Shown: positions 1 to 64,000 of the stretch, piece by piece
Layout of the letters: every line of letters starts with the position of its first letter
How positions within the stretch are numbered: the first letter of the stretch is position 1
Assembly (NCBI GenBank): GCA_028030915.1
Contig: GCA_028030915.1_4867.1
Strand: one strand, 5' to 3'
Origin: a phage
Length of the DNA: 64,000 nucleotides
Made by a program: the position numbers and the translations under genes
The notes under the pieces: generated by a model
Databases searched by the model: none
What the model saw: only the letters and a program-made list of their open reading frames with translations
What the model was told of the DNA's origin: nothing

Positions 1-290
1 CCTATCTCAGTTCGCCCCTGCGAATAGATGTTGAAGTGATTCAGACCGTCTGTAGACGGCGTGATATCCACCAAGGTACTCTGGTAACCCATACGCAGTA
101 AATAGCGTACAAAGGCTTCCTTTTCTTCTGGTGGGAGGATGGGACGTAAAACAGGATATGTGGTTTCTGCCGAGGCGGGCAACGTAAACCCAAAAGCAGC
201 CGCCAAAGCATCCACCGATGCACCATCGACACGTAGACGTTCCAACGCACTACGCAAAAACTTACCTTCATCTTTCGACATAGAGGTACC

Positions 291-1565
291 TTACAAGGCG
301 AAATAGCTCTGCACCAGCGTACTGGCAGACTGATATTGGACACTACCACCGGCGATAACGTACGGACGTTTCTCGGTGGTCAGGAGTGCTTGAATCGCAT
401 TACTGTTGGCGTACGTGTAAAGCTTAAGCTCAACCATTCCAGGATTCGTTTTAGAGATATCCCAGTTTGGATTAAGCGCATTAAACAACGTCAACAGTCG
501 TTGGCCGTAGGTGCTGTAACCCACCCCCGGCTCAACGTTAAGGTTCATCAGAAGATTCTGAATAACAGTATCTGCAATCTCAGCACCTTGACCTGGCTGT
601 AGTTTAGGCAAGTAATACTCAACGGAATTGAGATTGCCAGCAGCCGCAGCCTGTATCATCAGTTCGCCGTACAACGCTTGTTGTGCAATAGGATCGGTGA
701 TAGCCTGAATCATCGGATCGATGCGATTCGGCAGACCGTATTGATTGAGCTTTGTGGACATACCGTATATCAACGCAGACGAGGTGTTGATATCCAGCGA
801 GGAGAAATTCCCACTCCCGCCCGTAAAGCTATCAATGATCCCGTCGATAGACAAGAAGTCGTCCAGGTCCTTAAAGCTATCAAACGTGTGCGTAACATCG
901 TCAATCAGTGCGGTGACTTGCCACTTGGCGCTATTGGCCATATCGACGTAGTTACCGATTTCACGCTGTACCTCACCAGGCAGTTTGGCAAGCTGTCCCG
1001 CGATGTTCATCGTGGACTCCAGGCGAGCTTTCACTGACGCATAATCTGTCCCGACCGCGCTTAAAGCGCTATCACGAAGATCAGTCAGTGTATCCCATCC
1101 CTTACTTAACAGACTACCTGCGCCGCCCGGTGAGAGATAGCTCAGTGCAGTTTTCCCTTCCTGGTTTACCTTCTGAAAGGGTTCGGACACATCGCGCTTC
1201 TGTGGATCGATAACTGGCAGCGCTTCTTTCGTGTTGGAAGCAAAAGTAGGCACACGTTGAGGCGGCGATACTCCGGAAGCCGCTGAACCTGCTGCCTTTT
1301 TACCACCTACCGTGACTTGGTCGCCACCCCCGAACACGTTACCAAATTTTTCACTTATCGTGTTGCCAATGTTGGAGATCTTGTCGAAAGTTTCCCCTGC
1401 TTTGGCGGTTACGTTATTGTACAAATTTTGAGCACTTTCAATACCGCGCTCGGCATTACCAATCGTTGACTGGACACGGTTTTGAACATCGTTAACTTTG
1501 TTCTCTATTGCGCCCGTTGTGCTGCTTATCTGGTTGGTAATCCCATCAAGGTTGTTCAGTTTCAT
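291..1565 (-). CDS. hypothetical protein (424 aa), Gly/Ser/Thr-rich, possibly virion-associated
   Basis: Long uninterrupted ORF in the six-frame track, same orientation as neighbours; no recognisable catalytic motif. Confidence 0.5.
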   Translation of the reverse strand: MKLNNLDGITNQISSTTGAIENKVNDVQNRVQSTIGNAERGIESAQNLYNNVTAKAGETFDKISNIGNTISEKFGNVFGGGDQVTVGGKKAAGSAASGVSPPQRVPTFASNTKEALPVIDPQKRDVSEPFQKVNQEGKTALSYLSPGGAGSLLSKGWDTLTDLRDSALSAVGTDYASVKARLESTMNIAGQLAKLPGEVQREIGNYVDMANSAKWQVTALIDDVTHTFDSFKDLDDFLSIDGIIDSFTGGSGNFSSLDINTSSALIYGMSTKLNQYGLPNRIDPMIQAITDPIAQQALYGELMIQAAAAGNLNSVEYYLPKLQPGQGAEIADTVIQNLLMNLNVEPGVGYSTYGQRLLTLFNALNPNWDISKTNPGMVELKLYTYANSNAIQALLTTEKRPYVIAGGSVQYQSASTLVQSYFAL

Positions 1566-2424
1566 TGGAACTCCAGAATCTATACGTCGCTAACGGAACG
1601 TCGTCGCTGACCTCATATTCTCTACCACTACGATGACGAACTTTGAATGTGATTTCGAACTCACGTACGTCCAGCGCTTGTAAGATTATTAGAAACCAAC
1701 GCCAGGTGATTGCCTCGGTGTGACGCATCGCCTGTTTCATGTTGTTTCGTCTGTCCCCACGTTTGGATGATGTGCCTGGGCACAACTTAGGGTTGTTGAC
1801 GTAGTTCGTCGTCCACCGTTCCAGTTTATCACCATCGATTTTATACCCACGAATAACTTTGTAGATTAAACGCAGGAGAATGTGCTTCATCACATGTTCG
1901 ATAGTGTGGTCGATGTTCGCGACATACTCGTTAACGTCGTAAGATGCAGGATGCTCGAAACGCTCTTTACGTTTCTTCCTGTTCTCATTACGTAAGTTCT
2001 TAATGAAGTCCTCACGCACAAACGTACTGTCGAATACAAAACACTTCGTGTCAAAGCTTCCCCGCTTAGTCAGCAGGGTGACTGTTAGCGTTTGCATCTC
2101 CAGGATAACTAATCCCTCGATGAAACGTTTCCACGTAAAATCGACTGTCAGGTTACGTACCGAACCACCCGTAAGTGAGGTGTTCAGCCGGTTAACGCGG
2201 TCGGTCATCGTGGTCAGTTTGCTGTCGCGAAACTGTTTCAGATACTCCGGGTCGTTGACATGTTGACGGATAAGGTTTTTCCATATCCCGTCGCTAATAC
2301 CCATCAACTTAACCAGATTCCAATAAGCTTTCCTTAACGGGTAGCTGGAATCTGACGCCGGTGGCGTACCGTGCCAAATTTGCTCGCGTGTGCTATTCAG
2401 CGGCGGCTTTTTCTCATCATCCAT
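1546..2424 (-). CDS. hypothetical protein (292 aa)
   Basis: Long ORF contiguous with flanking minus-strand genes; basic KKRKER stretch; no recognised domain. Confidence 0.45.
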   Translation of the reverse strand: MDDEKKPPLNSTREQIWHGTPPASDSSYPLRKAYWNLVKLMGISDGIWKNLIRQHVNDPEYLKQFRDSKLTTMTDRVNRLNTSLTGGSVRNLTVDFTWKRFIEGLVILEMQTLTVTLLTKRGSFDTKCFVFDSTFVREDFIKNLRNENRKKRKERFEHPASYDVNEYVANIDHTIEHVMKHILLRLIYKVIRGYKIDGDKLERWTTNYVNNPKLCPGTSSKRGDRRNNMKQAMRHTEAITWRWFLIILQALDVREFEITFKVRHRSGREYEVSDDVPLATYRFWSSNETEQP

Positions 2425-2457
2425 ACATCACCTTGTTACAAGGGAATAGATTAAAAG

Positions 2458-2988
2458 TTAGAGATAGTGTTCCACTATCACTTCTAACTCGCGGAAGATA
2501 TGTGCGGTTTGATTAAACAGCGTATCCTGTTCGGGTGTTTGTTTATCAAATGCACGCTGATACAGTTCTAACATAGCGAAGACTGTGCGCAGTTTATCGC
2601 GCGCGACTTCAGGATCGGATGCACCGAAATAATGATCAAGCCATCGTGGTTCTGAACTCTCTCCTTTTCTATCGATTGCCTCAGGCAACTCTAACCAACG
2701 TTGATTGGGAATGTTGCTACTGGATACACGGTTATACTCAGAAATGAAGAATTCCAATCGCTCCACCAACGTGTCAAAATCTCGAATACGTAATTCGAGT
2801 TGTCCACGCAATGAAAAAGGAAGGTATTCTTTCCCATTATATTCCAGAGGCTCTGTAATGAGTTCTAAGCCCACCATCACTCTGTGCAGGGTGTTATGGG
2901 TATTCTTATGAAACTCAGCCTCCAAAGAGCGTCTGCGAGCTTCTACAGCCTTACGACGCAGGAGTGTTGAAAGCCATTTAAAAAGCAT
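2458..2988 (-). CDS. hypothetical protein (176 aa)
   Basis: ORF in track; compact spacing to neighbours. Confidence 0.45.
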   Translation of the reverse strand: MLFKWLSTLLRRKAVEARRRSLEAEFHKNTHNTLHRVMVGLELITEPLEYNGKEYLPFSLRGQLELRIRDFDTLVERLEFFISEYNRVSSSNIPNQRWLELPEAIDRKGESSEPRWLDHYFGASDPEVARDKLRTVFAMLELYQRAFDKQTPEQDTLFNQTAHIFRELEVIVEHYL

Positions 2989-3005
2989 AGGTGTTATCCT
3001 ATTAT
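2977..3005 (+). promoter_or_regulatory. candidate sigma70-like promoter for the 3065 gene (-35 TTTAAA, 17-nt spacer, -10 TATTAT)
   Basis: Hexamers read directly in the divergent intergenic region; GAGG RBS lies 8 nt before the ATG at 3065. Confidence 0.25.
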
Positions 3006-3064
3006 GAGATGTTGTCTCGGATAGATAATATCTGTCTGAGTTCTTTTTGAGATGAGGTTATCCC

Positions 3065-3535
3065 ATGAGCGAAGAAGTGAAATACCAAGCGTTCGACGGA
3101 GATGTGGACAACGAAGATTCGCTTCTCCGCCAAACACAACAGCTACGCGTTAAGCTCGTCACGGATATGGTGAATGACGGTGAAGTACACAAAGACTTAA
3201 AAGCCGTCGACCGAATCGAACGCCTAATCAACGGCATCGACAAACAGGTCATGACGAAGCGGAAAATTAAAGCTGCTGAGAAAGGCGCTGAGGCGACTCA
3301 AGATTTGGCCAACAGTTTAAACGGCTTCTTAATGACCCGTGCAGGCGTTGGTATCAAACGTCACGACGATGAAGAAGATTTAAATAACGGATACCAACCC
3401 ACCGTCCCACAGATTGCCGCAGTACGGCCTCCGAAAGAAGGTGAGTTGGCACCAGTAGGCGAAAAGATTGACGTTGACCAGATCATGGCGTCTGCGTTTG
3501 CGAGTCGTCGTCCTGCTGATGACGACGAAGACTAA
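3065..3535 (+). CDS. hypothetical acidic protein (156 aa)
   Basis: ORF with upstream GAGG RBS; acidic C-terminus (DDEEDL, ADDDED). Confidence 0.45.
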   Translation: MSEEVKYQAFDGDVDNEDSLLRQTQQLRVKLVTDMVNDGEVHKDLKAVDRIERLINGIDKQVMTKRKIKAAEKGAEATQDLANSLNGFLMTRAGVGIKRHDDEEDLNNGYQPTVPQIAAVRPPKEGELAPVGEKIDVDQIMASAFASRRPADDDED

Positions 3536-4211
3536 ACAGCGCAGTGTCCTTTACGTCAGTACCGACGTATTGAGCAAGAAAACGGGTGGACTCCTTAAAG
3601 GGGTTCACCTTATCTCTTTTTATTTGCGCGATGGCTTCTTCCGTTAATTCGCTGGTCAGCATACTCGGTCGGGTAATGGTGAAATCCGGAATCGGTTTCT
3701 GGAAATGGCCCGCGTGTTGTTCTATCCACGGGTACCAGTCGTACATTATCCAACCGTCCCATGCAGAAGCAAGTCGTCCTGGTGTAAGATCGCTGTGAGG
3801 AATAACAACGACGTCTACTTGCACTTCGTTATAGTAGTAACGCAGTTCTTCCAAAAACACATGACGTTCTTCATCATCGAGATCAGCGTATGGCCACAGG
3901 TTAAACGTTAAGACTGGCCGCTCGATAGGAGCGTGCATCTGTATCGTCATTAACATTGCCTGTACTTCGTTCTTTAGCGTAAGCAACATTTCTGTTGGCT
4001 GCGCGTTCTGCAACGCGCGTTTATCACGCTCCGCGAACTTTTTATTCCAGTCCTGAATTCCTACCACTTCGGCCCACGCATCCGTGAACCGCATCCGATA
4101 CACTTCTAAATCAAGCTTCTCTAATACATCAGGCTGCAGCACTTTCGCCCAACCAATTCGTGTATCGAAGATTGTGTCGATATCGACTAAGAAACGGCGT
4201 CCTAATCTCAT
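3483..4211 (-). CDS. hypothetical protein (242 aa)
   Basis: ORF in track; its 3' end overlaps the convergent 3065..3535 ORF by 53 nt, so one of the two ends is uncertain. Confidence 0.4.
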   Translation of the reverse strand: MRLGRRFLVDIDTIFDTRIGWAKVLQPDVLEKLDLEVYRMRFTDAWAEVVGIQDWNKKFAERDKRALQNAQPTEMLLTLKNEVQAMLMTIQMHAPIERPVLTFNLWPYADLDDEERHVFLEELRYYYNEVQVDVVVIPHSDLTPGRLASAWDGWIMYDWYPWIEQHAGHFQKPIPDFTITRPSMLTSELTEEAIAQIKRDKVNPFKESTRFLAQYVGTDVKDTALFSLRRHQQDDDSQTQTP

Positions 4212-4876
4212 TCCGGGCGTCCTAAGTTGTTACCGATGTGCATTGCTTTAAAGTACGAAGACCATGTACGCGGCGCTTTTGAACTGGTACGCTCAGCCCC
4301 TTCCAGGTTGATGCGACCTTTACCGGTTTGCCGTAGCGATTGATAGAACGCACGTTGTAACGTATCGTTACCACCACGCGCCCACAGGAACTCCTGGAGC
4401 GTTGAGTCGTGTCCATCCGAGTACATGATGTACGCTTCTGGAAACGAAACACCCGAAGCTTTGGAAGGCCCTACTACCTGACCTGAGAGTTTATCGCGGA
4501 CTTTATCGTTCTTCGCCACCGCCATTTTCTTCTCTTGCATCTGCGTCTGGCGACGTGCAGGTAGCCGGAAGACTAAATGGGGGTAACGGGTACGCTGTAG
4601 GATACCGGTTTTCGGTTCCGTGAGCCACAGGCGCTGACACAAGTTCAGTCCCATCGCTTCGCAAATTTTAATATTGCGCATATGGTCAATTTTGACCTTG
4701 CCGCCAGTTGGGTTGTAAACAGGCAACCCTTCGCGCAGACGATTGAACTCTTCGTCAGACATTCGTGAGAAAGCGCGCTTGGCAGCTTCCGCGTTAATCC
4801 CGGTCGGGTCAACTAAGTTCAGTAACTGTAAAGCATAAGCTTCTGCTTTTTTTCGCCGTGCCGGGTCTAATCTCAT
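4208..4876 (-). CDS. hypothetical protein (222 aa)
   Basis: ORF in track; 4-nt overlap with the downstream gene suggests coupling. Confidence 0.45.
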   Translation of the reverse strand: MRLDPARRKKAEAYALQLLNLVDPTGINAEAAKRAFSRMSDEEFNRLREGLPVYNPTGGKVKIDHMRNIKICEAMGLNLCQRLWLTEPKTGILQRTRYPHLVFRLPARRQTQMQEKKMAVAKNDKVRDKLSGQVVGPSKASGVSFPEAYIMYSDGHDSTLQEFLWARGGNDTLQRAFYQSLRQTGKGRINLEGAERTSSKAPRTWSSYFKAMHIGNNLGRPE

Positions 4877-5148
4877 TTTTTCATCCTCTCACGGAGCACT
4901 GGAAGAACCACACGTTCCAGGTCTTCAATCCAGTACGGGATATCTTCATTGTGTTCAGGCACACCGACCGCATCAACCTTCGGTTTATCATTAATCAGGT
5001 TGCCGTAATGGGCATTTACCTGATGACTAAATTCAGACAGTGCATGTCGCGGTGCTGAGAACTCGTTATGGAACGCGGTGCTAAGTTCCTGGCTAATACC
5101 AGCGAGACCCAGACACAGACGCTCTACAATATCTTTCTGATAACGCAT
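4873..5148 (-). CDS. hypothetical protein (91 aa)
   Basis: Short ORF fitted between neighbours; 4-nt overlap with the 4208..4876 gene. Confidence 0.35.
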   Translation of the reverse strand: MRYQKDIVERLCLGLAGISQELSTAFHNEFSAPRHALSEFSHQVNAHYGNLINDKPKVDAVGVPEHNEDIPYWIEDLERVVLPVLRERMKK

Positions 5149-5161
5149 CGCTAATCCTCAG

Positions 5162-5190
5162 GGGAAAAAAACAGGCGGGTTGCCCCGCCC
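5162..5190 (-). terminator. intrinsic terminator (stem GGCGGG/CCCGCC, U-tract on minus strand)
   Basis: Hairpin plus A-run on the plus strand immediately downstream of the 5195..6688 gene. Confidence 0.45.
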
Positions 5191-5194
5191 GTGC

Positions 5195-6688
5195 TTATTT
5201 CTTCTTAGTCAAGAACTTAGGTTCCAGACCATCCACGGCCATCGCCAGTAATGACATTGCTGTTAAGCAACGCTTACCACCTTTGACTTCCTGATCCTTG
5301 AACATCCAGTATTCCACTGTATTGTCCAGAATTTCATTCCAGTCCCACTTTTCGTCGATAACTTTATAAAGCTCCGCCGGTGAGAGATGGTACTTCATTT
5401 CCAGTCGGTGGTAGTTATTCTGCATGTACGCTAGTGCGGCGGTGATTTCCAACGCACGGCGCAAACGCGGGTTGCTGTCACACATGTCGCGAATCGTGGT
5501 ACGCATGAAAGATGTACCAGGTAGCAAATCGAGGGTATAGTTAGCACCACTACGTTTGTAGCCCCATTCATCTTTCAGTGTGTCGCTCAGGTAATGCCAC
5601 AGAGAGAGGTGATAAAGCAGACCCATCTCCTGCGAGAAGACCATTTTGAACTTAACGCCTGTGTGACCACCCTTCGCACGGTACTGCGTGAAAACAATTT
5701 CTTTCAGGTCGTTCACCGAAGCATTCATTGCTTTCGAACGCGCAGTCGGGTATTTCTCTTCGTTTACACCGGTCTTCGCGTTGTAAGTCTGATCCTGCTT
5801 CAACTCACCAGACTTGGTTGCAACCAGCAGGGAGTTAGTTAAGAACGACAACTGACGGCGCGGGATACCCGCAAACTTCAGATCATCGCCTGCATCGTCC
5901 AACAGTTTACCGTTCGCCTTCGGTCCACCACGGCCACCTGCCGCCATTGCTTTACCCGCATCGTCGGCCAACTGAGCAACGAAGCCCATATAGAAACCAC
6001 CACGCGCAAACGCAGACGGCCAACGGCTCATCATGTTCGATTTCTGCAGCGCATCGTGGGCGTTCAGGATGTTCTGTTCAGAATCACCGACCTCTGATTT
6101 GGCGTGTTTCTCTTCCAGGGAAGAGGTGTGCCATTCGGACAGGGAGTCAATCGAGTACAACCACGGGTCGAGAATCTTTTTCGCAGAGCGACGGATTGGG
6201 TCCGGGAACGGTGTTTCACGTGCCTTACCAGCCATATACTCTTTGAAACGTTTTTCGACTTCGTCACGGATATAAGCAGAGTAATACTCCTCACCTGCCA
6301 TGATATCCGAGCCAACCATGTTGTAACGACCTTCGTGGATCAGGTCCAGCACGCCGCCTGTTGGTGATACTTCTAATCCGTTTGCTTTCGCTGCGGAAAT
6401 GTACCCCGTTTCCAGACGACTTAATGCTGCCGTAACTTCGGTATCGTATTTCGATCCCCAGGCTGCATTATAACGTTGCAGAATCATGAAAATACAGAAG
6501 TCCAATAAGGTAGACTTAAAGGTATTCCCACGACCTGCGAAGCCCATGATGTGGGCAAAACCACCGTTGAGGTAGTACAAACCATCTTCCCCGCGCTCGT
6601 AGTTACCGAGAGCGTGGTCCATGATGGTATATACGTTAAAACGAGGGCGAATCACTTCACCCATGACTTGTTTAGCTGGACCTGCCAT
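5195..6688 (-). CDS. putative UvsX/RecA-family recombinase (497 aa)
   Basis: Walker-A-like GG(x7)AGRGNTFKST resembles UvsX AGPSKSFKS; downstream IDSL resembles the UvsX Walker B region FIDSLGN; GGAG RBS upstream. Longer than T4 UvsX. Confidence 0.5.
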   Translation of the reverse strand: MAGPAKQVMGEVIRPRFNVYTIMDHALGNYERGEDGLYYLNGGFAHIMGFAGRGNTFKSTLLDFCIFMILQRYNAAWGSKYDTEVTAALSRLETGYISAAKANGLEVSPTGGVLDLIHEGRYNMVGSDIMAGEEYYSAYIRDEVEKRFKEYMAGKARETPFPDPIRRSAKKILDPWLYSIDSLSEWHTSSLEEKHAKSEVGDSEQNILNAHDALQKSNMMSRWPSAFARGGFYMGFVAQLADDAGKAMAAGGRGGPKANGKLLDDAGDDLKFAGIPRRQLSFLTNSLLVATKSGELKQDQTYNAKTGVNEEKYPTARSKAMNASVNDLKEIVFTQYRAKGGHTGVKFKMVFSQEMGLLYHLSLWHYLSDTLKDEWGYKRSGANYTLDLLPGTSFMRTTIRDMCDSNPRLRRALEITAALAYMQNNYHRLEMKYHLSPAELYKVIDEKWDWNEILDNTVEYWMFKDQEVKGGKRCLTAMSLLAMAVDGLEPKFLTKKK

Positions 6689-6703
6689 TTAGCGCTCCGT
6701 CAA

Positions 6704-7003
6704 TTAGCGTTTTTTCAGTGGGAGTAACAGACGACGTTTATGCCAAACTTCGAAATGCACTTCTGCCCACTCGGTGACATGGTTGTCATCCTTAGGATTG
6801 ATGTTAGAAATGCTTTTGAAGCGGTTACGGTTACGTTCGTCGATTTCGATTTCCAGAACGCGTTGACCATCAGCACGTGTGGTCACGTTCAGGATTTTAC
6901 CAACCACGATCGGACTACCATCGGTATTCTTCTTCGTCGGGGTGGTGTAAATCTCAGGTTCGATACGAGAGGTTAAAGCGCGAGTCAGTAATTTGATTCT
7001 CAT
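6704..7003 (-). CDS. hypothetical protein (99 aa)
   Basis: ORF in track; start uncertain. Confidence 0.3.
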   Translation of the reverse strand: MRIKLLTRALTSRIEPEIYTTPTKKNTDGSPIVVGKILNVTTRADGQRVLEIEIDERNRNRFKSISNINPKDDNHVTEWAEVHFEVWHKRRLLLPLKKR

Positions 7004-7101
7004 CAGATGTTACCTTTTTGCAGTTCTCGTACATAAGGTTTGGGTGATACGTAAAAGACTTACTATGTAGCCCAATCCCTTATATATTCGAGGTTGATAG
7101 A

Positions 7102-7857
7102 ATGAATGTTAATCCACTTGCAGCGTTGTCGGGCTTTGTTGCCAAAGCATCCACGATTCTGCCTAAAGCCTTTAGCGGCTCTCAACAGGAACTCGCGCTG
7201 ACCACCTATGACGACATGTCTGATGTGTCCAAGTGGATGCAGCAAGAGAAGTTTTTAAACTTTACCGGAATGCTTGTACCCGTACCTCCGGGCTTCAACA
7301 CGTATGTGATGGACCACATAGAACGGTTGGAATCTGTATGGGCTGTGCTCCAGAAGATTCAGGAAGGGGTTTTAAGTCCCATCGACAAACGTTTCGGCGC
7401 GATGACACACGACCTGGGTATGCTGACACTGCCTATCGGATTTAAGTTCAAAGACCTGAACTATCCACTGAAAAACATCAATCCGAAAGACCTGGTTGAA
7501 AAACTGGCGAAGTCGTACACCAACAATGTGATCGACCAGCGTGCGATTGAAAAGACCTACCACAGTGCAGGTGAGATTGACGTTGCGTTTAATCGTGCCA
7601 AAGCGCTGAACCTGGAAGTGACTAAGAAACTCCAGAAAGGTATTGACCGTACAGTTGAAAGCATCAACGTCTCTGTAGACATTATCTCTAATTCACAAGT
7701 CCATCCTAACGTGGCGGCAGAGTTAGTGAAAATGGCTGACATGGGTGCTGACTGGGTTGAGCTGTTCGGACTGTTTATGAAACAGATTAATGAACTGACA
7801 GAATGCTTGAACGTAACCGGTGATCGCCTCAAGACCCTGAAAGCAAACAAAAAATAA
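7102..7857 (+). CDS. hypothetical protein (251 aa)
   Basis: Plus-strand ORF with GAGG RBS, followed by a strong terminator. Confidence 0.55.
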   Translation: MNVNPLAALSGFVAKASTILPKAFSGSQQELALTTYDDMSDVSKWMQQEKFLNFTGMLVPVPPGFNTYVMDHIERLESVWAVLQKIQEGVLSPIDKRFGAMTHDLGMLTLPIGFKFKDLNYPLKNINPKDLVEKLAKSYTNNVIDQRAIEKTYHSAGEIDVAFNRAKALNLEVTKKLQKGIDRTVESINVSVDIISNSQVHPNVAAELVKMADMGADWVELFGLFMKQINELTECLNVTGDRLKTLKANKK

Positions 7858-7865
7858 AAAGTAAG

Positions 7866-7910
7866 CAGTACCCACTCCCCCTACGGGAGTGGGTAGGCTT
7901 TATTTTATTT
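7866..7910. terminator. bidirectional intrinsic terminator (CCCACTCCC...GGGAGTGGG stem, T-run after, A-run before)
   Basis: Perfect inverted repeat between convergent genes 7102..7857 (+) and 7920..8462 (-). Confidence 0.6.
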
Positions 7911-7919
7911 CGGACCGAT

Positions 7920-8462
7920 TTAGAATTTACTAATAGCGAGTGGCTGCATTGGCTCAATCACAATCAGTATTTCTTTCAGACGTGAAACGATATGCTCCCA
8001 GACCTGTGCTTCGAGGTGACGTAGCATGGTGGTGAACTCACCCATGTACATCTCTTTATACTCGTCGCGGTTGAGATGTTCCCACGCTTCTTTCAATGGG
8101 CCTGCTTCCGGTCCAGACATCTTAATCATCATTTCGATGTCCTTCATTTCATCAAAGGCTTTACCGACCTTATCAATAACCTCATCGGTCTTGAGTTCGA
8201 GTGAGAAGCGACCCATCTTAGACTGCAGGAAGCCGTCTTCAATGTCTTCGTCGTTGTATTCGAAACACGCAATACGTTGCGCGAGTTGATGAACTTCATT
8301 TACCGCGATATTGACATACGCTGCAGAGATAAGCCCAGCGAGGTGTTGACGATCGATATTCTTCGGTATCAGATAGTCTTCACACTTACGCTTAAACTCG
8401 AACAACGCCGCTGGAAATATTTCACGAAATTCGTCATCGAGTAAATCAATGAATATTTTCAT
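7920..8462 (-). CDS. hypothetical acidic protein (180 aa)
   Basis: ORF in track; 4-nt overlap with upstream gene. Confidence 0.45.
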   Translation of the reverse strand: MKIFIDLLDDEFREIFPAALFEFKRKCEDYLIPKNIDRQHLAGLISAAYVNIAVNEVHQLAQRIACFEYNDEDIEDGFLQSKMGRFSLELKTDEVIDKVGKAFDEMKDIEMMIKMSGPEAGPLKEAWEHLNRDEYKEMYMGEFTTMLRHLEAQVWEHIVSRLKEILIVIEPMQPLAISKF

Positions 8463-8998
8463 TCAATAGGTTTCCCGTATTTCTCACCGAGGTATAACAA
8501 CTCACGGCGACAGATAGCCAGCACTTTCATTTCTGCTTCACGATACAATTTGGTGATTTTGTCAATGATTGGCTGGTCAACGATATCGGACCATGTTACC
8601 GTGTCCGTAACGTTCGACGTTTGCCCGTTAATGACCACAGCAACATATGTCTCGCCCAGGTTCTCTTGATGTAACCCCGCCAGAGATTCACCAACCTTAT
8701 CAAAGGCTTCACTCAATAAGTCGGTGATTTGGTCCGTCCCTTCTACCAGTTCAAAACGATGGGGATAGTTCAGAATGTTACGCAGCCGCGTGAACATACG
8801 TTCAATAAGCTGATTTACCATATCCCCAGTGTCACAGATAGCCACATCTACGCCTGAACCCATTTCGTCAGACAAACGATTTTCATGGACGGCCAACGCA
8901 TCGTGAAGTTCAAATTCCACGTCTCGTTTTAATCCTAACAGAATTTCATCTAGCTGACGTCTCGACTCCGACAGAGCGAAGTCAATTACGATTTGCAT
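8459..8998 (-). CDS. hypothetical protein (179 aa)
   Basis: ORF in track. Confidence 0.45.
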   Translation of the reverse strand: MQIVIDFALSESRRQLDEILLGLKRDVEFELHDALAVHENRLSDEMGSGVDVAICDTGDMVNQLIERMFTRLRNILNYPHRFELVEGTDQITDLLSEAFDKVGESLAGLHQENLGETYVAVVINGQTSNVTDTVTWSDIVDQPIIDKITKLYREAEMKVLAICRRELLYLGEKYGKPIE

Positions 8999-9008
8999 CT
9001 AATGCTCC

Positions 9009-9416
9009 TTAAAAGTTACTTACCTCGGGCTGCGTATACCAGTATCTGCACGCTACGAGATCCACAACGTTATATTTCAGTTGTCCACCGTGCTGTGACG
9101 TGTCTGCCAATTCATGCGCAAGCTTGTACGCCAAGTCTTCACGGTTGTCGAGGATAAGCAACACAACACGCTGCACCTCATTAAAGATATCCGGTTCACG
9201 TAAACAACTGTAGCGCTCGCTAAGATGCTTAATAACGCCTTTATAAACATCTCCTGGTACAGCAGTGCCATTTTCTGCTACGTGGAATGAAACAAGCACG
9301 ATTTTAATTAAAATCTCGACAACCATGGAGTATATCATTCCACGGTTGCCGTTAATTTCCACATGCTTTAGATACTCTTGCAAGTCCATCAATGACTCGC
9401 TATACACCTTTAACAT
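9009..9416 (-). CDS. hypothetical protein (start moved to internal Met with GAGGTG RBS)
   Basis: The track ORF 9009..9482 overlaps the upstream gene; the Met at 9416 has an RBS and removes the overlap. Confidence 0.4.
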   Translation of the reverse strand: MLKVYSESLMDLQEYLKHVEINGNRGMIYSMVVEILIKIVLVSFHVAENGTAVPGDVYKGVIKHLSERYSCLREPDIFNEVQRVVLLILDNREDLAYKLAHELADTSQHGGQLKYNVVDLVACRYWYTQPEVSNF

Positions 9417-9427
9417 AGCGACCACCT

Positions 9428-9805
9428 CTAGTTGGTTGCCGGCCACACCCCTGGCGATGGGATTGCATCGTATCCACGCCATTTCTTAATCACGACAAGG
9501 TTCGAGCCTGGAAGACCATCTAAATCAAAACCAACAGTAGCAACGACATCAACTTCAGCATCCAGCGATACCTGATCGCGACCCTGTGTTCTGAAATGCG
9601 CAAGAGACACCAGTTTACCGCCAGTAATCGCAGTATCGCGAATAAGACGTGCCATATTGCGCATCTCTACTGTCACTTCTCCACGAATAGCGACACTCAG
9701 CGTTGCTTTATTTAACCAGGCTTCTTGTCCCGGTTCGACAATATAGAGAATCACACCTTCTTTGTAATACTGTTTTACCATCGTTTCAAATTCGTCTTGC
9801 GTCAT
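9428..9805 (-). CDS. hypothetical protein (125 aa)
   Basis: ORF in track. Confidence 0.4.
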   Translation of the reverse strand: MTQDEFETMVKQYYKEGVILYIVEPGQEAWLNKATLSVAIRGEVTVEMRNMARLIRDTAITGGKLVSLAHFRTQGRDQVSLDAEVDVVATVGFDLDGLPGSNLVVIKKWRGYDAIPSPGVWPATN

Positions 9806-9818
9806 TTTAAATACTCCT

Positions 9819-10553
9819 TCAGTAGTTTATTTTCTCAGCGACTTCTTTACGGATGCGACACATCACCACCATCGCACCATTCGGAATTTGGCTCACGCAG
9901 TTATCCGTGTAAAACTTACCTTCACACAGATAAAAGTCCAGACACATGGCATCGGTCAGCTCGTGCCACAGGGTGCCGAAACCATACTGCCAAGGGCCGG
10001 AATGAACGACATCGTAATCGCCATCAGTTATGCCAAATGCGGCAGTAGCGGAAGACCACAGTATTGAGGAAGTGGTATAAGTGTCATACCAGTAACCGAG
10101 CAGACGATGGTTACGACGTATCTCAGCTAACCGCTCGTACATTGGGATGAATACATCTTCCACCTGCGTGACAAAATCAGCCAGCATCAACTTTTCCGTG
10201 AACCACTCGATCCACGCAAAGATTTGTTCTTCAACGTCTTGTTGGCTTAACCCCGTGGCAGTAATGCCTTCTTCGTAGGTGTAACCTTCGTAGACGTCAA
10301 CAACATTAATCTCTACATGTTCTAGCGTGAACAACCGTTCGGTGTTGATGCAGTCGTACATCTCTTGTAACCACGCAGTGAAGACTTCTATACAGACGTT
10401 GATGGCTGTGTACTTGAATTCATCGCGCAGTGGATACCACTGTGGGTTATCCTTTAGTTCGTTCTTCGCGAACGCGGGCCAATGCTTTTCGAACAACGCT
10501 TCAAAGAACTGGGGCGTGAGGTTTAAAAGCACTGGCACTTCGACTTTAAGCAT
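9819..10553 (-). CDS. hypothetical protein (244 aa)
   Basis: ORF in track. Confidence 0.45.
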   Translation of the reverse strand: MLKVEVPVLLNLTPQFFEALFEKHWPAFAKNELKDNPQWYPLRDEFKYTAINVCIEVFTAWLQEMYDCINTERLFTLEHVEINVVDVYEGYTYEEGITATGLSQQDVEEQIFAWIEWFTEKLMLADFVTQVEDVFIPMYERLAEIRRNHRLLGYWYDTYTTSSILWSSATAAFGITDGDYDVVHSGPWQYGFGTLWHELTDAMCLDFYLCEGKFYTDNCVSQIPNGAMVVMCRIRKEVAEKINY

Positions 10554-10606
10554 CGTGAATAAATTCTCCTTAAGGTTACGTCCCTGTAGATAATATCTAT
10601 CTCAGA

Positions 10607-11347
10607 TTACTTTAAGAGATGCAAGAAGCGTGCTGCCTGTTCTGTAAAGTGAAAATACTCGATGGTATCAGGTTCGTCCGAGTGAATGTCATCCGGGTCC
10701 AGCAGGTAGCCCGAGATATCATCCGTTAAAACCCAAGCGTCTCCCTGCAGGAAAATACCCATCGGTTTTTCTACCACGGGCATCACCAAGTCGGAATAAG
10801 AGTTACCTTCTGCAACCTTTACAATGTCTTCACACGGGTCAACAATATACAGGTTGCAGAGACTACGATCTTTAAGACTGCGATGAAACATCGCTCGATC
10901 GTACCAAATAACCTGAGAACAATTATCTTCGTCACCCGCCACATCGACCAACTCTGTCCAGAAACGATGTAAGAACCAGTTCAACGCACCGGTTATTAGC
11001 TCGTTCGGTTTCAGCATTCTAACGTGTTCGTCGTACAACTCTTCCATTGTCCAGATTCGACAATGCTCACGATCGATTGTCGGTAGCGGAGGTATTTGCG
11101 GCGGGACTTGTTTAGGCATCGGTTCATCACATCTTGCGTTGTAACGCGCAATTGTTTCGGTAACCAGCTCTGCCACAACATCACAAGCCGCTTCAAATCC
11201 CCACTTGTACAACACGTCGTAATCTTCCATGGGCGCAGCACCAAACTCACGGTTCGTTGCCATCCACGACATCCATCCGTATTGCTCCACACAGTTAATC
11301 AGACTTTGTGTGTGGAGCGTGAGCGATTCACTCACGACTCGCAACAT
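10607..11347 (-). CDS. hypothetical protein (start set at the internal Met adjacent to the upstream stop)
   Basis: The track ORF 10607..11407 would overlap the RNase H gene by about 60 nt; the Met at 11347 abuts the RNase H stop. Confidence 0.4.
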   Translation of the reverse strand: MLRVVSESLTLHTQSLINCVEQYGWMSWMATNREFGAAPMEDYDVLYKWGFEAACDVVAELVTETIARYNARCDEPMPKQVPPQIPPLPTIDREHCRIWTMEELYDEHVRMLKPNELITGALNWFLHRFWTELVDVAGDEDNCSQVIWYDRAMFHRSLKDRSLCNLYIVDPCEDIVKVAEGNSYSDLVMPVVEKPMGIFLQGDAWVLTDDISGYLLDPDDIHSDEPDTIEYFHFTEQAARFLHLLK

Positions 11348-11348
11348 G

Positions 11349-12863
11349 TTACACCTCTTCTTCTCGCAGTATGCGACGGTTTGCGTAATACGCACACCAC
11401 AACCCATGATACTCTTTACCGATATAGATTAAGAAGTAACGGATGTAGTATTTTTCAGGACGACACACCGCGATGTAATAACGGCCTTCGGGTTCTTTAA
11501 TACGGTTGATTTCCGTACGCGATGGAATATCGATACCACGCGTCAAAATAACCGAGACAGGTCGTTTACCCATCGGAAAGTCAATCTTTAACGTTATTGA
11601 CTTATCGACGCTACGGTAGTATTCCTTAACAGGCTTACCTTTGTCATCGAACAACAAGTCAGTAATATCATTTAAGACATAACCCTTTTCCTGATGCAGA
11701 ACATCTCTCAACGTTGTAGCGAGTTCGTCACGAATATCCAGCGCACGGTACGACAATAAGGGCGGGCGAAGCATTCTGGAGATGGCCAGGTCTTCAAAGA
11801 ACCAGACATTGGAATCTTCTCCACTGAAATGCATCTTGTCTGCCGGTAATCCATCACCTGCCACGTCAACGAACTTCTTACGTTTAACGAACTCATTGTT
11901 AACAACACCGATTGGATCATACTGCCGCATCTTCGGTGTATCTTTCCATGCCAGGGCGGCGTGGTTGTTTACAATCGTGTAGATGTTATCCCACGGTTGT
12001 TTAGTGAACATTACGGAAAAGTGTGCATCAGGAATCATTTTCCCAATAAACACCAAGTCGTCCTTGTTCTTTGCATGGTTGCCACCAAACATGTAATAGA
12101 AAGTTTCATCTTTCACTTTTACAGTAGGATGGTCCTCGTTCACCAACGGATAGCAATATTTAACCGTACAAATCGGCGGATATGCCGCAAGGTTCATCCC
12201 AGCGGCGATGGGCTCGGGTTCCGCGGATGCAGGCAACTCATCCTTCGACCAGTACGGCTGATATGGAACGCCGTCGTTGGTCGCTGTGATGGCTGAACCT
12301 TTTCTAGCCAATTCGTCCGCCCGGTCGTTACCGTAGTGGCCGGAGTGTCCTTTGATTTTGATAACCTTAACACCCCGTCCTTCTTTTTTCATCTGCTGTT
12401 TGATTTCCCAGATACGAACAATAAGTTCTTTGTTCGCCAGCGGAGTACCGTCAGCACGAACCCAACCACGTTTATGCCAGCCGTCTATCCACTCGTTAAA
12501 AGTGTTTACAACGTAACTGGCATCCACGTAGATGATATAGTTCTTCGCGCGGAAGGGCGCGTTCTCAAACAACGTGATGAAGGCGATTAACTCGCCCACA
12601 TCTGAGTAGAACTCTTTCGGAACGGGAATAACGGCGTCGACAAATTGAACGGTGTCCGGCAACTCCGGACAATTCACATCCTGCGGCACTTTTTTGTATC
12701 CAACAGTGGTAATCCGTTCTGAAACACCCGGATGGCTATAAGCCTGACTGTCTTCCAAATCTCCGTTGTTGAATAAATAACCATGAATACCAGCCCCCGA
12801 ACCTTTCGGGGACTCAGTATGACTACCATCGGTATAAATAACCGCTACGTCGACGTCTTTCAT
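11349..12863 (-). CDS. RNase HI (RnhA-type) N-terminal domain fused to an unknown ~300-aa C-terminal domain
   Basis: N-terminus IYTDGS, then YVDASYV...WHKRGW...IKGHSGHYGNDRADELAR, matching the E. coli RNase HI pattern (FTDGSC...STDSQYV...WKKRGW...VKGHAGHPENERCDELAR). Confidence 0.8.
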   Translation of the reverse strand: MKDVDVAVIYTDGSHTESPKGSGAGIHGYLFNNGDLEDSQAYSHPGVSERITTVGYKKVPQDVNCPELPDTVQFVDAVIPVPKEFYSDVGELIAFITLFENAPFRAKNYIIYVDASYVVNTFNEWIDGWHKRGWVRADGTPLANKELIVRIWEIKQQMKKEGRGVKVIKIKGHSGHYGNDRADELARKGSAITATNDGVPYQPYWSKDELPASAEPEPIAAGMNLAAYPPICTVKYCYPLVNEDHPTVKVKDETFYYMFGGNHAKNKDDLVFIGKMIPDAHFSVMFTKQPWDNIYTIVNNHAALAWKDTPKMRQYDPIGVVNNEFVKRKKFVDVAGDGLPADKMHFSGEDSNVWFFEDLAISRMLRPPLLSYRALDIRDELATTLRDVLHQEKGYVLNDITDLLFDDKGKPVKEYYRSVDKSITLKIDFPMGKRPVSVILTRGIDIPSRTEINRIKEPEGRYYIAVCRPEKYYIRYFLIYIGKEYHGLWCAYYANRRILREEEV

Positions 12864-13582
12864 TATTCTCCTCGCAACTGCGGTGGAATGTATTCACCTG
12901 TGCACATTTCGCGGTGGGCTTCTAACATGCGTTCGAAGCCGTACGTACGCGCGACCAGGGCCAAATGATAGATGCGTGCCGTAGAATACGCTTCCTTCGC
13001 AGCATCAAAGCTAGCGTTATGCTCGTACGCTTCTTTGCCACGGGTCCAATGGTGCGCTTCTGCGTGCCAGTTCGGTTCCAGGCCAAACGCATATGCAATA
13101 CGTTCTGCAGTCCGGTCAGAGTCCAATATAGAAAACTTGCGGTACTTGCCCGGCGGGATATCGCACTGCGCGAATGCGTTCATCAGAATTGGAGCATCGA
13201 AATCGGGACCGCGCATGGTGATAACCATTTTCACGTTGCCCAGATCATCCAACCATTTTTTGGCCGCCCACAGTGCTTCTGGCAGTGGAGTGGTCCCAGA
13301 AAACGCTTCAATACGTGCTTTCTCGCTCGGTGCGTATTCGGGGTCGCCTTTACCTTCCCAATAACCGACCGTTTGTGGATCGATGTAGAAGATTTCTTTT
13401 GCTTTTGCATCATTGGGGTCGATTTTGTGGTAACATGAACCGATCATTTTCATTGTCGGAACATCGAATGCCACGTTTGCCAACGTTAAGATGTAGGCAT
13501 CTGGACGTAAAGCCAGGGTCTCTAAGTCCGTCCCAACAACAACGGTGGGCGTTAAAACAGGCAGAATTTTAGGATATGTCAT
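12863..13582 (-). CDS. putative DEDD-family 3'-5' exonuclease (239 aa)
   Basis: VVVGTDLET (Exo I-like D-x-E) and HNASFDA (Exo II/III-like); start codon overlaps the RNase H gene boundary. Confidence 0.5.
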   Translation of the reverse strand: MTYPKILPVLTPTVVVGTDLETLALRPDAYILTLANVAFDVPTMKMIGSCYHKIDPNDAKAKEIFYIDPQTVGYWEGKGDPEYAPSEKARIEAFSGTTPLPEALWAAKKWLDDLGNVKMVITMRGPDFDAPILMNAFAQCDIPPGKYRKFSILDSDRTAERIAYAFGLEPNWHAEAHHWTRGKEAYEHNASFDAAKEAYSTARIYHLALVARTYGFERMLEAHREMCTGEYIPPQLRGE

Positions 13583-13627
13583 TTCAACTCTCCACGAGAT
13601 TATATATCACACTATTGACTATTAACG

Positions 13628-13666
13628 TAAAAAAAGGAAATCCCCTCTTACCCGAAGGTAAGAGGG
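13628..13666 (-). terminator. intrinsic terminator (CCTCTTACC-CGAA-GGTAAGAGG, U-tract on minus strand)
   Basis: Hairpin with GNRA-like loop preceded on the plus strand by an A-run; downstream of the 13672..14151 gene. Confidence 0.45.
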
Positions 13667-13671
13667 AGTTT

Positions 13672-14151
13672 TCATTGCACAAGGCAACTACTTTTGTGCC
13701 GTTCGTAGGCATGATTAAAAGACTCTCTGTCTTCGCGATAGCTGCGAATGAGAGACTTAATCTGTCGTGACAAATCACGACTAATGTCCTGAGGGCTACG
13801 AGAACCAGGGTCGAGATATATCCCGGAGGGTATATCATGAAGAGTGGGGCGAATAAACTCTTCACAAAGCGGTGCGGCCATCGGGGTGCGCCACCCCTTA
13901 GCTTCTGCGTAATTGTTCAACGACTTAGCGTACAGATAAACGTAATAAGCATAAGCGTTCACATCCGCAACAAACATTTTCCCTGCCAACTTTTTCGCCT
14001 CAGGACTGTTCCCACCAGCATAAACTGGTGGGTGTTCTAAAGGACGAAAAGGCCAATCTCCGGTTGAGGAGTAATCTGGGTCTACGTGACGGACGGCTCC
14101 AGGACATCCTGTCAACAATAGCACCAGTATCGCCACCAAAAATAACTTCAT
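13672..14151 (-). CDS. putative lipoprotein (159 aa), lipobox LLTGC
   Basis: N-terminal hydrophobic segment ending LLTGC; located immediately downstream of a membrane-anchored Pro-rich protein. Confidence 0.5.
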   Translation of the reverse strand: MKLFLVAILVLLLTGCPGAVRHVDPDYSSTGDWPFRPLEHPPVYAGGNSPEAKKLAGKMFVADVNAYAYYVYLYAKSLNNYAEAKGWRTPMAAPLCEEFIRPTLHDIPSGIYLDPGSRSPQDISRDLSRQIKSLIRSYREDRESFNHAYERHKSSCLVQ

Positions 14152-14160
14152 GTATGCTCC

Positions 14161-14676
14161 TCATGGATTATTAAGCGTACTGATAATCTCCTGTCGGAAA
14201 TCATTTGCCTCCTGCGACCCTACCGGGCGAGAAGCGGCCTGGTATTTCTTGGCAGGTGGGCTAGACGGATTTAACGGTGCCGGCGGTGTTACCGGCTTGA
14301 GTTCTACAGGCGGAACCGCGGCCTCAGTGCCTGTTCCTGTTGGAGATTTGGTACCATCATATGGCGGTCGAGAACCCAGGCACGTGAAGAGACGATCGTA
14401 CAACTTATTGTTCTCCACTTCGCTATGATCGGACTTCTCTTTTAGCTCCTTATAGGATATCTCCAGATACTGAGTACGCGATTGAACGCTAACCAGTGTG
14501 TGGTATTGAACAATGTAGGCGTATGAGACAAATGCAGAGAACGCGATCAGTGCCACTATCACTAGTGTCACTATTTTCCCGGCTCGTGTTACTTTCTCCC
14601 CCTCGCCCGGTTTAAATGCTTCCCACAGCATTTGTAAGAATGGAAGCAGTTTGAAAACTGATGCTATCATGCTCAC
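14161..14676 (-). CDS. membrane-anchored protein with Pro-rich linker (spanin-like or TonB/TolA-like)
   Basis: Single N-terminal TM segment (IVTLVIVALIAFSAFVSYAYIV), short charged helical region, Pro-rich stretch PVELKPVTPPAPLNPSSPP. Confidence 0.45.
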   Translation of the reverse strand: MSMIASVFKLLPFLQMLWEAFKPGEGEKVTRAGKIVTLVIVALIAFSAFVSYAYIVQYHTLVSVQSRTQYLEISYKELKEKSDHSEVENNKLYDRLFTCLGSRPPYDGTKSPTGTGTEAAVPPVELKPVTPPAPLNPSSPPAKKYQAASRPVGSQEANDFRQEIISTLNNP

Positions 14677-14694
14677 CTCGGAGAGTTTTTAATT

Positions 14695-16074
14695 ATGTAT
14701 GATTTACAAGGCTTTATTCAAATAGCGGCTCTGATTGATAATGGCCCTGGCAACACCGCTCCGGTAGGTGAGTTGTCTGAGCTGTCATATTCGTTCGCTA
14801 AAAGCAAGCAGTATTTTACTAAAGAAAATCTGCAGGTGGAACTGGTTGCTTTTACTTCTAAACGTGACGAGTTACCTATTAAGACCCCGGCCGTCTTTAG
14901 CGACCACGTTCTTACTGTTTCCCAATGGATCTACCAACAGTCTATCCTGGGCAACTTAAGAAACGACGAAGTTGAATTCCAGCGTTTGCTGTTGGGGCAA
15001 TTTAATAGTGTCATCAGCGGTGTTCAGTCTGGCGCGATGATTCAGACTAACAGTAACTGGTTCCCACGTTGGGTCAGTTGGAAACTTGAAACCACAGCAG
15101 ATAAAGTCGAAGACCCATCTGATGTGAATAACCAGATTATTCTCTGGTTTGCTGATGAAGATTTCAATCAGGACTATACCGGATTTGAAATTGAAGTCCA
15201 AATGCCGATATTACCGGTTGATACTTTCTTGGCTGTGAAATCTGTAGTCGAAAAGGCAATGGAAGGGTTCAACCTTCCGGATCACCATAATAAGATTAAC
15301 GAATTAGCTGACGGTTATCCGTACACTAGCCTGATTACTAACATCTATACTTGGCACGACCAGGAAGACTTTGATTCCACCTTACCGATACCGATGTCGG
15401 CTATCATCTACGGACGCGCGGGTCGTAACCCGAGCAGGATTAAACAAGCGTTGCGTGATTACATTTTGGCAAACTCCAGTTTTACTGTGGCGTTGGGTGT
15501 CAAGGTGTTCCCAGAAATCTTTACGACCACCAAGTTCACAATTGTTCCCGGTTGGTCAATTCGTGGGATTCCAAATGAGGAAGACGTTGCGGCATTATAC
15601 TCGCCGATTCTCCCATATGATTTCTGGGTCAAAGCAATCTCCCGATTTGGGGAGTGGACTGTTCAAACCATTACGGAAAAAAATAGTGGAGCAATCTCAA
15701 CTCCAACTACCGATGTAACGGATTTACCGTCCATCTATAAATCACTAAACGCTGTAGTTATCGCAGGCCCTGAAAACGATTCACGCAAAACGACCCTGCA
15801 CGATACGATTCCCGACTACGCATTAATCGGCACTAACAATGCAGATATTGCGAGAATGTCGAAGAAAACCACCGAGTGGCTGGACTTGTTCTTCCAGGCG
15901 TTAATCGCAGCGGAAGAGTATCACCCACATTCCACCCCGCTGGATATCGTGAAGCTCGTAGACGACGTCGATCCTAACGTTTACTTCTACGTCTTCGAAT
16001 TCGATAACGTGGAGTATCGTGTCTTGGCCCGCAAAGCTGTTTGGGATGTCCCTGCGGCAGAGCCAGAAGCCTAA
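14695..16074 (+). CDS. hypothetical protein (459 aa), possibly abundant or structural
   Basis: Plus-strand ORF in a two-gene unit closed by a strong terminator; no recognised motif. Confidence 0.55.
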   Translation: MYDLQGFIQIAALIDNGPGNTAPVGELSELSYSFAKSKQYFTKENLQVELVAFTSKRDELPIKTPAVFSDHVLTVSQWIYQQSILGNLRNDEVEFQRLLLGQFNSVISGVQSGAMIQTNSNWFPRWVSWKLETTADKVEDPSDVNNQIILWFADEDFNQDYTGFEIEVQMPILPVDTFLAVKSVVEKAMEGFNLPDHHNKINELADGYPYTSLITNIYTWHDQEDFDSTLPIPMSAIIYGRAGRNPSRIKQALRDYILANSSFTVALGVKVFPEIFTTTKFTIVPGWSIRGIPNEEDVAALYSPILPYDFWVKAISRFGEWTVQTITEKNSGAISTPTTDVTDLPSIYKSLNAVVIAGPENDSRKTTLHDTIPDYALIGTNNADIARMSKKTTEWLDLFFQALIAAEEYHPHSTPLDIVKLVDDVDPNVYFYVFEFDNVEYRVLARKAVWDVPAAEPEA

Positions 16075-16084
16075 GGAGGGTTAA

Positions 16085-16708
16085 ATGGCACAACTGTTGC
16101 CTAACACGCCTCAGGTTAACCTTGAGGGGTTGTTCAAGGTTAAGGCACCTTATACGTTGCCAGATAAAGTGATTTACCGTGTTGACGCGGTACAGAACTT
16201 TCCGAAACTCCAACGTAATAATATTGACGTTTATAACAAGTATTATAAACCTGTCGGCCTAACTCGTGACGACTATATCAGCGACGCTAATGTCGAAGCC
16301 TCGATTGTAACATTAAAGTCGAGGGACGGTCAAGTCTACGAGTTGCCTGATACGTACATTGAGACGTATCCTGGACTGAACGGGTTAAATTATAGACGCA
16401 ATGTGGTGGTTATTGACCTGGCATTAATACCCGAATACGTCGATGTCACACTGCTAACGAACGACCTGAAAAGCATCTTAGAACGCGGTTTAGGAATCGA
16501 TGCACGTGTGGACATCACATCGATGGATTACGAAGGGACGGTGACGGAAGAAGAACACTTGCAAATGGAAGCGGTGCGTAAAGCCAAAATCCGTGAGCAG
16601 GTTCCTCTGACAGAACAAGTTGCAACACTCACTAAGCAGAATCAAGAACTGCAGGCGTTGAATGATGCGATGTTGAAAATCCTGAAAGATAACGGGTTAA
16701 CAAATTAA
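16085..16708 (+). CDS. hypothetical protein (207 aa) with C-terminal helical/coiled-coil-like segment
   Basis: AAGGAGGG RBS immediately upstream; C-terminal LTEQVATLTKQNQELQALNDAMLKILKDNG. Confidence 0.55.
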   Translation: MAQLLPNTPQVNLEGLFKVKAPYTLPDKVIYRVDAVQNFPKLQRNNIDVYNKYYKPVGLTRDDYISDANVEASIVTLKSRDGQVYELPDTYIETYPGLNGLNYRRNVVVIDLALIPEYVDVTLLTNDLKSILERGLGIDARVDITSMDYEGTVTEEEHLQMEAVRKAKIREQVPLTEQVATLTKQNQELQALNDAMLKILKDNGLTN

Positions 16709-16720
16709 AGAAAAAAAGAA

Positions 16721-16760
16721 CTACCTACTCCCTTGGGAGTAGGTAGGCTTTTATTTTTTA
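16721..16760. terminator. bidirectional intrinsic terminator (CTACCTACTCCC...GGGAGTAGGTAGG, flanked by A-run and T-run)
   Basis: Inverted repeat between convergent genes 16085..16708 (+) and 16766..17923 (-). Confidence 0.6.
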
Positions 16761-16765
16761 TCGCA

Positions 16766-17923
16766 TTACTTGCCGATAATTTCACGCATCATTGCTTTGA
16801 TTGTGGCAGCAGTACGTTTCTTTTTCGGCTGCTTGCGGATTTCCGCGTACAGTTTATCCAGGTTCAGAGTTTTCTGTACCTGTGCAACGATATGCATTTG
16901 CTCTTCGTCGATTTTCACTTCGACGGTCTGCTCCTGCATCTTGCCCAGTTCCTGAATAACGCTGGCAACCGATACCGGATATGCGGTTGATTTCGGACGC
17001 TCAATGCCGAGGGTGATGAAGATTTCATCATCGATGAACACGTTTTCGATATCAGCCAGGTTTTCCAGAATGATTTCATCGTGGTCTTCATCTTCCGACG
17101 CATTCGGGTATGGACGTTTGTAGGTGTAATCCCACACGTCATAACCGAGTTTATCTGCGAGTTGTACGAAACCTTCCCAGGTTACTTCGCCGGGGTTGAT
17201 AGTCTGGCCACGGAAACCGGGGTTGGCCGTAAAGACTTTCACCCAGTCGATGTTCGCGATGTTACGACACTCTTCCAGCGGCGCGTAACGATCTCCCACT
17301 TCGTCATTGTCAGTCTCTTCAACATGCTCTGCTTCACAACGCTCGAAAGTAACTGAGTGTGGTTTACCGTCGCCGAAGATAACGGAGGCAGCACGCCAGT
17401 CTTCGATAGTCCACTGGACATGAGTCAATTCAATGTAACAATGCCCAACCTTAGCACGGCCTTGTGGGGCACTTACTGGTTTAATCAACTCACCTGGTTC
17501 GAAGAAGAATCCGTCAGAATGTGCAATGGCATACCAGACACCATCAACGCCTTCAACGAGAATAGACCAGTTATAAGGCGCGTGGCAATTTTGGAAAGCT
17601 ACACCCAGCATACTTCCCCAACGGTCATCTGGCGAATATTTCAGTGGTGGCAGGTTATCAAACTGAAGAGTTTGAGAAGAAAGGCACAACTTATTACGCA
17701 GGTGCGGCAGCGGCAGATAAGCCTCCACATTGTTATCGACCAGCGCATTGTAAAGATCCGGGTTGATAACACCGGTGCCAGTGACGTGTTGTGCAATCAG
17801 AGCTTCTGAATATGCACGAATACCTTCGTAGCTAAGCACATACGCACGGTCACGTACTACACGAGCCATATCTTCGATTACGGAAATTGGAAATTGCATG
17901 TTAATAGTCCTTATAAAAGTCAA
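16766..17923 (-). CDS. hypothetical protein (385 aa)
   Basis: ORF in track. Confidence 0.5.
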   Translation of the reverse strand: MTFIRTINMQFPISVIEDMARVVRDRAYVLSYEGIRAYSEALIAQHVTGTGVINPDLYNALVDNNVEAYLPLPHLRNKLCLSSQTLQFDNLPPLKYSPDDRWGSMLGVAFQNCHAPYNWSILVEGVDGVWYAIAHSDGFFFEPGELIKPVSAPQGRAKVGHCYIELTHVQWTIEDWRAASVIFGDGKPHSVTFERCEAEHVEETDNDEVGDRYAPLEECRNIANIDWVKVFTANPGFRGQTINPGEVTWEGFVQLADKLGYDVWDYTYKRPYPNASEDEDHDEIILENLADIENVFIDDEIFITLGIERPKSTAYPVSVASVIQELGKMQEQTVEVKIDEEQMHIVAQVQKTLNLDKLYAEIRKQPKKKRTAATIKAMMREIIGK

Positions 17924-17959
17924 TGGTATTTTCAGATGATTAGTTACTGCTGTAAAAAA

Positions 17960-18226
17960 CTAGTTACGGTCGGAATTAAAGACGTGCCAGGTACTACGCC
18001 AGCGGAAGAATCGGGTTATGAAACCACGTATGTGGTAGCCTGAGAACAACATCCAGATGGTAAGAAAGAGTTGCGCCCATGGGGACGTGAGTTCCATCAG
18101 ATGTGCGACAATCGCACCGATTACCAACATTACCGTGGAGAATAACAAACTATACATCATCGGAATGTTGTGGCTATAGCGTTTCTCCATCCAGTAGAGA
18201 AAATTTATTAAACGTTTCACGAACAC
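17960..18226 (-). CDS. small membrane protein (88 aa, two predicted TM segments)
   Basis: Hydrophobic stretches LLFSTVMLVIGAIVAHL and LFLTIWMLFSGY. Confidence 0.35.
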   Translation of the reverse strand: MFVKRLINFLYWMEKRYSHNIPMMYSLLFSTVMLVIGAIVAHLMELTSPWAQLFLTIWMLFSGYHIRGFITRFFRWRSTWHVFNSDRN

Positions 18227-18237
18227 ACACCCAAGAA

Positions 18238-18272
18238 TTAAATAAAAGGTGGTCAGACCCGAAGGTCTGACC
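18238..18272 (-). terminator. intrinsic terminator (GGTCAGACC-CGAA-GGTCTGACC)
   Basis: Perfect 9-bp stem with GNRA-like loop, preceded by an A-rich run on the plus strand; downstream of the 18278..18871 gene. Confidence 0.45.
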
Positions 18273-18277
18273 GTTAA

Positions 18278-18871
18278 TTACGCTTCGGCCTCAAAGAACG
18301 GCTGGTTCGGTACCACTGCATATTCGAGCACGAAAAGATGTTCTGGGGCATCTTCTGCTCGCCACAGTTTGTGACACGTTGCCAGTTTTTCCAGGATGGT
18401 CAACCAGCTGAGCTGGCAGAAAGCACGATCGCCGAAGAACAGTTTCTGCAGTGCAATCGACACATCCATATACGCCTGTTTGAAGTCGAGTTCTTTATCG
18501 TAACCCGCCGACTGTCGCCACGTCAGCACGAAGCCTGCTTCGGTTTCGTTAATTGCTGGACGTAAACCACAAATCCACATCAGCGCCAGATTAACGTTCC
18601 AGTCGAATTCGATACCTTCGTCTTCGTCATCACCAAACGCCGCGTTTAACGCATCGTAGAAACCGTGGTTCTCTGCGAACCATTCGCCGTACTCAACGTA
18701 TACCGGTGCTTCGACAGCTTCCCCATCGACTTCACCGATAGGACGCTCTACATAGTTCGGGTTGGTTTGAACGTGTTCCGCACCCGCGCGAATTAATTCG
18801 TAGACATCTTTGGCGGTGATTTGTGCGGCTGTTTTAAGACCTGGATACCAGGGGCGTGTTACGAGTGTCAA
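18278..18871 (-). CDS. hypothetical acidic protein (197 aa)
   Basis: ORF in track; 4-nt overlap with upstream gene. Confidence 0.45.
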   Translation of the reverse strand: MTLVTRPWYPGLKTAAQITAKDVYELIRAGAEHVQTNPNYVERPIGEVDGEAVEAPVYVEYGEWFAENHGFYDALNAAFGDDEDEGIEFDWNVNLALMWICGLRPAINETEAGFVLTWRQSAGYDKELDFKQAYMDVSIALQKLFFGDRAFCQLSWLTILEKLATCHKLWRAEDAPEHLFVLEYAVVPNQPFFEAEA

Positions 18872-19590
18872 AGCAATGCTCCTTTCATGATAGTGTTATT
18901 TGCCAGTAGTGTACCGGCCGCAGGTGATATTTTGGTGTACAGCGTATCCCAGATTTTCTGAAGTTCAGCGACGCGTTGGTCGTGGTCTTCCTTCGCAAAA
19001 GCAAGCTGACGTGTTTCAGCTTTCGGTGGTGTCATTTTCGCACCGTAGAATGCTGCGTCTTTTCGGTAGCTGGCCATCCAGCGTTTCCCGACCGGTGATT
19101 TCTTTTTAATCATCGCAACAGCAGCACCCTCACCGAAGCGGTAGCCTAAAGCGATTTCGGCTGTGCTCGGCTTGCGTTTGAGTTGTTTTGTCAGATGATC
19201 CTCGATGTGTTTCATGTAAACGGCAGCAAGCTGTACAGCATACTTCGGTTTATTAAGGTCCGCATTCTTTGGGATGTTAAGTTGTTTCCCATACAGACGT
19301 ATCATGGAGCGTTTAGTGCCTGTCGTCATTTGGACAACACTACTAGCACTGCTCGATTTATTCTTACCCACGTTTTTATTAAAACGGGATTCACGATAAA
19401 TGGTGGTCGCGAGCATCCCGGCATGTACGCCTTGTTTTCGAGATGCGGTGACGATGAGAGGTTTAATCTCATTGAACTGGTCCTGGATAAGGACGAATTC
19501 TTTTTGGTGTTTGTTACTGGTGGTCTGGTAAGAAGCGTTGCTGTTGAACGTAGTCATTGCTACCAGAAGAAACAAAATGGTGCGAAACAT
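18868..19590 (-). CDS. putative secreted lytic transglycosylase (SLT-like domain)
   Basis: N-terminal signal-like segment MFRTILFLLVAMTTFNSNA; SLT-like motifs ESRFN...SSASSVVQMT and YRFGEGAA. Confidence 0.45.
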   Translation of the reverse strand: MFRTILFLLVAMTTFNSNASYQTTSNKHQKEFVLIQDQFNEIKPLIVTASRKQGVHAGMLATTIYRESRFNKNVGKNKSSSASSVVQMTTGTKRSMIRLYGKQLNIPKNADLNKPKYAVQLAAVYMKHIEDHLTKQLKRKPSTAEIALGYRFGEGAAVAMIKKKSPVGKRWMASYRKDAAFYGAKMTPPKAETRQLAFAKEDHDQRVAELQKIWDTLYTKISPAAGTLLANNTIMKGALL

Positions 19591-19689
19591 GGATGTATCT
19601 CCAAACGGATTTATACTTTTCCGTTCCCAATCCGGGAAGACGGCGCGGACGGCATTGTGCTCCTTTGTAATGTGCCCTGATGATAATAT

Positions 19690-20190
19690 CTATTTGAAAC
19701 TATTTGGGATGATTTTCTCTGCTTCCCTCAGCAGGGTGTCCGGTAAATAGAATCGATAAGTCTGCTCCGTGTGCTGTAGTCGTTTCTGTAAGTGTATAAA
19801 GATTTCCAATCGCTCATGGTAACGTAACCAACCGTTAGCCATCCCTAGGGGCGGTATCGCAATCCCTCCTTCTAAGTCTTCCCCTAGTCGCGCCAGCGCA
19901 TCAATGCCGGACGTGACATAGTAAATCTGCGATTTATAGCGAAAATGGGTTTTAGTAGGAAGGAGTATTACCCCTTCCTCAGGATAACAATAGACCTCAC
20001 CGATAACGATTTGCTCTTTACGGCATTTCTGGCGATAGTCATTATAAAGCGATGGGAAGCGTTCTCGGCACGCCAAAGCAATACCCCTTCCCATCGCACC
20101 AACGCAATTAACTGTAACGACCTTGAAGCGCTCAGGCGCGTTAAACAGGTCGTGGGAGATAACGGCCTCGTCGATCAGTTCTAGTGACAT
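19690..20190 (-). CDS. macro-domain protein, TARG1/DarG-like (candidate ADP-ribosyl hydrolase)
   Basis: VTVNCVGAMGRGIALACRERFP resembles the TARG1/DarG-type macro signature (C-x-x-x-x-MG-x-GIA...FK..F); downstream IAIPPLGMANGWL resembles the PRIGCGLDRL region. Confidence 0.6.
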   Translation of the reverse strand: MSLELIDEAVISHDLFNAPERFKVVTVNCVGAMGRGIALACRERFPSLYNDYRQKCRKEQIVIGEVYCYPEEGVILLPTKTHFRYKSQIYYVTSGIDALARLGEDLEGGIAIPPLGMANGWLRYHERLEIFIHLQKRLQHTEQTYRFYLPDTLLREAEKIIPNSFK

Positions 20191-20389
20191 CTATTGCCAT
20201 ACCCCATTGTGAAATAACCGGAGACTGAAGCAACGATTCCAGCTCAGTAAGAACTCTGGCTTTTGCTTCTTCGCGCAACTTACGGACTTCCGGGTCAGGT
20301 TTGCCTGCGCCCAAATATTGGGGTTCTGTTTGTGGGGTAGGGAAGCCACAGAAAGAACCAACCGTTATTCCGATGATTGTTTTTTGCAT

Positions 20390-20812
20390 TTAGCTATTCC
20401 TTTTCACCCAGGCTTGTACCGCTGACTCGAAACCTTCGTGTTCGATACCGAGCCGTTTCATTGCCAACATAGTGTTGAGGCTATTCGTAATTTCTTCACG
20501 GTAGCGATGGTCGTCCATCTTACGCCAACACTTCTCCGGGTCAACACCTAAGCGTTGGAGTAGATACGCCTCACGCACCATACCAGGCCGCCAGAATTTA
20601 GGGCGGGTAATCGCGATTTCAATCATGGGCGTCATGTCCAACGTGTGCGCGAGAATACTAACCGGCGTTTCCCCAACTTTATCACGTAGCGCTAAACGTA
20701 ACCACCACTGAACATTTGCTTTGGTTTCAGGTAACAGGTCGTAGAATAAGGCTGTTTCTTCTTCTGATAAATGATCGTATAGTGATTTTGTTTCGCGAAT
20801 AGCGGTAACCAT
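20390..20812 (-). CDS. hypothetical protein (140 aa)
   Basis: ORF in track. Confidence 0.4.
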   Translation of the reverse strand: MVTAIRETKSLYDHLSEEETALFYDLLPETKANVQWWLRLALRDKVGETPVSILAHTLDMTPMIEIAITRPKFWRPGMVREAYLLQRLGVDPEKCWRKMDDHRYREEITNSLNTMLAMKRLGIEHEGFESAVQAWVKRNS

Positions 20813-20823
20813 TTTAATGCTCC

Positions 20824-21087
20824 TTAGGGTAAAGTTGCCTCCCAGTCGTGGTGGTGAGGCTCAGGCAGCGTACCAAGCGCTGCTTTAATACACGTACTCA
20901 GCGGAGTATCATCGAACGCAACACGCCCGATAGTGCCCACGTTGATGTGTTTAGGATTTACGGGTAAGAACTCCTTCACCCGCTCGTACTCAGCCCAACA
21001 GACATCGGTGTTTAAAGCTGAAAACCCAGGACGGTGAAACATAAATAGCACTCCTCGCGTAAAAATACCCCACTCATAGTGAGGCAT
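20824..21087 (-). CDS. hypothetical protein (87 aa)
   Basis: ORF in track. Confidence 0.3.
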   Translation of the reverse strand: MPHYEWGIFTRGVLFMFHRPGFSALNTDVCWAEYERVKEFLPVNPKHINVGTIGRVAFDDTPLSTCIKAALGTLPEPHHHDWEATLP

Positions 21088-21112
21088 AATCGTAAGGAGT
21101 GCTAAAACAGGA

Positions 21113-21601
21113 CTATGCTACCGCAGTCCTTAAAGGTTCATCTGCTTCCGCAGGAACCTGCTTCTTAAATTCAAGCCATTGTCCGTCTGTAGAGACGGTC
21201 TTGTCAAAACCGCGAGCGGTAAAGAACGCAATACCAGCTTCCTGGCAAGCGTATATTCCCCCATGCGCACTGGTGAACTGTTCATTCACATCAAGCGCAT
21301 CAAAAATCTGCGTCATCGTTTTACGACGGCGTGCCATTTCAGACACGAACATCGTACGAATCTTCAGAACCCCAGCGATTACGCGATACAAACAGTAACC
21401 AACAGGGGTACCCCCTTCCAGAGCAACACAAGCACGGTTCCCCGCCAACAGTTTCTCCAGAGTGAGGTTCGGAATCTCACCTTTTTCGATATGGAGTATG
21501 GTACGTTGGTGGTTCAGAAATTTATAATGCAGCCCCAACAGCTGTTTATTTTGTGCTTCCGTTAAATCTGAGGATGAGGAAAGAATGACAATTTCGGCCA
21601 T
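21113..21601 (-). CDS. possible GNAT-family acetyltransferase (weak)
   Basis: C-terminal AFFTARGF resembles the GNAT motif B (FY-x-x-x-GF); start set at an internal Met with AGGAA RBS. Confidence 0.3.
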   Translation of the reverse strand: MAEIVILSSSSDLTEAQNKQLLGLHYKFLNHQRTILHIEKGEIPNLTLEKLLAGNRACVALEGGTPVGYCLYRVIAGVLKIRTMFVSEMARRRKTMTQIFDALDVNEQFTSAHGGIYACQEAGIAFFTARGFDKTVSTDGQWLEFKKQVPAEADEPLRTAVA

Positions 21602-22726
21602 GAGCTGAATTCCTAAGTGAGCTTTCACCTGCGATGAAAGCGAGTAACGAAGAATTGCGTTTGTGTTTTCTTAAGTTTACCGGTAAAGCTTAGCGGTGTA
21701 TACCGCCAGAGGTGAAGACCAGTTCTCTATCGGAACCGTGTCTTTAATCAGCAACGACGTTGAAAACGTCGCGATGCTGAGGTAACCTTCCGTCGCCACA
21801 TTCGCTCATGGCGCTTCTGATTACCACGCCAGTCTTCCCCGACTGTACGTGAAACTGCAAAATCATCCGGCCCGCAGACTTCCGCGATGTCTGCTAGAAG
21901 GTTCTTTGAAGACCCTATAGCCATCCCCACACTCGAAAGAACGATACGCCGGGTTGGCTCGGCCGCCCCTGAACCCACGACCACGGGATCAGAGACTGTT
22001 TCACTGTCACATGATACTTCTCCCACTTCGTAATTACCCTCCTGTTAAAACCAACCTTGCGTCAATGCAAGGATTGCGCCTAGGGCGTATGCGCCTGCTC
22101 CTAGTACCAGACTACAGATGATACACCCAACCCACTTCACTAAAATAACCATGATGCCAGAAATGCTCCGATTGCACAGATGATAATCGTAATGCCAAGG
22201 TCTGTCCAGGTGGCACCATCATACGCACCTGTTGCAATCATGGCTGCGTTGACACTATTCACGACTGTCATAAGCCGGGTCCCTTAAACGCGGGGGCTTG
22301 CTCCACAGATTACCGAAGTAAACCCCTTCTAAGAACACCAAAACAACTAAGCCCCAAAAGGCAGGCGTAGCGCGAGACATGAAAATACCGAGTAGCACCA
22401 CAGTGTGCATTACCACAACTGCCCAAAACTTTAAACGACCAGGTTTACGTCTTGCCATGGAATGCCCATCCTTTCGTGCGGATAATCCAACCCCAGGCAC
22501 CACGAATCAACCACAGTGCAATACCGGTTAATACGATACCTTCAATCATGTCCGTTCTCCTATATCTCGCCACTCACAACGCGTGTCAAAAAGGCGTTCT
22601 TTAAGAGCAGAGGCTAAATAGACAACTGCAGCGATAACCACCACGGCTGCACAAAAGGAGAGGTACAGTACCATCACAACAAACTGAAGGAACTGAAAAC
22701 CCCACCAAGCCCATAAGCGCCAACCT

Positions 22727-25237
22727 TTATGATGCATATTTGATTATTACCCCTTCGTTATACACCGGTGGAAGCGTTACACCTTCTGGTTCTACGACAC
22801 AGTAGGTGGCTTCGTTAAGTTTAGAATGAACTTCCGCTTCATGCGAAACGACCAGCAATTGAGAAAACTCTCCCGACAACGCCAACGATTTAATGAAGTT
22901 AACTAATCGGTTTTTGTGTTCTTCATCCATGCCTTCAGATGGTTCATCCAATAACAAAGGATAATTTTGTAAACCAAGTGCTTTATACGCCGTTAAACGA
23001 AACATCATGTTGAAAATGATACGCTGTGCTTTTGAACCTTTCTTCACGTCAGGTACCAGTTCTTCATGGTCTTTTAATCGTACCGGGAATGTGTAATCCA
23101 AATCCCCGTCGGTTAAATCGCACGGAATAACCTGCATCGGATATGCCCACACCATTTCGATATACCGATTCATTAAATCCATGATGCGTGTAATCGCAGC
23201 ATAAAAGTAACGACGCAATAATCCTTTTTCGGGGGAGACGGCATTGATAATCAATCTGGCATGGTGATGCTCTTTGAGCAGTTCAGCTTGTTCCTTTTCC
23301 AGTTCCGCTAAACGTGCAATAGCCCCTTCCATTTGACGAAACCGTTCACGAGCTGAAGTATACGCATCGAGCTTCGCTTCGCGTCGGTTTAACAACTCGC
23401 GAACCACGACGTTGTTAACGGAGATGTTCATTTCCGATACCAGATGTTCGTAGCCCTTTTGGAAACGTTCGATTGCTTCTTTGGTTTGTTGCAGTTGGAT
23501 GGTTTCGCGTTCCAGCTCATTGGCTTGTCTGCGGTATTCTATCAGTCGACGGTTAGCCCCGTCTAGTTGTGAACGGATATGTTCAATTTTCTGACTCAGC
23601 GCACCATCAACATTACCTACTGCGGCAACAGCCTCTTGCCATTCCCGTTCCGCTGTTGCAAGCTTCGCTGATTGACGCAGATACATCATGGCCGAATCTA
23701 ACTCTTCGGTAAAGGCACGTGCAATGGCACCATAACGATCCCGCGACGTGGTGAAGATATCCAACTCTTGCAGTTTACGGAAAAACAAACCGACAACGGG
23801 ATGGTTGGAATACGACATGACAATTTCGCGAATCGTACGTAAGCTACGGACGTCCTCTTCAATCTCTTTGCGGTCACGCAAAAGACTATCCATTTCGTCT
23901 TTCAGCTGTTTTTTCCAACCTTCATTATCGTTGATGGCCTTTTCAGTTTCAGGTAACGACTTACGAATCCCAGGACGGAAACGGTGGTTACACTGTGGAC
24001 AATCAACTTCTGCAGTTTCTAAGAAGTGTTGACGGTCGTGGTATAAACCGTGTAGCACATTCTCACAACGTTGCAACTTTTCAGATAGACCCGCAGAGGT
24101 TAAATCCATACCCTGTAAACGCTTCTCTAACGCTCCCAGGCGCTCTGTTGTCTTTAACTGGTCCAGATGCATGGACAACGGTAAATTCCAGTTACAGGCG
24201 TCGTTTAACGCGTTCTGAATGCTATCCACGTCGATGCGGGTACCTTCAAACAGAGCCGGGAACATCCAGTTCTGTTGGAACGTTGCCAGTTCCTGTTTTA
24301 AGCTGTCGATTGTTTGTTTTAGACCGGTATGGTTGCGCATCAGATATGTTTGACGCGACTCCTCATCCAGTAGCTGTGACAACTCTTTATTGTACATGTT
24401 GCATTCAGTTTCAGCAGAGGCAGCTTGCTCACGCCAGGCAACCACACGACTTTGAAACTCGTTAATCAGTTCGTCAGAAGGCAGAACGCCATAACGTTCC
24501 ATAATGAGTTTTACAGCCGGTTGCAACGAAGCAATGCGTTTCCGGATACTGTCAACCGAAACAGCGTTATCTAAACCGGGCCTTGCTTCAATTGTGCGGT
24601 TTAATTCTTGAAGCTCAGCATCGAGTTCTTTCAAACGAACTTCTAAACGTGCACGATCTTCTTCATCGTCAACGACGCGCATTTTTGCTTCGCCGATTTT
24701 TCGTCCGGTGTGTTCGATGGCCCCGCTTAAACTGGAAGCGAGTTTACGCAAACGTCGATAGCAGCCAACAACGTATGTCAGATCAGATTCTGACATTAAC
24801 GTAAACCATTTGCGACGAACTTCGGTAGTGGCGTCAGTTAATAAGGTCTCGCCATTAATTAACTCTTTGATTTCTTTGGTGATTCCGGTTAACTGTTCCA
24901 CCATGGAGTTGTAAACTTTGGCGTTTACCGAGTCCACAATGGGGACGCCTTTGGTGATATTGAAAATACTACAAGACAAAGAAGACCCACGTCGCAGGAC
25001 TTCAAATTTAAGACGGTCGTCCCCGACTAACGCGTAGTTAGTGTAAGAACCGCCTTCGCGGAATTCAGATTTTGCTGGAGCTAAGGGGAGAAAAACAGAC
25101 AGGAGGCTTGTTTTACCGCAACCATTGCCACCGAGGATGATGGTAACGGTTGACTTAAGGGTGAAATCAAACGTTTCGATTTCGTGTAACCCCATGCCGG
25201 TAAATCCTTTCAAAATGATACGTTCGACCTTGAGCAT
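22727..25237 (-). CDS. SbcC/Rad50-like recombination ATPase (836 aa)
   Basis: Walker A GGNGCGKTS; long coiled-coil middle with CPQC zinc hook; Walker B/D-loop LLLDEPSEGMDEE; H-loop VVSHEAE. Confidence 0.85.
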   Translation of the reverse strand: MLKVERIILKGFTGMGLHEIETFDFTLKSTVTIILGGNGCGKTSLLSVFLPLAPAKSEFREGGSYTNYALVGDDRLKFEVLRRGSSLSCSIFNITKGVPIVDSVNAKVYNSMVEQLTGITKEIKELINGETLLTDATTEVRRKWFTLMSESDLTYVVGCYRRLRKLASSLSGAIEHTGRKIGEAKMRVVDDEEDRARLEVRLKELDAELQELNRTIEARPGLDNAVSVDSIRKRIASLQPAVKLIMERYGVLPSDELINEFQSRVVAWREQAASAETECNMYNKELSQLLDEESRQTYLMRNHTGLKQTIDSLKQELATFQQNWMFPALFEGTRIDVDSIQNALNDACNWNLPLSMHLDQLKTTERLGALEKRLQGMDLTSAGLSEKLQRCENVLHGLYHDRQHFLETAEVDCPQCNHRFRPGIRKSLPETEKAINDNEGWKKQLKDEMDSLLRDRKEIEEDVRSLRTIREIVMSYSNHPVVGLFFRKLQELDIFTTSRDRYGAIARAFTEELDSAMMYLRQSAKLATAEREWQEAVAAVGNVDGALSQKIEHIRSQLDGANRRLIEYRRQANELERETIQLQQTKEAIERFQKGYEHLVSEMNISVNNVVVRELLNRREAKLDAYTSARERFRQMEGAIARLAELEKEQAELLKEHHHARLIINAVSPEKGLLRRYFYAAITRIMDLMNRYIEMVWAYPMQVIPCDLTDGDLDYTFPVRLKDHEELVPDVKKGSKAQRIIFNMMFRLTAYKALGLQNYPLLLDEPSEGMDEEHKNRLVNFIKSLALSGEFSQLLVVSHEAEVHSKLNEATYCVVEPEGVTLPPVYNEGVIIKYAS

Positions 25238-25290
25238 GTTTGCCTTCTAATGAGAAAGTATTAGTCGTTCATATCCAAAAGGCCATGCGT

Positions 25291-25322
25291 AAAAAAGAAG
25301 AAATGGAACCCCGAAGGGTTCC
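25291..25322 (-). terminator. intrinsic terminator (GGAACCC-CGAA-GGGTTCC)
   Basis: Hairpin with GNRA-like loop, A-run upstream on the plus strand; downstream of the 25334..25960 gene. Confidence 0.45.
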
Positions 25323-25333
25323 AGAGAGGAGAG

Positions 25334-25960
25334 TTACTGCGGAATAAACTTACGGTGTCCGAGCGATTCCCAAAAACTGTCGGTGCGCTCTTTGGTTAAT
25401 TCATACCACGCACGCCCGGCATCAGAATCGACAACCTTTAACGTTTCAGTAAGCAGGAATTTGAACAGTTCAGCGCTACGACCGGGTGCTACACCGTCGA
25501 GATATATCGGAATTAAATAACCGGTTTTGATTTCTTCGTACGGTTGCGATTGGTGTTGACCAACAACCCAGGCATCAGCAGCGCTACCGACCAAAGTGGT
25601 GTTTACAGTTAACTCATCAGAAATCCAGTTAACTGTATCAGCCATTATTGAATCGCCATTGACGTAGAAGAAAACTAAACGTTTAGGTTGCTCCACCGAA
25701 CCAGCCAAATCTAATGCAGTAGTTCCGGTGAAGATCGTATTATTGGGATTACGTTCTGCAATAGGTAGAGCAAACCACGCTTCGAGCTGCCCCCAGCTAC
25801 GCGGCAGTGCTTCTTTAAACCACTTCACCAATCGCGGGTATTCCAGAAACCCTTCTACCTCTTCTTCCATCAGATTGATACGCAGTTTGGTATCCTGACG
25901 ATTCGCTTTCTGACACGTCACCATGTCGTCGATGAAACGAATCAGGGTAATCTCGTTCAT
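25334..25960 (-). CDS. hypothetical protein (208 aa)
   Basis: ORF in track. Confidence 0.45.
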   Translation of the reverse strand: MNEITLIRFIDDMVTCQKANRQDTKLRINLMEEEVEGFLEYPRLVKWFKEALPRSWGQLEAWFALPIAERNPNNTIFTGTTALDLAGSVEQPKRLVFFYVNGDSIMADTVNWISDELTVNTTLVGSAADAWVVGQHQSQPYEEIKTGYLIPIYLDGVAPGRSAELFKFLLTETLKVVDSDAGRAWYELTKERTDSFWESLGHRKFIPQ

Positions 25961-25974
25961 GTTTAATCCTTCTT

Positions 25975-26007
25975 CAACAAAAAAAGAAGGTAGCCCGTAG
26001 GCTACCT
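25975..26007 (-). terminator. intrinsic terminator (GGTAGCC-CGTA-GGCTACC)
   Basis: Hairpin preceded by an A-run on the plus strand; downstream of the 26015 gene. Confidence 0.4.
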
Positions 26008-26014
26008 CTCGTAT

Positions 26015-26515
26015 TTACAGCCCCATATGCATAAGGGAAATGATTGGGACCTTACGGCCACGAATCATTGCATACGGTTCGTACATTTGTGCGTTAGTTT
26101 CGAATAACTCACAGGCCGGAATGCGGTCACCGGTAGAGAGTTGCAAGACTTCAATTTGGTCGCCCCAGAAGTTATTCACCAATACATGGTCGACAGTGTT
26201 GTCTTCACGACCTTCAGGGGTGTTGCAATAAGTGGCTGCAGCGTACCAGCCCTTACGGTATACTTCATAACCCGCATGAAGCATCCGGTAGTACGGACGT
26301 AGTTGTGGGGCATTCAACGCAGCATCTAGCCACTCGCTGTGAATGCTGTTAATCAATACGGTCGCTTCTTCTGGCCAGTCGGTGCGGTTTAGGGTTAACT
26401 CGCCTAACAGCTTTAACTTCCAGCCAGTGGAAAGAATAGCGCGGGTACGTTCGGGATTGACGTTCATCTGAGTAAAGAAAGTAGAACGGGTATCGTCGAG
26501 AATGTTCATGTTCAT
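26015..26515 (-). CDS. hypothetical protein (start set at internal Met with AAGGA RBS)
   Basis: The track ORF extends to 26581 through a hairpin region; the Met at 26515 has a properly spaced RBS. Confidence 0.4.
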   Translation of the reverse strand: MNMNILDDTRSTFFTQMNVNPERTRAILSTGWKLKLLGELTLNRTDWPEEATVLINSIHSEWLDAALNAPQLRPYYRMLHAGYEVYRKGWYAAATYCNTPEGREDNTVDHVLVNNFWGDQIEVLQLSTGDRIPACELFETNAQMYEPYAMIRGRKVPIISLMHMGL

Positions 26516-26644
26516 TTGCATAATCCTTACGAGTAATAGTCGATTAAAAAGGACCCTGCGGCTAAGTGTTGGGGATATCACCGCAGGGCCAAAGTGAGAT
26601 GGGTCGTCATCTCACGTTATAACATCTGTCTGAAAACTTTTCGG

Positions 26645-27028
26645 TTACTGGTCGAGCGCTACTGAACCACGCACCACCCCTTGCTGTTCAATAACCAGGA
26701 GGCGTTGTTTGGTTTTCGTATTGTAAGCGAGCGACGCGCGAAGCGTCGGGTCGCACGTTATTGTCTCTACTGGCACAATCTCTTGTGCCTTTGAGTTCAA
26801 CAGAAAGTAGTAACCTGCCGGACAAGTTTCCTCGCCCTTTGCGTGGACTAGGATGTACTCGTCGTGCCGGCTGACTTCTTCACATCTACCATCGTCGCCA
26901 GTACAGACTTCGAACGAAGGCGGGTTGTACTGATACGGTGTGCCTGGTAGTAAATCTTCTACGCTAGTTGTAGCTGAAGCAGAAGCGGTAAAGAACACCG
27001 CCACGATAATACCCATAAATCCACGCAT
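26645..27028 (-). CDS. small secreted protein with paired cysteines (127 aa)
   Basis: Signal-peptide-like N-terminus MRGFMGIIVAVFFTASASA; four Cys in the mature part. Confidence 0.45.
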   Translation of the reverse strand: MRGFMGIIVAVFFTASASATTSVEDLLPGTPYQYNPPSFEVCTGDDGRCEEVSRHDEYILVHAKGEETCPAGYYFLLNSKAQEIVPVETITCDPTLRASLAYNTKTKQRLLVIEQQGVVRGSVALDQ

Positions 27029-27041
27029 GTTGTTTCCTTAC

Positions 27042-27452
27042 TTAAAAGTCGAGTTTATTGATGCCTACATTTTTCTTAATCGTAGGGTCATACATGATAA
27101 CCGTCAGGGCATTGTCGCCTGGGTCGCGTGTAAACTCAGCAACGGCTTCACCACTGCAGGCTTGGTTATCATTATAGTTCATGGATTCGGCTTGCCCGGT
27201 TGCCATGTTAATAACCCCGTATTCAGGGTCGCCACATGCGACACCGCCCATCGTTTTCACTAACAGGTAACGGTTGTTATCGGACATCGCAACGATCTGG
27301 CAGCTACCGCCTTGTACGTCAGAGTTCTGGCACCAGAACGGCCCGCCGTATTCGTGATCGTTAACAACTTTTGGTAACTCGATACTCCCAGCGCGAGCGA
27401 AGAAGCTAATGGCTAGAGTAGCAAGTAAAACTGGTAATAAAAAATGTTTCAT
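27042..27452 (-). CDS. small secreted protein, PFWC-motif paralog (136 aa)
   Basis: Signal-like MKHFLLPVLLATLAISFFARA; GPFWCQNSDVQGGSC. Confidence 0.45.
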   Translation of the reverse strand: MKHFLLPVLLATLAISFFARAGSIELPKVVNDHEYGGPFWCQNSDVQGGSCQIVAMSDNNRYLLVKTMGGVACGDPEYGVINMATGQAESMNYNDNQACSGEAVAEFTRDPGDNALTVIMYDPTIKKNVGINKLDF

Positions 27453-27474
27453 AATAGCACCTCAATTTTTTGAG

Positions 27475-27966
27475 TTATTCTGAATAGTCGATTGTTTTGA
27501 TGGTTTCCATACCGTAGTACATAGCGATGGAGGCCAGAGTTTTGGTATCCGGTCGCTGTACAAAACCGGCTCTGAAATCTTTGCTGCAAATTTTCTCCAC
27601 TGATAGTTCATCACGATTAGGGATAAGCCATAACGCGTCACCATTGTGACGGTCGACTGCACCCCACCAACCACCTGGGCAATCTTTATCGCCCGGACGG
27701 TGTACGATAGCGACACGACCGTTGAAGGATATGTCAACTACACGACACTGTTTCTTAAGCAGCTTACGCGCATTGCACCAGAACGGCTTATCATTAAGAT
27801 TGATGGTGCGGGTATATGCTGGAATGCTGCCGTTAATACTGCCCTGGAACCCGCTGAATTCGTCAGCGCGTGCCTTAGAAATCCGTAGCCCAACAACAAC
27901 TGCCATCAACAGCACAGTAAAAAGCACCACTTTGGCCAAGTGGCGATTAACGTTATTGCATTTCAT
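27475..27966 (-). CDS. small secreted or membrane-anchored protein, PFWC-motif paralog
   Basis: Start set at MKCNNV; hydrophobic VVLFTVLLMAVVVGL; KPFWCNARKLLKKQC. Confidence 0.4.
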   Translation of the reverse strand: MKCNNVNRHLAKVVLFTVLLMAVVVGLRISKARADEFSGFQGSINGSIPAYTRTINLNDKPFWCNARKLLKKQCRVVDISFNGRVAIVHRPGDKDCPGGWWGAVDRHNGDALWLIPNRDELSVEKICSKDFRAGFVQRPDTKTLASIAMYYGMETIKTIDYSE

Positions 27967-28354
27967 TTTTGATATCTCCACGATTGAGGGTGATGCGACC
28001 GACGAGCACATCGTTGTGATAAAAGCTCACAGCAACCAAATTCGGTAATTCCAGTGGCGATACACTGACCGAGGTGACTTTTGGTTGATTGCACGATATG
28101 TCGATTAACCGCTGATACATTTTCAATTTCTTATCAGCGATAACCAGCCCTGTGCAGTTCTTACCGTCCGTCAGTCTGTAGATTTGTAACTGTTCGACCT
28201 CACGCATCAGTTCCGGTTTTTCATTCGGTGCAATGCCATAATCCGAATCAGCTGATGTGTATTCAGTCACGTCTGGCTTATCGAAAGCATAAGTTGCTGC
28301 AATACCACATGCGGCCAGAACTACTACTGCTTGTAAGAACTTCTTGATAGTCAT
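27953..28354 (-). CDS. small secreted protein (133 aa)
   Basis: Signal-like MTIKKFLQAVVVLAACGIAATYA. Confidence 0.4.
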   Translation of the reverse strand: MTIKKFLQAVVVLAACGIAATYAFDKPDVTEYTSADSDYGIAPNEKPELMREVEQLQIYRLTDGKNCTGLVIADKKLKMYQRLIDISCNQPKVTSVSVSPLELPNLVAVSFYHNDVLVGRITLNRGDIKNEMQ

Positions 28355-28374
28355 GTTTTACTCTATAGTCGATT

Positions 28375-28408
28375 GGTTTAAAAAAGAATAGGCTACCCGA
28401 GGGTAGCC
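28375..28408 (-). terminator. intrinsic terminator (GGCTACC-CGAG-GGTAGCC)
   Basis: Hairpin with upstream A-run on the plus strand; downstream of the 28460 gene. Confidence 0.4.
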
Positions 28409-28459
28409 AGTTGAGTTAATCTCTTAACTCTCACCTAAGTAATATATATCTGAGATATT

Positions 28460-29056
28460 TTACAATGTGAACGTTGTGTTAAGAATACGAAAACCCAATG
28501 CTCGCTTAGCGATTTGCATATTTGCAGGCGTGAAGTCCACCAGTTTGATTTGAACGATCGATAAATCGTAAAGCTTGTGAAGCACTTCGATTTTGTGTCG
28601 CCAATCTGTTTTTTGGTGCAGCTCTATCGTCGTTGGTATCTCGCCTAGTCTCGGCAACTGTGCTCCAAGTAAACGATGATGGACTTTACCGTTTATAGTT
28701 GGGGTGCCTTCCGTGACCATCAGTCGCGCATCGATGTAGTTATTTCGCTTAGCGTACTCCATAAAAGTTTTGACATTTATCTTTTCCTCGTATAGAATGC
28801 TGCGAAAGTATTCGTAAATGATGTGTCCTGCCTCCCTACCGCTTTCCGAGTCTGGAATAACCTTATCGATGAAAATCGCAGAGACCACTTCGCTCCCACG
28901 CGAATGCATTGTAATGACCCTATCCCCGTGCTCTGCGGCGGTTAATAATCCACTCACATCAAGCCCCACCGGAAACAAGCCACGACTACGCATTACGTGC
29001 AGGTCTTCTAACTTGTTCTCTTGCAGTCGTAAAATACGTTCTGTCATATACCACAC
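28460..29056 (-). CDS. hypothetical protein (198 aa)
   Basis: ORF in track. Confidence 0.4.
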   Translation of the reverse strand: MWYMTERILRLQENKLEDLHVMRSRGLFPVGLDVSGLLTAAEHGDRVITMHSRGSEVVSAIFIDKVIPDSESGREAGHIIYEYFRSILYEEKINVKTFMEYAKRNNYIDARLMVTEGTPTINGKVHHRLLGAQLPRLGEIPTTIELHQKTDWRHKIEVLHKLYDLSIVQIKLVDFTPANMQIAKRALGFRILNTTFTL

Positions 29057-29080
29057 CTCAAATTAATTTGAGTTAAGTGT

Positions 29081-29121
29081 AAAAAATAAGAGGACTCCAG
29101 TAACCACGAGGGTTACTGGAG
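29081..29121 (-). terminator. intrinsic terminator (CTCCAGTAACC...GGTTACTGGAG)
   Basis: 11-bp inverted repeat with A-run upstream on the plus strand; downstream of the 29127 gene. Confidence 0.4.
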
Positions 29122-29126
29122 ATAAA

Positions 29127-29654
29127 CTACACACTCAACGTTTCAATGAATTTGATGCGCGCTGGGTGAAATGTGTGATAAACAGTTACCGGCGCGTGCG
29201 GGCCTTCGGCTGCGTGTATTGCGCCATCGTATCCGCTCAGCAACAGATGGTCATATATCGCACTACAGTTATACGCCACCGATGCCCATAGTGGTAACTT
29301 GTCAAACTCTTTAGGGTGTTGGTGGTAAACCTCCATCAAACCCTTTTCAGGATGACGCTCTTGGATACGCTCCCACTCATTTGTTTCAATGAGCAAGTTC
29401 CCTTTCTTCTGTGCAACTGTCTGGTATTGATGCGGGGAAAGAATCTCGCGGAAATTACCGATATCGACGAACGGGTCAGTAGGATCGTTGATAAATGGAT
29501 TGGTGATTTCCAAAGAAACGTGGTTGATTAGCCAGCTGGGATTCGCTTTAACAATTTCAGCAGGGACATCGATGTCTTTATAGACAACTTGAGAACGTGA
29601 AAGGTTAGCCTCAACAAACGGCTTATCAGTAACAATATAACCTTCGAGTTTCAT
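29127..29654 (-). CDS. hypothetical protein (175 aa)
   Basis: ORF in track. Confidence 0.45.
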   Translation of the reverse strand: MKLEGYIVTDKPFVEANLSRSQVVYKDIDVPAEIVKANPSWLINHVSLEITNPFINDPTDPFVDIGNFREILSPHQYQTVAQKKGNLLIETNEWERIQERHPEKGLMEVYHQHPKEFDKLPLWASVAYNCSAIYDHLLLSGYDGAIHAAEGPHAPVTVYHTFHPARIKFIETLSV

Positions 29655-30217
29655 TATAAGGCTCCTTTAAAGTGATATGTTAAGCTTTCTACGAGATGGC
29701 AGGTTTGGCTTTCAAAGAAGTGTAAAATGGGTTCAATGGGCACACCGCCGAGATTATAGACGATTACGTCCTGCTTTAATCCGGCCTCGACTTCGCTAAG
29801 AAACGATTCGGTTGCGAGTTCACTCTCTGACGAGGAAAGGGTAATCGTTGTTTCCCCATCGTCGCTACTACCAGAGACATCCTGTAAACGCAAAACGGTC
29901 GGTACAGTTTTACTGATACGAATATCTGGCGGGAGTGTAACCTCCAGTAGCGGTGTACGGACTTTACGCGCAAGATAGTTGGTGAATAGATTGGGATCAA
30001 GCTCGCTGACGCCACAGCAAATGCAGTTCAGTAAGGTCGACAAGCTTGTCGTTTTGCGTTCAAATATCCCCTTGATCTGTTTGGCTTTATCGCTATAAAG
30101 GAACACCAACAGCTGGTCGGGGTTATCCGGTAAATCACGTTCAACTCCTTCCCACTCCGGATCGTTGCGGATGTGCTCTTGCCAGATATCGTTTCGAATT
30201 TCTAGTAAACGGGACAT
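29654..30217 (-). CDS. hypothetical protein (187 aa)
   Basis: ORF in track; start/stop overlap with neighbour. Confidence 0.45.
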   Translation of the reverse strand: MSRLLEIRNDIWQEHIRNDPEWEGVERDLPDNPDQLLVFLYSDKAKQIKGIFERKTTSLSTLLNCICCGVSELDPNLFTNYLARKVRTPLLEVTLPPDIRISKTVPTVLRLQDVSGSSDDGETTITLSSSESELATESFLSEVEAGLKQDVIVYNLGGVPIEPILHFFESQTCHLVESLTYHFKGAL

Positions 30218-30226
30218 ACACTCACC

Positions 30227-30808
30227 TTACGCAATGTAAATACCACGGTGGTTACGGAAACCGTGTTCTTCGGTAAGGTAACGCGCATAGGTGTGCTCAA
30301 CGGATGGAGTGTAGCAAACCAGATGCAATTCCTGACCTTCAGCTAGGCCCGGTAACATGACGTTTAGCCAATCCATCCCGCCGTTCTGCTGTAACGTATC
30401 TTGCGACAGCGTTAGTGGCTGAACAATATGCGCTGGGTTACTGTCGTCTTCGCTTTTCGTAAAACGAAGAATAGCCGGACGGGAACCATCTACTAGTACC
30501 GTGCGTGGTAAGTCAAAAGCAACCACCTTCGCTTTCTGTTCGTAGGATGATTTATAACGACGTAACAGCCCAATATCGGTATCTAGTACGGTAGCCATCA
30601 CGTTATACAACATCACTAGACGGGCGTCGTTATCGGTGGTGACGTGTTTTACGAACACCATCATCGGAATACCTTCGCGTTGGAATACCACGAAGTCTGC
30701 TTCTTTGTATTTCTCGCAACCTTCTACTACCCGTGGGGCTTTCACGCGATAGCGGCGGGTCAGTTCTTCGTAGTTCATTTCATGTTGTTCAATAATTGGT
30801 TGTGGCAT
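30227..30808 (-). CDS. hypothetical protein (193 aa)
   Basis: ORF in track. Confidence 0.45.
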   Translation of the reverse strand: MPQPIIEQHEMNYEELTRRYRVKAPRVVEGCEKYKEADFVVFQREGIPMMVFVKHVTTDNDARLVMLYNVMATVLDTDIGLLRRYKSSYEQKAKVVAFDLPRTVLVDGSRPAILRFTKSEDDSNPAHIVQPLTLSQDTLQQNGGMDWLNVMLPGLAEGQELHLVCYTPSVEHTYARYLTEEHGFRNHRGIYIA

Positions 30809-30868
30809 GGTTAAATACTCTTTACGGTTAAAAAATAAGAAGGGGGTACAAGACCCCCGATGACGAGA

Positions 30869-32101
30869 TTACAGTAAACGCAAATCTGCGACAAACAACA
30901 GTTGACGGCCGTACTTAGTCACTTCTTTCCAGCCATTGTTAACACCCCATTTGATGATAGCGTCGTAATGCCACTGTTTCAGTTCGCTGGTACCCCACGC
31001 ATCCCGTACCGCCTTCGCCGACATCAAATAAGCAGGTTCGGCAACGGAGCGCATTTCAGAATCTGGCAGGCGAGAAACAACGGAACTGTTCACACGCTGC
31101 AGCGTTCCTGACACCTGTATCCAGAACGCAGGCGATATTGTATTTGTCGGTCGACAGTCAAACACCCAGGCCGTGTCATTTTCACTGGCCGGGGTCTTAC
31201 GCTTATAGATGCTTAACAGTATTTCCGATTGGATAACTTCGCGGAAAACGTTAAGAAGGGTGACGACCTTCTCATTAACCACATCGCCTTTTTCGACCTT
31301 ATGGTAATCTTTAAGGTTTCCGGGCTCTGCTATCGGCATTACTGACCAAACATCGGCGTCTAACATCTCACCGAAATAATGGTTAGCGTTTTCATCAGAT
31401 GTCCAGAACATCGTATTGCCATCATTGGCTATGGTGACTAGATCACGCAGTGCTTCTTTGGTGTCTTCGTCAATTTCCACAGGTTTGGCTGCTTCACGCG
31501 GTGCGTTTTTCGTGTAGAATCTGCGCTTGCTTACCGCTCTATTCCATACGGTAGTAATTTGGTACGCAGTGAATTCGGGGAACTGCTGCACCAACACTTC
31601 CGCATCAACATCGAGTCGCTCTGAATTAAAGTTTTGTAATTTCTCATTAAACCCTGTATTCAGCTCTCCGCCAGTCCACCAGTTGCTATCGCTTAGTGCA
31701 GGCATGTCAGGTGTTAACTCGAACACCGGTTTACCGGTCAGCAGAGTAAGAATGTAGTGCACCCACATTGTGTTACCCTCAGCAATGGCGCGTCCGATGT
31801 TTTGATTACCCGATAGGTAAGCTACCCGCGAATCCCCTTCGAACGTCATGGTTAACTCAACCCACGGCGCTAAGTCAGAGACGTGGTGGCCTAAACGGCA
31901 CTTTACTTCCCCTTTGTCAAGCAGCCGCTTTTCGACAACGGTTGAGAGCTTTTGTGGCAGGTGCGCACAATCCTGCCACGTTACGTCGCTGTAAGCCATA
32001 CTCCGAATACTGAACTGCATTCCCAACAGTACAATTGAGTTAGTAATTACTGCATTAAAGAATGCTTCTTTCGGTGTCTGGTAAACTAATTCGTTATACA
32101 T
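30869..32101 (-). CDS. hypothetical protein (410 aa)
   Basis: Long ORF in track. Confidence 0.5.
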   Translation of the reverse strand: MYNELVYQTPKEAFFNAVITNSIVLLGMQFSIRSMAYSDVTWQDCAHLPQKLSTVVEKRLLDKGEVKCRLGHHVSDLAPWVELTMTFEGDSRVAYLSGNQNIGRAIAEGNTMWVHYILTLLTGKPVFELTPDMPALSDSNWWTGGELNTGFNEKLQNFNSERLDVDAEVLVQQFPEFTAYQITTVWNRAVSKRRFYTKNAPREAAKPVEIDEDTKEALRDLVTIANDGNTMFWTSDENANHYFGEMLDADVWSVMPIAEPGNLKDYHKVEKGDVVNEKVVTLLNVFREVIQSEILLSIYKRKTPASENDTAWVFDCRPTNTISPAFWIQVSGTLQRVNSSVVSRLPDSEMRSVAEPAYLMSAKAVRDAWGTSELKQWHYDAIIKWGVNNGWKEVTKYGRQLLFVADLRLL

Positions 32102-32221
32102 TTGGTATTTCCTTTAAAGTACACTAAAGTGACCAAAAACTGTTACTAAAGAACAGTTGGTGTTTAAGCGACTGTGGGTTTATACACAATGCTCACTAAG
32201 ATGACATCTATCTGTAAAAAC

Positions 32222-32539
32222 TTAGTATACGACCAGCACGACGCAGTCATCGATAGCCAGATTCAGTAATGCGTAGTCGTTACTTAACCGCTGGTAACGC
32301 ATCCCTTTTTCAAACTGACTTAATTGTTCAGTCGGCATGGCGTATACCGCGCTTTGCACTACTCCCGTAAACAGTTCGTCGTAGAACTGGTCTACTTCCC
32401 CGACTTTGTAAAAGCGCATTCTTTGATTGTTAGCAAAGACGCTGTCTAGCTTCCCGTTACTGGCTTTCTGTAACGCAGTAAAGGCACTGTCTGCATCATT
32501 ACGCTCTAATGCACTTTTAATGGTTTGAAATAAAGACAT
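32222..32539 (-). CDS. hypothetical protein (105 aa)
   Basis: ORF in track. Confidence 0.4.
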   Translation of the reverse strand: MSLFQTIKSALERNDADSAFTALQKASNGKLDSVFANNQRMRFYKVGEVDQFYDELFTGVVQSAVYAMPTEQLSQFEKGMRYQRLSNDYALLNLAIDDCVVLVVY

Positions 32540-32725
32540 GGTACTGCACTCCTCGTTAGGTTAGAAGTCAAGGTCAACTACAAAAACAAAAAGGATGTCG
32601 GTATCCTACGGATACCTCCGTTTATGTTCGCATCCAATACATAAACCCCCTTACCCCCGTACACTCCTCGATTGTCAAACGATGAGATCGAAACGTAAAA
32701 AAGTGTAGTATGAGAGGAGGGTGGT

Positions 32726-33658
32726 ATGAATAAATCTAAGTCAGGGTTGCACATCTTCTCGATAGGTATCGTCGCGGAAGATAAACCTCGTGGTGCCACT
32801 CGAGTTAAAGTCATCCCTATCGAAGTTAACTTTATTAATCCTACAGCTGTCGATGCAACAGAGACACCTGTAGAGAAGCAACACAACAGTTTAAGTGGTA
32901 CTGACAACCTTACTGTAAAGCAAGGTAATGCCATCACTGCAAAATGGATGAAGTCCAACAGCAACCGGGTTAACCCTCCGGATGTGAAAAAAGAAGACTA
33001 CGTAAGAATCTGGCGTATCGGTGAAACCGATATGTACTTCTGGGAAGATTTAAACAACAGTAACGTTAAGCGACTGGAAGATGGGGTATACGCCTGGTCT
33101 GCTGACCCAGTAAACCAGATGGCCGATGACCTCTCTAACGCCTACGTACTGAATATCTCCCCGATGGATGGTCACGTTACTTTACGCACCAGTATGACTA
33201 ACGGCGAGAAAAATGCGTATCTATTTCAATTGAACACGCGCGATGGGTTTTTCCAGTTAGTAGATGACGAAGGGCGTAAGTTCTACCTTAACTCCCCAGA
33301 GGATGACTTAGGGTTTGAAAACGCCTGCCGATCGAAGGTTAATATCAATAAAGAGGACGCTTTCATTTATGCTAAACGTTCTATTAATCTCGAGACAAAA
33401 ACGATTAACGAGAAGTGCGAAACTCGCAACTCTACAGCGTCGAAAAACATGGCATGGACGACTGAAGACTGGAAGACCACATGCCCAACGAATCTATTTA
33501 CCGGTAACCTGGAAGTAGGTAAGGATTTCCTCTATAATGGCAAGGGTGAAGGTAAGGGTACATTCACAGTTACCGAATCGGTTATCGGTGGCATCACCTT
33601 TAGTCTTCACTTGCATACTGGCCATGGTCCGGGCAACGACACCAGTACACCGCACTAA
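32726..33658 (+). CDS. hypothetical protein (310 aa)
   Basis: Plus-strand ORF with GAGAGGAGGG RBS. Confidence 0.5.
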   Translation: MNKSKSGLHIFSIGIVAEDKPRGATRVKVIPIEVNFINPTAVDATETPVEKQHNSLSGTDNLTVKQGNAITAKWMKSNSNRVNPPDVKKEDYVRIWRIGETDMYFWEDLNNSNVKRLEDGVYAWSADPVNQMADDLSNAYVLNISPMDGHVTLRTSMTNGEKNAYLFQLNTRDGFFQLVDDEGRKFYLNSPEDDLGFENACRSKVNINKEDAFIYAKRSINLETKTINEKCETRNSTASKNMAWTTEDWKTTCPTNLFTGNLEVGKDFLYNGKGEGKGTFTVTESVIGGITFSLHLHTGHGPGNDTSTPH

Positions 33659-33865
33659 GTTATTTACGTGTGTGGGGTATAATGTGACAATAAACCCCTA
33701 ACTGTAACGATAACCCGAATCGCTTGTGCACAGTTAGCCACTTTTTTCGCACAAAAGCCGGTTTATTGTCAACTAATTTACGAGTCGGGGCAGTTAATAT
33801 GCCTCGAAGTACAAGTAGTTGAACATAGGGTTCTTCTGCTATCATTTGTTAATGGAGATAAGTAA

Positions 33866-34075
33866 ATGAGCATTCGTGAAATCACCGCAGGCAGCGACGT
33901 TTCTGGTCTGGTAGAAGCAGGCACCGTTCAGGTTTCTGGACTGAGCACCGTTACCGAAGTTACCGAAGCGCTGGCTAAGAAAGCCGAAGCTGAAGGCGGC
34001 GTAGCATTTAAAGTTACCGCTTGCGGCGGCAACAACAAAATGTTCGGCAACGCCATCTATTACGTAAACGCGTAA
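33866..34075 (+). CDS. small BhsA/YdgH-like (DUF1471-like) protein, no signal peptide (69 aa)
   Basis: VQVSGLSTVTEVTEALAKKAEAEGGVAFKVTACGGNNKMFGNAIYY resembles the DUF1471 pattern (S-G-ST-L-D...AKKA...GA-Y-I......GNN...G-A-IYK); GGAGA RBS; strong terminator follows. Confidence 0.5.
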   Translation: MSIREITAGSDVSGLVEAGTVQVSGLSTVTEVTEALAKKAEAEGGVAFKVTACGGNNKMFGNAIYYVNA

Positions 34076-34100
34076 TCGGCCTGCGGGCAAAAAAGATATA

Positions 34101-34146
34101 GGTACCCTACTCCCGTTGGGAGTAGGGTTTACCTTTTATTTTTTTC
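34101..34146. terminator. bidirectional intrinsic terminator (CCCTACTCCC-GTT-GGGAGTAGGG, then T-run)
   Basis: Inverted repeat between convergent genes 33866..34075 (+) and 34136..35398 (-). Confidence 0.6.
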
Positions 34147-35398
34147 GTGCTTTGTAGCGATGCATTTCAACAAATGGCTTACCCCAAGCCCCGAAAGGCC
34201 CGACGATTGCCTGCACGTCGTTTACCAAATTCTGGTTATACCAACGCGCGTTCCCCAACAAAAAGTTTTCCCGGTCGAAGAATGTGGTATTAAAGACCCA
34301 CTCCCCTTCTTCCCAGGTCGGCCAGTACCCTACACATTTACCAACACGGTTAAAGATAGGACCTAGCGTCTTCTTCCCATCTGGGTCAGTCGGGTCTTTT
34401 AAATAGAACCGGCCCCAGATAGCGTTGTGGCTTATTCCGTGAATCTCTTTTTCGAGATACGGGTTGTCTATCGTAAAGATAAACGAGGATTCGTGCGTCA
34501 GCAACGCTTTTAACGTTTCTGAGTTACGAATACGTTGAACGGACGTAGGCGTACTTAAATCACCTACACCGATGGCGTCCCAATCGTAATAGCGACGGGT
34601 TTCCAATACAATCTTCGCCACGCTAAGGTTTGGCAGACTCAGCATAATCGCACGGTCGCTGAAATAGCCCTGCGGCGGCAACCAATGCAGAATACCTCCG
34701 ATGACGAACCCAACGGTTTTCCCTGTAATGGAATCGGGTAAGGTCAACATTAACGAAGAATAGTAATCTCGCGTAGTATCGAGTTTGTTCATCGTTAAAC
34801 CGGATATGGGGTAGGTCTTTACTTTACCGATATTTGCCATCACCAGACAGCCAATGTCTGGCGTATTGGCACGCCGCACGATATTACCAGCGCCGGTTAA
34901 GCGAACGCCCACTGGGTCAGATTGGTGAGGTACCCACTGGCCGTTGATGTTGTACAGCACCCCAGTACGGTATTTCTCTTTCCACTCATCGTCGCAGACT
35001 ACAACAACGTCGTGTGCATCATCAGGATTGAAGTCCTGAGTGTAGTGGTACCCAGGAGGGCACAGGTGCGTTTCCACGGGCACATCTGCATTAATAGACT
35101 GGTAATGTGCCTCAACGAATTCGAGCTTCGGTAGGCCCTTCCCAAGCGTTGGAATCGCGATTCCTGACTTGGTGTTTAACCAATCTTGCAACGTGTCCGT
35201 ACGGTTTTGTAAATCAGCCAGGTGATACTGGCTATAGAAGGTATATTCAGCACCTAGTGCTTCTAGTCCTACTTCGAAAAAGTGGTAGTTAGCACAAAGG
35301 GTATTTAAGGGCTGCGTGACATCGATGGTTCCCCAAGTTCGGGTGTCTCGAGAGAAGCCAAAAGCGCTGTCGGCCCGCACTTGATAAGCAGTAGTCAC
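34136..35398 (-). CDS. hypothetical protein (420 aa), possibly structural
   Basis: Long ORF adjacent to, and divergent from, the fiber gene block. Confidence 0.5.
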   Translation of the reverse strand: MTTAYQVRADSAFGFSRDTRTWGTIDVTQPLNTLCANYHFFEVGLEALGAEYTFYSQYHLADLQNRTDTLQDWLNTKSGIAIPTLGKGLPKLEFVEAHYQSINADVPVETHLCPPGYHYTQDFNPDDAHDVVVVCDDEWKEKYRTGVLYNINGQWVPHQSDPVGVRLTGAGNIVRRANTPDIGCLVMANIGKVKTYPISGLTMNKLDTTRDYYSSLMLTLPDSITGKTVGFVIGGILHWLPPQGYFSDRAIMLSLPNLSVAKIVLETRRYYDWDAIGVGDLSTPTSVQRIRNSETLKALLTHESSFIFTIDNPYLEKEIHGISHNAIWGRFYLKDPTDPDGKKTLGPIFNRVGKCVGYWPTWEEGEWVFNTTFFDRENFLLGNARWYNQNLVNDVQAIVGPFGAWGKPFVEMHRYKARKK

Positions 35399-35465
35399 TG
35401 GCTGTTTCCTCTAAGGATTCGGGTCATAGTATGAACTCGACGCCCTCAGAGAAAAGGAGTGTAAA

Positions 35466-38400
35466 ATGGCTGTCGTCCCTGACCCGCACTATCAAGAACC
35501 GGGGAATATGCAGACCGGTGAAGCGGTAACGCCGATCGGTACTAAGTACCGGATGCTGTTCCCCGCACACGCCCCCTTTTATACCACATCCCTGGTGGTC
35601 AAGAGTGGCGGCAAGAAATTAACATTAGGTGATGATTACGTCATCACCCATGCGTACGTTACGGGCATGGCACGCACTGGCCATGTTTGTCATGGTGGTG
35701 TGTGGATTACCAACCCGAAATATCAGAGTGGCTTTACACTCGATTACCACGCAATTGGCATCGGTGAAGCCACCGCAGAAATGATCGCCGCAGAACGAGA
35801 AGCGAATAAAGATCGCTATCCCGTAGACTGCCAATGGGATAACGTTATTGGGGATTTATATTTCCCACCGGTCGATATTAAGTTCGATTGGGAAAACTGG
35901 CGTGGCGAATCCGAGTTGATGGAAGCCATTGTTGCGGTTGGTGCTAAGCTCGGTGAAGCGATCAGTCGTGTTGACCCGATTGCTCGTAACACGTTAGACC
36001 TTCAATATCGCGCCGGCGTCACGCTTATCACATCCGAGCAGTATGCGACGTACGACGGTACTGGCGGCTACACCTATAACGCGTCACGTCGTCGTTATTC
36101 GTTATCTTACCAGAACACGACATTCGATGCGTATTCGTTAGCGGCAAAATACCGTTTACCGAGCATTCCACCGGAAACAACGTTGAACCCAGGCGAGTTG
36201 ATCGATTGGATGCTCTGTTACGCAAACGGTGGGACAAGTATCCTGCGTCTTCAGTTGAAGCAACGCGCGATTTATCTTACCTTAACGACGGCGATTGGTT
36301 CTGGTTCGTCTAATTACAGCTATACGTTGACGACTGGCCTGACCGATACCGAGTTGGCGGGTGATATTGAGCTTAGCGTGGTCAGACGCGAAGGTAACGG
36401 CGTTTACGACATTACCGTTAAAACAAGCAAGCAAACCGTTAACTACAGCTTTAACGTTGACAACCCACCGAGCGAATTTGCACCAGGGTATCAGAAAACT
36501 GATGTCGCAAAATGGTTGAAGTTTAAATCGGGCGTCAACCTAAACTGGTGGGCAGGTGAGAACGATTACGTCCAGATTCGTTCATTACCAGGCGCACCGG
36601 CACCTGACGTTAACAACGACGTGTACCAGCTGCTGGTAAAATATCACCAGATTGTCGATAAGCTGTACCGTGATGCACCAGCACATACGCACGTGCCGCG
36701 CAAGGATAACCCACATCGCGATTCGTGGGGCGCAATCCGTGCTTTGGAGAATAACGGTATTGCTTCGGACGCGACACTGGTATACGGAAAAACGCAACCG
36801 CAGCTGACAGATTACGTTAACAATCTGTTGCCGAAACTGTCAACGCTGGCGAATAAGCTTTTACGTTTACCGGCGGCTGCACAGTCTATCAACGGCACTT
36901 TCGGTATGAAGCCTGGCCTGACTTCGATAACGTCAGCAGTGGGTACCGATGAGTCTGAAGGCGTGGGTGCACAATTCACGGTTGACCCGAGGGTTATCCG
37001 TTTTATTGGCCGCGATTCGCAAACCGTTAACGCCGGGAATAACCCGATTACATGGCAAGGTGGGGCTAACCAACTCATCCTTTATCCGGATTCCCGTGGA
37101 TTGGAGTTCAACGGTAAGAAACTATTGGACCCTACTACGGTCGGACCGTACCTGCCGGGTAACGAGTCAGGTGGTGATGGACTGTTTTACGGAACATCCA
37201 CAGCTACTGTAACCATTAACGGCAACGGTATTCAGTCTGTTCCGTTCATTTGTACTTTTGTTCCACCGGAGTCCGACGACCTTGGCCTGATGGCTGTCCG
37301 TTTGTTGGCTACTGAATTCGGTGATCGTGAGGACTTGGCCGCAACGCCGGCACTCATCAAGAAATTGGATCAGCAGTTTACGGGCAAGTTGGTTGCCGTT
37401 AAATCGTACATCAACGACATGCCACTGACGAGTTCTATTTACATCGATAAAACTAACTTCGGCTTATCGAACGTACAGAACATCCCAGATGTGCAATTGC
37501 CGATTTCCCCGCTCCAACGAGCTGAGCTGGACAAGTATGCAGTCGTCGGTCACACACACACTCCTGCTGCGCTCGGGATTAAGCGTGCAACAACGACGGA
37601 GTTCGGTTTAGTACAGTTCGGCACCGCGGTTGACGATGCCACGCTGGCATTAGACGGCGGTGAGGTCATCCGACAGGCGGACGCTATCACAGAGATAGAG
37701 AAGGTTGCGAAGACAGTCGACTCTGGTGCTTCAATCAACATTATTCGTTACGGTTTACCCGGCACGGATATCATTGAGAACGGCATCACTTACACCGACT
37801 GGATGGTTACTATTAAAGCGAACGATTATTTCGTTGGTCGCGAGTACAAAGTACCTCTCTCCACATTTAACTTGGCGGAGCTATTCCCAGCGACGCACGA
37901 AGATGCTGAGTTTGGCGTGTATGTTGACGCGGCGGGCGATGACGGCAAGTACATTATCTACGAAAATCCAAACACGGCAGAAACTGAGACGATGACCAAA
38001 ATAGGTTCCATCATCACCAGTGAAACCGGTGTGGTTTTTGTAGAAATCCGCAACGTGACGCGTTTAGGTGAGTTCCGTGAATTAGGCGAGCACATCGAGG
38101 ATGATAACGCCCATATTCGTCGGGGCATGACGCAAGCTGAATTCGGATTTACTTACGGTACGGGCGGGCCTGTGTGGTCCACGGGTGCACCGGGTACAAA
38201 ACGTATAGATGCCGATTGGCGTTACGCGCAGGCTAGCAGCTATACGCCTATGTTGAAAGCGGACTACGATCCGGCTGCTGATAAATGGACGTTTAAAACA
38301 ACCAGTTTATCTGTAACCGATTATCGTTTTGTCCACAACACATTCCCGATGTTCCAGAATAACGGCATTACCGCGACGTGGACACCTTTAACCGCAACAG

Positions 38401-39179
38401 CGGACAGTGTGCTAGAAACGGTAATTGGCTGTTGCCATCACTCGGCCACGTTCATGCACCGTATTTCTGTACTCGTCGCACGCACCGCAGGGCGTATTAC
38501 CACTCCAGGCGGCGTGAGCACGTATGCGGGAATCGCGGTTAACTACGGACGTGCTGCACAGGTTGTTATTGGCTTGAACGGCGTTACTGGTTCCGGCCAT
38601 GACTGGACGGCACTTAATCCATCGGTGCGTTTCAGCCACGCGCGAACAGCGGACGGTATTTCGTTCGTGGGAACGATTAACATCGATTCCAAAACGATTA
38701 ACTTTGAGCTGACGCTAACCGCGACAACAAAGACGCTGAAATACACCTTGCAGTCGACCGGCGAGTCGTGGACTGAGGATTTGTCTACCCGTCTCCGTCC
38801 TGACTATATCGACTTGACGAAACTGATTACCGATCCGAGTACGCCGATTTATCACGGCGTGGGTGGTTTGTTTAGTTCCGACACAGAAGCGCGTTTGACT
38901 TACGCTAACCTGAACACGATGCCGACAAAGAATCGTTATTACGCCACGTTCCTTGACTATGCGATTAACTATTCCGGCTTAAACCGCGCAAGATTCTTTA
39001 CTGGCGTGGTGGATGCAGGTTCAACGATTAATGAGATGAACAGCGCGATGTGCAACTATTCATACAGTTCGTTCCGACCAGTGGATACAGGTAAAATTCC
39101 ACCGGCGGCGCACCCATCCAAGATGATGACGTTCAATCCGAAAAACACGTCAGGTCGAACACTTATTATTCGTGATTAA
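35466..39179 (+). CDS. tail fiber protein (1237 aa)
   Basis: AAAGGAG RBS; fiber-type His motifs (APAHTHVPRKDNPHRD; VVGHTHTPAALGIKRATTTEFGLVQFG); N-terminal domain shared with the next three proteins. Confidence 0.7.
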   Translation: MAVVPDPHYQEPGNMQTGEAVTPIGTKYRMLFPAHAPFYTTSLVVKSGGKKLTLGDDYVITHAYVTGMARTGHVCHGGVWITNPKYQSGFTLDYHAIGIGEATAEMIAAEREANKDRYPVDCQWDNVIGDLYFPPVDIKFDWENWRGESELMEAIVAVGAKLGEAISRVDPIARNTLDLQYRAGVTLITSEQYATYDGTGGYTYNASRRRYSLSYQNTTFDAYSLAAKYRLPSIPPETTLNPGELIDWMLCYANGGTSILRLQLKQRAIYLTLTTAIGSGSSNYSYTLTTGLTDTELAGDIELSVVRREGNGVYDITVKTSKQTVNYSFNVDNPPSEFAPGYQKTDVAKWLKFKSGVNLNWWAGENDYVQIRSLPGAPAPDVNNDVYQLLVKYHQIVDKLYRDAPAHTHVPRKDNPHRDSWGAIRALENNGIASDATLVYGKTQPQLTDYVNNLLPKLSTLANKLLRLPAAAQSINGTFGMKPGLTSITSAVGTDESEGVGAQFTVDPRVIRFIGRDSQTVNAGNNPITWQGGANQLILYPDSRGLEFNGKKLLDPTTVGPYLPGNESGGDGLFYGTSTATVTINGNGIQSVPFICTFVPPESDDLGLMAVRLLATEFGDREDLAATPALIKKLDQQFTGKLVAVKSYINDMPLTSSIYIDKTNFGLSNVQNIPDVQLPISPLQRAELDKYAVVGHTHTPAALGIKRATTTEFGLVQFGTAVDDATLALDGGEVIRQADAITEIEKVAKTVDSGASINIIRYGLPGTDIIENGITYTDWMVTIKANDYFVGREYKVPLSTFNLAELFPATHEDAEFGVYVDAAGDDGKYIIYENPNTAETETMTKIGSIITSETGVVFVEIRNVTRLGEFRELGEHIEDDNAHIRRGMTQAEFGFTYGTGGPVWSTGAPGTKRIDADWRYAQASSYTPMLKADYDPAADKWTFKTTSLSVTDYRFVHNTFPMFQNNGITATWTPLTATADSVLETVIGCCHHSATFMHRISVLVARTAGRITTPGGVSTYAGIAVNYGRAAQVVIGLNGVTGSGHDWTALNPSVRFSHARTADGISFVGTINIDSKTINFELTLTATTKTLKYTLQSTGESWTEDLSTRLRPDYIDLTKLITDPSTPIYHGVGGLFSSDTEARLTYANLNTMPTKNRYYATFLDYAINYSGLNRARFFTGVVDAGSTINEMNSAMCNYSYSSFRPVDTGKIPPAAHPSKMMTFNPKNTSGRTLIIRD

Positions 39180-39191
39180 GGAGATTTTTGA

Positions 39192-42100
39192 ATGAAAACG
39201 TATCCTTACGATCCTCGGGGTGTAAATCCTGAGTGTCACTTCATCGAGGAACGTATCATCGACTCCGACAATCCTAACGATCGGGTGGTGATGCTAGATC
39301 ATCGCCCGTTTTTCGAAGGATTGGTGGTAAGGCTCGCCGGCTCGTCCATACCGCTTACCCGCGGGACGGACTATGAGCTGGAGTATGCTTTAACACCGTT
39401 GGACGACTCGGTGACGACCCCGGTGTTTTGCGGGGTGCATCTTATTAACCCTAAACTGCGTGGTGCGGTGGTCTTTGAAGGCCAGATGCTCGGGGGTACG
39501 TTTTACAGTGGTTTGATTGAGATGTTGGATGAGCTAATTAAGGCACTCAACAATCCAACGGCTGCAGATTGGCTGCTTTTAGGTAATCGACCTTCCCTGT
39601 ACCCAGCCACCCCTGCAGCGGTAGCTTGGTCAGACATGCTGAATAAAAAGTATGTTGCCTCTGCAGTGCATGATGTGGAGTTAGATGCCGGGGCGGCCAA
39701 CGAGCAGATTCGTGAAAAGCTTACTGAGCTGAAAGATGCGGTTTTGGGCTTAGGAACTGAAATCGCCACATTTAACTACCCCGGACACATTGCGTCGACT
39801 AACCCTCATGGGACTACCGCGGCGCAGGCCGGTGCGCATCCTGTCAACCTGAAAACGCCAGATACTTTCCTGGCGTATGGAAAGACGTTGCGTCAGTTAA
39901 CCAGCGAGGTCCGTGCACTGGGTCTGCAACAATCGGATATCGACAAGTACATTTCTAAATGGGTATCGAAAGAATCCAGAGGGGTGTTTAATGCGACGAT
40001 ATCCGGTACTCGTGCCCTGTTCCGTTCTCCTGCTGGTGAATCCGAAATTGTGTTCTCTGCTGAGGCATTCACTCTTAAATCTAATGGCTCTGTTGTGTTG
40101 GCGTGTGGGTATGCCGACACTACTGGAACCGTCCGGTTTATGGAGTGGAAAGCAGGCATCAATACATTACGTATTGAGTCGACTGGCAGTGCCTTGGGGA
40201 TGGATAAGCTGACGCTTAATGGTACGACGTTACTGACCACAACCGCTCTCATGGGCTATCAACAAGACCCTGGTACCGGCGGTGGTACCGTTGACCCGGA
40301 TGACAACAAACTGTACATTAGCGGGGTGAACGGCATTACTTTCACGGGTAAAGGGTCAAAAGCCGATCCTGTCACCGGGAAGGTCACAGCCAAACCCGCG
40401 ACGACCTCTGAACCAGGCGTTGTGACGCTGACTGATAAGCCGAGCGATGTAGTCAAAGGGCAAGCAGCCACCCCGTCGGCGCTTTTGCCGTATGAGGGCG
40501 ACCTGTCTTCGTACGTCAGGAAGACAACGCTGCTGAATAACCAGCCGATGAACACTGGTAGTCGAACGCTGACGAAAAAGGATTTGGGTTTAGACTTGGC
40601 TGATAACACAGCCGACGTCGATAAACCACTTTCTGACGCGTTGGCAGAAGCAGTTACCGGTCTTAGCGATAAAGGCCATCATCACAACTTCGCTGATTTA
40701 CAGATCCCAACGGCTTCTCAAACTGTGCCAGGCATCGCGCGATACTCTACCAACTTAAACGGCTTGGCGGATAATCGTGGCGTTACCCCGAACGTTCTGA
40801 ACGAATTGTCAAAACGTTTAGACGTGGTTGCAGCCGCGTTAGCAAACGCGAAAGAGGATTCCGTGGCCGACTTCGCCGCTGTGCGTGGTAAGACATGGAC
40901 TGTGGGGTCTACGCGTACTACCCTCGCTGTAACAGATTTGAACTATTTCTATCTGTTAAATGGTACACGTAAAGAGGGGACGGTATCCGGCTCGATAGAC
41001 CTGCAAACCACACCGATGTTCCAGTGGTTCTCTCCGGATAACCGTATGGAAAGAACGTGGCAAAACGCGGTAATTAATACCGGTGCCGGTATTGATTTTA
41101 GTGGGTTCGAGGTTGCTGTCCCGGAAACAAACTACGGTGCGCAGATTGGTTTAACGACAACCGGAATGGGTGATTTGTCAGTCGTTAACCTCTTGGCGAA
41201 AACGTGGGTTCGTTGCGACTCTGGTAAGCTGCGGATTTGGGTTCGTGGCGGTGGTGCTGTTTCTGTTTATCTGGACGGTGAAATTATCGGTGCGGGTATT
41301 ACAGAAGCGGGGTATCTGGAGGCGACTGTCAAAGAGGGGTGGAAGCAACACTGCTTAGCATTCCGTGCAGAATGTAACGATAGCGCTAAAGCAGCCGCAA
41401 TTCGTTTCACAATTTACGACGGTGACTTTGCGGTTGGGGCCTCGGATAAAAACACCAAAGTTGCCCGCCTGCAGGAGTTTGTTAAGACGCCGAACGGTTT
41501 AAGGCATTACCTCTATGTGAACATGATAACCGATGCGTTATATTCGCGCGCCGAACCTATTGTGGACACGGAAGGTATTAACTTGGAACGCGGCTATATC
41601 GGCCACATTGATGTCCCTGACGCGGGATTGGTTGCAGGCACGACTTACGAGTTTGAAACGACGTTTGATTTTGGCATGGCGTCCGAACTTAAACGGCACT
41701 TCGAAACACGTCTAGCACACGGGGTGAGTAACACCGACTGGTCGTTGACGGATAACCCGAAAATGCTGCCGTTGAATAAGGTTGATCCATTACCTAAACA
41801 ATGGCTGTATGCGTATCCAACTAACCCGTCTGTTTCTGGGGATAACCTCGTTCGTTTAGATCGTGGGTTATTTGATTATAAATTCGTAAGTGCCACCTCG
41901 CTCAGGATTCTTCTTGCGGCGGTTGTTTCCACTGAAAACGCGTCCCCGTATTGCTGGTTTACACCAAGCAACCCGAAAGAAAATGGAATGGCGACATTCG
42001 AGGGTTCGGTGGTAATCGACACTGATTATCCTGAAGTCCCAAAAACCTCGGACGTCGAAGTTTCATTAAACTTCATGGCCCCTTCTGCTGATGGGAAAGG

Positions 42101-43322
42101 TAAAACCAGAGTCCTGCGGTGGAGTAACTCCCGCACCAGTTTAAACTGCGGCTTTATTGCTGCGCCGTACGATAAACCAACCGGAAGAATTGCCACCACA
42201 CAATCCAGCGTTACTAATACGCTGGTTGATGCTCCTCGTGTAATCAAGAGCGTGGATGTTCAGTCGCCTGACTGTTTAGACTATCTCCCGGTTTCAATCG
42301 CTAGCGAGTTCGCAGCCATTGGTTCGCGCTGGCTTATTCGTTATCGCTATATTGTTGATACGCAGATACTGCGAATATCGTCGATTAGTAAGATAGGCGG
42401 CCAGGCTTCGGCGACTGTTCGTGAGATAGAGTACGACATTCCGTTTGACGCGATTGATTATTTTAAAGGCGGCGCTTTATCGATTAGTGTTACTGGCATC
42501 GAAACTGGTGAAGGCGTCACAATCAACCACGGTTTGATGGACCCTTCCACAACAGAAGTAGATTTAAATCGTTTCCATTATCTACGCTCGCTATTTGAGT
42601 CGTATATTGAGCGTTCTCCGGACAGCCAGTCTTCTGGGCATGAGGAGATGTCGATATCAACCGTCGCGTTCGCGAACTTTGGAGATAACGTCGATAACCC
42701 GGTTACGGAATACATCACGATGTCTGCTGCAAGTGAGGGTTATCCGGAACTTGCACCGAACGGTAAACTCCCCGCACCGTTTTACAAAGGGCTGCAGAAA
42801 CGTGGTGCTCCGCTACTTGAGTCGGCTCCTGCAGACTATACGTCTAACGGTGGTGAATGGAAGTACGGCTTTATGCGGGCTTATCGCCCAACTCAAAATG
42901 AGCGTTTTGTGTCGGTAAATGGGACAATGCTCTCTAACTACCCAGGATATATCATCGTGGGTAGTGAGAAAATTCCGGGTAATGTTATACCTTTCAGTGC
43001 ATCGACAACAGCTGTTCAGATATCTGGGACTCTTGCCCGCACGAAACCGATGCAGCCAATTCACATCGTGTTCGTGCCTCCGGAAGGTTCTGTGCCGCCG
43101 CTGCAAGCGAAGTTCACTATTAATGGCGTGGGCAGTAGTGGTAATCCGATGTTCGTGATTACTGAAACGACACCGGTGGAACTTCGCACTGGTGGCGAGA
43201 CGATTCTCATTGAGAAGCGTAATCCATTCCATATCCCCACCAGGACATGGGATTGGATTTTACAAACGTTGGATACTGAACGTAGAAACGAAGGCAACAA
43301 CTCGGGTGAGTGGGCCTCTTAG
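39192..43322 (+). CDS. tail fiber protein (1376 aa)
   Basis: AAGGAG RBS; GHHHNFADLQIPTASQTVPGIARYST fiber motif; shared N-terminal domain (PFFEGLVVRL...GTDYELEY). Confidence 0.7.
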   Translation: MKTYPYDPRGVNPECHFIEERIIDSDNPNDRVVMLDHRPFFEGLVVRLAGSSIPLTRGTDYELEYALTPLDDSVTTPVFCGVHLINPKLRGAVVFEGQMLGGTFYSGLIEMLDELIKALNNPTAADWLLLGNRPSLYPATPAAVAWSDMLNKKYVASAVHDVELDAGAANEQIREKLTELKDAVLGLGTEIATFNYPGHIASTNPHGTTAAQAGAHPVNLKTPDTFLAYGKTLRQLTSEVRALGLQQSDIDKYISKWVSKESRGVFNATISGTRALFRSPAGESEIVFSAEAFTLKSNGSVVLACGYADTTGTVRFMEWKAGINTLRIESTGSALGMDKLTLNGTTLLTTTALMGYQQDPGTGGGTVDPDDNKLYISGVNGITFTGKGSKADPVTGKVTAKPATTSEPGVVTLTDKPSDVVKGQAATPSALLPYEGDLSSYVRKTTLLNNQPMNTGSRTLTKKDLGLDLADNTADVDKPLSDALAEAVTGLSDKGHHHNFADLQIPTASQTVPGIARYSTNLNGLADNRGVTPNVLNELSKRLDVVAAALANAKEDSVADFAAVRGKTWTVGSTRTTLAVTDLNYFYLLNGTRKEGTVSGSIDLQTTPMFQWFSPDNRMERTWQNAVINTGAGIDFSGFEVAVPETNYGAQIGLTTTGMGDLSVVNLLAKTWVRCDSGKLRIWVRGGGAVSVYLDGEIIGAGITEAGYLEATVKEGWKQHCLAFRAECNDSAKAAAIRFTIYDGDFAVGASDKNTKVARLQEFVKTPNGLRHYLYVNMITDALYSRAEPIVDTEGINLERGYIGHIDVPDAGLVAGTTYEFETTFDFGMASELKRHFETRLAHGVSNTDWSLTDNPKMLPLNKVDPLPKQWLYAYPTNPSVSGDNLVRLDRGLFDYKFVSATSLRILLAAVVSTENASPYCWFTPSNPKENGMATFEGSVVIDTDYPEVPKTSDVEVSLNFMAPSADGKGKTRVLRWSNSRTSLNCGFIAAPYDKPTGRIATTQSSVTNTLVDAPRVIKSVDVQSPDCLDYLPVSIASEFAAIGSRWLIRYRYIVDTQILRISSISKIGGQASATVREIEYDIPFDAIDYFKGGALSISVTGIETGEGVTINHGLMDPSTTEVDLNRFHYLRSLFESYIERSPDSQSSGHEEMSISTVAFANFGDNVDNPVTEYITMSAASEGYPELAPNGKLPAPFYKGLQKRGAPLLESAPADYTSNGGEWKYGFMRAYRPTQNERFVSVNGTMLSNYPGYIIVGSEKIPGNVIPFSASTTAVQISGTLARTKPMQPIHIVFVPPEGSVPPLQAKFTINGVGSSGNPMFVITETTPVELRTGGETILIEKRNPFHIPTRTWDWILQTLDTERRNEGNNSGEWAS

Positions 43323-43357
43323 GACGGACTGCCTACGGGCGGGTAGTCCGTAGGTAA

Positions 43358-43397
43358 ACCGCCCTTCCGTTATTGGGAGGGCGGTCTCCGTTTTATT
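43358..43397 (+). terminator. intrinsic terminator/attenuator between fiber genes (ACCGCCCT...AGGGCGGT, then T-run)
   Basis: Inverted repeat followed by CTCCGTTTTATT; preceded by a second hairpin at about 43323-43354. Confidence 0.45.
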
Positions 43398-43417
43398 ACA
43401 GATTAGGAGTGTTTGCA

Positions 43418-46400
43418 ATGCCGAGAGAAGATGCGGCGCAGTTTAACGGTACCCTCAGTACCGCTACTTACCCGAACCGTTATTCGACGGTCATTCCCGT
43501 CGAAGCACCGTTCTATCGCATCGGGTTAACGTTAACCGTTACCGATAAAGCAACCGGAACCAAACGCAAGTTAATAGAAGGTCTTGATTATTTCTTAGGA
43601 CATTACTTCCAGGAATTAGCCGAGGCTGAGAACGATGCAATATACGGCAGCATAATGCTGCTGAACGCCACAGAGGTAGAATACGAGTTGTTGTCGGTTG
43701 GTCGACAGTATCGCATCCCTGCTTCTGAAATCGGCAAGTATCTGGTTAAGACGGATATGAAAGACCCGCGCAACTGCGATTGGTCTGAGCTGATGAAATA
43801 TCCACCGATTATCTCGCCAATCGACCCGCCAAAAGATCTCGAAGAAGCGATTCTTCGCGATGAAATCGTAAAGGCGTTGGAAGATATCCGTCTGGGTATT
43901 TTAGAGCGCGCCCACGAACTGGATGAGGCATTTGCCGAAGTTACCGATTTGATTTATCAGAACGGTAAGCAGGTGTTTGATGACGAAATGTATCAACACC
44001 ACCTGATTAAAAATGCACATGGTTACACCTGCGGTGACATTGGCGCACTCCCTGTGCTCGGTAAGGCCGTAGATGCGACTAAGGCATTCGGACGTACCCT
44101 GGCAGAGCTAGTGACGTTAATGTCTACCAGTGGCATCCAACAGAAACACGTTGACCTGCTTCTGGATAATACCCTGGGTGATTTACTGGGCCGTATGCGT
44201 GTTCTGAATAACGACGCGATTACGTTCCAAACAACGTCTGGTCACGTTATCAGCATGAAAGGTGAGAAGTTCATCATCACCTCGACAAAACCGCTGGTAT
44301 TAAAAGCTGACCAGGATAACAACGAACCGGGTATCGCTACGGAGTTCAGTGCTGGTCTGAACACGCTTTGGGTTCACTCGGGTAAAGCAGGTGACAAGTG
44401 GGGCGCTTATGATGCAGGTGTGCTTGCACCTGTGTATAACAGCGTGTATCTCGTTACACCGGATATGGTTAAGATGTACTTGACCTCGGTGAAGATACTT
44501 CCAGCAAACGCCTACTTCAAGTCCAGCGACACGTTGAAGATTTACGGCTCTGGTAAAGAAACAAACAAAGTTTACATGAATGCGGAGCTGCCTGCAGCAA
44601 CCACAACTGTGCAGGGTTTGTTTGCGATTACTAACCTCTCGGCATCCGCTGCAGCGTCCACAGCGATTTCCCAAAAAGCTGTTACTGACTTGAAGAACAA
44701 ACTCGACGGATATGTGGACGACACGTATACGGTCAATGGTAAAGGGTTTGTATTAGATTCAAACGGGCAGATGCATCTGACCTTAACCGCGGCAGATTTC
44801 GGTATTGAGAAAATGGACAATACCGGACCGTTAGAAAAGCCTGTTACTAACGCATTGCGTACCGTGCTATCAGGCAAAGCGTTTACATCGCACACCCACA
44901 CCATTGCAGATCTCGATAACGTGCCGTACGCATCCACGTCTGTTACAGGTTTGGCTAAACTGTGGGATGCAATCGACACTACCTCGGATAAGATGGTCAC
45001 TTCGCGCCAAGGCTTCTTGCTTGAACAGAAGATTGACACGCTGAATGACAAGATTGGTACGTTATTACCGGCGTGGACTGTCGGCGGATCATCGTACGGC
45101 AACAATAACTTCTTGCCTATACCAGTCCAGGGGAACTACGAAGGGTATACCAAAAACCAAACCTGGCAGAAAGGTTTGGCGCGTTACGAGTCTGGTAAGG
45201 TTTACTCGCTCCGTAATGGTTCTAACGGGAATCCACCTGGTGACTGGGCTATCTATTACGCTTACGCAGATGTAGCCGCGGATAACACGCTGACGAACAT
45301 GCAGCAGACGTCCGTACGTTACCGCCCCGCTGGAATGTCGGCGTATCCTGGGGTGAATCTGGTTGCTATTGTGATTACCGGTACAGATGCAATGATCTGC
45401 TTAGGCAGTGACGGTGCGTATTACCTGGTCATCTTTGACGGCACCATTGACCATGCAAAACATCATCGTGTTGTTAAAGTTCAGTTGGGCGATTACCGAA
45501 ATGGTAACGCGGCCGGTGTGATTACAACCGCTCCATGGGTTGCCGATCCATCAACAAACGATTTGATCGTTTGCAACGAGCGGGTTTATCTGCTCCGTAC
45601 TGTCCTTACCTCCGGTGACTATTTCGTGAGTATGCGTAGCATCGCACTTGACGAACTTAATCTGGGTGGTAGCAACACGTTTGTGGCGGATGTGTTAACA
45701 GGCGGGATGTTAACGTCGGGAGATAATATCTATTTGCGTCAGGGTCAGAAACGTTCTGATACAGATGTGTTGGTAGCGCCAGTAACACAAATCTACGCAG
45801 ACGCATCGGCGAAGTGGAATAGTGCGCGAAATTTCGTCCATGGTCCGGAATGTAATCACGCGATTGGTGTGGATGGGCTGAACTTTCGTGTTGGTTTAAC
45901 TCCAACGGTTTGGTTTGCTTCTACTACAGGGCAAACTATTAACTTTAAACAATGGGTGTCAAGCTTTGTTGTTGATTGTAGTTCAATGACGATAACGCTG
46001 GAAGGTGCTGATCGATTCCCTATTGTGGCCGATCTTACCACGGTTCGTTATAACGGTGGTGCTGAGATTGGGATTCCGAGCCGGAAATGGGGCGAAGGTC
46101 AAGCTAATAACCGAACCTTTGCAACATCGCAAGACAAGTATATCGTTTCGCAAGGACATGCAGGCGATCGCGACCTGATGCCTTACGTCACGATTACCAC
46201 GTTAGATGACGGTGTGAGTTGGTACGAGTACCTGTCGTGCGACTACAACTTCACTGCCAGAAGTTTTAGTGCGGTAATGTTAAACCAAGGTCGTGGTTCT
46301 ATCTACGAGCTGGGTATGGCGTATCCGCTGACTCTGGGAGCGAATTCCAGACTTATCTGGTTGTCACAGCCGCGTACCCGTTTGGCAATTGAAGTTGAGT

Positions 46401-48601
46401 TTGATCCGAACACCACTTACTCAGGTAAGGCGGGGTACGGCCCAACTAACAATCGTCGTGTGGTGGATTCTACCACGTACGAGAATCTGTCGCAGATGTG
46501 CCACATTGTTACACCGGCGTCGCCTGGTACAGAGTTAAACGGCTGGTATTGCACAGGACCAGAAACATTCCCTTACCACAACGTTTCTGGCACTTTCACG
46601 ATTCATGCCGATCGGTTGACGCTGTCACAAGCTGAATGGGATAAGATGAAGCAGATGATCATCGACGGAGCACCGGCAGGCGCTGCGAATGGTTATGCTT
46701 CGGAATTTATCCTTGCCGCAAATAACGCAGGAAAGGCATTGTTCTCCGTTTGGTTCATCGGCATTGGTACGGCCACACCGCTCACGTTAGCACAAGTAGC
46801 ATGTACGCGTACTGTGAACAACGTTAACGTGTTGGATATCTACTACTTTACACTGAAACCAACAATCAGCAACGGGCAGGTAACATTCCCGGCAGCGATA
46901 TTGGCATTGTTTGACTTCTATAACAACCTCGACTATGGCTTGAACTATGCTACGTTGGGTGAGATAACGGGAGGAAAAACACGCCGGCCGGGACAACCTA
47001 CACTGGTGTCAGTAGATGGTACTCAGTTCGGGTTGTATCTTCCACACACGTTAACCTTGCGCCAAATTGGCGACTTGGGTGCGCTTAACTACGGCGTTGG
47101 TCTTACGCTGTCTAATGGTACCTGGACGCGTTCTTCTGCTCCACACGGCATTGGACGCATGGCACCATCACACACTCCAGTCAGCCCAGCTTATCTGGCT
47201 CATCGTGATCAGGTGATGCTACACAACTCATCTCTCGACTACGTCTATTGTGGTGGTATCGCAATGTCGTCGAGTGATTTTGTCGCGGCTCCTAATTTTA
47301 GTGGCCCGACTGAATCGGTCGTCATTGCTGGTGTGGAAACAGCCGAAGGTTGGCTGGTATATGTGACTGAGGAAGTTGACCTGCGTTTCGGCTCGAGCAC
47401 TTATAAACTGCCTACGTGGTATATTGACCTCAGCGCAGCATTTCCAACAAACCATCAGAACCGGACATTCTACCTGCACGCCAAGGTAGAAAATGGTACA
47501 CCGAAGTACGTAATGGACGTGATTCAACATCCAGACACTGAAACGGAACTCTATATCGGGTATGTTAAAACGGGCTCGTCGCGAGTCGTCGAGACTAACG
47601 TCGAACATGCTAAGCGATTAGGGGCGGTGAAACAACTGTTGGAACATGCGGCGGTTGAGAATAAGCATGATGTGGAGGTGGGAAGGGATGCAGCAACGGG
47701 CAGACTGGCACCATTGCGTAAAGAAGCGATGGGTCCTTTGTCGATCGATGCTACGAAAGGCTATCTGGATAGTCAGTTGCTTTATACCGTATCTGACGCA
47801 CAGCGTCGCGGTAAAGCGATGGTCTCCAAACGTTTCGAAGGCTTGAAAACTTTGCCGGCGTTTACTCAGGCAAACAAGTCGGGGGCGTTTTGGAAACATC
47901 CTACAACAATTGCGACGGTAACGGCCGATGAGAACGGTGAAGCGGCATCGTTGGGAATGGAGTGGGTAGGTATTCCAACGCCCGCTTTCTCACCGACCTC
48001 AACGAACTTGATGGTGGTGGTGCAAAGTAAATTCGTCGTCCCAGGTACACCGGGAGTAGAAACGACCTTTAATGTCCACGTTGCCCCATGGGAGGCGGTG
48101 GATGGCTTTTTCTACAACGTCGAGGCGGAAGGTACGGATGTTAACATTGACGAAAATCCAGAAGTGTTATTGCCGTCACCACATACCGTGCACCACAAAC
48201 AGCACTCTCTGCCAGCAGGCGTGCCGTGCACCTTTACATTTGTCGCGGCGGTAAGTTCTTCAGCGCTCGAAACAGCCAACCAGCATATTTGCTCTTGGCT
48301 TTTCACGGAAGCGGGGGGACTACCAATCACCACCGATCTTTCGGATAGTAAGATTCAAATCTTACCACAGCCGGGAGAAACCTATGGCACTCCAGTTGTT
48401 CTGAACAGTCGTAGCTATACGTTTACGAATGTGGCAGGTGCAATCCCGGTTGTTACCACGGGCGCTCAGGGTTTATTCCCACCACCGATCGTGGCGTGGG
48501 ATGGCGATGATCTTACGTTAACGATTGCGCACGATTGGGTGAACGAGAGAGGACGTCAGCAGCCTGATATTATCCAGGTCAATCTTATGTTCCGTACCTA
48601 A
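43418..48601 (+). CDS. tail fiber protein (1728 aa from the ATG with AGGAG RBS)
   Basis: FTSHTHTIADLDNVPYASTSVTGLAKL fiber motif; shared N-terminal domain (APFYRIGLTLTV...GLDYFLGHY); the track ORF begins upstream at 43373 inside the terminator hairpin. Confidence 0.7.
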   Translation: MPREDAAQFNGTLSTATYPNRYSTVIPVEAPFYRIGLTLTVTDKATGTKRKLIEGLDYFLGHYFQELAEAENDAIYGSIMLLNATEVEYELLSVGRQYRIPASEIGKYLVKTDMKDPRNCDWSELMKYPPIISPIDPPKDLEEAILRDEIVKALEDIRLGILERAHELDEAFAEVTDLIYQNGKQVFDDEMYQHHLIKNAHGYTCGDIGALPVLGKAVDATKAFGRTLAELVTLMSTSGIQQKHVDLLLDNTLGDLLGRMRVLNNDAITFQTTSGHVISMKGEKFIITSTKPLVLKADQDNNEPGIATEFSAGLNTLWVHSGKAGDKWGAYDAGVLAPVYNSVYLVTPDMVKMYLTSVKILPANAYFKSSDTLKIYGSGKETNKVYMNAELPAATTTVQGLFAITNLSASAAASTAISQKAVTDLKNKLDGYVDDTYTVNGKGFVLDSNGQMHLTLTAADFGIEKMDNTGPLEKPVTNALRTVLSGKAFTSHTHTIADLDNVPYASTSVTGLAKLWDAIDTTSDKMVTSRQGFLLEQKIDTLNDKIGTLLPAWTVGGSSYGNNNFLPIPVQGNYEGYTKNQTWQKGLARYESGKVYSLRNGSNGNPPGDWAIYYAYADVAADNTLTNMQQTSVRYRPAGMSAYPGVNLVAIVITGTDAMICLGSDGAYYLVIFDGTIDHAKHHRVVKVQLGDYRNGNAAGVITTAPWVADPSTNDLIVCNERVYLLRTVLTSGDYFVSMRSIALDELNLGGSNTFVADVLTGGMLTSGDNIYLRQGQKRSDTDVLVAPVTQIYADASAKWNSARNFVHGPECNHAIGVDGLNFRVGLTPTVWFASTTGQTINFKQWVSSFVVDCSSMTITLEGADRFPIVADLTTVRYNGGAEIGIPSRKWGEGQANNRTFATSQDKYIVSQGHAGDRDLMPYVTITTLDDGVSWYEYLSCDYNFTARSFSAVMLNQGRGSIYELGMAYPLTLGANSRLIWLSQPRTRLAIEVEFDPNTTYSGKAGYGPTNNRRVVDSTTYENLSQMCHIVTPASPGTELNGWYCTGPETFPYHNVSGTFTIHADRLTLSQAEWDKMKQMIIDGAPAGAANGYASEFILAANNAGKALFSVWFIGIGTATPLTLAQVACTRTVNNVNVLDIYYFTLKPTISNGQVTFPAAILALFDFYNNLDYGLNYATLGEITGGKTRRPGQPTLVSVDGTQFGLYLPHTLTLRQIGDLGALNYGVGLTLSNGTWTRSSAPHGIGRMAPSHTPVSPAYLAHRDQVMLHNSSLDYVYCGGIAMSSSDFVAAPNFSGPTESVVIAGVETAEGWLVYVTEEVDLRFGSSTYKLPTWYIDLSAAFPTNHQNRTFYLHAKVENGTPKYVMDVIQHPDTETELYIGYVKTGSSRVVETNVEHAKRLGAVKQLLEHAAVENKHDVEVGRDAATGRLAPLRKEAMGPLSIDATKGYLDSQLLYTVSDAQRRGKAMVSKRFEGLKTLPAFTQANKSGAFWKHPTTIATVTADENGEAASLGMEWVGIPTPAFSPTSTNLMVVVQSKFVVPGTPGVETTFNVHVAPWEAVDGFFYNVEAEGTDVNIDENPEVLLPSPHTVHHKQHSLPAGVPCTFTFVAAVSSSALETANQHICSWLFTEAGGLPITTDLSDSKIQILPQPGETYGTPVVLNSRSYTFTNVAGAIPVVTTGAQGLFPPPIVAWDGDDLTLTIAHDWVNERGRQQPDIIQVNLMFRT

Positions 48602-48648
48602 CAGATAGCGCTATGGGGCAAGGAAGCCCCAATCAAAGGAGTTTGGCA

Positions 48649-49851
48649 ATGGCCGAAATCATTCATCAGTACCCGCTCGACCTTACCGGGACATTAACGT
48701 CGAACGCCGTTACACGGCGTATTACGTTAGGTTCTGGTAAAGTTAACCGGGCTTTTGCATTTCCTGACGGAGCTTTCTACGCGGATACCTTCCGCTTGGC
48801 AGCTGCGAATAAACCAGGTGTCTACCCGTACAAACGCGGCACAGACTACGAACTGATTTTTGCACATACTGCATATCAGAAAATGACCAAGAACCGCGAA
48901 GTGGTCATGGGTGTGGTGGTAACTAACTCGGCCATTCCTACTGATATCGAGGTCTCTGCGCAAGTCGTTGGTGGTTTTCAGTCTGCGAACGTCGAAGGCA
49001 TCCGACAAGCGATTGCGTCGTTGAAAATTGAAGACCGCGTGGTGGACTTCAAGGATCTTCGAAACGTACCCGATACGTTCCCGTCCGCCCCGACGTATAA
49101 AGACCTTGGCGATATCTACGGTTTTGAGTATATCATTACCGTACTCGCGGGGATTAAAGATGCGATTAACTCCGGCTCTGCAGTACAGCTGGAAGAAATT
49201 AAAGGTATTCTGGATGGTCTGAAAAACGACTTCCTCGACGCCTTAAATACCCACATCAACGCCGAAGGTAACGTACACAATCTCGACATTCATCAGGTTA
49301 ATGGCCTGACGGAGACGGAGATTCGTGCCCTGATTCAAAGTGTACAGACTGCCATTGACGCCACTATCAGAGATATCGGCGACTTAAGAGCAGCAGACAC
49401 GGCATTGGGGCAACGCATCGATGCAATTGTGGCTTCGTTAGCCGCGTGGAACGACCAGCTTAACGTGGTTGCTCAAAATTACCAGAAAATGTCGTTAGCA
49501 TTAGCTAACCTTAATTCTCTGGTGTTGCAATTACAGAAGATGGTTAACGATCTTCAGTCTGCACTGAATGAAACAAATCAGCGTGTCACGGATCTTGAGA
49601 ATCAGGGCAAAGACTTCCAACAGCAAATTGATAACCTGCAAGGACAAATCAACAGTCTTAAAACTCAGGTTGTAAACAACACCAACGCAATTTCGCAGGC
49701 AAACCAGAATCTGGCGAACCATGCGGCTGCGGATAACCCACACCCGAATTACCTCCATAAACAGTATGGCGGTGTTGTGCAGGCTGCTGTTCACGTCAAC
49801 AACAACCTCACCTCGCGCGACGATGTTCAAGCTGAAGCGGGTACTAAGTAA
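48649..49851 (+). CDS. short tail fiber-like protein with coiled-coil (about 400 aa)
   Basis: AAGGAG RBS at the internal Met; shared N-terminal domain (GAFYADTFRL...GTDYELIFAHT); heptad-like Q/N/L-rich segment; NPHPNYLHK motif near the C-terminus. Confidence 0.6.
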   Translation: MAEIIHQYPLDLTGTLTSNAVTRRITLGSGKVNRAFAFPDGAFYADTFRLAAANKPGVYPYKRGTDYELIFAHTAYQKMTKNREVVMGVVVTNSAIPTDIEVSAQVVGGFQSANVEGIRQAIASLKIEDRVVDFKDLRNVPDTFPSAPTYKDLGDIYGFEYIITVLAGIKDAINSGSAVQLEEIKGILDGLKNDFLDALNTHINAEGNVHNLDIHQVNGLTETEIRALIQSVQTAIDATIRDIGDLRAADTALGQRIDAIVASLAAWNDQLNVVAQNYQKMSLALANLNSLVLQLQKMVNDLQSALNETNQRVTDLENQGKDFQQQIDNLQGQINSLKTQVVNNTNAISQANQNLANHAAADNPHPNYLHKQYGGVVQAAVHVNNNLTSRDDVQAEAGTK

Positions 49852-49860
49852 CTTGTTTAC

Positions 49861-49905
49861 GAGCCGGACTATGTTTATGGACATAGTCCGCTCGTTCTAC
49901 TTTTT
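49861..49905 (+). terminator. intrinsic terminator/attenuator (CGGACTATGT...ACATAGTCCG, then T-run)
   Basis: 10-bp inverted repeat followed by CTACTTTTT, between the last fiber gene and the Cys-rich peptide genes. Confidence 0.45.
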
Positions 49906-49916
49906 AAGGAAGCGTA

Positions 49917-50309
49917 ATGGCGATATCTATTAAAGACGTCAGAAACCGCGTCCAGATAGTCGAAGCTAACATGGCGACAGGCCCCCGCATCGAGGCGCAA
50001 GTGGCCTCTAAAGCCCATAATGCGGCAGACCGATTTGGGGGTTGGACGAAAGCACAGCTAGATTGCGGCGGGACATGTTCTTGGACATGCTCTAACGGTT
50101 GCTCGCACGGCTGTTCGAGCTGTTCAGGAAGCTGTTCTGCTTCTTGTATCGGTAGCTGTTCTTCGACGTGTGGCGGTAACTGTTCTGGTTGCTCTGGTTG
50201 TTCTGGTGGTTGCAGTAGTAGCTGTACCGGTAACTGCACAGGTGGTTGCGGTGGCTCATGTTCTTCCAGTTGTTCCGGGGCCTGCTCCGGCGGCTGTTCA
50301 GGTCGCTAA
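49917..50309 (+). CDS. Cys-rich repeat protein A (130 aa): ~49-aa leader-like N-terminus plus a CxxxC repeat tail with about 21 Cys; candidate RiPP precursor
   Basis: ATG with AAGGA RBS; N-terminus MAISIKDVRNRV is paralogous to the next two ORFs; tail DCGGTCSWTCSNGCSHGCSSCSGSC...CSGACSGGCSGR. Confidence 0.6.
   Translation: MAISIKDVRNRVQIVEANMATGPRIEAQVASKAHNAADRFGGWTKAQLDCGGTCSWTCSNGCSHGCSSCSGSCSASCIGSCSSTCGGNCSGCSGCSGGCSSSCTGNCTGGCGGSCSSSCSGACSGGCSGR
50064..50306 (+). repeat. in-frame period-12-nt coding repeat (Cys-Ser/Gly-x-x) within protein A
   Basis: Reiterated TGC/TGT-containing units (e.g. tgttctggttgctctggttgttctggtggttgc); both alternative frames are also open, as expected for a low-complexity repeat. 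Confidence 0.6.
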
Positions 50310-50319
50310 GGGGGATTAA

Positions 50320-50724
50320 ATGGCAATTGGATTAAAAGAACTGAATAACCGATTAAACACGATCGATGCAAACGCTCTAAAGAATACCACGAATGTGCAA
50401 AACTACATTCGCAATAAAGCTACGAATAACGCTGACTTGTTCGCAGGTCAAGGTCGTTCGCACTACGACTGTGGTGGTACGTGTTCTTTTAGCTGCTCAA
50501 GTTGCTCTGGCGGCTGCACAGGATCTGCGACAGGTGGTTGTGGGTCGACTTGTTCGGCAAACTGTGTATCAGGCTGTAGCAGCAGCTGCACGGGCTGTAG
50601 CTCTTCGTGCTCTGGTGGTTGTAGCGGCACGTGCACAGGCAGCTGTTCTGGGGGTTGTGGTAAATCCTGCTCCGCAAACTGCTCAGGTGCGTGCTCTGGT
50701 GGTTGTTCAGGTCCTAACTCCTAA
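50320..50724 (+). CDS. Cys-rich repeat protein B (134 aa): leader-like N-terminus plus a CxxxC repeat tail with about 20 Cys; candidate RiPP precursor
   Basis: ATG with GGGGGA RBS; MAIGLKELNNRL leader paralogous to A; tail begins YDCGGTCSFSC and ends CSGACSGGCSGPNS. Confidence 0.6.
   Translation: MAIGLKELNNRLNTIDANALKNTTNVQNYIRNKATNNADLFAGQGRSHYDCGGTCSFSCSSCSGGCTGSATGGCGSTCSANCVSGCSSSCTGCSSSCSGGCSGTCTGSCSGGCGKSCSANCSGACSGGCSGPNS
50470..50721 (+). repeat. in-frame period-12-nt coding repeat (Cys-Ser/Gly-x-x) within protein B
   Basis: Same repeat style as in A; alternative frames open. Confidence 0.6.
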
Positions 50725-50739
50725 CTGACGGAGGCTTAT

Positions 50740-50946
50740 GTGATCAGTCTCAAGACTATTCGAAACCGTCTCGTTACGGCAGAAGGTTACATTACAACCG
50801 CACAGGCAAACAACTATATCGCTAACCAGGGCACCGTGTCGACCACAAATAACCTGGCTGGCTTACCGCTTTCTCACTATAACTGTAATGGTGGGTGTAG
50901 CTGGTCCTGCAGCGGAAGCTGTAGCCGTGGAGCGGGGAATCGATAA
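50740..50946 (+). CDS. Cys-rich short paralog C (68 aa, GTG start): leader-like N-terminus plus a short CNGGCSWSCSGSCS core
   Basis: GGAGG RBS 5 nt before GTG; MISLKTIRNRL leader matches A and B; core starts YNCNGGCSW, like the start of the A and B cores. Confidence 0.5.
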   Translation: MISLKTIRNRLVTAEGYITTAQANNYIANQGTVSTTNNLAGLPLSHYNCNGGCSWSCSGSCSRGAGNR

Positions 50947-50968
50947 CAGAAAACGTTCGGAGTATTAA

Positions 50969-51856
50969 ATGAAAAACGATTTGCATCTTGCGTATAAAAC
51001 CACATTCAACCACCCGCTGCATCTATCTTCCCCAGATTCAGTGCGTGCACACCTTGCTGACAAAGTCAGACTGATTGCACAGATTCCTGGTGAGTGGCCA
51101 AAGGTTCGTGGTCGCTTCTTGACCGACAAGAAGAACTACACCGTAGAAAATACGTTTAAGATCCGTGATATGGTTGCAGAGGCCATCGTTATCTTTAACG
51201 GCGATGGTAACTCTCGTGGCGTGTTAGTCGACGGTAAGTATTTCTTCAGTGAAGGGATTTTGAACAACAGCGTCGATTTAGAACTGATGTTTACACCGTT
51301 TGACGAACTTGAAGCAAAACCGATGGCGCGCCGTTGGTGGAGTCCGGACTATCTGGGCTCGTTCCCTTACTACTTTGTACTGGTACCTGCCGATACGGAA
51401 ACGTATTTCGACACCGAACCATACATCGATATCGAGGGGTATAAAGAACTCGGCATCACCCGTTTAGCGGACATGATGGCGTATAGCTATAAGTTCGTGT
51501 GGGATAAAAAGCGTTCTGTCTGGTATGCACTGACTGACGATTTCGAAATCACCAAACGTATTCGTAAACCGTGGATGCAACATCTGGTTCAAACCCGATA
51601 TGGGGATTATCCGGCGACGGAAGCGGATTTGAGTAAGCTGGTAAGTTTCCTCTTAACGAAGGTGGATTTAACGAAAGAAGAAGCAGAAGCTGTTTCTGAG
51701 ATTCGTGGTCGTTCGGTAACGTTGGCCGATTTGAAACGCCTGAACGAAAGACACGCCGACCTGAACAAAATTTTAGCTGCCTATCACGACCCGATGTTAC
51801 TGGTGCCCGGCGCTAATGTAGACGAAGATCCTTTATTCGCCATTGATTATATTTAA
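50969..51856 (+). CDS. hypothetical protein (295 aa) within the Cys-peptide/radical-SAM cluster
   Basis: GGAG RBS; no recognised motif; lies between the precursors and the rSAM genes. Confidence 0.5.
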   Translation: MKNDLHLAYKTTFNHPLHLSSPDSVRAHLADKVRLIAQIPGEWPKVRGRFLTDKKNYTVENTFKIRDMVAEAIVIFNGDGNSRGVLVDGKYFFSEGILNNSVDLELMFTPFDELEAKPMARRWWSPDYLGSFPYYFVLVPADTETYFDTEPYIDIEGYKELGITRLADMMAYSYKFVWDKKRSVWYALTDDFEITKRIRKPWMQHLVQTRYGDYPATEADLSKLVSFLLTKVDLTKEEAEAVSEIRGRSVTLADLKRLNERHADLNKILAAYHDPMLLVPGANVDEDPLFAIDYI

Positions 51857-51878
51857 AAATATACTGGAGCAACCTGCA

Positions 51879-52793
51879 ATGACAGATCAAGTAGAATCCA
51901 GGATCTCGTCTGAACTGTACGACAAACCGTCAATTCTGTCGGTTGTCGCAACTTCTAAGTGTAACTTAGACTGTAGCTTCTGTGGAGGGGCTTATTACAT
52001 GGATAGAGAAGATACTTCTCGTGAGTTTCAACGTGAAGAGATTCTCTCGATTTTAGAGAAGAATCCGGATATCGGTGAGATTCATTGGACGGGCGGTGAG
52101 CCGCTGTTAGCGCAGCGCAAGATTGAAGACTTCGTGAACGAGTTGAAGGAGTCTCATCCGAACCTCCGTCATCACATGTACACCAACGGTTTAAAGATGC
52201 GTAAATCACATCTGCCGTTGCTGAAACAGTTCGACCTTATCTTTGTGTCCATTGACGGCTACAAGAAGTCGGAACGTCCGTTTATGAACTTTGTAAACGG
52301 TGGTAATCATGAAGCGCTGGAAGTGCTGTACGAGCTGGACAACTATTACACCTGGGGTGTGATGACGCGTGACCAGTTAGGTGATAAACGCTGGTACGAA
52401 GATTTCATCGAGCTGCACCGAGCAATCTATCATTACCGTCCAGGTGGGATGTCGTTGCTGTTTGATGCGATGATGCCGAAACCGTTATCGCCAGACCACG
52501 TCATGAACTTCATGTACGGGTATTGGAAAATACTCGACAATATCGAACGCCTTAACATGCAGAACGATTCTGAATGTGGGCTTGCGATCAGTAAAATGTT
52601 CGATACCGAGTGCAACACGTGCAGTGAAGTTCTGTGGCTTAACGCCGACGGTACGCAGGAGCAAATTCAGAACGCCCCAGAGATATTGGAAGTCGGCTGT
52701 AATCGCCTGGCGCGTTCTATCGGCGTTGATGCGTATAACTACATCAACCGTGTAATTTCTGCTAAGCGTAAACGGGCGGCGAACAATGAGTAA
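51879..52793 (+). CDS. radical SAM enzyme (about 305 aa) with short Cys-containing C-terminal extension
   Basis: CNLDCSFC (C-x3-C-x2-C) near the N-terminus, WTGGEPLL, YTNG, SIDG; C-terminal ECGLAISKMFDTECNTCSEV...GC; GGAG RBS before the ATG at 51879 (the track ORF starts at an upstream TTG). Confidence 0.7.
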   Translation: MTDQVESRISSELYDKPSILSVVATSKCNLDCSFCGGAYYMDREDTSREFQREEILSILEKNPDIGEIHWTGGEPLLAQRKIEDFVNELKESHPNLRHHMYTNGLKMRKSHLPLLKQFDLIFVSIDGYKKSERPFMNFVNGGNHEALEVLYELDNYYTWGVMTRDQLGDKRWYEDFIELHRAIYHYRPGGMSLLFDAMMPKPLSPDHVMNFMYGYWKILDNIERLNMQNDSECGLAISKMFDTECNTCSEVLWLNADGTQEQIQNAPEILEVGCNRLARSIGVDAYNYINRVISAKRKRAANNE

Positions 52794-54114
52794 CAGCGAA
52801 CAGCAAATCCAGTACACACCACGCACATATCAGGTCGTGACTAACTTGTCATGTAACCTGGACTGCGAATACTGCTACGAGCGTAAATACCCACGCAACA
52901 ACAAAGTAGCTGACGTGATTGATTTTATCCACGCTTGCTTCGAGCGTGATAAAGATATCCCGAACGTTGAAGTCATCATCGATATCATCGGTGGTGAGCC
53001 GTTCATGCAGCCTAAACTTCTTTTGGCGGCCTTTGAAACCGCAGAGAAGTTATGTGCAGAACACAATCGCCCGTATATGTTCAGTATCTCCACGAACGGT
53101 ACGCTTCTGGACCGTCCGCTGAACAAAGAAATTATCGAGCGCTGGAAAGACAAACTGTCTATTGGGGTCTCCATCGATGGTTTACCTGAAATCCATGACA
53201 AATATCGTATCTTTACCACGACGCGTGAAGGGTCGTACGAAGCTGCGGTACGCGGTTACAATTACCTGAAGAGTGTTGGCATCGCTGAGCTGGGCGTAAA
53301 GGCGACGTTTACGATCGATACATTGCCGCACTATGCCGCCAGCATGAAATCGTTAATTGACATGTCCGGCGGTGGTACCATTTCTGGTAACGTAACGTAC
53401 GAAGATATCCTGCCGCGCCATATGGCGTTGGATATCGCGAACCAGATGATGGACGTGATGGACTACTGGATTGAGAAGGGTCTGCACACCAACCCGCGTA
53501 ACACGATTACGCACATCATCCCGGATGGCCTGAACTTTATGGCAACTTGGGACCCGGATTGGCGTGACAAACTCTTACATGACGACTCTGTTCGTCTCGA
53601 CCCAGAACGCCTGAAACCGTACTGCGGTACGTTGACGCACATGACCTGTCTCGGCTTTGATCGCAAGATTTACGGTTGTAACCGTTTCATGTCCACGGTA
53701 ACTTCCCGTTCTGCTGTAGCAGAACTGGTCGGTCGTGAGTTTGTGAGCCTGGACGGTGGTAAGCTGTTAGAAGAGATTCAAACGCAGTACACCAACTACC
53801 CAGAAACCTGTTTAGGGTGTCCGATGAAACACAGCTGCGGTAGCTGCGCAGCAGCATCGTACGAAAACGGTGAAGGTACACTGGAAGACCGTAAAGCGTA
53901 TCACGCCGAGCGTCGTCAGTGTGGTTGGACTACTGCGAAGCTGATGGCGGCGGAATATTGGTATCAGAAAACTGGTACGACCCGCGCATCAGATTTGCAC
54001 GATAAATCCATGTGCTATTGTTCACGTTGTGTACGCCAACGTGCTGAAGCAGAAAAATTACAAAACGGAGCCCAGAATGAAGTCAATACTGATTCACAAT
54101 TTTACGAAGCGTAA
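52786..54114 (+). CDS. radical SAM enzyme with SPASM-like Cys-rich C-terminal domain (442 aa)
   Basis: CNLDCEYC (C-x3-C-x2-C), GGEPF, STNG, SIDG; C-terminal cysteine cluster CGTLTHMTCLGFDRKIYGCNRF...CLGCPMKHSCGSCAAASY; start overlaps the upstream rSAM stop by 8 nt. Confidence 0.75.
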   Translation: MSNSEQQIQYTPRTYQVVTNLSCNLDCEYCYERKYPRNNKVADVIDFIHACFERDKDIPNVEVIIDIIGGEPFMQPKLLLAAFETAEKLCAEHNRPYMFSISTNGTLLDRPLNKEIIERWKDKLSIGVSIDGLPEIHDKYRIFTTTREGSYEAAVRGYNYLKSVGIAELGVKATFTIDTLPHYAASMKSLIDMSGGGTISGNVTYEDILPRHMALDIANQMMDVMDYWIEKGLHTNPRNTITHIIPDGLNFMATWDPDWRDKLLHDDSVRLDPERLKPYCGTLTHMTCLGFDRKIYGCNRFMSTVTSRSAVAELVGREFVSLDGGKLLEEIQTQYTNYPETCLGCPMKHSCGSCAAASYENGEGTLEDRKAYHAERRQCGWTTAKLMAAEYWYQKTGTTRASDLHDKSMCYCSRCVRQRAEAEKLQNGAQNEVNTDSQFYEA

Positions 54115-54643
54115 ACTGCACTTGGTCGATCGCTTCCTGCGCAAAAGCAAGCTGTACAATGTGCACGCAATTGTGGCAGGGGAAGACTTCACTGATGAAA
54201 TCCAAAGCCTGTTGATTAAATACGGGCTGAATGTGATGATCCCGGTCTACTGCGTTGAGAAAGGACACGAGTCTGTCGCGGAAATCGAAAAGCGCAACCC
54301 TGGCTTTGAGAAGCGACTGCTTGCATACCCACGCCACAAAATCGAACTGCTACGACACTCTATTGATGAAGCCAGTCCTGAAAGTTTAGTGGCATTGGGC
54401 TTGTCTTTCCCGCGGATGCGTATTCGTAACTTACGCTCCAATAACCCGGTTGACGCTTATTACACAGAGCGTCAAATCTTCGAAGAACACCTGCTCCCGC
54501 AGTTGGAAGAAGAAGAGCAACACAACATTTCTCTGTTGTGGGCCGGTAACCTCGATCAGGACTTCCAGATGCTGGACTTCGGTTTGTTGTTAGAACTTGG
54601 CCTGATTGAGGAGGACGAATGTCTGTTACTGACAAAAGCTTAA
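54077..54643 (+). CDS. hypothetical protein (188 aa from the internal Met with GGAG RBS)
   Basis: The track ORF starts at 54029 inside the rSAM gene; the Met at 54077 has an RBS but still overlaps the rSAM 3' end by 38 nt. Confidence 0.4.
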   Translation: MKSILIHNFTKRKLHLVDRFLRKSKLYNVHAIVAGEDFTDEIQSLLIKYGLNVMIPVYCVEKGHESVAEIEKRNPGFEKRLLAYPRHKIELLRHSIDEASPESLVALGLSFPRMRIRNLRSNNPVDAYYTERQIFEEHLLPQLEEEEQHNISLLWAGNLDQDFQMLDFGLLLELGLIEEDECLLLTKA

Positions 54644-55290
54644 CGAACGAAGAGATCCGCGCCCGTTATTTCCAGCGTGATTTGCCGATTGATCGTCACG
54701 GTAATTTCATGGAACGAATCGGTGCGCAGGATCAGGGCCGTACCGGATTTTGTGCATTACTCCATTACCATCTCATCGAAGGGATGTCTGATAAAGAAGC
54801 CCTGGCACGCATGAAGCTGTATGAGATGTCGGAGATTGAAGCTAACTTCACATTGAAACGCACGAAAGAGTTTATTGCTAATGTGCTGGAGATTGACCTC
54901 GACGAAATTCGCGGGAATCTGAAATCTACCGCACGTTACATTTACGAAGACGTGCAGAAGATGCTGTTGGAACTCGACCACCGCTACGAAGATGAGCGCC
55001 ATGGTTATATCGAGTTTGAAGGTAGTCACTTTCAAGCCGATGAATCGTCGCGTACCATCCTCGGTCAATACATTCAGGCAGATACCGCACCAGAATACTG
55101 GCTCGATACGCTGAATACTAAGCACAGTCCGTTTACAGTAGCCCAATGTAAAGCGTTGCTGGCCGCTATTGTTGCACGTGACCAAGTGTTGCACTCAGCA
55201 ATGGCAGATAACAAACGCCAAATCCGTGAGTTAGCTGAAAAGCGCGATTACACTGGATTAAAAACATTGTCCGAGTCACTCGGCATGTAA
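54619..55290 (+). CDS. hypothetical protein (223 aa), last gene of the cluster
   Basis: ORF overlapping the previous gene by 25 nt; followed by a strong terminator. Confidence 0.5.
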   Translation: MSVTDKSLTNEEIRARYFQRDLPIDRHGNFMERIGAQDQGRTGFCALLHYHLIEGMSDKEALARMKLYEMSEIEANFTLKRTKEFIANVLEIDLDEIRGNLKSTARYIYEDVQKMLLELDHRYEDERHGYIEFEGSHFQADESSRTILGQYIQADTAPEYWLDTLNTKHSPFTVAQCKALLAAIVARDQVLHSAMADNKRQIRELAEKRDYTGLKTLSESLGM

Positions 55291-55302
55291 GCAAAGAAAA
55301 TA

Positions 55303-55348
55303 AAGGCCCTACCTCCCCGAAGGGAGGTAGGTACCTTTTATTTATTTC
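55303..55348. terminator. bidirectional intrinsic terminator (CCCTACCTCCC-CGAA-GGGAGGTAGG, then T-run)
   Basis: Inverted repeat between convergent genes 54619..55290 (+) and 55372..55899 (-). Confidence 0.6.
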
Positions 55349-55371
55349 TTAGAAACTACTAAGTTGTTTTG

Positions 55372-55899
55372 TTAAACGAATCCGTCCAGTTCACCGTTGG
55401 TGGTGCTCAGGTCAGTTTTAACGATTGGCTGCGTTACAGTATAAACTGCAAGGCTGGCAGGTTGGTATTTAATGTGGCCTTCTTTCACCATAACAGTGAT
55501 GATTTTCTCACCACTGTCGCCGTCCTCGCGTGAAATGGTGAGTTCAGACAATGCAAACGCATCTTCCGTTTTACCGGCGGCAATTAGATCTGCGTTGACA
55601 AAAGCAAGCACTTCTTCATCGGTATCCCATTCTGCCTGGTCAGCGGTAACTGCTTTCGCACCGATGATGTTCAATGAATCGAGGCGGGTGTAATGCAGCT
55701 CTTTCTCGCCAGTAAAGTTAGCGGATTCCGCGGTGGCAGTGATGGTGAGTTTGGAGTTGCGAGTGTCTCCAGAATCTGCTGGTGAATAGTCAGCAACAGC
55801 GCCGAATGTAACGTCAGCAGTAGTTAACGGACTAGACAGTCCGCTGTTTGCAGCATTAAACAGCGCGACGAGTTGGTCTTTTGCAGAGATGACTGCCAT
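55372..55899 (-). CDS. hypothetical protein (175 aa), Thr/Ala-rich, possibly virion-associated
   Basis: ORF in track. Confidence 0.45.
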   Translation of the reverse strand: MAVISAKDQLVALFNAANSGLSSPLTTADVTFGAVADYSPADSGDTRNSKLTITATAESANFTGEKELHYTRLDSLNIIGAKAVTADQAEWDTDEEVLAFVNADLIAAGKTEDAFALSELTISREDGDSGEKIITVMVKEGHIKYQPASLAVYTVTQPIVKTDLSTTNGELDGFV

Positions 55900-56022
55900 G
55901 GTTGTTTCCTTATAGTAGGTTTGTGGTGCATACTAAATCGTTCTAAAAACAACATAGTGGGCTTAATATGACAGTAAAGTTGGCTGTTAAACGAGAAAGT
56001 TTTTACCACTGAAAGGTACTCT

Positions 56023-56514
56023 ATGAAACGTCTATTTATCGTATTCGCGATTATAAACCTGTTGGCCGGTTGTGTTCAGTCGCCAAGCAACATAGGACAA
56101 TTTAGCGCCACACCAGTAAAGAATCACGACTTGGTGATTTATACATGCACAGGGACGCAGGAGAAGTTTGTAGACTACCGTCCGGTACTGGACAACCTAC
56201 AAATGATGCCGCGGTCAGTAACAGTAATGGATGTGGGTGCAAACTGGGTAGCAGCGTGGGACGGTGGCAAACTAGAGTCACCGATGATGTTTAAAGATAC
56301 AATTGGCAAAATCGACGGGAATGTTAATACCACCACAGGTGAGCGTTATTACCGTATTAATAAAACCGTAAACGATAGCCCCACTTACTCTTTTTCGGAT
56401 GTGAACCCGTATACCGGCGAAGGTAAAGGGATGACATTCTTTCGCTGCAGCAGCGGGTTTATCGGTGAAGTTCCTACTCCGATTACGATTGTTCCGTTAG
56501 AAGAAAATAAATAA
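56023..56514 (+). CDS. putative lipoprotein (163 aa), lipobox LLAGC
   Basis: N-terminal MKRLFIVFAIINLLAGC; own terminator downstream. Confidence 0.55.
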   Translation: MKRLFIVFAIINLLAGCVQSPSNIGQFSATPVKNHDLVIYTCTGTQEKFVDYRPVLDNLQMMPRSVTVMDVGANWVAAWDGGKLESPMMFKDTIGKIDGNVNTTTGERYYRINKTVNDSPTYSFSDVNPYTGEGKGMTFFRCSSGFIGEVPTPITIVPLEENK

Positions 56515-56517
56515 TGC

Positions 56518-56560
56518 TTACCCACTCCCGTAAGGGGAGTGGGTAAGGGCTTTATTTACC
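56518..56560 (+). terminator. intrinsic terminator (CTTACCCACTCCC-GTAAG-GGGAGTGGGTAAG, then T-run)
   Basis: 13-bp inverted repeat after the lipoprotein gene. Confidence 0.6.
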
Positions 56561-56639
56561 CTCTAAAACGCTCTGTAACGCTCTCTAAGCGCATTAAACG
56601 TATCAAATGATAAATGATATTACTTTTGATTAAAGTGGA

Positions 56640-57155
56640 TTAGATTTTAACTAGCTTGCTCCAATCGATGGGTTGTTGCTTAACCACTTTAACGGTACCA
56701 CGTGTCGGTGACCAGAAGGTGATATCAGGCTGGTTGCGTACGTCAACATGCAGCCAGGTAATATCGCACTCGATAAAGTGAATAAACGGAAACTCGTTAG
56801 GGTTCGCGGCAATATAGTCGTGTACTTTCTGCAACGGAGTATCAAGCATTGTTGCATCAAACGCATTACCGAATTTATGCATACTGCCTGATTCGGCGTA
56901 CAGTTTGTTTGCACGAGTTTGCCAATCGCCACCCTTTGGTTTCTCTTGATTAATAAAGAACTGCAGGGTACGCAGACTACGCTGTTGCTGGGAACTGGTT
57001 AAAATCACCATCCGCCCAAAACGATTACGAATCTGTTGGAGCGAGATTAGCAGTAACGGATTAAGGAAACGAATAGCACCTTCACCGTATTTCGCGATGT
57101 ACTCCTGCGGCATCAACTCTTTTAACGCGAAGTTGGCAGGATTCGGATGAAACAT
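56640..57155 (-). CDS. peptidase M15-like (zinc D-Ala-D-Ala carboxypeptidase/endopeptidase fold) cell-wall hydrolase
   Basis: SMHKFGNAFD (S-x-H-x-x-G-x-A-x-D) and downstream WLHVDV (H-x-D) match the M15 zinc-binding signature. Confidence 0.55.
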   Translation of the reverse strand: MFHPNPANFALKELMPQEYIAKYGEGAIRFLNPLLLISLQQIRNRFGRMVILTSSQQQRSLRTLQFFINQEKPKGGDWQTRANKLYAESGSMHKFGNAFDATMLDTPLQKVHDYIAANPNEFPFIHFIECDITWLHVDVRNQPDITFWSPTRGTVKVVKQQPIDWSKLVKI

Positions 57156-57164
57156 TTTCTCTCC

Positions 57165-57806
57165 TTAAGGGGTAGTCAGGAACGCACGTTTGATATTCAA
57201 ATACTGCACGTTTACCGGTTGCCCATTAGTAATGTCAACACGTTCGTGTTCAGGAATCGCTAACGTACGCGACGTTCTAAAGAACAGGTAGTTGCGATTA
57301 TAGGACAACGTCTTTTCTACCGGCCGGCTATAAACCACCTTAGAGTTATCGTCTACATAGGACGGCCAACCAAACTCGTGAACGGCATGGTAGAAGGACT
57401 TACGAATAAAGGTGTCAACGCCTAATGCCTCCATGATACGTAAGAACATCAGGTCAGCGAAAGTTTTGTCACATGCACGAGATAGATTACCTTCGACAGT
57501 GTCAGGGTAAAAGCCTACAGATGAACGTTTCTGGTAAAACAAATCATGCACACAAGCGGCAGCAGCCCAAGGCCCATCCGGATGCAGGATAGGACGTAAC
57601 GCTTCTGGAATGCTTGCCAGGTCCGTCACAAATCCTTTCGGTACCGTTACCCATAACGGGGTATCCGGATGCACACCTGCTAATGCTACCATCGCATCCA
57701 TTCCGGTCTGTTCACGATAGAGGCTGCGCAACGTAAACTCGAAATGGAAATCATCCGTGAGGATAAACCACGGCTTCTCTAACAACTTATACTTAAGTGC
57801 TTCCAT
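57165..57806 (-). CDS. DUF1353-family protein (213 aa)
   Basis: VTVPKGFVTDLASIPEALRP...AAACVHDLFY matches the DUF1353 core pattern (P-x-GF-x-TD-x-ASIP ... HD). Confidence 0.5.
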   Translation of the reverse strand: MEALKYKLLEKPWFILTDDFHFEFTLRSLYREQTGMDAMVALAGVHPDTPLWVTVPKGFVTDLASIPEALRPILHPDGPWAAAACVHDLFYQKRSSVGFYPDTVEGNLSRACDKTFADLMFLRIMEALGVDTFIRKSFYHAVHEFGWPSYVDDNSKVVYSRPVEKTLSYNRNYLFFRTSRTLAIPEHERVDITNGQPVNVQYLNIKRAFLTTP

Positions 57807-57813
57807 ACTGACC

Positions 57814-57906
57814 TCACGTCATATAACGCACGACCATCGTGAGGACCATTAATCCCAGTAAAATGGGCATTAAGCCTTTCGGCCAGTCGTCGTTGTCGTA
57901 TTGCAT
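57814..57906 (-). CDS. small hydrophobic ORF (30 aa), possible membrane peptide in the lysis region
   Basis: Hand translation MQYDNDDWPKGLMPILLGLMVLTMVVRYMT with GGAGGG RBS; below the track size cut-off. Confidence 0.2.
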   Translation of the reverse strand: MQYDNDDWPKGLMPILLGLMVLTMVVRYMT

Positions 57907-58094
57907 GGCTTTACCCTCCGACAGAAGATCGCACGTAATAGTTTGAAGAACCCAGAATCGTAATACGTTTCCGGAACGGTTTGTACTTCGGGGAACTTAG
58001 GCGGAGTTGGACGGTGGGTCATTACGTTTTCTCCTTGCGGCAAAAACAAGGGCGCGCCAGATAGCTTTCATTAAGGCAGCAAACCAATTCTGTT

Positions 58095-58712
58095 TCATTT
58101 GCACATCCCCAACTTAGCCACGTAGTCTGGCATTTCCTGATAGACGCGGCCATACCAGCCGTAAGTAAACTCTTCGTTATCCTCACGCCCTTCACTGATT
58201 TCCGTGTAGTACGCAACCTGATGACAGGTTAAAGCGAACATCAGTCGATTCAGGCCCTCTTCCCCACGGGCTTTGATGAAGCCTTCTAACGCTGTTAACG
58301 TACGTGGCCCGATACCACCATCGGCATCGATATCATCGTATAGTTTACCCTGACGGTTTAATACGTTCAGAATACGTTGCAGGGACTTGATACAGTTACC
58401 GCGTCCTGCGTTAATGCCGAAATCAAACATTCGGTCAGCTAGCAGGACATTCATTTTCATAATCTGGTCTAAACGCATCCGTTGCCACCAGAGTTTGTTG
58501 TAGATGTCTAACGCGGTTTCTAGGCTCAGGTCACGCATATCCCCTTTATAGCCATATTCACGCGCAGTGAGTTCAGTGACACCACGGTTCGTTGCTTTAC
58601 CCAAATCTTTCGGGTTATTAACGTAACCGGCTTCGATGTTTACTTTGGCACGAATAATGCCCTCTTTACTCCAACGATCGACCACGATAACCTCCTGCGT
58701 TGATAGGGTCAT
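58095..58712 (-). CDS. endolysin-like muramidase (GH108-like N-terminal domain plus peptidoglycan-binding domain)
   Basis: EAGYVNNPKDLGKATNRGVT matches the GH108 signature; C-terminal DADGGIGPRTLTAL is PG-binding-like; start set at the Met just after the upstream hairpin. Confidence 0.6.
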   Translation of the reverse strand: MTLSTQEVIVVDRWSKEGIIRAKVNIEAGYVNNPKDLGKATNRGVTELTAREYGYKGDMRDLSLETALDIYNKLWWQRMRLDQIMKMNVLLADRMFDFGINAGRGNCIKSLQRILNVLNRQGKLYDDIDADGGIGPRTLTALEGFIKARGEEGLNRLMFALTCHQVAYYTEISEGREDNEEFTYGWYGRVYQEMPDYVAKLGMCK

Positions 58713-58746
58713 AAAAAGAAAGCCTCTTCCCCGTGGGGAAGAGGGC
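58713..58746 (-). terminator. intrinsic terminator hairpin (CCTCTTCC...GGAAGAGG) with A-run on the plus strand
   Basis: Inverted repeat immediately downstream of the 58791..60968 gene and upstream of the endolysin start. Confidence 0.4.
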
Positions 58747-58790
58747 ATGGGTTATTCTCAGGCTTTAACCCCGTCAAGTTCCTCGTTAAA

Positions 58791-60968
58791 TTATGATAAC
58801 GATTTCTTTGGCCGCTCCCACGGTTTAGGGGCGGATTTGGTATACGGATTACATTCCATCATCTTGCCGAGATACGCATCGTAATACACGAAGCGATCGA
58901 CATAGAACTTCTCCACCGGTGCACTACTGGTAGCCGATTTCACCCGGTTGCGTTCCACAGCGAGGTTAATCGTCCCGGTAGGCGCGGGTTTTAGCGTGAA
59001 CATCACCGCACGGTTGTAACGCCAAGTGTCGTGCACAATATCAAACTCCGATACACTGTGTGCCATGATACCAAACAATGTGGTGCTCGGTAAATTGGCT
59101 ACAGCATCACCGTATGGTGTTCCCACCAAACCGCCGGGTATGTTTTGCTTTTTGAACAGCGTACCTGAAATAATCGTACCTAAGAACTCCACAACTACAG
59201 GCTTGGTTGGGTCGGTGACTTTATCTATCCCATCCGCACTGGCCAGTCGATTGGCATCTAAAACTGCGAGGTAGTCGAGGAACTCTTGGTACTCGTCGGT
59301 AACATTCGGTTTCACCGTTCCGACGGATACCCAGTTGACGATACTTTTATTCCCACCGACAGCTTCGCCTGCCATCCCAGGGCGAGTCCATGACATCCCG
59401 TCTTCACGACCGTAGACATAGACTGGCGAGCCGGTAGCCGGGGTGTTCCATTGCTCGAACGCTGTATATCGTCCCGGCTGGCCCCAATCCCCACCCGGAC
59501 CGCCATAGTAGCGACTCTGGTAGCCGGTAAATTGCGCGACGACTAACTGGGTAGCACCGCCTTTGTCACGGGACCCAGCTAAGCCGTTACGGTTATTGGT
59601 GCCGCTGGGCACCGCCGCGCCTGGCCCGAGAGGCGCACCACCAGCTCCACCGATCTTGGTGGTGCTAAACGCATAGTAGTCGCCCCCACCCCCACCTCCG
59701 GCGATGGTGCCGTAGTTTTCGATGGTGACTTTGCCACGGAAGGCATCGGTAATGTGGATTGCGTCAGCTCCGTCTGCTGATGTGTTCGCAGGCAGAGAAT
59801 AGACCATACCCGAACCACCACGACCAAGAATGGTTCCCCGGTTAACGAAGTTCCAAACCACCTCGCCAATTTGCGGCAATTCGTCGATAACGAACGTCGG
59901 TTTCAGGTTGCTGTCGCGATAAACGAAAGCCCCTGCATCCACGGTCACGTTAACAAACAAACGCCCGCACGCCGCATGGTTGGTCAACGTCGTGGCCCAG
60001 TAGCTGTCCGAAACTTGCGACGTAGTTGTGTAGTTCAGGTTAAGGGTTTGCTCGTTATCTTGATAGCGTGCCACATTCAACGTGGCACTGCCCATGACTT
60101 TGTACGAACCCTCCACGGGTGCCAATTGCACTTGTCTTGGCCACTCGCCTGCCAAGTTCTCTACAGGAGCAATTTCGTTTACATCAAAAACACTCCGAAT
60201 GCCGAGTGTCTCGATGGCCAGAGCATCGTGCAGGCTACCGGTGAAATCATCCGGGACGTATGTGGTTTTGCCTGCATATGTCTCGAGTTTGTTACGTGAA
60301 AAGAACACATACTTCGTTCCAAACATCCCGCTCCCCGGTCTAGCGGTCAAAGCCACGACGCTGTTATACGCAGAGGTTTGGCCTATATCCTCCGGGGACA
60401 TCGGGGCGCTGACATCGACTTTATCAAGATCCACGATCCGTTTGGCTGCATTAGAGTAGAAGTTAATCCACTGCTGTTTATTCGCAGCCTTTAACGTGAG
60501 AATGATATTGGTAACAGTGTAGACGGTGTTGATATCCACGTCGCCGTTTATCACATCTAGCGTTTGGCTGCCGTACCAGACAAGACTTGTCTGTTTCGCC
60601 TGGAACGTGATGCGCGCAGCATTGTTTGTCCAAGTGATAGGCAGGTCTTCAAAGTCGTCGGTTAAAAAGGTAATCCCCAGTAAAGTGTCTAAATGCGGCA
60701 ACAGTTCGTGAATGGATGCACAAGTGGGAATGGCATCCAACTTAACCTTAGCGAAATAATCAGCAATATTTTGCTTCGTGACTTGGGCCGTAATTTGACC
60801 GTAATTTGAATACCCCGGACCCCCTGTCAGTGTGACGTCTAGGGTTTTTTCGTCACGATGCGCCACGGACACCAGGCGTACGTTAGCGGGGTCTACTGCT
60901 TTGGCGACCGCGTTTTTACGGTTGAGCGACCGAATCACGGTCGCCACTAAATCAGGAGTGTAGGACAT
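58791..60968 (-). CDS. tail fiber/receptor-binding-like protein (725 aa) with Gly-rich segment
   Basis: Gly-rich IAGGGGGGDYY...GGAGGAPLGPG; C-terminal motif PYTKSAPKPW shared with the next gene. Confidence 0.5.
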   Translation of the reverse strand: MSYTPDLVATVIRSLNRKNAVAKAVDPANVRLVSVAHRDEKTLDVTLTGGPGYSNYGQITAQVTKQNIADYFAKVKLDAIPTCASIHELLPHLDTLLGITFLTDDFEDLPITWTNNAARITFQAKQTSLVWYGSQTLDVINGDVDINTVYTVTNIILTLKAANKQQWINFYSNAAKRIVDLDKVDVSAPMSPEDIGQTSAYNSVVALTARPGSGMFGTKYVFFSRNKLETYAGKTTYVPDDFTGSLHDALAIETLGIRSVFDVNEIAPVENLAGEWPRQVQLAPVEGSYKVMGSATLNVARYQDNEQTLNLNYTTTSQVSDSYWATTLTNHAACGRLFVNVTVDAGAFVYRDSNLKPTFVIDELPQIGEVVWNFVNRGTILGRGGSGMVYSLPANTSADGADAIHITDAFRGKVTIENYGTIAGGGGGGDYYAFSTTKIGGAGGAPLGPGAAVPSGTNNRNGLAGSRDKGGATQLVVAQFTGYQSRYYGGPGGDWGQPGRYTAFEQWNTPATGSPVYVYGREDGMSWTRPGMAGEAVGGNKSIVNWVSVGTVKPNVTDEYQEFLDYLAVLDANRLASADGIDKVTDPTKPVVVEFLGTIISGTLFKKQNIPGGLVGTPYGDAVANLPSTTLFGIMAHSVSEFDIVHDTWRYNRAVMFTLKPAPTGTINLAVERNRVKSATSSAPVEKFYVDRFVYYDAYLGKMMECNPYTKSAPKPWERPKKSLS

Positions 60969-60982
60969 GGTGACACCTTAGT

Positions 60983-62302
60983 CTATAGCGGTGGATACCA
61001 AGGGACCGGGGCGGTTTTGCTATATGGACTGTAGACCATATAGCCGCCTTTGCTTGGGTCGTAATAGATGAAATAGTTACAGTAATTCGAGTAGAGGCTC
61101 GTCAATTGTTTGGATTGGTATCCGTTACGGTATAGTCCCTGGTAAGTAATAGCCGATGTCGTGGTGGTGTAAGCAGTGTGGTACAGTACCCGACGCCGGT
61201 TAGCAATACTTTCTTGGAACATCTCTTCGGTCGGAAACGCGTGTTGCATCAGCCGTCGAATACTCCCGGTACAGTATCGAGTGCCATACGGGGAACCCGT
61301 TAAATCATCCATTGTTTCAGGCGCTTCCGCCCGAGTCAACACGTACTCGTTTTGATACAACGTGACGCTCATCGAATTTGAGCTGGTTTCCCGGAACCTC
61401 ATGTAACGCGCATAACGTTCGACGTCCTCTTCCTGCGCCAAATAGGCCACGTTATTTTTCGGACCAAAGTGCAAGAAGAACGGACGGCGGAGATTACCCA
61501 TATCCTCAGGTGGCGTCAACTTCACGCAGTAATTGTACTCCCCACGCATATCAGGGTCTAAGCCTGGGTTGTTATTGCGTGTAGCGACATACCCATAGAG
61601 GTCATACGGGTTATCGGTAGCAGCATTACTGATGGTGAACGGGATGCCAGACCATGCCGACAGCGCCGCGATAAACTGGGTCATGTACGAGTTACTGTTT
61701 AGTCGCAGCGGGGTACCCATTGGAATATTGATTATCTGTTGGGTGTACATGCTCCAGTCGAGTCGATAGACCGTGCTGTAAACATCCATGGGTTCCCAAG
61801 CCCCGGTTTCGGTGGTGTGGTACAAGTCGGCAAAGCTGGGCTCTTCACGAATAAAGCTAATAGGAATGTGACCCGTGAATGCGGGGTTATCCGATTTAAT
61901 CGCCACCGTCCGATCGCCCGTTGCCACAGTGATCATTGCAAACTGGCTGTCGGGATACGTTAAATCGTCAGCAGTAAGCACCAACCCACATGCTGCGGAA
62001 ATCCGGTCGATGATGTCGCGGTAGACCGTCGCCCGATAAGGTACTTTAACCGGTACGCTGACGCCTTTAAAATACTGCGAAAGGTTTAAGCGGTCGTAGT
62101 AGATGTCCATCTTACCGCTGTAACCGCCACCCTGTAATCCGTTTACCACTATACGGCTGTTGCGGCCATCGCGCAAGGCATTGGTTAAAGGACCTTGTAA
62201 TAACGCCACGTTGGTTGCGTTGAGTGGTTTCTTGAGCTGCGGGTTATCACGATTAATCTGATCCCAAACCAGCTGCATGACAGGTTTGTTATAGTTGATC
62301 AT
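60983..62302 (-). CDS. fiber-like structural protein (439 aa), paralogous C-terminus
   Basis: C-terminal YSPYSKTAPVPWYPPL resembles PYTKSAPKPWERP of the downstream protein. Confidence 0.5.
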   Translation of the reverse strand: MINYNKPVMQLVWDQINRDNPQLKKPLNATNVALLQGPLTNALRDGRNSRIVVNGLQGGGYSGKMDIYYDRLNLSQYFKGVSVPVKVPYRATVYRDIIDRISAACGLVLTADDLTYPDSQFAMITVATGDRTVAIKSDNPAFTGHIPISFIREEPSFADLYHTTETGAWEPMDVYSTVYRLDWSMYTQQIINIPMGTPLRLNSNSYMTQFIAALSAWSGIPFTISNAATDNPYDLYGYVATRNNNPGLDPDMRGEYNYCVKLTPPEDMGNLRRPFFLHFGPKNNVAYLAQEEDVERYARYMRFRETSSNSMSVTLYQNEYVLTRAEAPETMDDLTGSPYGTRYCTGSIRRLMQHAFPTEEMFQESIANRRRVLYHTAYTTTTSAITYQGLYRNGYQSKQLTSLYSNYCNYFIYYDPSKGGYMVYSPYSKTAPVPWYPPL

Positions 62303-62310
62303 TGCAACGT

Positions 62311-62347
62311 CCTAAAAAAAGAAAATAGGCCCTGAAGGGCCTATTTT
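62311..62347 (-). terminator. intrinsic terminator (ATAGGCCC-TGAA-GGGCCTAT) flanked by A-run and T-run
   Basis: Perfect inverted repeat between the 62481 and 60983 genes. Confidence 0.5.
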
Positions 62348-62480
62348 TAGCTGCTATGGTGAAGTACGCTATCCCTTTAACTCCAGCTGATTCGACCTGC
62401 GTGTTGGGGATTATCCCGCTGAATGAGCCGACACAACAGCTCAAGTGCAGTGGATGAGTAAAACCCCATATTAGCTCCTG

Positions 62481-63383
62481 TTAGCTAAGAACCAATTCGA
62501 TAACGTGGACTACCGACGCGCTATCGGTCGAATAGGTATACGATGGTGAGTCTGGTGAGTTGCTGCGATAGTACCAGGCGTTGTAGATGTCACGACCGTT
62601 GGCAAACAATGTTGCGCTTGAATCGGTTGGACTACCGCCGGAGCGCATCGGTAAGTCGCCAAAACGTCTTACGACGCCCGCGTACCGGAACAAGCTTGCG
62701 AACGTGTTGTGCCACTCGCCGTCTTGAAAATAACCACCGCTGCTTAGGTAGGTGCTGTGCCCATAACTGTAGTCTCCGAGTCGAGGCAAGCGTACCACAT
62801 ACTCGTAACCGTCTTTATTAAATGTCCGACGCTGGTTAGTGGTAGTGACGCCCCCTGGCGGGAAACCGTAGTCATCTGTTCCCCAGGCCAGACCTTGCCG
62901 GTATTGTTCTTCCCACGTCGTCCCTAAACGGGTCACCGTGTCAGGAATGAACAGAATGCGTCCTTTGAAAACGAATTTATGGAACAATGTTGGAGCTTGG
63001 TTCCAGGCATTAAAGCCAATTAAACCATTCAGCTCGGCATGGTTAAGAATAAATTCTTCGTTTGTCAGTGTGCCAAAGTAGCCACGATGCCAATCGCCAC
63101 GAATAAGTTCCTGTGGGCCGGGCCCTGTCATTGGAAAGTCGCCCTGTACAATCGGCAGCCCCATAACCTTTTCAGTGCCCTTTACCGCCACGATGCGATA
63201 TTGATACGTTTTATACGCCTCGGTGGTCGTGTCCTCGTACGTCGTTGTGTTACCTGGTAGTGTTACAATAGGTTCCCCCGGTGCCACTGGGTTAACACTT
63301 TGTCTAGGGTTGTCGTAACGATAGATTTCAATGGAATCTAAAGTCTGACCTGGCTGTTGTTTCCAGTTTAAGATAATCGACAT
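62481..63383 (-). CDS. structural protein with N-terminal fibronectin-III-like domain (300 aa)
   Basis: N-terminal beta-rich pattern IILNWKQQPG...IEIYRYDNP...TYQYRIVAV; C-terminus VIELV shared with the next gene. Confidence 0.45.
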   Translation of the reverse strand: MSIILNWKQQPGQTLDSIEIYRYDNPRQSVNPVAPGEPIVTLPGNTTTYEDTTTEAYKTYQYRIVAVKGTEKVMGLPIVQGDFPMTGPGPQELIRGDWHRGYFGTLTNEEFILNHAELNGLIGFNAWNQAPTLFHKFVFKGRILFIPDTVTRLGTTWEEQYRQGLAWGTDDYGFPPGGVTTTNQRRTFNKDGYEYVVRLPRLGDYSYGHSTYLSSGGYFQDGEWHNTFASLFRYAGVVRRFGDLPMRSGGSPTDSSATLFANGRDIYNAWYYRSNSPDSPSYTYSTDSASVVHVIELVLS

Positions 63384-63386
63384 GTT

Positions 63387-63989
63387 TTACTCCACTAACT
63401 CGATAACGAATGCGTACAAACCGACCTTCTCAGCACTATCAACTAACGTAACTTGGGAGAGGTTACGTTTCGACGTATTGGTTATGCTTGAATCGATAGG
63501 CGCAGACCCGCGAACCAGAACTAATCCCGATTCAGGATCACGTTCTTGGCACAAGAAACCTTTGCCTTGGTAAGCGCTACCGCTCCCATAAATGGACGCT
63601 GGACTAATATTAGTCCAGTTAGGGAGCATTTGTTTGTTAGGGATACATTCTCCGAACGGATAAACAAAATCGTTATATTCGCAGCGACCATATTCCAAGT
63701 CATCATGGTCTGCGTTTCGCAACGATTCATCCAATGTCATTACTGTCGGTTCGTCCCCGTCGGTTAAACCGCGCAGCAATCGCATCCGATAGGTGTCGCC
63801 TTGCCATTCAAACAACCCACTCTGGTCAACACCTGCCAAATCCCCACGTCCGTTATCAGGACCAAATCCATCAACACCGTACACAAGCCCCGCGTTATAA
63901 ATGTCATTCCACGAGTAAAGTGTAGAGTTAAATCGTCCGCCGCTGTTCATCATGTAGTAAACTTTACCATGACGATAAAACTTGTTCAT
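63387..63989 (-). CDS. structural protein paralog (200 aa), C-terminal VIELV
   Basis: ORF in track; shares the C-terminal motif and internal similarity with the 62481 protein. Confidence 0.4.
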   Translation of the reverse strand: MNKFYRHGKVYYMMNSGGRFNSTLYSWNDIYNAGLVYGVDGFGPDNGRGDLAGVDQSGLFEWQGDTYRMRLLRGLTDGDEPTVMTLDESLRNADHDDLEYGRCEYNDFVYPFGECIPNKQMLPNWTNISPASIYGSGSAYQGKGFLCQERDPESGLVLVRGSAPIDSSITNTSKRNLSQVTLVDSAEKVGLYAFVIELVE

Positions 63990-64000
63990 GATTAGCGTGC

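Follow-up and report, generated by a model that had tools for sequence, protein, structure and literature searches.

Four consecutive genes of an SPN3US-like jumbo phage encode paralogous tail-fibre proteins that begin with one common N-terminal module. The reading that best explains the data, and which we consider probable, is that this module supplies a shared docking and oligomerisation N-domain through which the paralogs would form a mixed hexameric fibre base under gp171, the product of the adjoining gene. The genes lie in a stretch of 64,000 nucleotides of phage DNA, which was analysed as a whole and is referred to here as the window. Paralogous virion fibre proteins with a gp131-like N-terminus are already known from the literature of 2012-2017, and their structural basis was provided in 2026. 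The additions made here are the placing of gp167 in the family, the split of the family into type I and type II, and a map of the domains in all four proteins.

The locus (14.4 kb) is 98% identical over its whole length to SPLA1a and the SPFM phages at the nucleotide level, and 96% identical to SPN3US. On this comparison the source of the window is assigned as an SPN3US-like Seoulvirus, a phiKZ-related jumbo phage of Salmonella, and as an isolate distinct from SPN3US. The four ORFs are identified by homology as SPN3US gp170, gp169, gp168 and gp167, and are assigned to a tail-fibre or baseplate-periphery module (Table 1); the SPN3US proteins are 95-99% identical to those of the window and have the same order, lengths and neighbours. 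The first two ORFs agree in length with the original description, while the sizes given there for the third and fourth (about 1728 and 400 aa) hold approximately, the third being refined to 1727 aa. The most likely start of gp168 is ATG 43418, which is preferred because AGGAG lies 8 nt upstream of it and the TTG start assigned mechanically, at 43373, sits inside a hairpin. For gp167, ATG 48649 is the most likely start, since homology to relatives begins there and the relatives are annotated from that codon.

Table 1. Positions of the genes and other features of the fibre locus in the window.
Feature	Position	Strand	Basis
gp171 homolog	34136..35398	-	full-length BLASTP to phiKZ gp130, E 3e-16, 21% identity; phrog_3337 match
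gp170 homolog, 1237 aa, type-I (gp131-like) fibre paralog	35466..39179	+	PHROG and HMM matches; SPN3US family C
gp169 homolog, 1376 aa, type-I fibre paralog	39192..43322	+	PHROG, HMM, BLASTP
gp169 two-allele cassette, ~aa 870-1170 (~300 aa)	41800..42700	+	identity comparison with Lh1B and SaP7
Double-hairpin terminator-like element, gp169/gp168 gap	43320..43397	+	dG -50.2 kcal/mol, z -7.9
gp168 homolog, 1727 aa, type-I fibre paralog	43418..48601	+	
gp167 homolog, 400 aa, type-II (phiKZ gp133-135-like) paralog	48649..49851	+	
Terminator-like hairpin (49859-49895) plus U-run, array end	49859..49906	+	z -4.9

The paralog array, composed of four late structural genes, runs head to tail directly downstream of gp171 and is divergently transcribed from it. 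Synteny comparison finds the same divergent layout of array and gp130 homolog in phiKZ, RP12, Goslar, pVa-21, CR5 and Erwinia phages. By its sequence match, gp171 is the homolog of phiKZ gp130, a baseplate-periphery protein beneath which the fibres dock in phiKZ; in SPN3US it is an essential tail protein (PMC5105663). Sigma-70-type promoters are not enriched across the region, with 5 found against 18.8 expected, which is consistent with transcription by the phage RNA polymerase. A promoter in the gap from the internal hairpin to gp168 was considered and rejected, as only ~30 nt are available there, ribosome-binding site included.

As far as sequence can tell, each of the four proteins opens with one common unit, made up of a gp131-like N-domain (~140 aa), an alpha-helix placed from the alignment, and an H-x(5-7)-N-P/A/V-H motif. 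The unit is assigned as homologous to the N-terminal module of phiKZ gp131, gp133, gp134 and gp135. An HMM was built from the first 230 aa of these four proteins, RP12 gp72 and gp73, and Goslar gp25 and gp29, with no window protein included. It matches gp167 (E 5e-34), gp169 (2.2e-22), gp168 (3.7e-19) and gp170 (5.5e-17), and, of the 369 stop-to-stop segments in the window that are 60 aa or longer, it matches no others. All four proteins also match phrog_2163 (E 3.8e-14, 8e-23, 5.5e-85 and 1.5e-108). Direct BLASTP is weaker than the profile, giving 5e-24 for gp169-gp168, 2e-8 for gp169-gp167 and 3e-4 for gp170-gp168 over the N-terminus, and no match between gp170 and gp167. The shared N-terminal segment that had been proposed from the sequence is thus borne out far beyond chance, and the alignment extends further than was first seen; gp169 and gp168 can be aligned across ~560 aa, and the same region is found in gp170 after an insertion of ~205-230 aa. 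The motifs by which the segment had been described, PF(Y/F) and G-x-DY-x-L, are present (PFY/PFF/PFY/AFY and GDDYVI/GTDYEL/GLDYFL/GTDYEL), except that gp167 and gp170 deviate at one position each. The motifs are aligned in register with the phiKZ, Goslar and RP12 proteins, as are the histidine motifs HIASTNPH (gp169), HHLIKNAH (gp168), HINAEGNVH (gp167) and HTHVPRKDNPH (gp170), the last of which is displaced by the insert. The module is widespread: its family comprises 2997 representative proteins of 166-1901 aa, in which it always extends from residue 1 to ~220, and some of the 78 representatives scanned carry distal Peptidase_S74, Collar, Phage_fiber_2 or PKD domains. Searches of PDB sequences gave no meaningful match with the single proteins and no chain with a profile of the four N-termini, which indicates that the PDB sequences searched do not include the phiKZ fibre N-domain models.

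Beyond the common unit the layouts differ. In gp170, the N-domain (aa 1-165) is followed by the hypervariable insert (~aa 170-400), H-x7-NPH (aa 407-417), a shared shaft (~aa 405-726) with HTH at aa 696, a segment that we call module X (aa 788-894) and a unique C-terminal part. N-domain, helix and histidine motif fill aa 1-215 of both gp169 (H-x6-NPH) and gp168 (H-x6-NAH), and in both the shared shaft reaches to ~aa 550, with HHH at aa 496 and HTH at aa 492, respectively. The distal part of gp169 (aa 560-1376) is divergent, whereas that of gp168 consists of an all-beta region with a putative propeller (aa 558-1400), module X (aa 1282-1417), a flexible helical linker (~aa 1403-1468) and a beta domain that ends at aa 1727. 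In gp167, the common unit (aa 1-212, with H-x6-NVH) leads into a coiled coil (~aa 215-360), a second H-x5-NPH (aa 357-365) and a short C-terminus.

His-x-His motifs had been ascribed to all four proteins; they occur in three (gp170 aa 407 and 696, gp169 aa 496, gp168 aa 492), and gp167 has none. The gp168 site at ~aa 492 hardly varies across 50 gp168 orthologs, and the stretch around it matches actinophage minor tail proteins. The long paralogs resemble the T4-type trimeric HxH fibres (gp37, gp12) and Phage_fiber_2 in their beta-rich shaft, where a conserved HxH precedes an A-(S/T)-x4-G-(I/L/V) strand motif. They differ in having one conserved shaft site per paralog rather than a series, and metal binding at these sites is putative. 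The Pfam scan found no match to the Phage_fiber_2 (PF03406) repeat model in the four window proteins. At E <= 0.1 it gave nothing for them save PTR (PF12789; E 0.038), which falls short of the cut-off of that family. Together, the Pfam and NCBIfam scans assign no family to the four proteins, the matches of gp167 being coiled-coil noise. The DUF7941 (PF25613) model has no match in them either, with Goslar gp22 as positive control (2.6e-52).

The family divides into two subtypes, by a neighbour-joining tree (bootstrap 88/100) and in agreement with the patterns of HMM scores. Type I contains gp168, gp169, gp170, phiKZ gp131, Goslar gp29 and RP12 gp72, and type II contains gp167, phiKZ gp133-135, Goslar gp25 and RP12 gp73; at least one member of each type is present in every relative examined. 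Of type II, gp167 is assigned as a fourth member of the family; it consists of the N-domain and ~150 aa of coiled coil with no globular tip. It is also the best conserved of the four, with 88% identity to its counterpart in Erwinia phage pEa_SNUABM_29 against 56-60% for the others. By these properties gp167 is not one of several receptor-binding variants, the role that had been foreseen for it.

All four proteins have been detected by mass spectrometry in SPN3US virions (PMC5105663; PMC5694885), so that the possibility of only one of them being a virion protein, named earlier as a way to overturn the multi-fibre proposal, does not apply. In SPN3US, gp168, gp169 and gp170 form "paralog family C", which is phiKZ gp131-like, tail-associated and regarded as a set of baseplate or tail-fibre candidates (Thomas et al., 2016, PMC5105663; Ali et al., 2017, PMC5694885). 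As published, the family has these three members, and gp167 is found in virions but outside it. The three are missing from a tailless SPN3US mutant (PMC5694885; PMC5105663). Spectral counts per mass in SPN3US are 1.00 for gp170, 1.41 for gp169, 1.08 for gp168 and 1.90 for gp167. Per unit mass, gp167 is 1.5-2.4 times as abundant as the long paralogs across four preparations, and its ratio to them by spectral counts is ~1.6:1, not 3:1.

Terminator-like hairpins had been noticed in the gp169/gp168 gap and at the array end, and both are real and conserved with compensatory changes. The internal element consists of two hairpins, at 43330-43356 and 43358-43385, the second having a stem of 12 bp followed by CUCCGUUUUAUU. 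It is kept in phages of four genera, with compensatory changes in 5 of 19 pairs, and is absent from CR5 and Phobos. The hairpin at the array end occupies the same place with different stem sequences in pEa29, phiEaH2, Caitlin and CR5. The further suggestion that the hairpins tune the stoichiometry of the fibres is unsupported, since the SPN3US counts per mass show no decrease across them and CR5 and Phobos lack the internal one. They are predicted to be conserved intrinsic terminators, one internal and one at the end of the operon, and the internal one would have to leak for gp168 and gp167 to be expressed.

The distal regions diverge after the common N-terminus, as originally proposed, in the three long paralogs, each of which has a conserved proximal half and a variable distal one. 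In gp169, the distal half holds a cassette with two alleles: the window protein is 44-80% identical to Lh1B and SaP7 within it and 96-100% in the flanks, and the identity between Lh1B and SaP7 within it is 84-100%. The alleles ignore host genus, as SaP7 (Salmonella) and Lh1B (E. coli) share one. The AF2 model of gp169 aa 560-1376 has low confidence (pLDDT 63.4), because the alignment holds only ~10 informative sequences. Weak ConA-like lectin and PA14 matches were obtained for gp169. Among the 120 of 356 protein matches of gp169 that were listed, ~110 are 48%-identical proteins in separate "90% clusters". Hypervariability of gp169, or a diversity-generating mechanism, was considered and rejected as a clustering artefact, since the ~110 share a median pairwise identity of 98%. 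The distal region of gp168 is predicted from its structural model to contain a beta-propeller. Foldseek matches to the whole gp168 model have low TM-scores, owing to the many domains in the query, and the propeller match is generic. If the prediction holds, gp168 would have a distal beta-propeller in common with phiKZ gp131, another type-I member, though the distal parts of the window paralogs have no detectable sequence similarity to phiKZ.

The closest structural guide to the locus is phiKZ, which shares the homologous N-domain, helix and H..NPH module and has the gp130 homolog as the divergent upstream neighbour (Sycheva et al., 2012; PMC13250141). In the 2026 cryo-EM atlas of phiKZ, six gp131-like N-domains and a six-helix bundle are docked beneath gp130, and the N-domains of several paralogs are fitted into one hetero-hexameric fibre base of three type I and three type II chains (PMC13250141). 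[quoted passage not shown] The fibre region consists of AlphaFold models fitted into 4.4-4.6 A maps and low-pass-filtered density, and is not an atomic model (PMC13250141). The hexameric assembly is known from this fitting in phiKZ alone. The inventories also differ: phiKZ has one long type I protein (gp131, 771 aa) and three short type II proteins, and the window phage has three long type I proteins (1237-1727 aa) and one short type II protein. In Goslar, type I gp29 and type II gp25 both adjoin the gp130 homolog gp30, with gp26-gp28 between them (bioRxiv 10.64898/2026.04.21.720040). Two of these intervening Goslar genes have matches in the window paralogs, gp26 in the distal part of gp168 and gp28 in module X. 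The distal part that Goslar encodes in separate genes is fused to the N-module in the window phage. The type II proteins also differ in their ends, as Goslar gp25 closes with a Peptidase_S74 domain and gp167 stops just beyond its coiled coil.

By analogy with the phiKZ atlas, six N-domains and their helices would pack into one hexameric base, with the six-helix bundle docking under gp171, and the shared segment would then be both the oligomerisation unit and the docking unit. Each base would contain three gp167 and three type-I chains, because each relative examined has both types and phiKZ was modelled as 3+3. The higher abundance of gp167 per unit mass in SPN3US virions supports this reading, while the ratio of ~1.6:1 in place of 3:1 counts against the composition. 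The type-I chains may continue as a trimeric shaft with the conserved HxH site in register, and end in different, fast-evolving beta-rich domains, for which binding or processing of surface carbohydrate is the most likely role; gp167 would be a conserved coiled-coil strut. A bolder version takes three type-I plus three type-II N-domains as a base rule of the chimalliviruses, which the clade of SPN3US, Erwinia and Vibrio phages would have solved in the inverse way to phiKZ. A gp167 homotrimer would then combine with a gp168/gp169/gp170 heterotrimer into a single branched fibre of three specificities, in place of three separate fibres; its shafts would stay in register, with HxH at aa 492, at aa 496 and, minus the insert, at aa 696, before splaying into three receptor-binding heads. 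We regard this version as rather doubtful.

The main alternative to a mixed base is that the four proteins are independent homo-oligomeric fibres, each with its own site and receptor, on a multi-fibre virion of broad host range in which hairpins set the amounts. A common adaptor with divergent distal parts is real, the N-module is joined to many different distal domains across ~3000 proteins, and phiKZ has two kinds of fibre site among its 12. Seoulvirus isolates come from Salmonella, E. coli, Proteus and Erwinia, and the SPFM phages had lytic ranges of 81-100% on 68 Salmonella strains (PMC6614189). Such independence is nevertheless unlikely. The absence of a globular tip in gp167, the member conserved best, sits badly with four receptors, virion abundances in SPN3US do not drop across the internal hairpin, and the gp169 alleles do not track host genus. 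The set of four genes was fixed before the split from Vibrio phage pVa-21 and its number has been constant, unlike the usual swappable host-range cassettes. We judge an obligate, co-assembled complex to be likelier than a set of independent or optional fibres, because the paralog N-domains of phiKZ were fitted into one mixed hexamer and none of phiKZ gp131-135 tolerates transposon insertion, which argues that none is dispensable. Of the original idea of one attachment domain with several specificities, what stands is the common N-module homologous to the phiKZ docking domain, and the independent fibres are the less likely part.

The opposite possibility is that all four proteins are architectural struts or braces, with receptor-binding proteins encoded elsewhere, such as DUF7941-type filaments or other fibre genes. 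Much of the baseplate periphery in phiKZ and Goslar is still without assigned proteins, DUF7941 filaments with carbohydrate-binding domains have been proposed as host-recognition elements in Goslar (bioRxiv 10.64898/2026.04.21.720040), and the generic nature of the gp168 propeller match would also suit it. We think a purely architectural role improbable: divergence concentrated distally together with the local mosaic cassette of gp169 is the pattern expected of host-contacting proteins, N-module relatives have C-terminal domains of the kind usual in fibres and spikes (Peptidase_S74, Collar, Phage_fiber_2), the phiKZ gp131 propeller was placed at the fibre end, and putative fibre-forming structural proteins of Seoulvirus are reported to be under positive selection. 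A chance or compositional resemblance among the N-termini of unrelated large structural proteins, to which the poor BLASTP scores of gp170 with gp167 and gp168 might point, is refuted by the independent HMM (E 5e-34 to 5.5e-17, nothing else in the window) and the one PHROG common to all four, and the motifs in register with phiKZ, Goslar and RP12 also count against it; its probability is negligible. The co-assembled base thus remains the reading that we prefer.

The work adds little that is new, and its leads are the domain map, the assignment of gp167 with the split into two types, and the gp169 cassette. Little is understood of how nucleus-forming jumbo phages recognise their hosts, and such phages are therapeutic candidates. 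The locus is the most likely seat of host specificity in Seoulvirus, and the two-allele cassette of ~300 aa in gp169 offers a defined unit for experimental swapping.

In a nucleotide search, 23 complete phage genomes align with 88% or more of the 14.4-kb region that carries the four-gene array; they include those of Salmonella phage SPLA1a (98.3% identity), the SPFM phages (98.1%) and SPN3US (96.3%), all of the phiKZ-related genus Seoulvirus. In SPN3US numbering the array ORFs are gp170, gp169, gp168 and gp167. Just upstream of gp170 is gp171, a full-length homolog of phiKZ gp130 (E 3e-16); further upstream are gp172 and then the baseplate assembly protein gp173. The TTG at 43373, taken as the gp168 start by mechanical ORF calling, was rejected: it lies inside a hairpin, and ATG 43418 has an AGGAG and the annotation of relatives in its favor.

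Features of the array and its flank, in window positions
Feature	Position	Strand	Remarks
gp171 homolog	34136-35398	-	just upstream of gp170
gp170 homolog	35466-39179	+	1237 aa ORF
module X in gp170	37827-38147	+	BLASTP and profile
gp169 homolog	39192-43322	+	1376 aa ORF
internal double-hairpin element	43320-43395	+	outer stem around two hairpins; dG -50.2 kcal/mol; z -7.9
gp168 homolog	start ATG 43418	+	1727 aa; AGGAG 8 nt upstream; start annotated so in relatives
module X in gp168	47261-47668	+	BLASTP and profile
gp167 homolog	start ATG 48649 (MAEIIHQYPLD)	+	400 aa; homology begins here; also the annotated start
terminal hairpin	49859-49895	+	array end; U-run after it; z -4.9

All four proteins match phrog_2163. 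They share an N-module, which consists of a phiKZ gp131-like N-domain of ~140 aa, a helix and an H-x(5-7)-N-P/A/V-H motif. A profile built without the window proteins, from the first 230 aa of phiKZ gp131/133/134/135, RP12 gp72/73 and Goslar gp25/29, matches gp167 (E 5e-34), gp169 (2.2e-22), gp168 (3.7e-19) and gp170 (5.5e-17), and none of the other stop-to-stop segments in the 64-kb window (369 in total, each 60 aa or longer). The original prediction of four paralogs with a common N-terminal segment is thereby confirmed. On alignment, the motifs that it named line up with the phiKZ, Goslar and RP12 sequences, and so do an N-terminal YP-x-D-x-x-G and a subsequent helix and H-x(5-7)-NPH; gp167 matches phiKZ gp135 over its N-terminal 216 aa (E 1e-14). 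The array encodes four paralogs with an N-module homologous to phiKZ fibre N-domains, next to a gp130 homolog. The divergent arrangement of gp130 homolog and fibre array is also kept in phiKZ, RP12, Goslar, Vibrio phage pVa-21, CR5 and Erwinia phages.

Neighbour-joining on the N-domain gives two groups (bootstrap 88/100). Type I comprises phiKZ gp131, Goslar gp29, RP12 gp72 and gp168/169/170, and type II phiKZ gp133-135, Goslar gp25, RP12 gp73 and gp167; the type I triplication is older than the split from pVa-21. By sequence, gp167 is assigned as the fourth family member, of type II. Its N-module leads into a ~150-aa coiled coil, after which come another H..NPH motif and a short C-terminal end; the protein is evenly conserved (80-88% identity to Erwinia phages). 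The wider family is large, with 2997 representatives of 50%-identity clusters matching the N-module profile at E <= 1e-3, of which 1847 reach E <= 1e-10. The module begins at about residue 1 in all 150 matches listed, in carriers of 166-1901 aa. No Pfam model covers it in any of the 78 representatives scanned, which have Peptidase_S74 (9), Phage_fiber_2 (4), Collar (3) and PKD (1) domains. Identity as DUF7941 filament proteins was rejected, since none of the four matches the model that Goslar gp22 matches at 2.6e-52.

Similarity extends past the N-terminal segment: gp169 and gp168 align over ~560 aa (E 5e-24), and this shaft recurs in gp170 beyond a ~205-230-aa insert, which places the gp170 HxH at aa 696 in register with those at aa 496 of gp169 and aa 492 of gp168. 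HxH fibre motifs had been expected in all four proteins; they occur in these three (gp170 has another at aa 407) and are absent from gp167. A single HxH per ~1300 residues is not remarkable by itself. The site at aa ~492 is nearly invariant across 50 gp168 orthologs, and the stretch around it has matches in minor tail proteins encoded by Arthrobacter, Gordonia and Tsukamurella phages. A further ~100-aa segment, module X, is common to gp170 (aa 788-894) and gp168 (aa 1282-1417; BLASTP 3e-9, profile 6e-16). In both proteins, KRLG/TRLG comes next, then a helix and then H-x(6)-N-(A/K)-H, an order that echoes that of N-domain, helix and H..NPH at the N-terminus. This region may serve as a further junction or node of the fibre. 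In Goslar, module X is a separate small protein, gp28 (169 aa; 14107-14616 of its record), and most of the gp168 distal part (window 45089-47570) is likewise a separate gene, gp26 (867 aa, lacking the N-module; 15119-17722; E 3e-29); several Goslar genes thus correspond to one fused protein here. In pVa-21, two small genes with a tail fibre assembly annotation (17069-17464 and 18916-19344 of its record) are interspersed among the array genes; they have no counterpart in the window's array.

The distal regions diverge, as predicted. Against Erwinia phages, identity in the long paralogs is 56-90% over the proximal ~550 aa and mostly 15-55% farther out; the gp168 distal region is probably of beta-propeller type. 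The least conserved segment of the locus is the gp170 insert (aa ~170-400, ~230 aa; window 35974-36665), between N-module and H..NPH: its identity to Erwinia phages is 16-28% (over aa 200-400), and the flanks reach 77-90%. It may form an additional, exposed domain close to the baseplate. In the SPN3US species, residues ~870-1170 of gp169 exist as two alleles, 44-80% identical in 25-column blocks with flanks at 96-100%, and phages isolated on different hosts, Lh1B on E. coli and SaP7 on Salmonella, have one allele in common. Among the matches listed are also ~110 gp169 homologs (P0063-P0173) of 1392-1401 aa, with 48% identity to gp169, a median identity of 98% among themselves and variation concentrated in the distal half. 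Their many separate "90% clusters" are, given that median, a clustering artefact. Their contigs reach ~220-227 kb, and many bear the label of a Salmonella enterica or E. coli isolate; the source looks like a different jumbo phage that often gets assembled along with isolates.

Both predicted hairpins are present and kept in relatives, which have an equivalent of the terminal one at the array end. Within the internal element, the second hairpin (43358-43385; 12 bp, 8 G-C) is followed by CUCCGUUUUAUU. The element is kept in Seoulvirus, Erskinevirus, Machinavirus and Wellingtonvirus, with compensatory changes in 5 of 19 pairs, and is missing in CR5 and Phobos, where the spacer is just 3-4 nt. The gap between it and gp168 is only ~30 nt and contains the ribosome-binding site, so expression of gp168 and gp167 probably needs read-through. 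The element may attenuate transcription. The proposal that the hairpins tune fibre stoichiometry is unsupported, since virion abundance does not fall across the internal element and virion copy numbers are set by assembly. Another strong hairpin (34104-34128; 11 bp, dG -24 kcal/mol, z -5.3), followed by U-rich sequence on the + strand, lies between convergent gp172 (+) and gp171 (-) and looks like a terminator where the two genes end. Beyond the terminal hairpin are two tandem paralogous ORFs (49917-50309 and 50320-50724, +; 130 and 134 aa) matching phrog_6085, a family without known function. The corresponding interval has one annotated gene, gp166, in SPN3US and two ORFs of the window sizes in Lh1B; from annotation, copy number appears to vary within the genus.

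Location in the virion and tail is taken from studies of near-identical or homologous proteins. Both gp168 and gp171 are placed in the tail and have relatives in phiKZ, the gp131 paralog family for gp168 and gp130 for gp171 (Thomas et al., 2016; PMC5105663). gp168, gp169 and gp170 form "paralog family C", baseplate/tail-fibre candidates that were detected in virions and that a tailless mutant lacks (Ali et al., 2017; PMC5694885). The supplementary table of that study, which puts no family label on gp167, lists all four proteins in the SPN3US virion, in agreement with the prediction of several fibre paralogs rather than one; spectral counts per kDa are 1.90 for gp167, 1.41 for gp169, 1.08 for gp168 and 1.00 for gp170. 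In phiKZ, the 2026 structural atlas (PMC13250141) places twelve fibre sites under gp130, each with six gp131-like N-domains above which or beside which a six-helix bundle is seen; the fit has three gp131 chains and one each of gp133, gp134 and gp135, and the gp131 propeller is at the distal end.

By analogy with these homologs, a hexameric N-domain base would lie under the gp130 homolog. Each base here would comprise three gp167 chains, acting as structural struts, and three type I chains, whose shafts would bear differing carbohydrate-directed heads. Counts per mass are 1.5-2.4-fold higher for gp167 in four preparations, which points in the direction of a 3:1:1:1 ratio and does not establish it. 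The alternative, that the paralogs form independent, optional fibres, is less likely, given the fixed four-gene set, the nature of gp167 and the essentiality data from phiKZ, where a transposon screen gave zero insertions in any of gp131-135. The original interpretation, one attachment domain with several receptor specificities, is partly supported. The feature itself is already known, as paralog family C of SPN3US and the gp131 family of phiKZ; added here are gp167 as a fourth, type II member, a domain map that includes the gp169 cassette, and evidence for hairpin conservation.

Follow-up and report, generated by a model that had tools for sequence, protein, structure and literature searches.

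A putative tail-fiber accessory unit with two radical-SAM enzymes and Cys-repeat proteins in a SPN3US-type jumbo phage

Results

An eight-gene unit adjoining virion tail genes

The window analyzed here, a 64,000-nucleotide stretch of DNA, is from a jumbo phage of the Salmonella phage SPN3US type. Positions 49917-55290 hold homologs of gp161 to gp166 together with two ORFs that lack annotation in the SPN3US reference. A preliminary description of the sequence had reported eight co-oriented genes bracketed by terminators at this locus, and all of these features are present: the genes are all on the + strand, flanked by two strong terminators, and lie directly downstream of the genes for the virion tail proteins gp167 to gp170, with a terminator parting the unit from gp167.

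43373..48601, +: gp168 homolog, 1742 aa, baseplate/tail-fiber candidate, virion tail protein (PMC5105663, PMC5694885)
48613..49851, +: gp167 homolog, 412-aa coiled-coil protein, just 5' of the unit
49859..49905, +: upstream intrinsic terminator with a bulged stem of 16 bp and a T-run after it; RNA fold -23.7 kcal/mol
49917-50309, +: P1, 130 aa, 21 Cys, absent from the SPN3US annotation; PHROG 6085, E 1e-40
50320-50724, +: P2, 134-aa P1 paralog, 20 Cys
50740-50946, +: P3, 68-aa short paralog, 4 Cys, GTG start, absent from the SPN3US annotation
50969..51856, +: gp165 homolog, 295 aa, conserved fourth module component
51879..52793, +: gp164 homolog, radical SAM, 304 aa from ATG 51879 (alternative TTG 51843); PF04055, E 1e-15
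52786..54114, +: gp163 homolog, radical-SAM/SPASM enzyme by its Cys motifs, 442 aa; PF04055, TIGR04115, PapB
54077 (or GTG 54029)-54643, +: gp162 homolog, 188 aa; PHROG 7988
54619..55290, +: gp161 homolog, 223 aa, C-terminal DUF4376; PF14301, PHROG 2837 "tail protein"
55308..55345, no strand: downstream bidirectional terminator; RNA fold about -23.6 to -23.7 kcal/mol, followed by a T-run
55372-55899, -: gp160, head-protein gene, convergent, sharing the downstream terminator

The downstream terminator was also recovered by a consensus scan, as bidirectional at 55308-55331. A Shine-Dalgarno-like purine run precedes seven of the eight genes (AAGGAAG, AAGGGGGA, ACGGAGG, CGGAG, CTGGAGC, ACGGAGC, and GAGGAGGA); in the eighth, gp163, which overlaps the gp164 end, this run is only weak. 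The upstream neighbor gp167 was detected in SPN3US virions with 70% sequence coverage and without a head-protein mark in the table (PMC5694885, Supplementary Table 1).

The Cys-repeat proteins

P1 is made up of an N-terminal domain of ~49 aa and a CXXX repeat, joined by a "CGGTCSWTCS" junction. In both P1 and P2, a short helical N-terminal domain and the junction NAxxLxG....YxCxGxCSW are followed by about 20 C-[ST]-G-x units, mostly of the form C-[ST]-G-[STG] and nearly free of Asp and Glu, while P3 shares the N-terminal domain and the CxGxCSW junction with them and has almost no repeat. Cysteine accounts for 16% of P1 and 15% of P2 compared to 1.0% in the other long ORFs of the window, consecutive cysteines are spaced by exactly three residues in 33 of 39 cases (P1 and P2 together), and such a run occurs in these two alone among the window's 293 ORFs of at least 50 aa. 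The earlier view of three paralogous leader/Cys-core ORFs holds as far as the paralogy and the conserved N termini are concerned but not for P3 as a Cys-rich protein, since P3 has 4 Cys here and 2 to 3 in Derbicusvirus and Wellingtonvirus.

Judged by their codon substitutions, the three Cys-repeat ORFs are real, selected genes. They are kept in all five phages compared, which represent four genera (Seoulvirus, Machinavirus, Derbicusvirus, and Wellingtonvirus), with substitutions at codon positions 1/2/3 of 436/328/787 for P1, 421/340/844 for P2, and 232/203/461 for P3. This third-position excess in the Cys frame, together with Cys columns that are invariant in the five-phage alignment, identifies the Cys frame as the coding frame. 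SPN3US gp166 (50393-50728) is in the wrong frame, +1 relative to P2, and this alternative-frame ORF had no match in the PHROG search. The P1/P2/P3 triad is present in 14/14 jumbo-clade loci, with exactly 21 Cys in P1 each time.

The only PHROG matched by P1 to P3 is PHROG 6085, annotated as unknown function. Against the TIGR04114 repeat model (cutoff, 20 bits), P1 scored 19.6, P2 17.1, and P3 13.7, and no repeat of the TIGR04114/PF27846 type was matched by P1 to P3 in the local Pfam copy; PF27846 is precomputed on P0174, a P2 relative with 58% identity, and on one of the fibers described below (L008). The N-terminal domain is almost confined to the jumbo clade (30 matches among 1.84 billion representatives), and the AF2 model of P2 gave no confident fold (pLDDT, 41.6).

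Two radical-SAM enzymes and their neighbors

Both enzymes match PF04055 (cutoff, 29.5 bits), gp164 with 58.6 bits and gp163 with 56.2 bits. The cluster motif CX3CX2C lies at C28/C32/C35 in gp164, where the annotated SPN3US start removes it; the family alignment conserves Cys 28/32/35/245/274, and since only two of these are C terminal, gp164 does not have a full SPASM domain. In gp163, CX3CX2C is near-invariant at C23/C27/C30, and seven SPASM-type cysteines (C280/C298/C342/C345/C351/C354/C379) are invariant in 23 diverse homologs. Our criterion for SPASM was the seven-Cys C-terminal motif (C...G...C, CX2CX5CX2-3C, C) for two auxiliary 4Fe-4S clusters. The Pfam SPASM HMM (PF13186), which had been proposed as a check, gave no match on gp163 at E<=0.1, so the SPASM assignment rests on the motif; the proposal of two radical-SAM enzymes, one of them SPASM-like, is nevertheless borne out by both sets of cysteines and by PF04055.

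The nearest families of gp163 are the CXXX-repeat maturase TIGR04115 (E 3e-36; 125.5 bits, below the curated cutoff of 350), the PapB family NF047865 (E 1e-32; 113.8 bits over residues 22-357, below the cutoff of 340), and the SCIFF maturase. Its best solved-structure sequence match is CteB (PDB 5wgg), and anSME (4k37) and the QhpD family were also matched. As the preliminary description had supposed, gp163 and gp164 belong by these similarities to the peptide/protein-modifying radical-SAM class and not to the nucleotide or cofactor enzymes.

The fold of gp165 has no known relative. Of the two genes listed earlier as further unknowns, 54077-54643 (gp162) keeps that status, with phmmer matches in the 14 jumbo-clade loci alone, but 54619-55290 (gp161) does not, as its residues 121-205 match DUF4376 (PF14301) with 38.8 bits against a cutoff of 25. 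DUF4376 is a domain of Alteromonas phage V22 gp27, an experimentally shown fiber chaperone, and chaperone function is known for V22 gp27 and A5 gp9 only (PMC7289586, PMC10579305); gp161 would by this domain be of the fiber-chaperone type. A DUF4376 protein adjoins the module in a further locus (L012) too.

The module recurs in unrelated phages, where its repeat ends true tail fibers

Relatives of gp163 are encoded in >486 viral contigs, and a co-oriented Cys-repeat ORF lies beside the gp163 relative in 74/80 viral loci. From this association we infer that P1 to P3 are almost certainly the substrates of gp163 and gp164. In the 23 loci with gp165-like and gp163-like genes (type A), a separate gp164-like gene is found in 22, and in the remaining one (L034) the two enzymes are naturally fused, next to the target, into a 686-aa gp164-gp163 protein in which CX3CX2C occurs twice. 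Type B viral loci have true TIGR04115 members (428-497 bits), one enzyme without gp164 or gp165, and targets with 40-105 Cys.

The four-part module of Cys-repeat protein, gp165-like protein, gp164-like radical-SAM enzyme, and gp163-like radical-SAM enzyme was found in unrelated phages and prophages, and beyond the jumbo clade its Cys repeat makes up the C-terminal, distal end of true tail fibers. In L028, a 384-aa protein matches tail-collar-fiber PHROGs (1e-55), and the gene order is baseplate wedge, tail protein, fiber, gp165-like, two radical-SAM enzymes, and sheath; L035 is arranged likewise. The module in L028 occupies what we take to be the position of the P2 gpG fiber chaperone on the P2 map. 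The N terminus of the L034 target matches tail-fiber PHROGs (3e-32), and L007 and L010 are prophage fibers with HxH...RYYTE repeats, downstream of a GpJ-like tail protein. PHROG 6085 matches the C-terminal fiber segments of L007, L008, L034, and L035 with E values of 3e-7 to 3e-14 and those of L010, L029, and L033 more weakly (about 1e-6 to 1e-5), and composition may have inflated these values in part; the junction motif is common to P1 to P3 and these fibers. Since PHROG 6085 matches the C termini of proteins that have fiber N-terminal parts, the homology of P1 to P3 is to a fiber domain and not to a whole fiber.

Discussion

Our results favor, with a probability of roughly 60%, the view that the eight genes form a tail-fiber accessory unit that matures a fiber-type protein enzymatically and are not a natural-product cluster. 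Since the repeat is the far end of true fibers in other phages, the enzymes probably cross-link a part of the fiber rather than produce a peptide resembling an antibiotic. P1, P2, and P3 would be small fiber-type proteins, on whose Cys-repeat domain gp163, bearing two auxiliary clusters of the SPASM type, and the partner enzyme gp164 would act within the infected cell, helped by gp165, which may present or chaperone the substrate. By analogy with PapB, CteB, and QhpD, the likeliest chemistry would be a ladder of Cys-derived thioether cross-links, which would stiffen the glycine/serine-rich tail into a protease-resistant rod or tip with a set length. The bonds are probably thioethers, with uncertainty about their type because the repeats are without the Asp/Glu acceptors used by PapB and QhpD. 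In this scheme gp161 would serve as a conventional fiber chaperone, and the matured P1 to P3 would join the fiber apparatus of gp167 to gp170, perhaps as a P1/P2/P3 heterotrimer. Incorporation into the virion is part of this proposal, and since the N-terminal domain of P1 to P3 is nearly clade restricted, a docking role for it is a guess. The terminator between gp167 and the unit and the low-confidence P2 model count against the proposal.

An unlikely alternative is that the modified Cys-repeat proteins do not enter the virion and act as a transient scaffold, template, or cap that folds or trimerizes gp168 to gp170 and gp167 and is then discarded. The location in a fiber operon and the adjoining DUF4376 protein would suit such a role, transient chaperone caps have been described for Alteromonas phage fibers (PMC10579305), and gp161 to gp166 are all missing from the SPN3US virion list (PMC5694885), a list that is uninformative for P1 to P3, as these could not be detected by the published mass spectrometry while absent or misframed in the searched annotation. 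However, the repeat is covalently within the fiber polypeptide in other phages, so that transience would need cleavage, for which no Peptidase_S74 or other autoproteolytic chaperone domain was found.

The preliminary description had read the locus as a RiPP cluster, in which P1 to P3 would be leader/core precursors, cross-linked by the radical-SAM enzymes, with the leader cut by a host or other protease and a toxin, signal, or effector freed at lysis. Conserved N termini, repetitive cores, and several paralogous precursors fit this, as do the relationship of gp163 to the RiPP maturases TIGR04115, PapB, and the SCIFF maturase and a repeat score almost at the cutoff of the TIGR04114 "radical SAM target" model (19.6 versus 20 bits). 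The part that stands is that peptide/protein-modifying radical-SAM enzymes lie beside Cys-repeat targets. A free natural-product peptide is quite improbable: no RRE (PqqD-like) domain, for which a search had been suggested, was found in the eight-gene unit, and Pfam, NCBIfam, and PHROG searches of the eight products yielded no peptidase or transporter family, including an exporter. Moreover, the "leader" holds the tail-fiber junction motif, leader and core together are homologous to fiber C termini elsewhere, the module occupies the fiber-chaperone slot in P2-like prophages, gp161 looks like a fiber chaperone, and the constant 21 Cys of P1 across genera is more in keeping with a structural constraint on length than with a bioactive peptide. 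Among the product roles proposed earlier, a cross-linked peptide that decorates the fibers therefore comes closest to the evidence.

Metal sites are known from trimeric fibers, such as the HxH sites of T4 gp37. That the CXXX repeats hold metal or Fe-S in the manner of a metallothionein or the His-iron of a fiber tip, with the radical-SAM enzymes acting elsewhere or inserting or repairing clusters, would suit the very high Cys content and the small residues alongside but is very doubtful given how tightly the repeat co-occurs, across lineages, with a SPASM maturase most closely related to enzymes for Cys-containing peptides and given the natural fusion of both enzymes next to the target in L034.

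Tail fibers determine which bacteria a phage infects, and their maturation is thought to depend on folding chaperones and autoproteolysis. A tentative generalization, which we would place somewhat below even odds, is that many tailed phages (jumbo, P2-like, lambda-like, and T4-like) covalently cross-link the distal fiber end with dedicated radical-SAM enzymes. If so, a virion structural protein would be a radical-SAM substrate, the enzymes would replace the usual fiber chaperone, and radical-based covalent maturation would add a new principle to phage assembly and a new protein-substrate class to SPASM enzymology and would assign a widespread uncharacterized family its biological role. In the SPN3US group, the cross-linked part would then have become three small individual proteins, perhaps assembling into a heterotrimeric tip, and, by extension, the bioinformatically defined "CXXX-repeat RiPP" family (TIGR04114/TIGR04115) may for the most part concern phage structure rather than the biosynthesis of natural products. 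Radical-SAM enzymes require reduced Fe-S clusters, so the infected cell's redox state could become a condition for fiber maturation and hence for infectivity or host range. Engineering of phage or tailocin host range would also be affected, since fibers with this domain would depend on their enzymes and need cotransfer of these. The question can be tested directly: SPN3US serves as a genetic model, amber mutants and deep proteomics are available for it, and the relevant ORFs had just been left out of its annotation.

Comparison with known systems

We found no publication on this module and no experimental paper on the CXXX-repeat radical-SAM system or on the gp163-type module. The CXXX-repeat system (TIGR04115 with TIGR04114/PF27846) likewise has a radical-SAM/SPASM enzyme beside proteins with Cys at every fourth residue, but with 125 bits against a cutoff of 350, gp163 represents a sister family and not a member. 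PapB with PapA (freyrasin) and CteB with SCIFF share the SPASM enzyme class with gp163, and PapB and CteB make thioethers from repeated Cys motifs. In contrast to these, the P1/P2 repeats lack an Asp/Glu acceptor, where PapB substrates are of the CX3(D/E) type; a second radical-SAM enzyme (gp164) and gp165 are obligatory partners here; and the substrates are fiber-related proteins in a phage structural operon. Precedent for SPASM enzymes whose substrates are large or folded proteins rather than exported peptides comes from anSME and QhpD (on the QhpC subunit), although their target motifs and chemistry differ (formylglycine and Cys-Asp/Glu cross-links, respectively) and neither is tied to virions.

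Fiber chaperones such as P2 gpG/Tfa, T4 gp38/gp57A, and V22 gp27 are encoded directly 3' of the fiber gene and are required for the distal end. The module lies in that slot in the P2-like L028 and L035, and gp161 has DUF4376, but these chaperones fold or cap noncovalently, whereas the slot here holds two radical enzymes that we propose to be covalent modifiers. The adhesins of the T2/S16 gp38 type offer a parallel to P1 to P3: they are small and standalone, attach through an N-terminal domain, and carry a Gly-rich repetitive domain distally, at the fiber tip (PMC9942802 and general background). They are without Cys repeats or dedicated enzymes and have no detected sequence similarity to P1 to P3, so this likeness is one of analogy.

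Genomic setting of the eight-gene unit

The region matches, at 98-99% identity and in reverse orientation, Salmonella phage SPN3US and related members of Seoulvirus, a genus of jumbo myoviruses with genomes of 240 kb, and the eight genes at 49917-55290 are the counterpart of SPN3US gp161-gp166. They are the last genes in a long + strand run that also encodes gp170, gp169, gp168 and gp167, all four of which were found in purified SPN3US virions (PMC5694885), with gp168-gp170 named as baseplate/tail-fiber candidates (PMC5694885, PMC5105663). The features discussed here are as follows.

35466-48601, + strand: gp170, gp169 and gp168, three giant baseplate/tail-fiber candidates
48613-49851, + strand: gp167, virion protein
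49917-50309, + strand: P1, 130 aa, 21 Cys
50320-50724, + strand: P2, 134 aa, 20 Cys
50740-50946, + strand: P3, 68 aa, 4 Cys
55372-55899, - strand: gp160 homolog, convergent with the unit, with a common bidirectional terminator

The preliminary description of eight co-oriented genes between two terminators was borne out, as RNA folding gave two bracketing hairpins of about -23.7 kcal/mol each, followed by a T-run. A clear Shine-Dalgarno-like sequence precedes seven of the eight starts; that of gp163 overlaps the end of gp164 and has only a weak one. SPN3US gp160, with 89% coverage in mass spectrometry of virions, is among the most abundant head proteins and belongs to paralog family B (PMC5694885), the member being given as 161 in the main text of that paper and as 160 in its Supplementary Table.

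Two radical-SAM enzymes

Both gp163 and gp164 score above the Pfam radical-SAM threshold, and the earlier claim of two such enzymes, one with a SPASM-like C-terminal Cys cluster, thus holds. In an alignment of 23 gp163 homologs, with identities down to 32%, the CX3CX2C motif (C23, C27 and C30) is near-invariant and seven C-terminal cysteines are invariant (C280, C298, C342, C345, C351, C354 and C379), a set that corresponds to the SPASM pattern predicted to bind two auxiliary clusters. Among NCBIfam models, gp163 scored best against TIGR04115 (125.5 bits; cut-off, 350), which is titled "radical SAM peptide maturase, CXXX-repeat target family," next against that for PapB ranthipeptide maturases (113.8 bits, with 340 required) and then against other peptide/protein maturases. 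The best solved structure by sequence was CteB, the SCIFF thioether maturase, and then anSME. These scores place gp163 as a predicted sister of the TIGR04115 and PapB families and not as a member. A role as a nucleotide or cofactor enzyme (QueE, NrdG or MoaA) was ruled out for gp163 by its near-full-length alignment to peptide maturases.

gp164 matches families through the radical-SAM core only and has two conserved C-terminal cysteines, and is therefore not a full SPASM enzyme. The SPN3US start of this gene (264 aa; window position ~51999) falls downstream of the CX3CX2C motif, which is restored when translation is taken from the ATG at 51879 (304 aa). In locus L034 (7137-9197), gp164-like and gp163-like enzymes are fused in one 686-aa protein with CX3CX2C at residues 23 and 299, which supports the two working together. 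For gp164, matches to such enzymes were confined to weak ones in the N-terminal core, and a QueE/NrdG/MoaA-type function is unlikely, with the conserved gp163 pairing and the natural fusion arguing against it.

Three small cysteine-repeat genes

P1, P2 and P3 have in common an N-terminal domain of ~50 aa and the junction CxGxCS(W/F)xCS, after which P1 and P2 continue in C-[ST]-G-[STG] units. Taken together, P1 and P2 have a Cys-Cys spacing of exactly three residues in 33 of 39 cases; they alone have such runs among the window's 293 ORFs of at least 50 aa, and their Cys content is 15-16% compared to 1.0% elsewhere in the window. The proposal of three paralogous Cys-rich peptides is correct as to the common domain and junction and the richness of P1 and P2, but P3 has too few cysteines to fit it.

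Annotations of these ORFs disagree between phages. The SPN3US reference (JN641803/NC_027402) leaves out P1 and P3 and places gp166 at 50393-50728, which is the +1 frame relative to P2; the CR5, Kwan and Phobos annotations have opposite-strand ORFs over the Cys genes, and that of Machina uses the Cys frame. In protein-guided codon alignments from five phages of four genera, substitutions at codon positions 1/2/3 numbered 436/328/787 for P1, 421/340/844 for P2 and 232/203/461 for P3, and the Cys columns were invariant, a pattern indicating purifying selection in the Cys frame. All three proteins match PHROG 6085 (E values of 1e-40, 3e-41 and 3e-24, respectively), while the +1 frame of P2 had no PHROG match. 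The Val/Ala-rich frame annotated as gp166 was ruled out as the true gene by the codon positions and the lack of a family match, and on this comparative evidence the SPN3US reference calls gp166 in the wrong frame. The P1/P2/P3 triad was present in all 14 jumbo-clade loci from IMG/VR, with exactly 21 cysteines in P1 in 14 of 14.

AF2 modeling of P2 from a shallow alignment gave no usable fold (pLDDT, 41.6), and a PDB sequence search with P1 gave no meaningful match. A profile of the N terminus and junction searched against 1.84 billion representatives retrieved only 30 proteins, most of them short clade members, along with two fiber-like proteins (P0194 and P0195) and two spurious repeat proteins, and this search gave no functional lead for the N-terminal domain.

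Distribution of the module and the repeat at fiber ends

Unrelated phages and prophages also encode distant homologs, at 32-39% identity to gp163, and a scan of IMG/VR found relatives encoded by at least 486 viral contigs, of which 80 loci were analyzed. A co-oriented Cys-repeat ORF lay beside the enzyme in 74 of the 80. HMMs built from the module components divided the loci into two types. Type A (23 loci and five found earlier) has the same parts as the window, namely, a Cys-repeat protein, a gp165-like protein (BLAST E values down to 3e-12), a gp164-like radical-SAM enzyme and a gp163-like one. In the 55 Type B loci, the one enzyme present belongs to TIGR04115 proper (428-497 bits), gp164 and gp165 are lacking by the same HMMs, and the targets have up to 105 cysteines in 500 aa. 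The canonical "CXXX-repeat RiPP" family may be largely phage-borne and structural. Type B targets on contigs L036-L092 (e.g., L042 5807-7249, L080 3932-5434 and L054 5878-7578) are 280-570 aa long, with an N-terminal domain of ~110 aa bearing the motif ...LK..V..E..RR before CXXX repeats containing 40-105 cysteines; those in L054 adjoin a minor tail protein and a virion protein.

In Type A loci outside the jumbo clade, the Cys repeat forms the C terminus of genuine tail fibers. The 384-aa Cys-repeat protein of L028 matches tail-collar-fiber PHROGs (1e-55), and its gene order is baseplate wedge, tail protein, fiber, gp165-like, radical SAM, radical SAM, small ORF and tail sheath; the module there occupies what we take to be the slot of fiber chaperone G in the J-I-H-G-FI order of phage P2. 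The layout recurs in L035, where the fiber is collagen-like, the N terminus of L034 matches tail-fiber PHROGs (3e-32), L007 (a Deferribacter prophage) and L010 have a fiber with HxH...DxRYYTE repeats downstream of a GpJ-like tail protein, and L008 has a 568-aa fiber-like protein with Pfam PF27846 after a T4 gp13 neck homolog. These fibers and P1-P3 have the junction NAxxLxGQ....YYRCxGCSW(T/S)C in common, and PHROG 6085 matches the fiber C-terminal segments at 3e-7 to 3e-14 (L007, L008, L034 and L035) or, more weakly, at about 1e-6 to 1e-5 (L010, L029 and L033). With the repeat at fiber C termini, P1-P3 resemble a distal fiber part that has become separate.

Several loci vary the arrangement. 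A jumbo-phage relative, L025 (4126-6127), carries an extra gp164 paralog between P1 and P2, in the order P1, gp164', P2, P3, gp165, gp164, gp163. After three consecutive radical-SAM genes (274, 301 and 377 aa), the L010 prophage module (5306-8134) continues with a second tail-fiber gene, of 574 aa, and one for a small protein that matches a thrombospondin-type (TSP1) Pfam family. In L032 (6883-7176) and L012 (5889-6221), the putative targets preceding complete gp165/radical-SAM/radical-SAM modules are minimal, at 97 and 110 aa, with only 3 to 8 cysteines at the extreme C terminus (e.g., ...GCESCAMGCHGPQ), so a long repeat is not required. The 210-aa relative P0173 has a P3-like junction, CNGSCSWACSGSCS, and then an extra β-rich domain of ~140 aa, reminiscent of a knob at the distal tip of a short fiber.

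gp161, gp162 and the virion proteome

gp161 matches DUF4376 (38.8 bits), the C-terminal domain of experimentally established tail-fiber chaperones of Alteromonas phages V22 and A5 (PMC7289586, PMC10579305), and a DUF4376 protein also adjoins the module in L012. gp162 is confined to the jumbo clade, and phmmer found no homologs of gp162, gp161 or gp167 in non-jumbo Type A loci. gp161-gp165 are absent from the SPN3US virion protein list (PMC5694885), as would be expected of enzymes and chaperones. That gp166 is also not listed is uninformative on P1-P3 because their correct sequences are missing from the annotation; searches based on the SPN3US, CR5, Kwan or Phobos annotations leave these proteins invisible. 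Their expected N-terminal tryptic peptides include VQIVEANMATGPR, IEAQVASK and LNTIDANALK.

Discussion

The module genes have already been deposited, labeled "radical SAM" or "hypothetical," and the CXXX-repeat/radical-SAM pairing is already known as an in silico family. Our literature search found no paper on that family, on this SPN3US system or on radical-SAM maturation of phage fibers, and we therefore rate the unit as probable SPASM-type peptide/protein maturation in an unrecognized structural-virology role. What makes the system highly interesting is that it is unexpected, recurs widely and can be tested directly in SPN3US, an established model phage.

The evidence established the gene set, the enzyme class, the tight co-occurrence with Cys repeats, the repeat-fiber fusion and the chaperone-slot synteny. 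Among the rival readings, a transient role of the Cys-repeat proteins in assembly would agree with the virion data. A free RiPP product, as expected from the type of cluster first suggested for this unit, is less likely: gp163 is indeed nearest to peptide maturases, but no RRE, peptidase or exporter was found in the unit and the fusion of the Cys repeat to fibers elsewhere conflicts with it. Purely metal-binding proteins would leave the enzyme linkage unexplained.

For a fiber role, we propose that gp163 and gp164, with gp165, would modify, in the cytoplasm, the Cys-repeat domain of P1-P3, probably by installing a ladder of cross-links. Such a ladder would make a rigid and stable rod or tip whose length is fixed, in keeping with the invariant Cys number in P1. 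The matured proteins would then join the fiber apparatus; they may do so as a P1/P2/P3 heterotrimer, given that the fused versions would be homotrimers. The cross-links are probably thioethers because the nearest relatives, PapB, CteB and QhpD, make Cys thioethers; PapB, however, uses an Asp/Glu acceptor, whereas the repeats here contain almost no Asp or Glu.

Follow-up and report, generated by a model that had tools for sequence, protein, structure and literature searches.

Repeats with a cysteine at every fourth position have already been catalogued bioinformatically as a kind of radical SAM target (TIGR04114/TIGR04115, PF27846 and PHROG 6085). In this CXXX-repeat system (TIGR04115; TIGR04114/TIGR04117; PF27846, tSAM_targ_Cxxx_rpt) the target is found beside a radical SAM/SPASM enzyme. 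The family is defined bioinformatically only, and no published work was found that treats its chemistry or connects it with phage tails. Likewise, no literature was found in which tail fibres are substrates of radical SAM enzymes, and none on gp161-166 of phage SPN3US; a cyanophage paper that names a radical SAM maturase is unrelated.

Other described systems are comparable in part. QhpD, which acts on QhpC, crosslinks cysteines within a protein subunit and not in a natural-product peptide. The His-Xaa-Ser system (HxsA, HxsB and HxsC), itself uncharacterised, has a short-period repeat substrate and two radical SAM enzymes. The T4 gp37 fibre tip contains His-x-His iron sites that form a metal ladder, and tail-fibre assembly chaperones (P2 gpG/Tfa, T4 gp38/gp57A) are encoded right after the fibre gene and are needed to finish the distal tip. 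PapB is a radical SAM/SPASM enzyme that forms several in-line thioether rings in PapA, which has six Cys-X3-Asp motifs, and it requires Asp or Glu as acceptor (PMC9413430).

The DNA analysed here, referred to as the window, is a stretch of 64,000 nucleotides from an SPN3US-like jumbo phage (a giant Salmonella phage), and all coordinates refer to it. It contains three ORFs, A, B and C, with a repeat of the same kind, encoded just upstream of two radical SAM enzymes. It seems rather likely that A, B and C are small tail-fibre-type proteins which sit at fibre tips and whose tails are laced by iterative radical SAM crosslinks, probably thioethers.

Results

Composition of the repeat proteins

ORF A (49917..50309, + strand) encodes 130 amino acids with 21 Cys and is divided into an N-terminal segment (49917-50063) and a Cys-repeat core (50064-50306). 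Its paralogue ORF B (50320..50724, + strand) encodes 134 amino acids with 20 Cys in a core at 50470-50721, and the short paralogue ORF C (50740..50946, + strand, GTG start) encodes 68 amino acids with 4 Cys in a core at 50884-50943. The first-pass annotation, made from the sequence alone, had reported period-4 cysteine repeats from position 50064, where the first Cys of A is encoded, to 50943, the final sense codon of ORF C, and they were found there on the + strand with the counts just given. The gaps between consecutive cysteines are seventeen of 4 and three of 3 in A, sixteen of 4, two of 3 and one of 8 in B, and three of 4 in C. Cys, Ser and Gly together make up about 83% of the core in A and 79% in B, and the residues between the cysteines in the tails of the three proteins are small and polar (Ser, Gly, Thr). 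The similar core starts (DCGGTCSW in A, DCGGTCSF in B and NCNGGCSW in C) and the core end CSGACSGGCSG common to A and B agree with the earlier description.

The N-terminal segment is about 48 residues long in all three proteins and consists of a helix followed by a junction of the type N-A-x-D-x-F/L-x-G ... Y-D/N-C, which is known from phage fibres. In A the helix is at residues 5-21 and is followed by the fibre-type junction NAADRFGGWTKAQLD. A search for the N-terminal motif elsewhere in the window gave no hits. An AF2 model of A (9-sequence alignment) had a pLDDT of 44, with just the helix at 5-21 moderately confident, and supports no structural inference. Predicted tryptic peptides are VQIVEANMATGPR, IEAQVASK, AHNAADR and FGGWTK for the N-terminal part of A, and LNTIDANALK and NTTNVQNYIR for B.

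A six-frame translation of the window contains 753 stop-to-stop segments of at least 40 amino acids, of which only A and B show long runs of cysteines spaced 3 or 4 apart (runs of 20 and 14 gaps, respectively). A run of 3 occurred in C and in one other segment, and all remaining segments had runs of 2 or less. When the core of A or B was shuffled 200,000 times, the longest run obtained was 11, and the observed run was never reached. The run in C is not significant alone, being reached by 1.6% of shuffles, and ORF C is accepted as real because it is conserved.

Reading frame, conservation and annotation

By codon-position statistics the Cys frame is the coding frame of A, B and C and is under purifying selection. 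Differences from phage STsAS at codon positions 1/2/3 are 14/8/71 in A, 13/10/71 in B and 5/3/27 in C, and the excess at the third position was also found for A and B in comparison with five further phages. Each ORF has a Shine-Dalgarno sequence of its own (AAGGAAG for A, GGGGGA for B and GGAGG for C), and all three match PHROG 6085 in the Cys frame (E 1e-40, 3e-41 and 2.7e-24, respectively). Both alternative frames had been described as open through the repeat. This holds for the +1 frame, which is open through the cores of A and B, as is one reverse frame, but not for the +2 frame, which has 10 stops in A and 10 in B. Each alternative frame is interrupted by stops inside the gene and none can span it; these stops and the codon-position statistics rule out the alternative frames and the reverse strand as the expressed product. 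Expression of a different frame, or disruption of the ORFs in relatives, had been named as grounds for abandoning the first reading. The codon-position bias confirms the Cys frame, and both A and B were found whole, with no disrupted copy, in 20 related loci.

A, B and C each have orthologues in several phage genera and, judging from these, are old paralogues. Variation in repeat number among relatives had been proposed as a check and did not appear in A among the SPN3US-like phages: it carries 21 Cys in each of 19 such loci (L016-L033 and L096), and its counterpart in the more distant L097 has 31. In ORF C the number is lower, at 2 Cys, in CR5, Phobos, Kwan and L096. The length series had been explained by duplication and expansion of a minimal unit. 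The part that concerns duplication stands, in the form of paralogy, but a recent tandem expansion was rejected, because tandem repeats in the DNA are weak (TRF scores of 30-67) and the codons used for Cys, Ser and Gly vary.

The reference annotation of this region is corrected by these results. A, B and C are missing from it, and ORF A is unannotated in SPN3US. SPN3US gp166 (50393-50728) is the +1 frame of ORF B and is therefore in the wrong frame, and the gene for gp164 is truncated before its cluster motif. ORF C appears in many records as a hypothetical protein. Other frames or strands are annotated here in SPN3US, Phobos, CR5, Kwan and Asesino.

The eight-gene unit

A, B and C are at the head of a unit of eight genes and are followed by gp165, gp164, gp163, gp162 and gp161. 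The packing from A to gp161 is operon-like. The upstream border is a terminator-like hairpin with a U-run (49859..49895, + strand) between gp167 and A, with an RNA fold of -23.7 kcal/mol (z = -5.6; 0 of 200 shuffles equally stable), and the downstream border is a bidirectional terminator-like hairpin (55308..55331) with a 10-bp stem, in which 7 pairs are GC, and a T-run on each strand.

The unit directly follows the tail proteins gp167-171. Both gp168 (43373-48601, + strand) and gp167 (48613-49851, + strand), the latter immediately upstream of the unit, are virion tail proteins 98-99% identical to their SPN3US counterparts, and gp168 resembles phiKZ gp131, which is located at the baseplate periphery. 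In SPN3US, gp167-171 were found in virions and were missing from tailless particles (Table S4, PMC5105663), and nothing from gp161 to gp166 was detected in virions (PMC5105663). A, B and C could not be detected in the published proteomics because they were absent from the protein list used.

Three of the genes encode accessory proteins. gp165 (50969..51856, + strand, 295 aa) is a conserved component of the cassette in which no recognisable fold was found, and it may have a role in substrate handling or as a chaperone. gp162 (54077..54643, + strand; PHROG 7988) has 188 amino acids from the ATG at 54077, which is preceded by GGAG, and is a conserved follower of the maturase; a homologue is found directly after the maturase in L096 (BLASTP 3e-11). 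The final gene, gp161 (54619..55290, + strand), encodes a DUF4376 protein (PF14301, E 1.4e-9) that also matches, though weakly, a PHROG family labelled 'tail protein'. The eight genes gave no family match to a protease, an exporter or a PqqD-like domain, and no RiPP-recognition element was identified in the unit; gp165, given its lack of a known fold, might be a novel recognition protein.

The two radical SAM enzymes

The first enzyme, gp164 (51879..52793, + strand), has 304 amino acids from the ATG at 51879, with GGAG 9 nt before it, and matches PF04055 (E 1e-15). Its CX3CX2C motif is encoded at 51960-51983, and the conserved cysteines are 28/32/35 and three in the C-terminal part (245/248/274). 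It overlaps by 8 nt with gp163 (52786..54114, + strand, 442 aa), a radical SAM/SPASM-type enzyme that also matches PF04055 and is the presumed Cys-repeat maturase. In L035 the counterparts of gp164 and gp163 are fused into one protein of 686 amino acids. From the ends of A, B and C it is 1.8-2.5 kb downstream to the start of gp163, which belongs to their unit and shares their strand. The CX3CX2C motif of gp163 is encoded at 52852-52875, and Cys 23/27/30 and seven C-terminal cysteines do not vary among 7 distant relatives; when gp163 is aligned with L010, L011 and L014, the invariant residues are C23/C27/C30, C280, C298, C342, C345, C351, C354 and C379. The radical SAM core begins at about residue 18, with no N-terminal recognition domain.

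The best NCBIfam match of gp163 is TIGR04115 (125.5 bits, E 3.3e-36), and the sole NCBIfam match of A, B and C is TIGR04114 (19.6, 17.1 and 13.7 bits). The locus differs from the catalogued system in that all these scores are below the curated cut-offs of 350 and 20, respectively. In its residue pattern gp163 conforms to TIGR04115, with CX3CX2C and a C-terminal Cys-rich region of SPASM type; the Pfam SPASM model gave no score in gp163.

PapB is the second-best family both for gp163 (113.8 bits, cut-off 340) and for bona fide CXXX maturases, and the repeat partners in PapA are likewise separated by three residues. However, Asp and Glu are absent from the cores of A, B and C, which contain no Cys-X3-Asp/Glu, and residue i+4 is the next Cys. 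The distinction from Cys-X3-Asp ranthipeptides drawn in the first-pass annotation is upheld by this. PapA is also a short secreted peptide with 6 units, whereas the proteins here have 20 units and are 68-480 amino acids long or form fibre ends. The nearest relative of gp163 with a solved structure is CteB (5wgg, E 4e-10, 42 bits), yet the similarity is low; the score for the SCIFF maturase family is 53.3 bits (cut-off 425), and the precursor architecture differs from the six-Cys-in-45 of SCIFF. QhpD, with a protein subunit as substrate, is a closer functional analogy. The two enzymes also match HxsB (gp163, E 5e-21) and HxsC (gp164, E 6e-12), both far below the cut-offs, but the repeat of that system is H-x-S and not C-x-x-x.

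Repeats, maturases and tail fibres in other phages

Scanning IMG/VR with the alignment of maturases yielded 340 relatives, and the best 80 loci were examined for neighbours. The linkage is nearly universal: in 79 of these best 80 of 340, the maturase relative is adjoined by an ORF on its own strand that contains a run of C-x2/3-C. The neighbouring repeat ORFs in the best 80 loci carry 4-92 Cys, and the largest repeat proteins have 480 amino acids and 92 Cys. Spacing statistics are alike in both clades, with 82-83% of the Cys gaps being 4, and the spacing in A and B (17 of 20 and 16 of 19 gaps exactly 4) matches the statistics of 72 repeat proteins from other phages. The repeat has no conserved residue besides Cys.

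Cassettes were found inside tail modules in all five unrelated phage contexts that were annotated. The bona fide family member L011 (maturase 389 bits, cut-off 350; target 20.5, cut-off 20) is in a tail module like A, B and C, with the cassette placed in a prophage between a collagen-like tail fibre and holin/endolysin genes. The maturase of L014 scores 287 bits for TIGR04115. In the P2-like phage L034 the order is Baseplate_J, Tail_P2_I, tail fibre, a 250-aa protein, radical SAM/SPASM, radical SAM, DUF1353, sheath and tube. The fibre (PF12571, E 2e-40) has the Cys repeat as its final 45 or so residues, and the cassette occupies the slot of the tail-fibre chaperones of P2 and T4; the accessory proteins here are radical enzymes. 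The L035 fibre matches tail-fibre PHROGs in its N-terminal part (E 3e-32) and ends in the Cys repeat, and its residues 356-444 match PHROG 6085, the family of A, B and C (E 2.7e-7). It is followed by a gp165 homologue, the fused double radical SAM enzyme and further fibres. The bona fide tail fibres that end in the repeat have 384 and 451 amino acids. In L097 a paralogue has the N-terminus of A, B and C and, instead of the repeat, a globular domain resembling a tail-fibre tip.

New here are the pairing of maturase and repeat in nearly all of the loci examined and, in the nearest outgroups, the repeat as the C-terminal tip of bona fide fibres and the enzymes in the place of the fibre chaperones. 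By comparison of their sequences, A, B and C are homologous to recognised fibre proteins, with which they have the junction and the repeat in common but no fibre shaft. We infer their attachment to a fibre solely from relatives, because the repeat proteins of the SPN3US-like phage are small and free-standing.

The accessory genes vary between cassettes. The SPN3US type has a second radical SAM enzyme with gp165, gp162 and gp161, whereas the gut-phage/Firmicutes type has accessory proteins of about 195 and 100 amino acids. A direct comparison of gp165 with the 250-aa protein of L034 is weak (hhalign 18%), and the two are linked solely through the L035 protein. The idea that gp165 represents the two Firmicutes-type accessory proteins (192 and 102 aa) fused into one was rejected, since BLASTP shows no similarity.

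Discussion

A possible mechanism can be outlined by analogy with the characterised enzymes. A, B and C would be substrates of gp164 and gp163, which probably act as a complex aided by gp165. As in PapB, CteB and QhpD, gp163 would hold each Cys thiol at an auxiliary Fe-S cluster while a 5'-deoxyadenosyl radical takes hydrogen from a nearby carbon, and a C-S thioether would then close. Some 20 repetitions of this along the chain could produce a ladder of small rings, or could staple the chains of a trimer together. The product would be a compact rod or knot with crosslinks independent of redox state, and would be placed at the distal end of a fibre in the baseplate fibre network of gp167-171. 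Since Cys is the sole conserved residue of the repeat and the spacing equals the Cys-X3-acceptor distance of PapB, each Cys could be both donor and acceptor, which if true would be a linkage pattern not seen before. The iterative modification suggested in the first-pass annotation is the best-supported reading of the repeat, given the two radical SAM genes 1-2 kb further on and the pairing with a maturase in 79 of the best 80 viral loci.

A, B and C could instead be precursors of a diffusible RiPP, such as a bacteriocin, a signal or an anti-defence peptide, which the two radical SAM enzymes would mature and which would leave the cell at lysis without being part of the virion. The leader-plus-core layout and the three precursors in a row are typical of RiPP clusters, the families nearest to gp163 are RiPP maturases, and NCBIfam classes the system as a peptide maturase and its target. 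This explanation is nevertheless unlikely. A leader protease, an exporter and an immunity gene were not found in the unit, the identical type of repeat ends bona fide tail fibres, cassettes lie within tail modules in every context annotated, and repeat proteins reach 480 amino acids. The L097 paralogue has the same 'leader' but ends in a fibre-tip domain. The failure to see gp161 to gp166 in virions would also fit a released peptide, but that proteomics was blind to A, B and C.

It is quite improbable that the Cys repeats act unmodified, as metal-thiolate or disulfide-locked rods, and that the radical SAM enzymes act on something else. Metal binding is possible for Cys-rich sequences that are also rich in Gly and Ser, a conserved acceptor residue is absent, and fibre tips with metal ladders are known from T4 gp37, which likewise has a short-period ladder of ligands; here the residue is Cys and the link presumably covalent and not metal-bridged. 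However, the repeat adjoins a maturase relative in phages that otherwise have nothing in common, a curated pairing of enzyme and target family already exists, and PapB, CteB and QhpD, the nearest characterised relatives of the maturase, all form Cys thioethers. The metal-binding rod that had been offered as the other reading of the repeat is weakened by this, because taken alone it leaves the strict linkage to a maturase unexplained.

The view that the three ORFs arise spuriously from repetitive, GC-skewed DNA, with another frame (such as SPN3US gp166) or nothing expressed, has practically no probability left and is already refuted by the comparative data. Two other frames, the +1 and one on the reverse strand, do run open through the cores, and other frames or strands are annotated in five phages. 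However, the codon-position differences, separate Shine-Dalgarno sequences, conserved N-terminal domains and PHROG 6085 matches all belong to the Cys frame, stops interrupt every alternative, and gp166 was not detected in virions.

The reading of A, B and C as crosslinked fibre-tip proteins can be extended to other phages, more tentatively than for this locus. Phage fibres that end in a 'cysteine ladder' might be turned by dedicated radical SAM enzymes into a poly-thioether rod, and the CXXX-repeat family might be a widespread fibre-maturation system that replaces the chaperone; we consider this possible but somewhat doubtful.

Conclusions

If A, B and C are modified as proposed, this would be the first radical SAM post-translational modification of a virion structural protein, and an enzyme-installed covalent crosslink would be added to the ways of building virions. 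Established ways of building virions, such as isopeptide bonds in the HK97 capsid, disulfides or metal sites, depend to our knowledge on no dedicated radical enzyme. Thioethers can form in the reducing cytoplasm and last in anaerobic habitats where disulfides are unreliable. For peptide engineers, an enzyme able to close about 20 rings on a Ser/Gly scaffold would be of interest. SPN3US, with its amber-mutant genetics and Salmonella host, is a tractable test system, and apart from three Ralstonia phage records the SPN3US-like phages would be the sole cultured, genetically tractable examples of such a system. The proposal would also explain the presence of strictly intracellular, oxygen-sensitive enzymes in tail-fibre modules, and would assign a biological function to a radical SAM family, so far an orphan, that is found in hundreds of gut and environmental phage genomes.

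Repeat structure and coding frame

The sequence belongs to an SPN3US-like jumbo phage; across 6 kb it shares 98-99% identity with Proteus phage 7 and with the Salmonella phages SPLA5c and SPN3US. It contains three consecutive plus-strand genes for cysteine-repeat proteins: ORF A (49917-50309, 130 amino acids, SD sequence AAGGAAG), ORF B (50320-50724, 134 amino acids, SD GGGGGA) and ORF C (50740-50946, 68 amino acids, GTG start, SD GGAGG), with gaps of 10 nt (A-B) and 15 nt (B-C). The cores are built almost entirely of Cys, Ser, Gly and Thr. There are 21 Cys in A (17 gaps of 4 and three of 3), 20 in B (16 gaps of 4, two of 3 and one of 8) and four in C (three gaps of 4). All three cores start with (D/N)C(G/N)G(T/G)CS(W/F), and those of A and B have the identical end CSGACSGGCSG. 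The regularity of A or B was reproduced by none of 200,000 shuffles and has no comparable segment in a six-frame translation of the entire window, which confirms the period-4 repeat described in the first-pass annotation. Tandem repetition is nearly absent from the DNA itself and the codons are mixed, from which it follows that the repeat is kept up at the protein level and did not arise by recent expansion.

The reading frame was tested because neither long core (A or B) contains a stop in the +1 frame, because of misannotation in SPN3US, and because other annotators have chosen reverse-strand ORFs. A, B and C are missing from the GenBank and RefSeq records of SPN3US, where gp166 (50393-50728, +) is the +1 frame of ORF B with a Val/Ala-rich product. 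The gene caller made the same miscall in the metagenomic locus L096 (11297-11623), and the annotation of phage Machina has all three genes correct. Phage STsAS, at about 80% DNA identity, provides the decisive comparison, which shows the Cys frame to be the coding frame: the differences at codon positions 1/2/3 are 14/8/71 in A, 13/10/71 in B and 5/3/27 in C, and proteins A and B are 88-89% identical. The Cys frame of A and B is also intact in comparison with Machina, Asesino, Phobos, CR5 and Kwan (53-70% protein identity); for C the comparison covered the equal-length orthologues of STsAS and Asesino. The earlier remark that both alternative frames are open through the repeat holds for the +1 frame in the two long cores, but every alternative frame of A and B has stops inside the gene.

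A search for disrupted ORFs in related genomes found A and B undisrupted throughout, both in the 18 clade members detected in IMG/VR and in two remoter metagenomic relatives; in 19 of the 20, A has exactly 21 Cys. All three genes are real and conserved, and their family is already present in PHROGs (phrog_6085, function unknown). A single B variant (protein P0004, on a Logan contig of 4964 bp) changes to the Val/Ala frame shortly before its end and continues for 165 amino acids; the cause is an assembly error or else a genuine frameshift allele. A large number of NCBI assemblies that carry the label Salmonella enterica or E. coli include contigs of about 240 kb from this phage (proteins P0067-P0094 and P0187-P0201), which suggests that SPN3US-like phages are often carried by or co-sequenced with isolates.

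The eight-gene unit

Two hairpins bracket eight close-packed genes: A, B, C, gp165, gp164, gp163, gp162 and gp161 (SPN3US gene names). The first, with a U-run, lies between gp167 and A (49859-49895, -23.7 kcal/mol, z = -5.6) and was overlooked by a consensus scan because of a bulge. The second is bidirectional, terminator-like and located after gp161 (55308-55331). The product of gp165 has 295 amino acids, gp164 and gp163 are radical SAM enzymes, the latter with a SPASM-type Cys-rich C-terminus, and gp161 is a DUF4376 protein. As listed, gp162 starts at GTG 54029 and overlaps gp163 by 86 nt (54029-54114); the true start is probably ATG 54077, with an overlap of 38 nt, because the PHROG alignment begins at residue 17 and GGAG precedes this ATG.

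Directly upstream of the unit are gp167-gp171, which virion proteomics found in whole SPN3US particles and not in tailless ones (Thomas et al., PMC5105663 Table S4). One of them, gp168, is similar to phiKZ gp131, a baseplate-periphery protein. The giant proteins of 1237, 1376 and 1742 amino acids encoded at 35466-48601 are SPN3US gp170, gp169 and gp168, abundant tail proteins in published proteomics, and none of the three has any Pfam match. None of gp161-gp166 was detected in SPN3US virions (PMC5105663 Table S4), and A, B and C were undetectable there because they are not in the annotation used.

The radical SAM enzymes and their pairing with the repeat

The best family match of gp163 is NCBIfam TIGR04115, 'radical SAM peptide maturase, CXXX-repeat target family' (125.5 bits, E 3e-36), followed by the ranthipeptide maturase PapB (114 bits), both under the curated cut-offs. 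Among solved structures its best relative is the SCIFF thioether maturase CteB. An alignment down to 25% identity shows no variation in the CX3CX2C motif or in seven Cys of the C-terminal part. The gp164 protein has its own CX3CX2C motif (codons 51960-51983) and three more conserved Cys. In this region (51843-52010) the SPN3US annotation lets gp164 start at about 51999, downstream of these codons; the start is most likely ATG 51879, with GGAG 9 nt upstream. The two genes overlap by 8 nt, and their counterparts in L035, a 284-kb contig, are fused into one 686-amino-acid protein, which argues that the enzymes act together.

The sole family matched by A, B and C in the NCBIfam search was TIGR04114, 'Cys-rich repeat-containing protein', and weakly (19.6, 17.1 and 13.7 bits; cut-off 20). 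Pfam PF27846, 'tSAM_targ_Cxxx_rpt', is precomputed on relatives. The combination of CXXX repeat and radical SAM enzyme is thus already catalogued bioinformatically, although no paper on it was found in the literature searched. Compared with the curated system this locus is a divergent variant, below the cut-offs and with two radical SAM enzymes and different accessory proteins.

Scanning IMG/VR with an alignment of seven maturases gave 340 relatives. Of the best 80 loci, 79 have a same-strand ORF with a long C-x2/3-C run beside the enzyme; the Cys repeat and a radical SAM/SPASM enzyme form a near-obligate genetic partnership. The paired ORFs have 68 to 480 amino acids and 4 to 92 Cys, and the repeat is mostly C-terminal, in some N-terminal. 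Spacing is uniform across relatives (a gap of 4 accounts for 82-83% and a gap of 3 for another 12-16%), and no residue besides Cys is conserved in the repeat. Some gut-phage versions (IMG/VR loci L036, L043, L051 and L057) have a permuted order with an N-terminal Cys repeat and a C-terminal non-Cys domain of about 110 amino acids; L051 has three such genes. In the proteobacterial type the conserved accessories are a gp165-like protein and a second radical SAM enzyme. Within deposited phage genomes, the system is confined to the SPN3US-like clade, three Ralstonia phages and uncultured gut contigs.

Tail-module context

The cassettes are located in tail modules. In a Firmicutes prophage (L011) with a bona fide TIGR04115 member (389 bits), the gene order is tape measure, Dit, Tal, collagen-like fibre, Cys-repeat protein, two small proteins, maturase, holin and endolysin. 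A gut-phage contig has fibre-like proteins on either side of the cassette. A P2-like phage (L034, 31% identity), which is one of the two closest relatives beyond the jumbo clade, has the gene order Baseplate_J, Tail_P2_I, tail fibre, a 250-amino-acid protein, rSAM/SPASM, second rSAM, DUF1353, sheath and tube. The fibre matches PF12571 (E 2e-40), and the last 45 or so residues are the Cys repeat. The slot after a tail fibre gene is the normal place of the tail-fibre assembly chaperone, and here it is occupied by the cassette. L035 (29% identity) encodes a fibre matching tail-fibre PHROGs (E 3e-32) with the repeat at its end, where residues 356-444 match PHROG 6085, followed by a gp165 homologue (hhalign 96.8%, E 3e-10; PHROG 8030 E 1.3e-7), the fused double rSAM and further fibres. 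The same repeat is fused to the distal end of genuine fibres.

The intermediate relatives L096 and L097 both keep the A/B/C triplet. The counterparts in L097, an 83-kb metagenomic contig, have 31, 33 and 5 Cys and are accompanied by four rSAM genes (2492-10829); a 149-amino-acid paralogue combines an A/B/C-type N-terminus with a globular C-terminal domain matching tail-fibre tips. The tail-fibre context of the CXXX-repeat system is apparently undescribed in the searchable literature. SPN3US gp109 (57165-57806, minus strand) is labelled 'tail assembly chaperone', and STsAS has it annotated as DUF1353. A gene of this domain family is directly 3' of the radical SAM pair in L034 and near the maturase in L097, and gp109/DUF1353 may be functionally part of the same module.

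Proposed role and alternatives

From gene conservation, maturase pairing, the accessory set, the tail-fibre modules and the repeat-fibre fusions we infer a role for A, B and C as free-standing proteins of the mini-fibre or fibre-tip kind. The N-terminal 48 or so residues, a helix and a fibre-type junction, would serve oligomerisation or docking, and gp163/gp164 together with gp165 would act on the Cys ladder iteratively. The crosslinks would be Cys thioethers, since the nearest characterised enzymes (PapB, CteB and QhpD) all form these. PapB closes six in-line rings at Cys-X3-Asp motifs (PMC9413430), whereas A, B and C have the next Cys at the place of the acceptor and no other conserved position. 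The acceptor would therefore be either the adjacent Cys itself or independent of the side chain, namely a backbone alpha carbon of the kind used in sactipeptides. A speculative rationale for a thioether-laced tip is that it could form in the reducing cytoplasm and needs no oxidising conditions; gut samples are the source of many of these phages.

A RiPP that diffuses after release at lysis would agree with the leader-core appearance and the family names, but it is at odds with the repeat-fibre fusions, the absence of a protease or exporter and the members of 480 amino acids. If the repeat were an unmodified disulfide-rod or metal-rod, the latter also considered in the first-pass annotation, the linkage to a maturase in 79 of 80 loci would be left unexplained. 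A wrong-frame artefact is excluded.

The finding is not categorically new, in that a curated family pair and a PHROG precede it. If both the modification and the virion location are true, the cassette would represent a new type of virion maturation, in a tractable phage.
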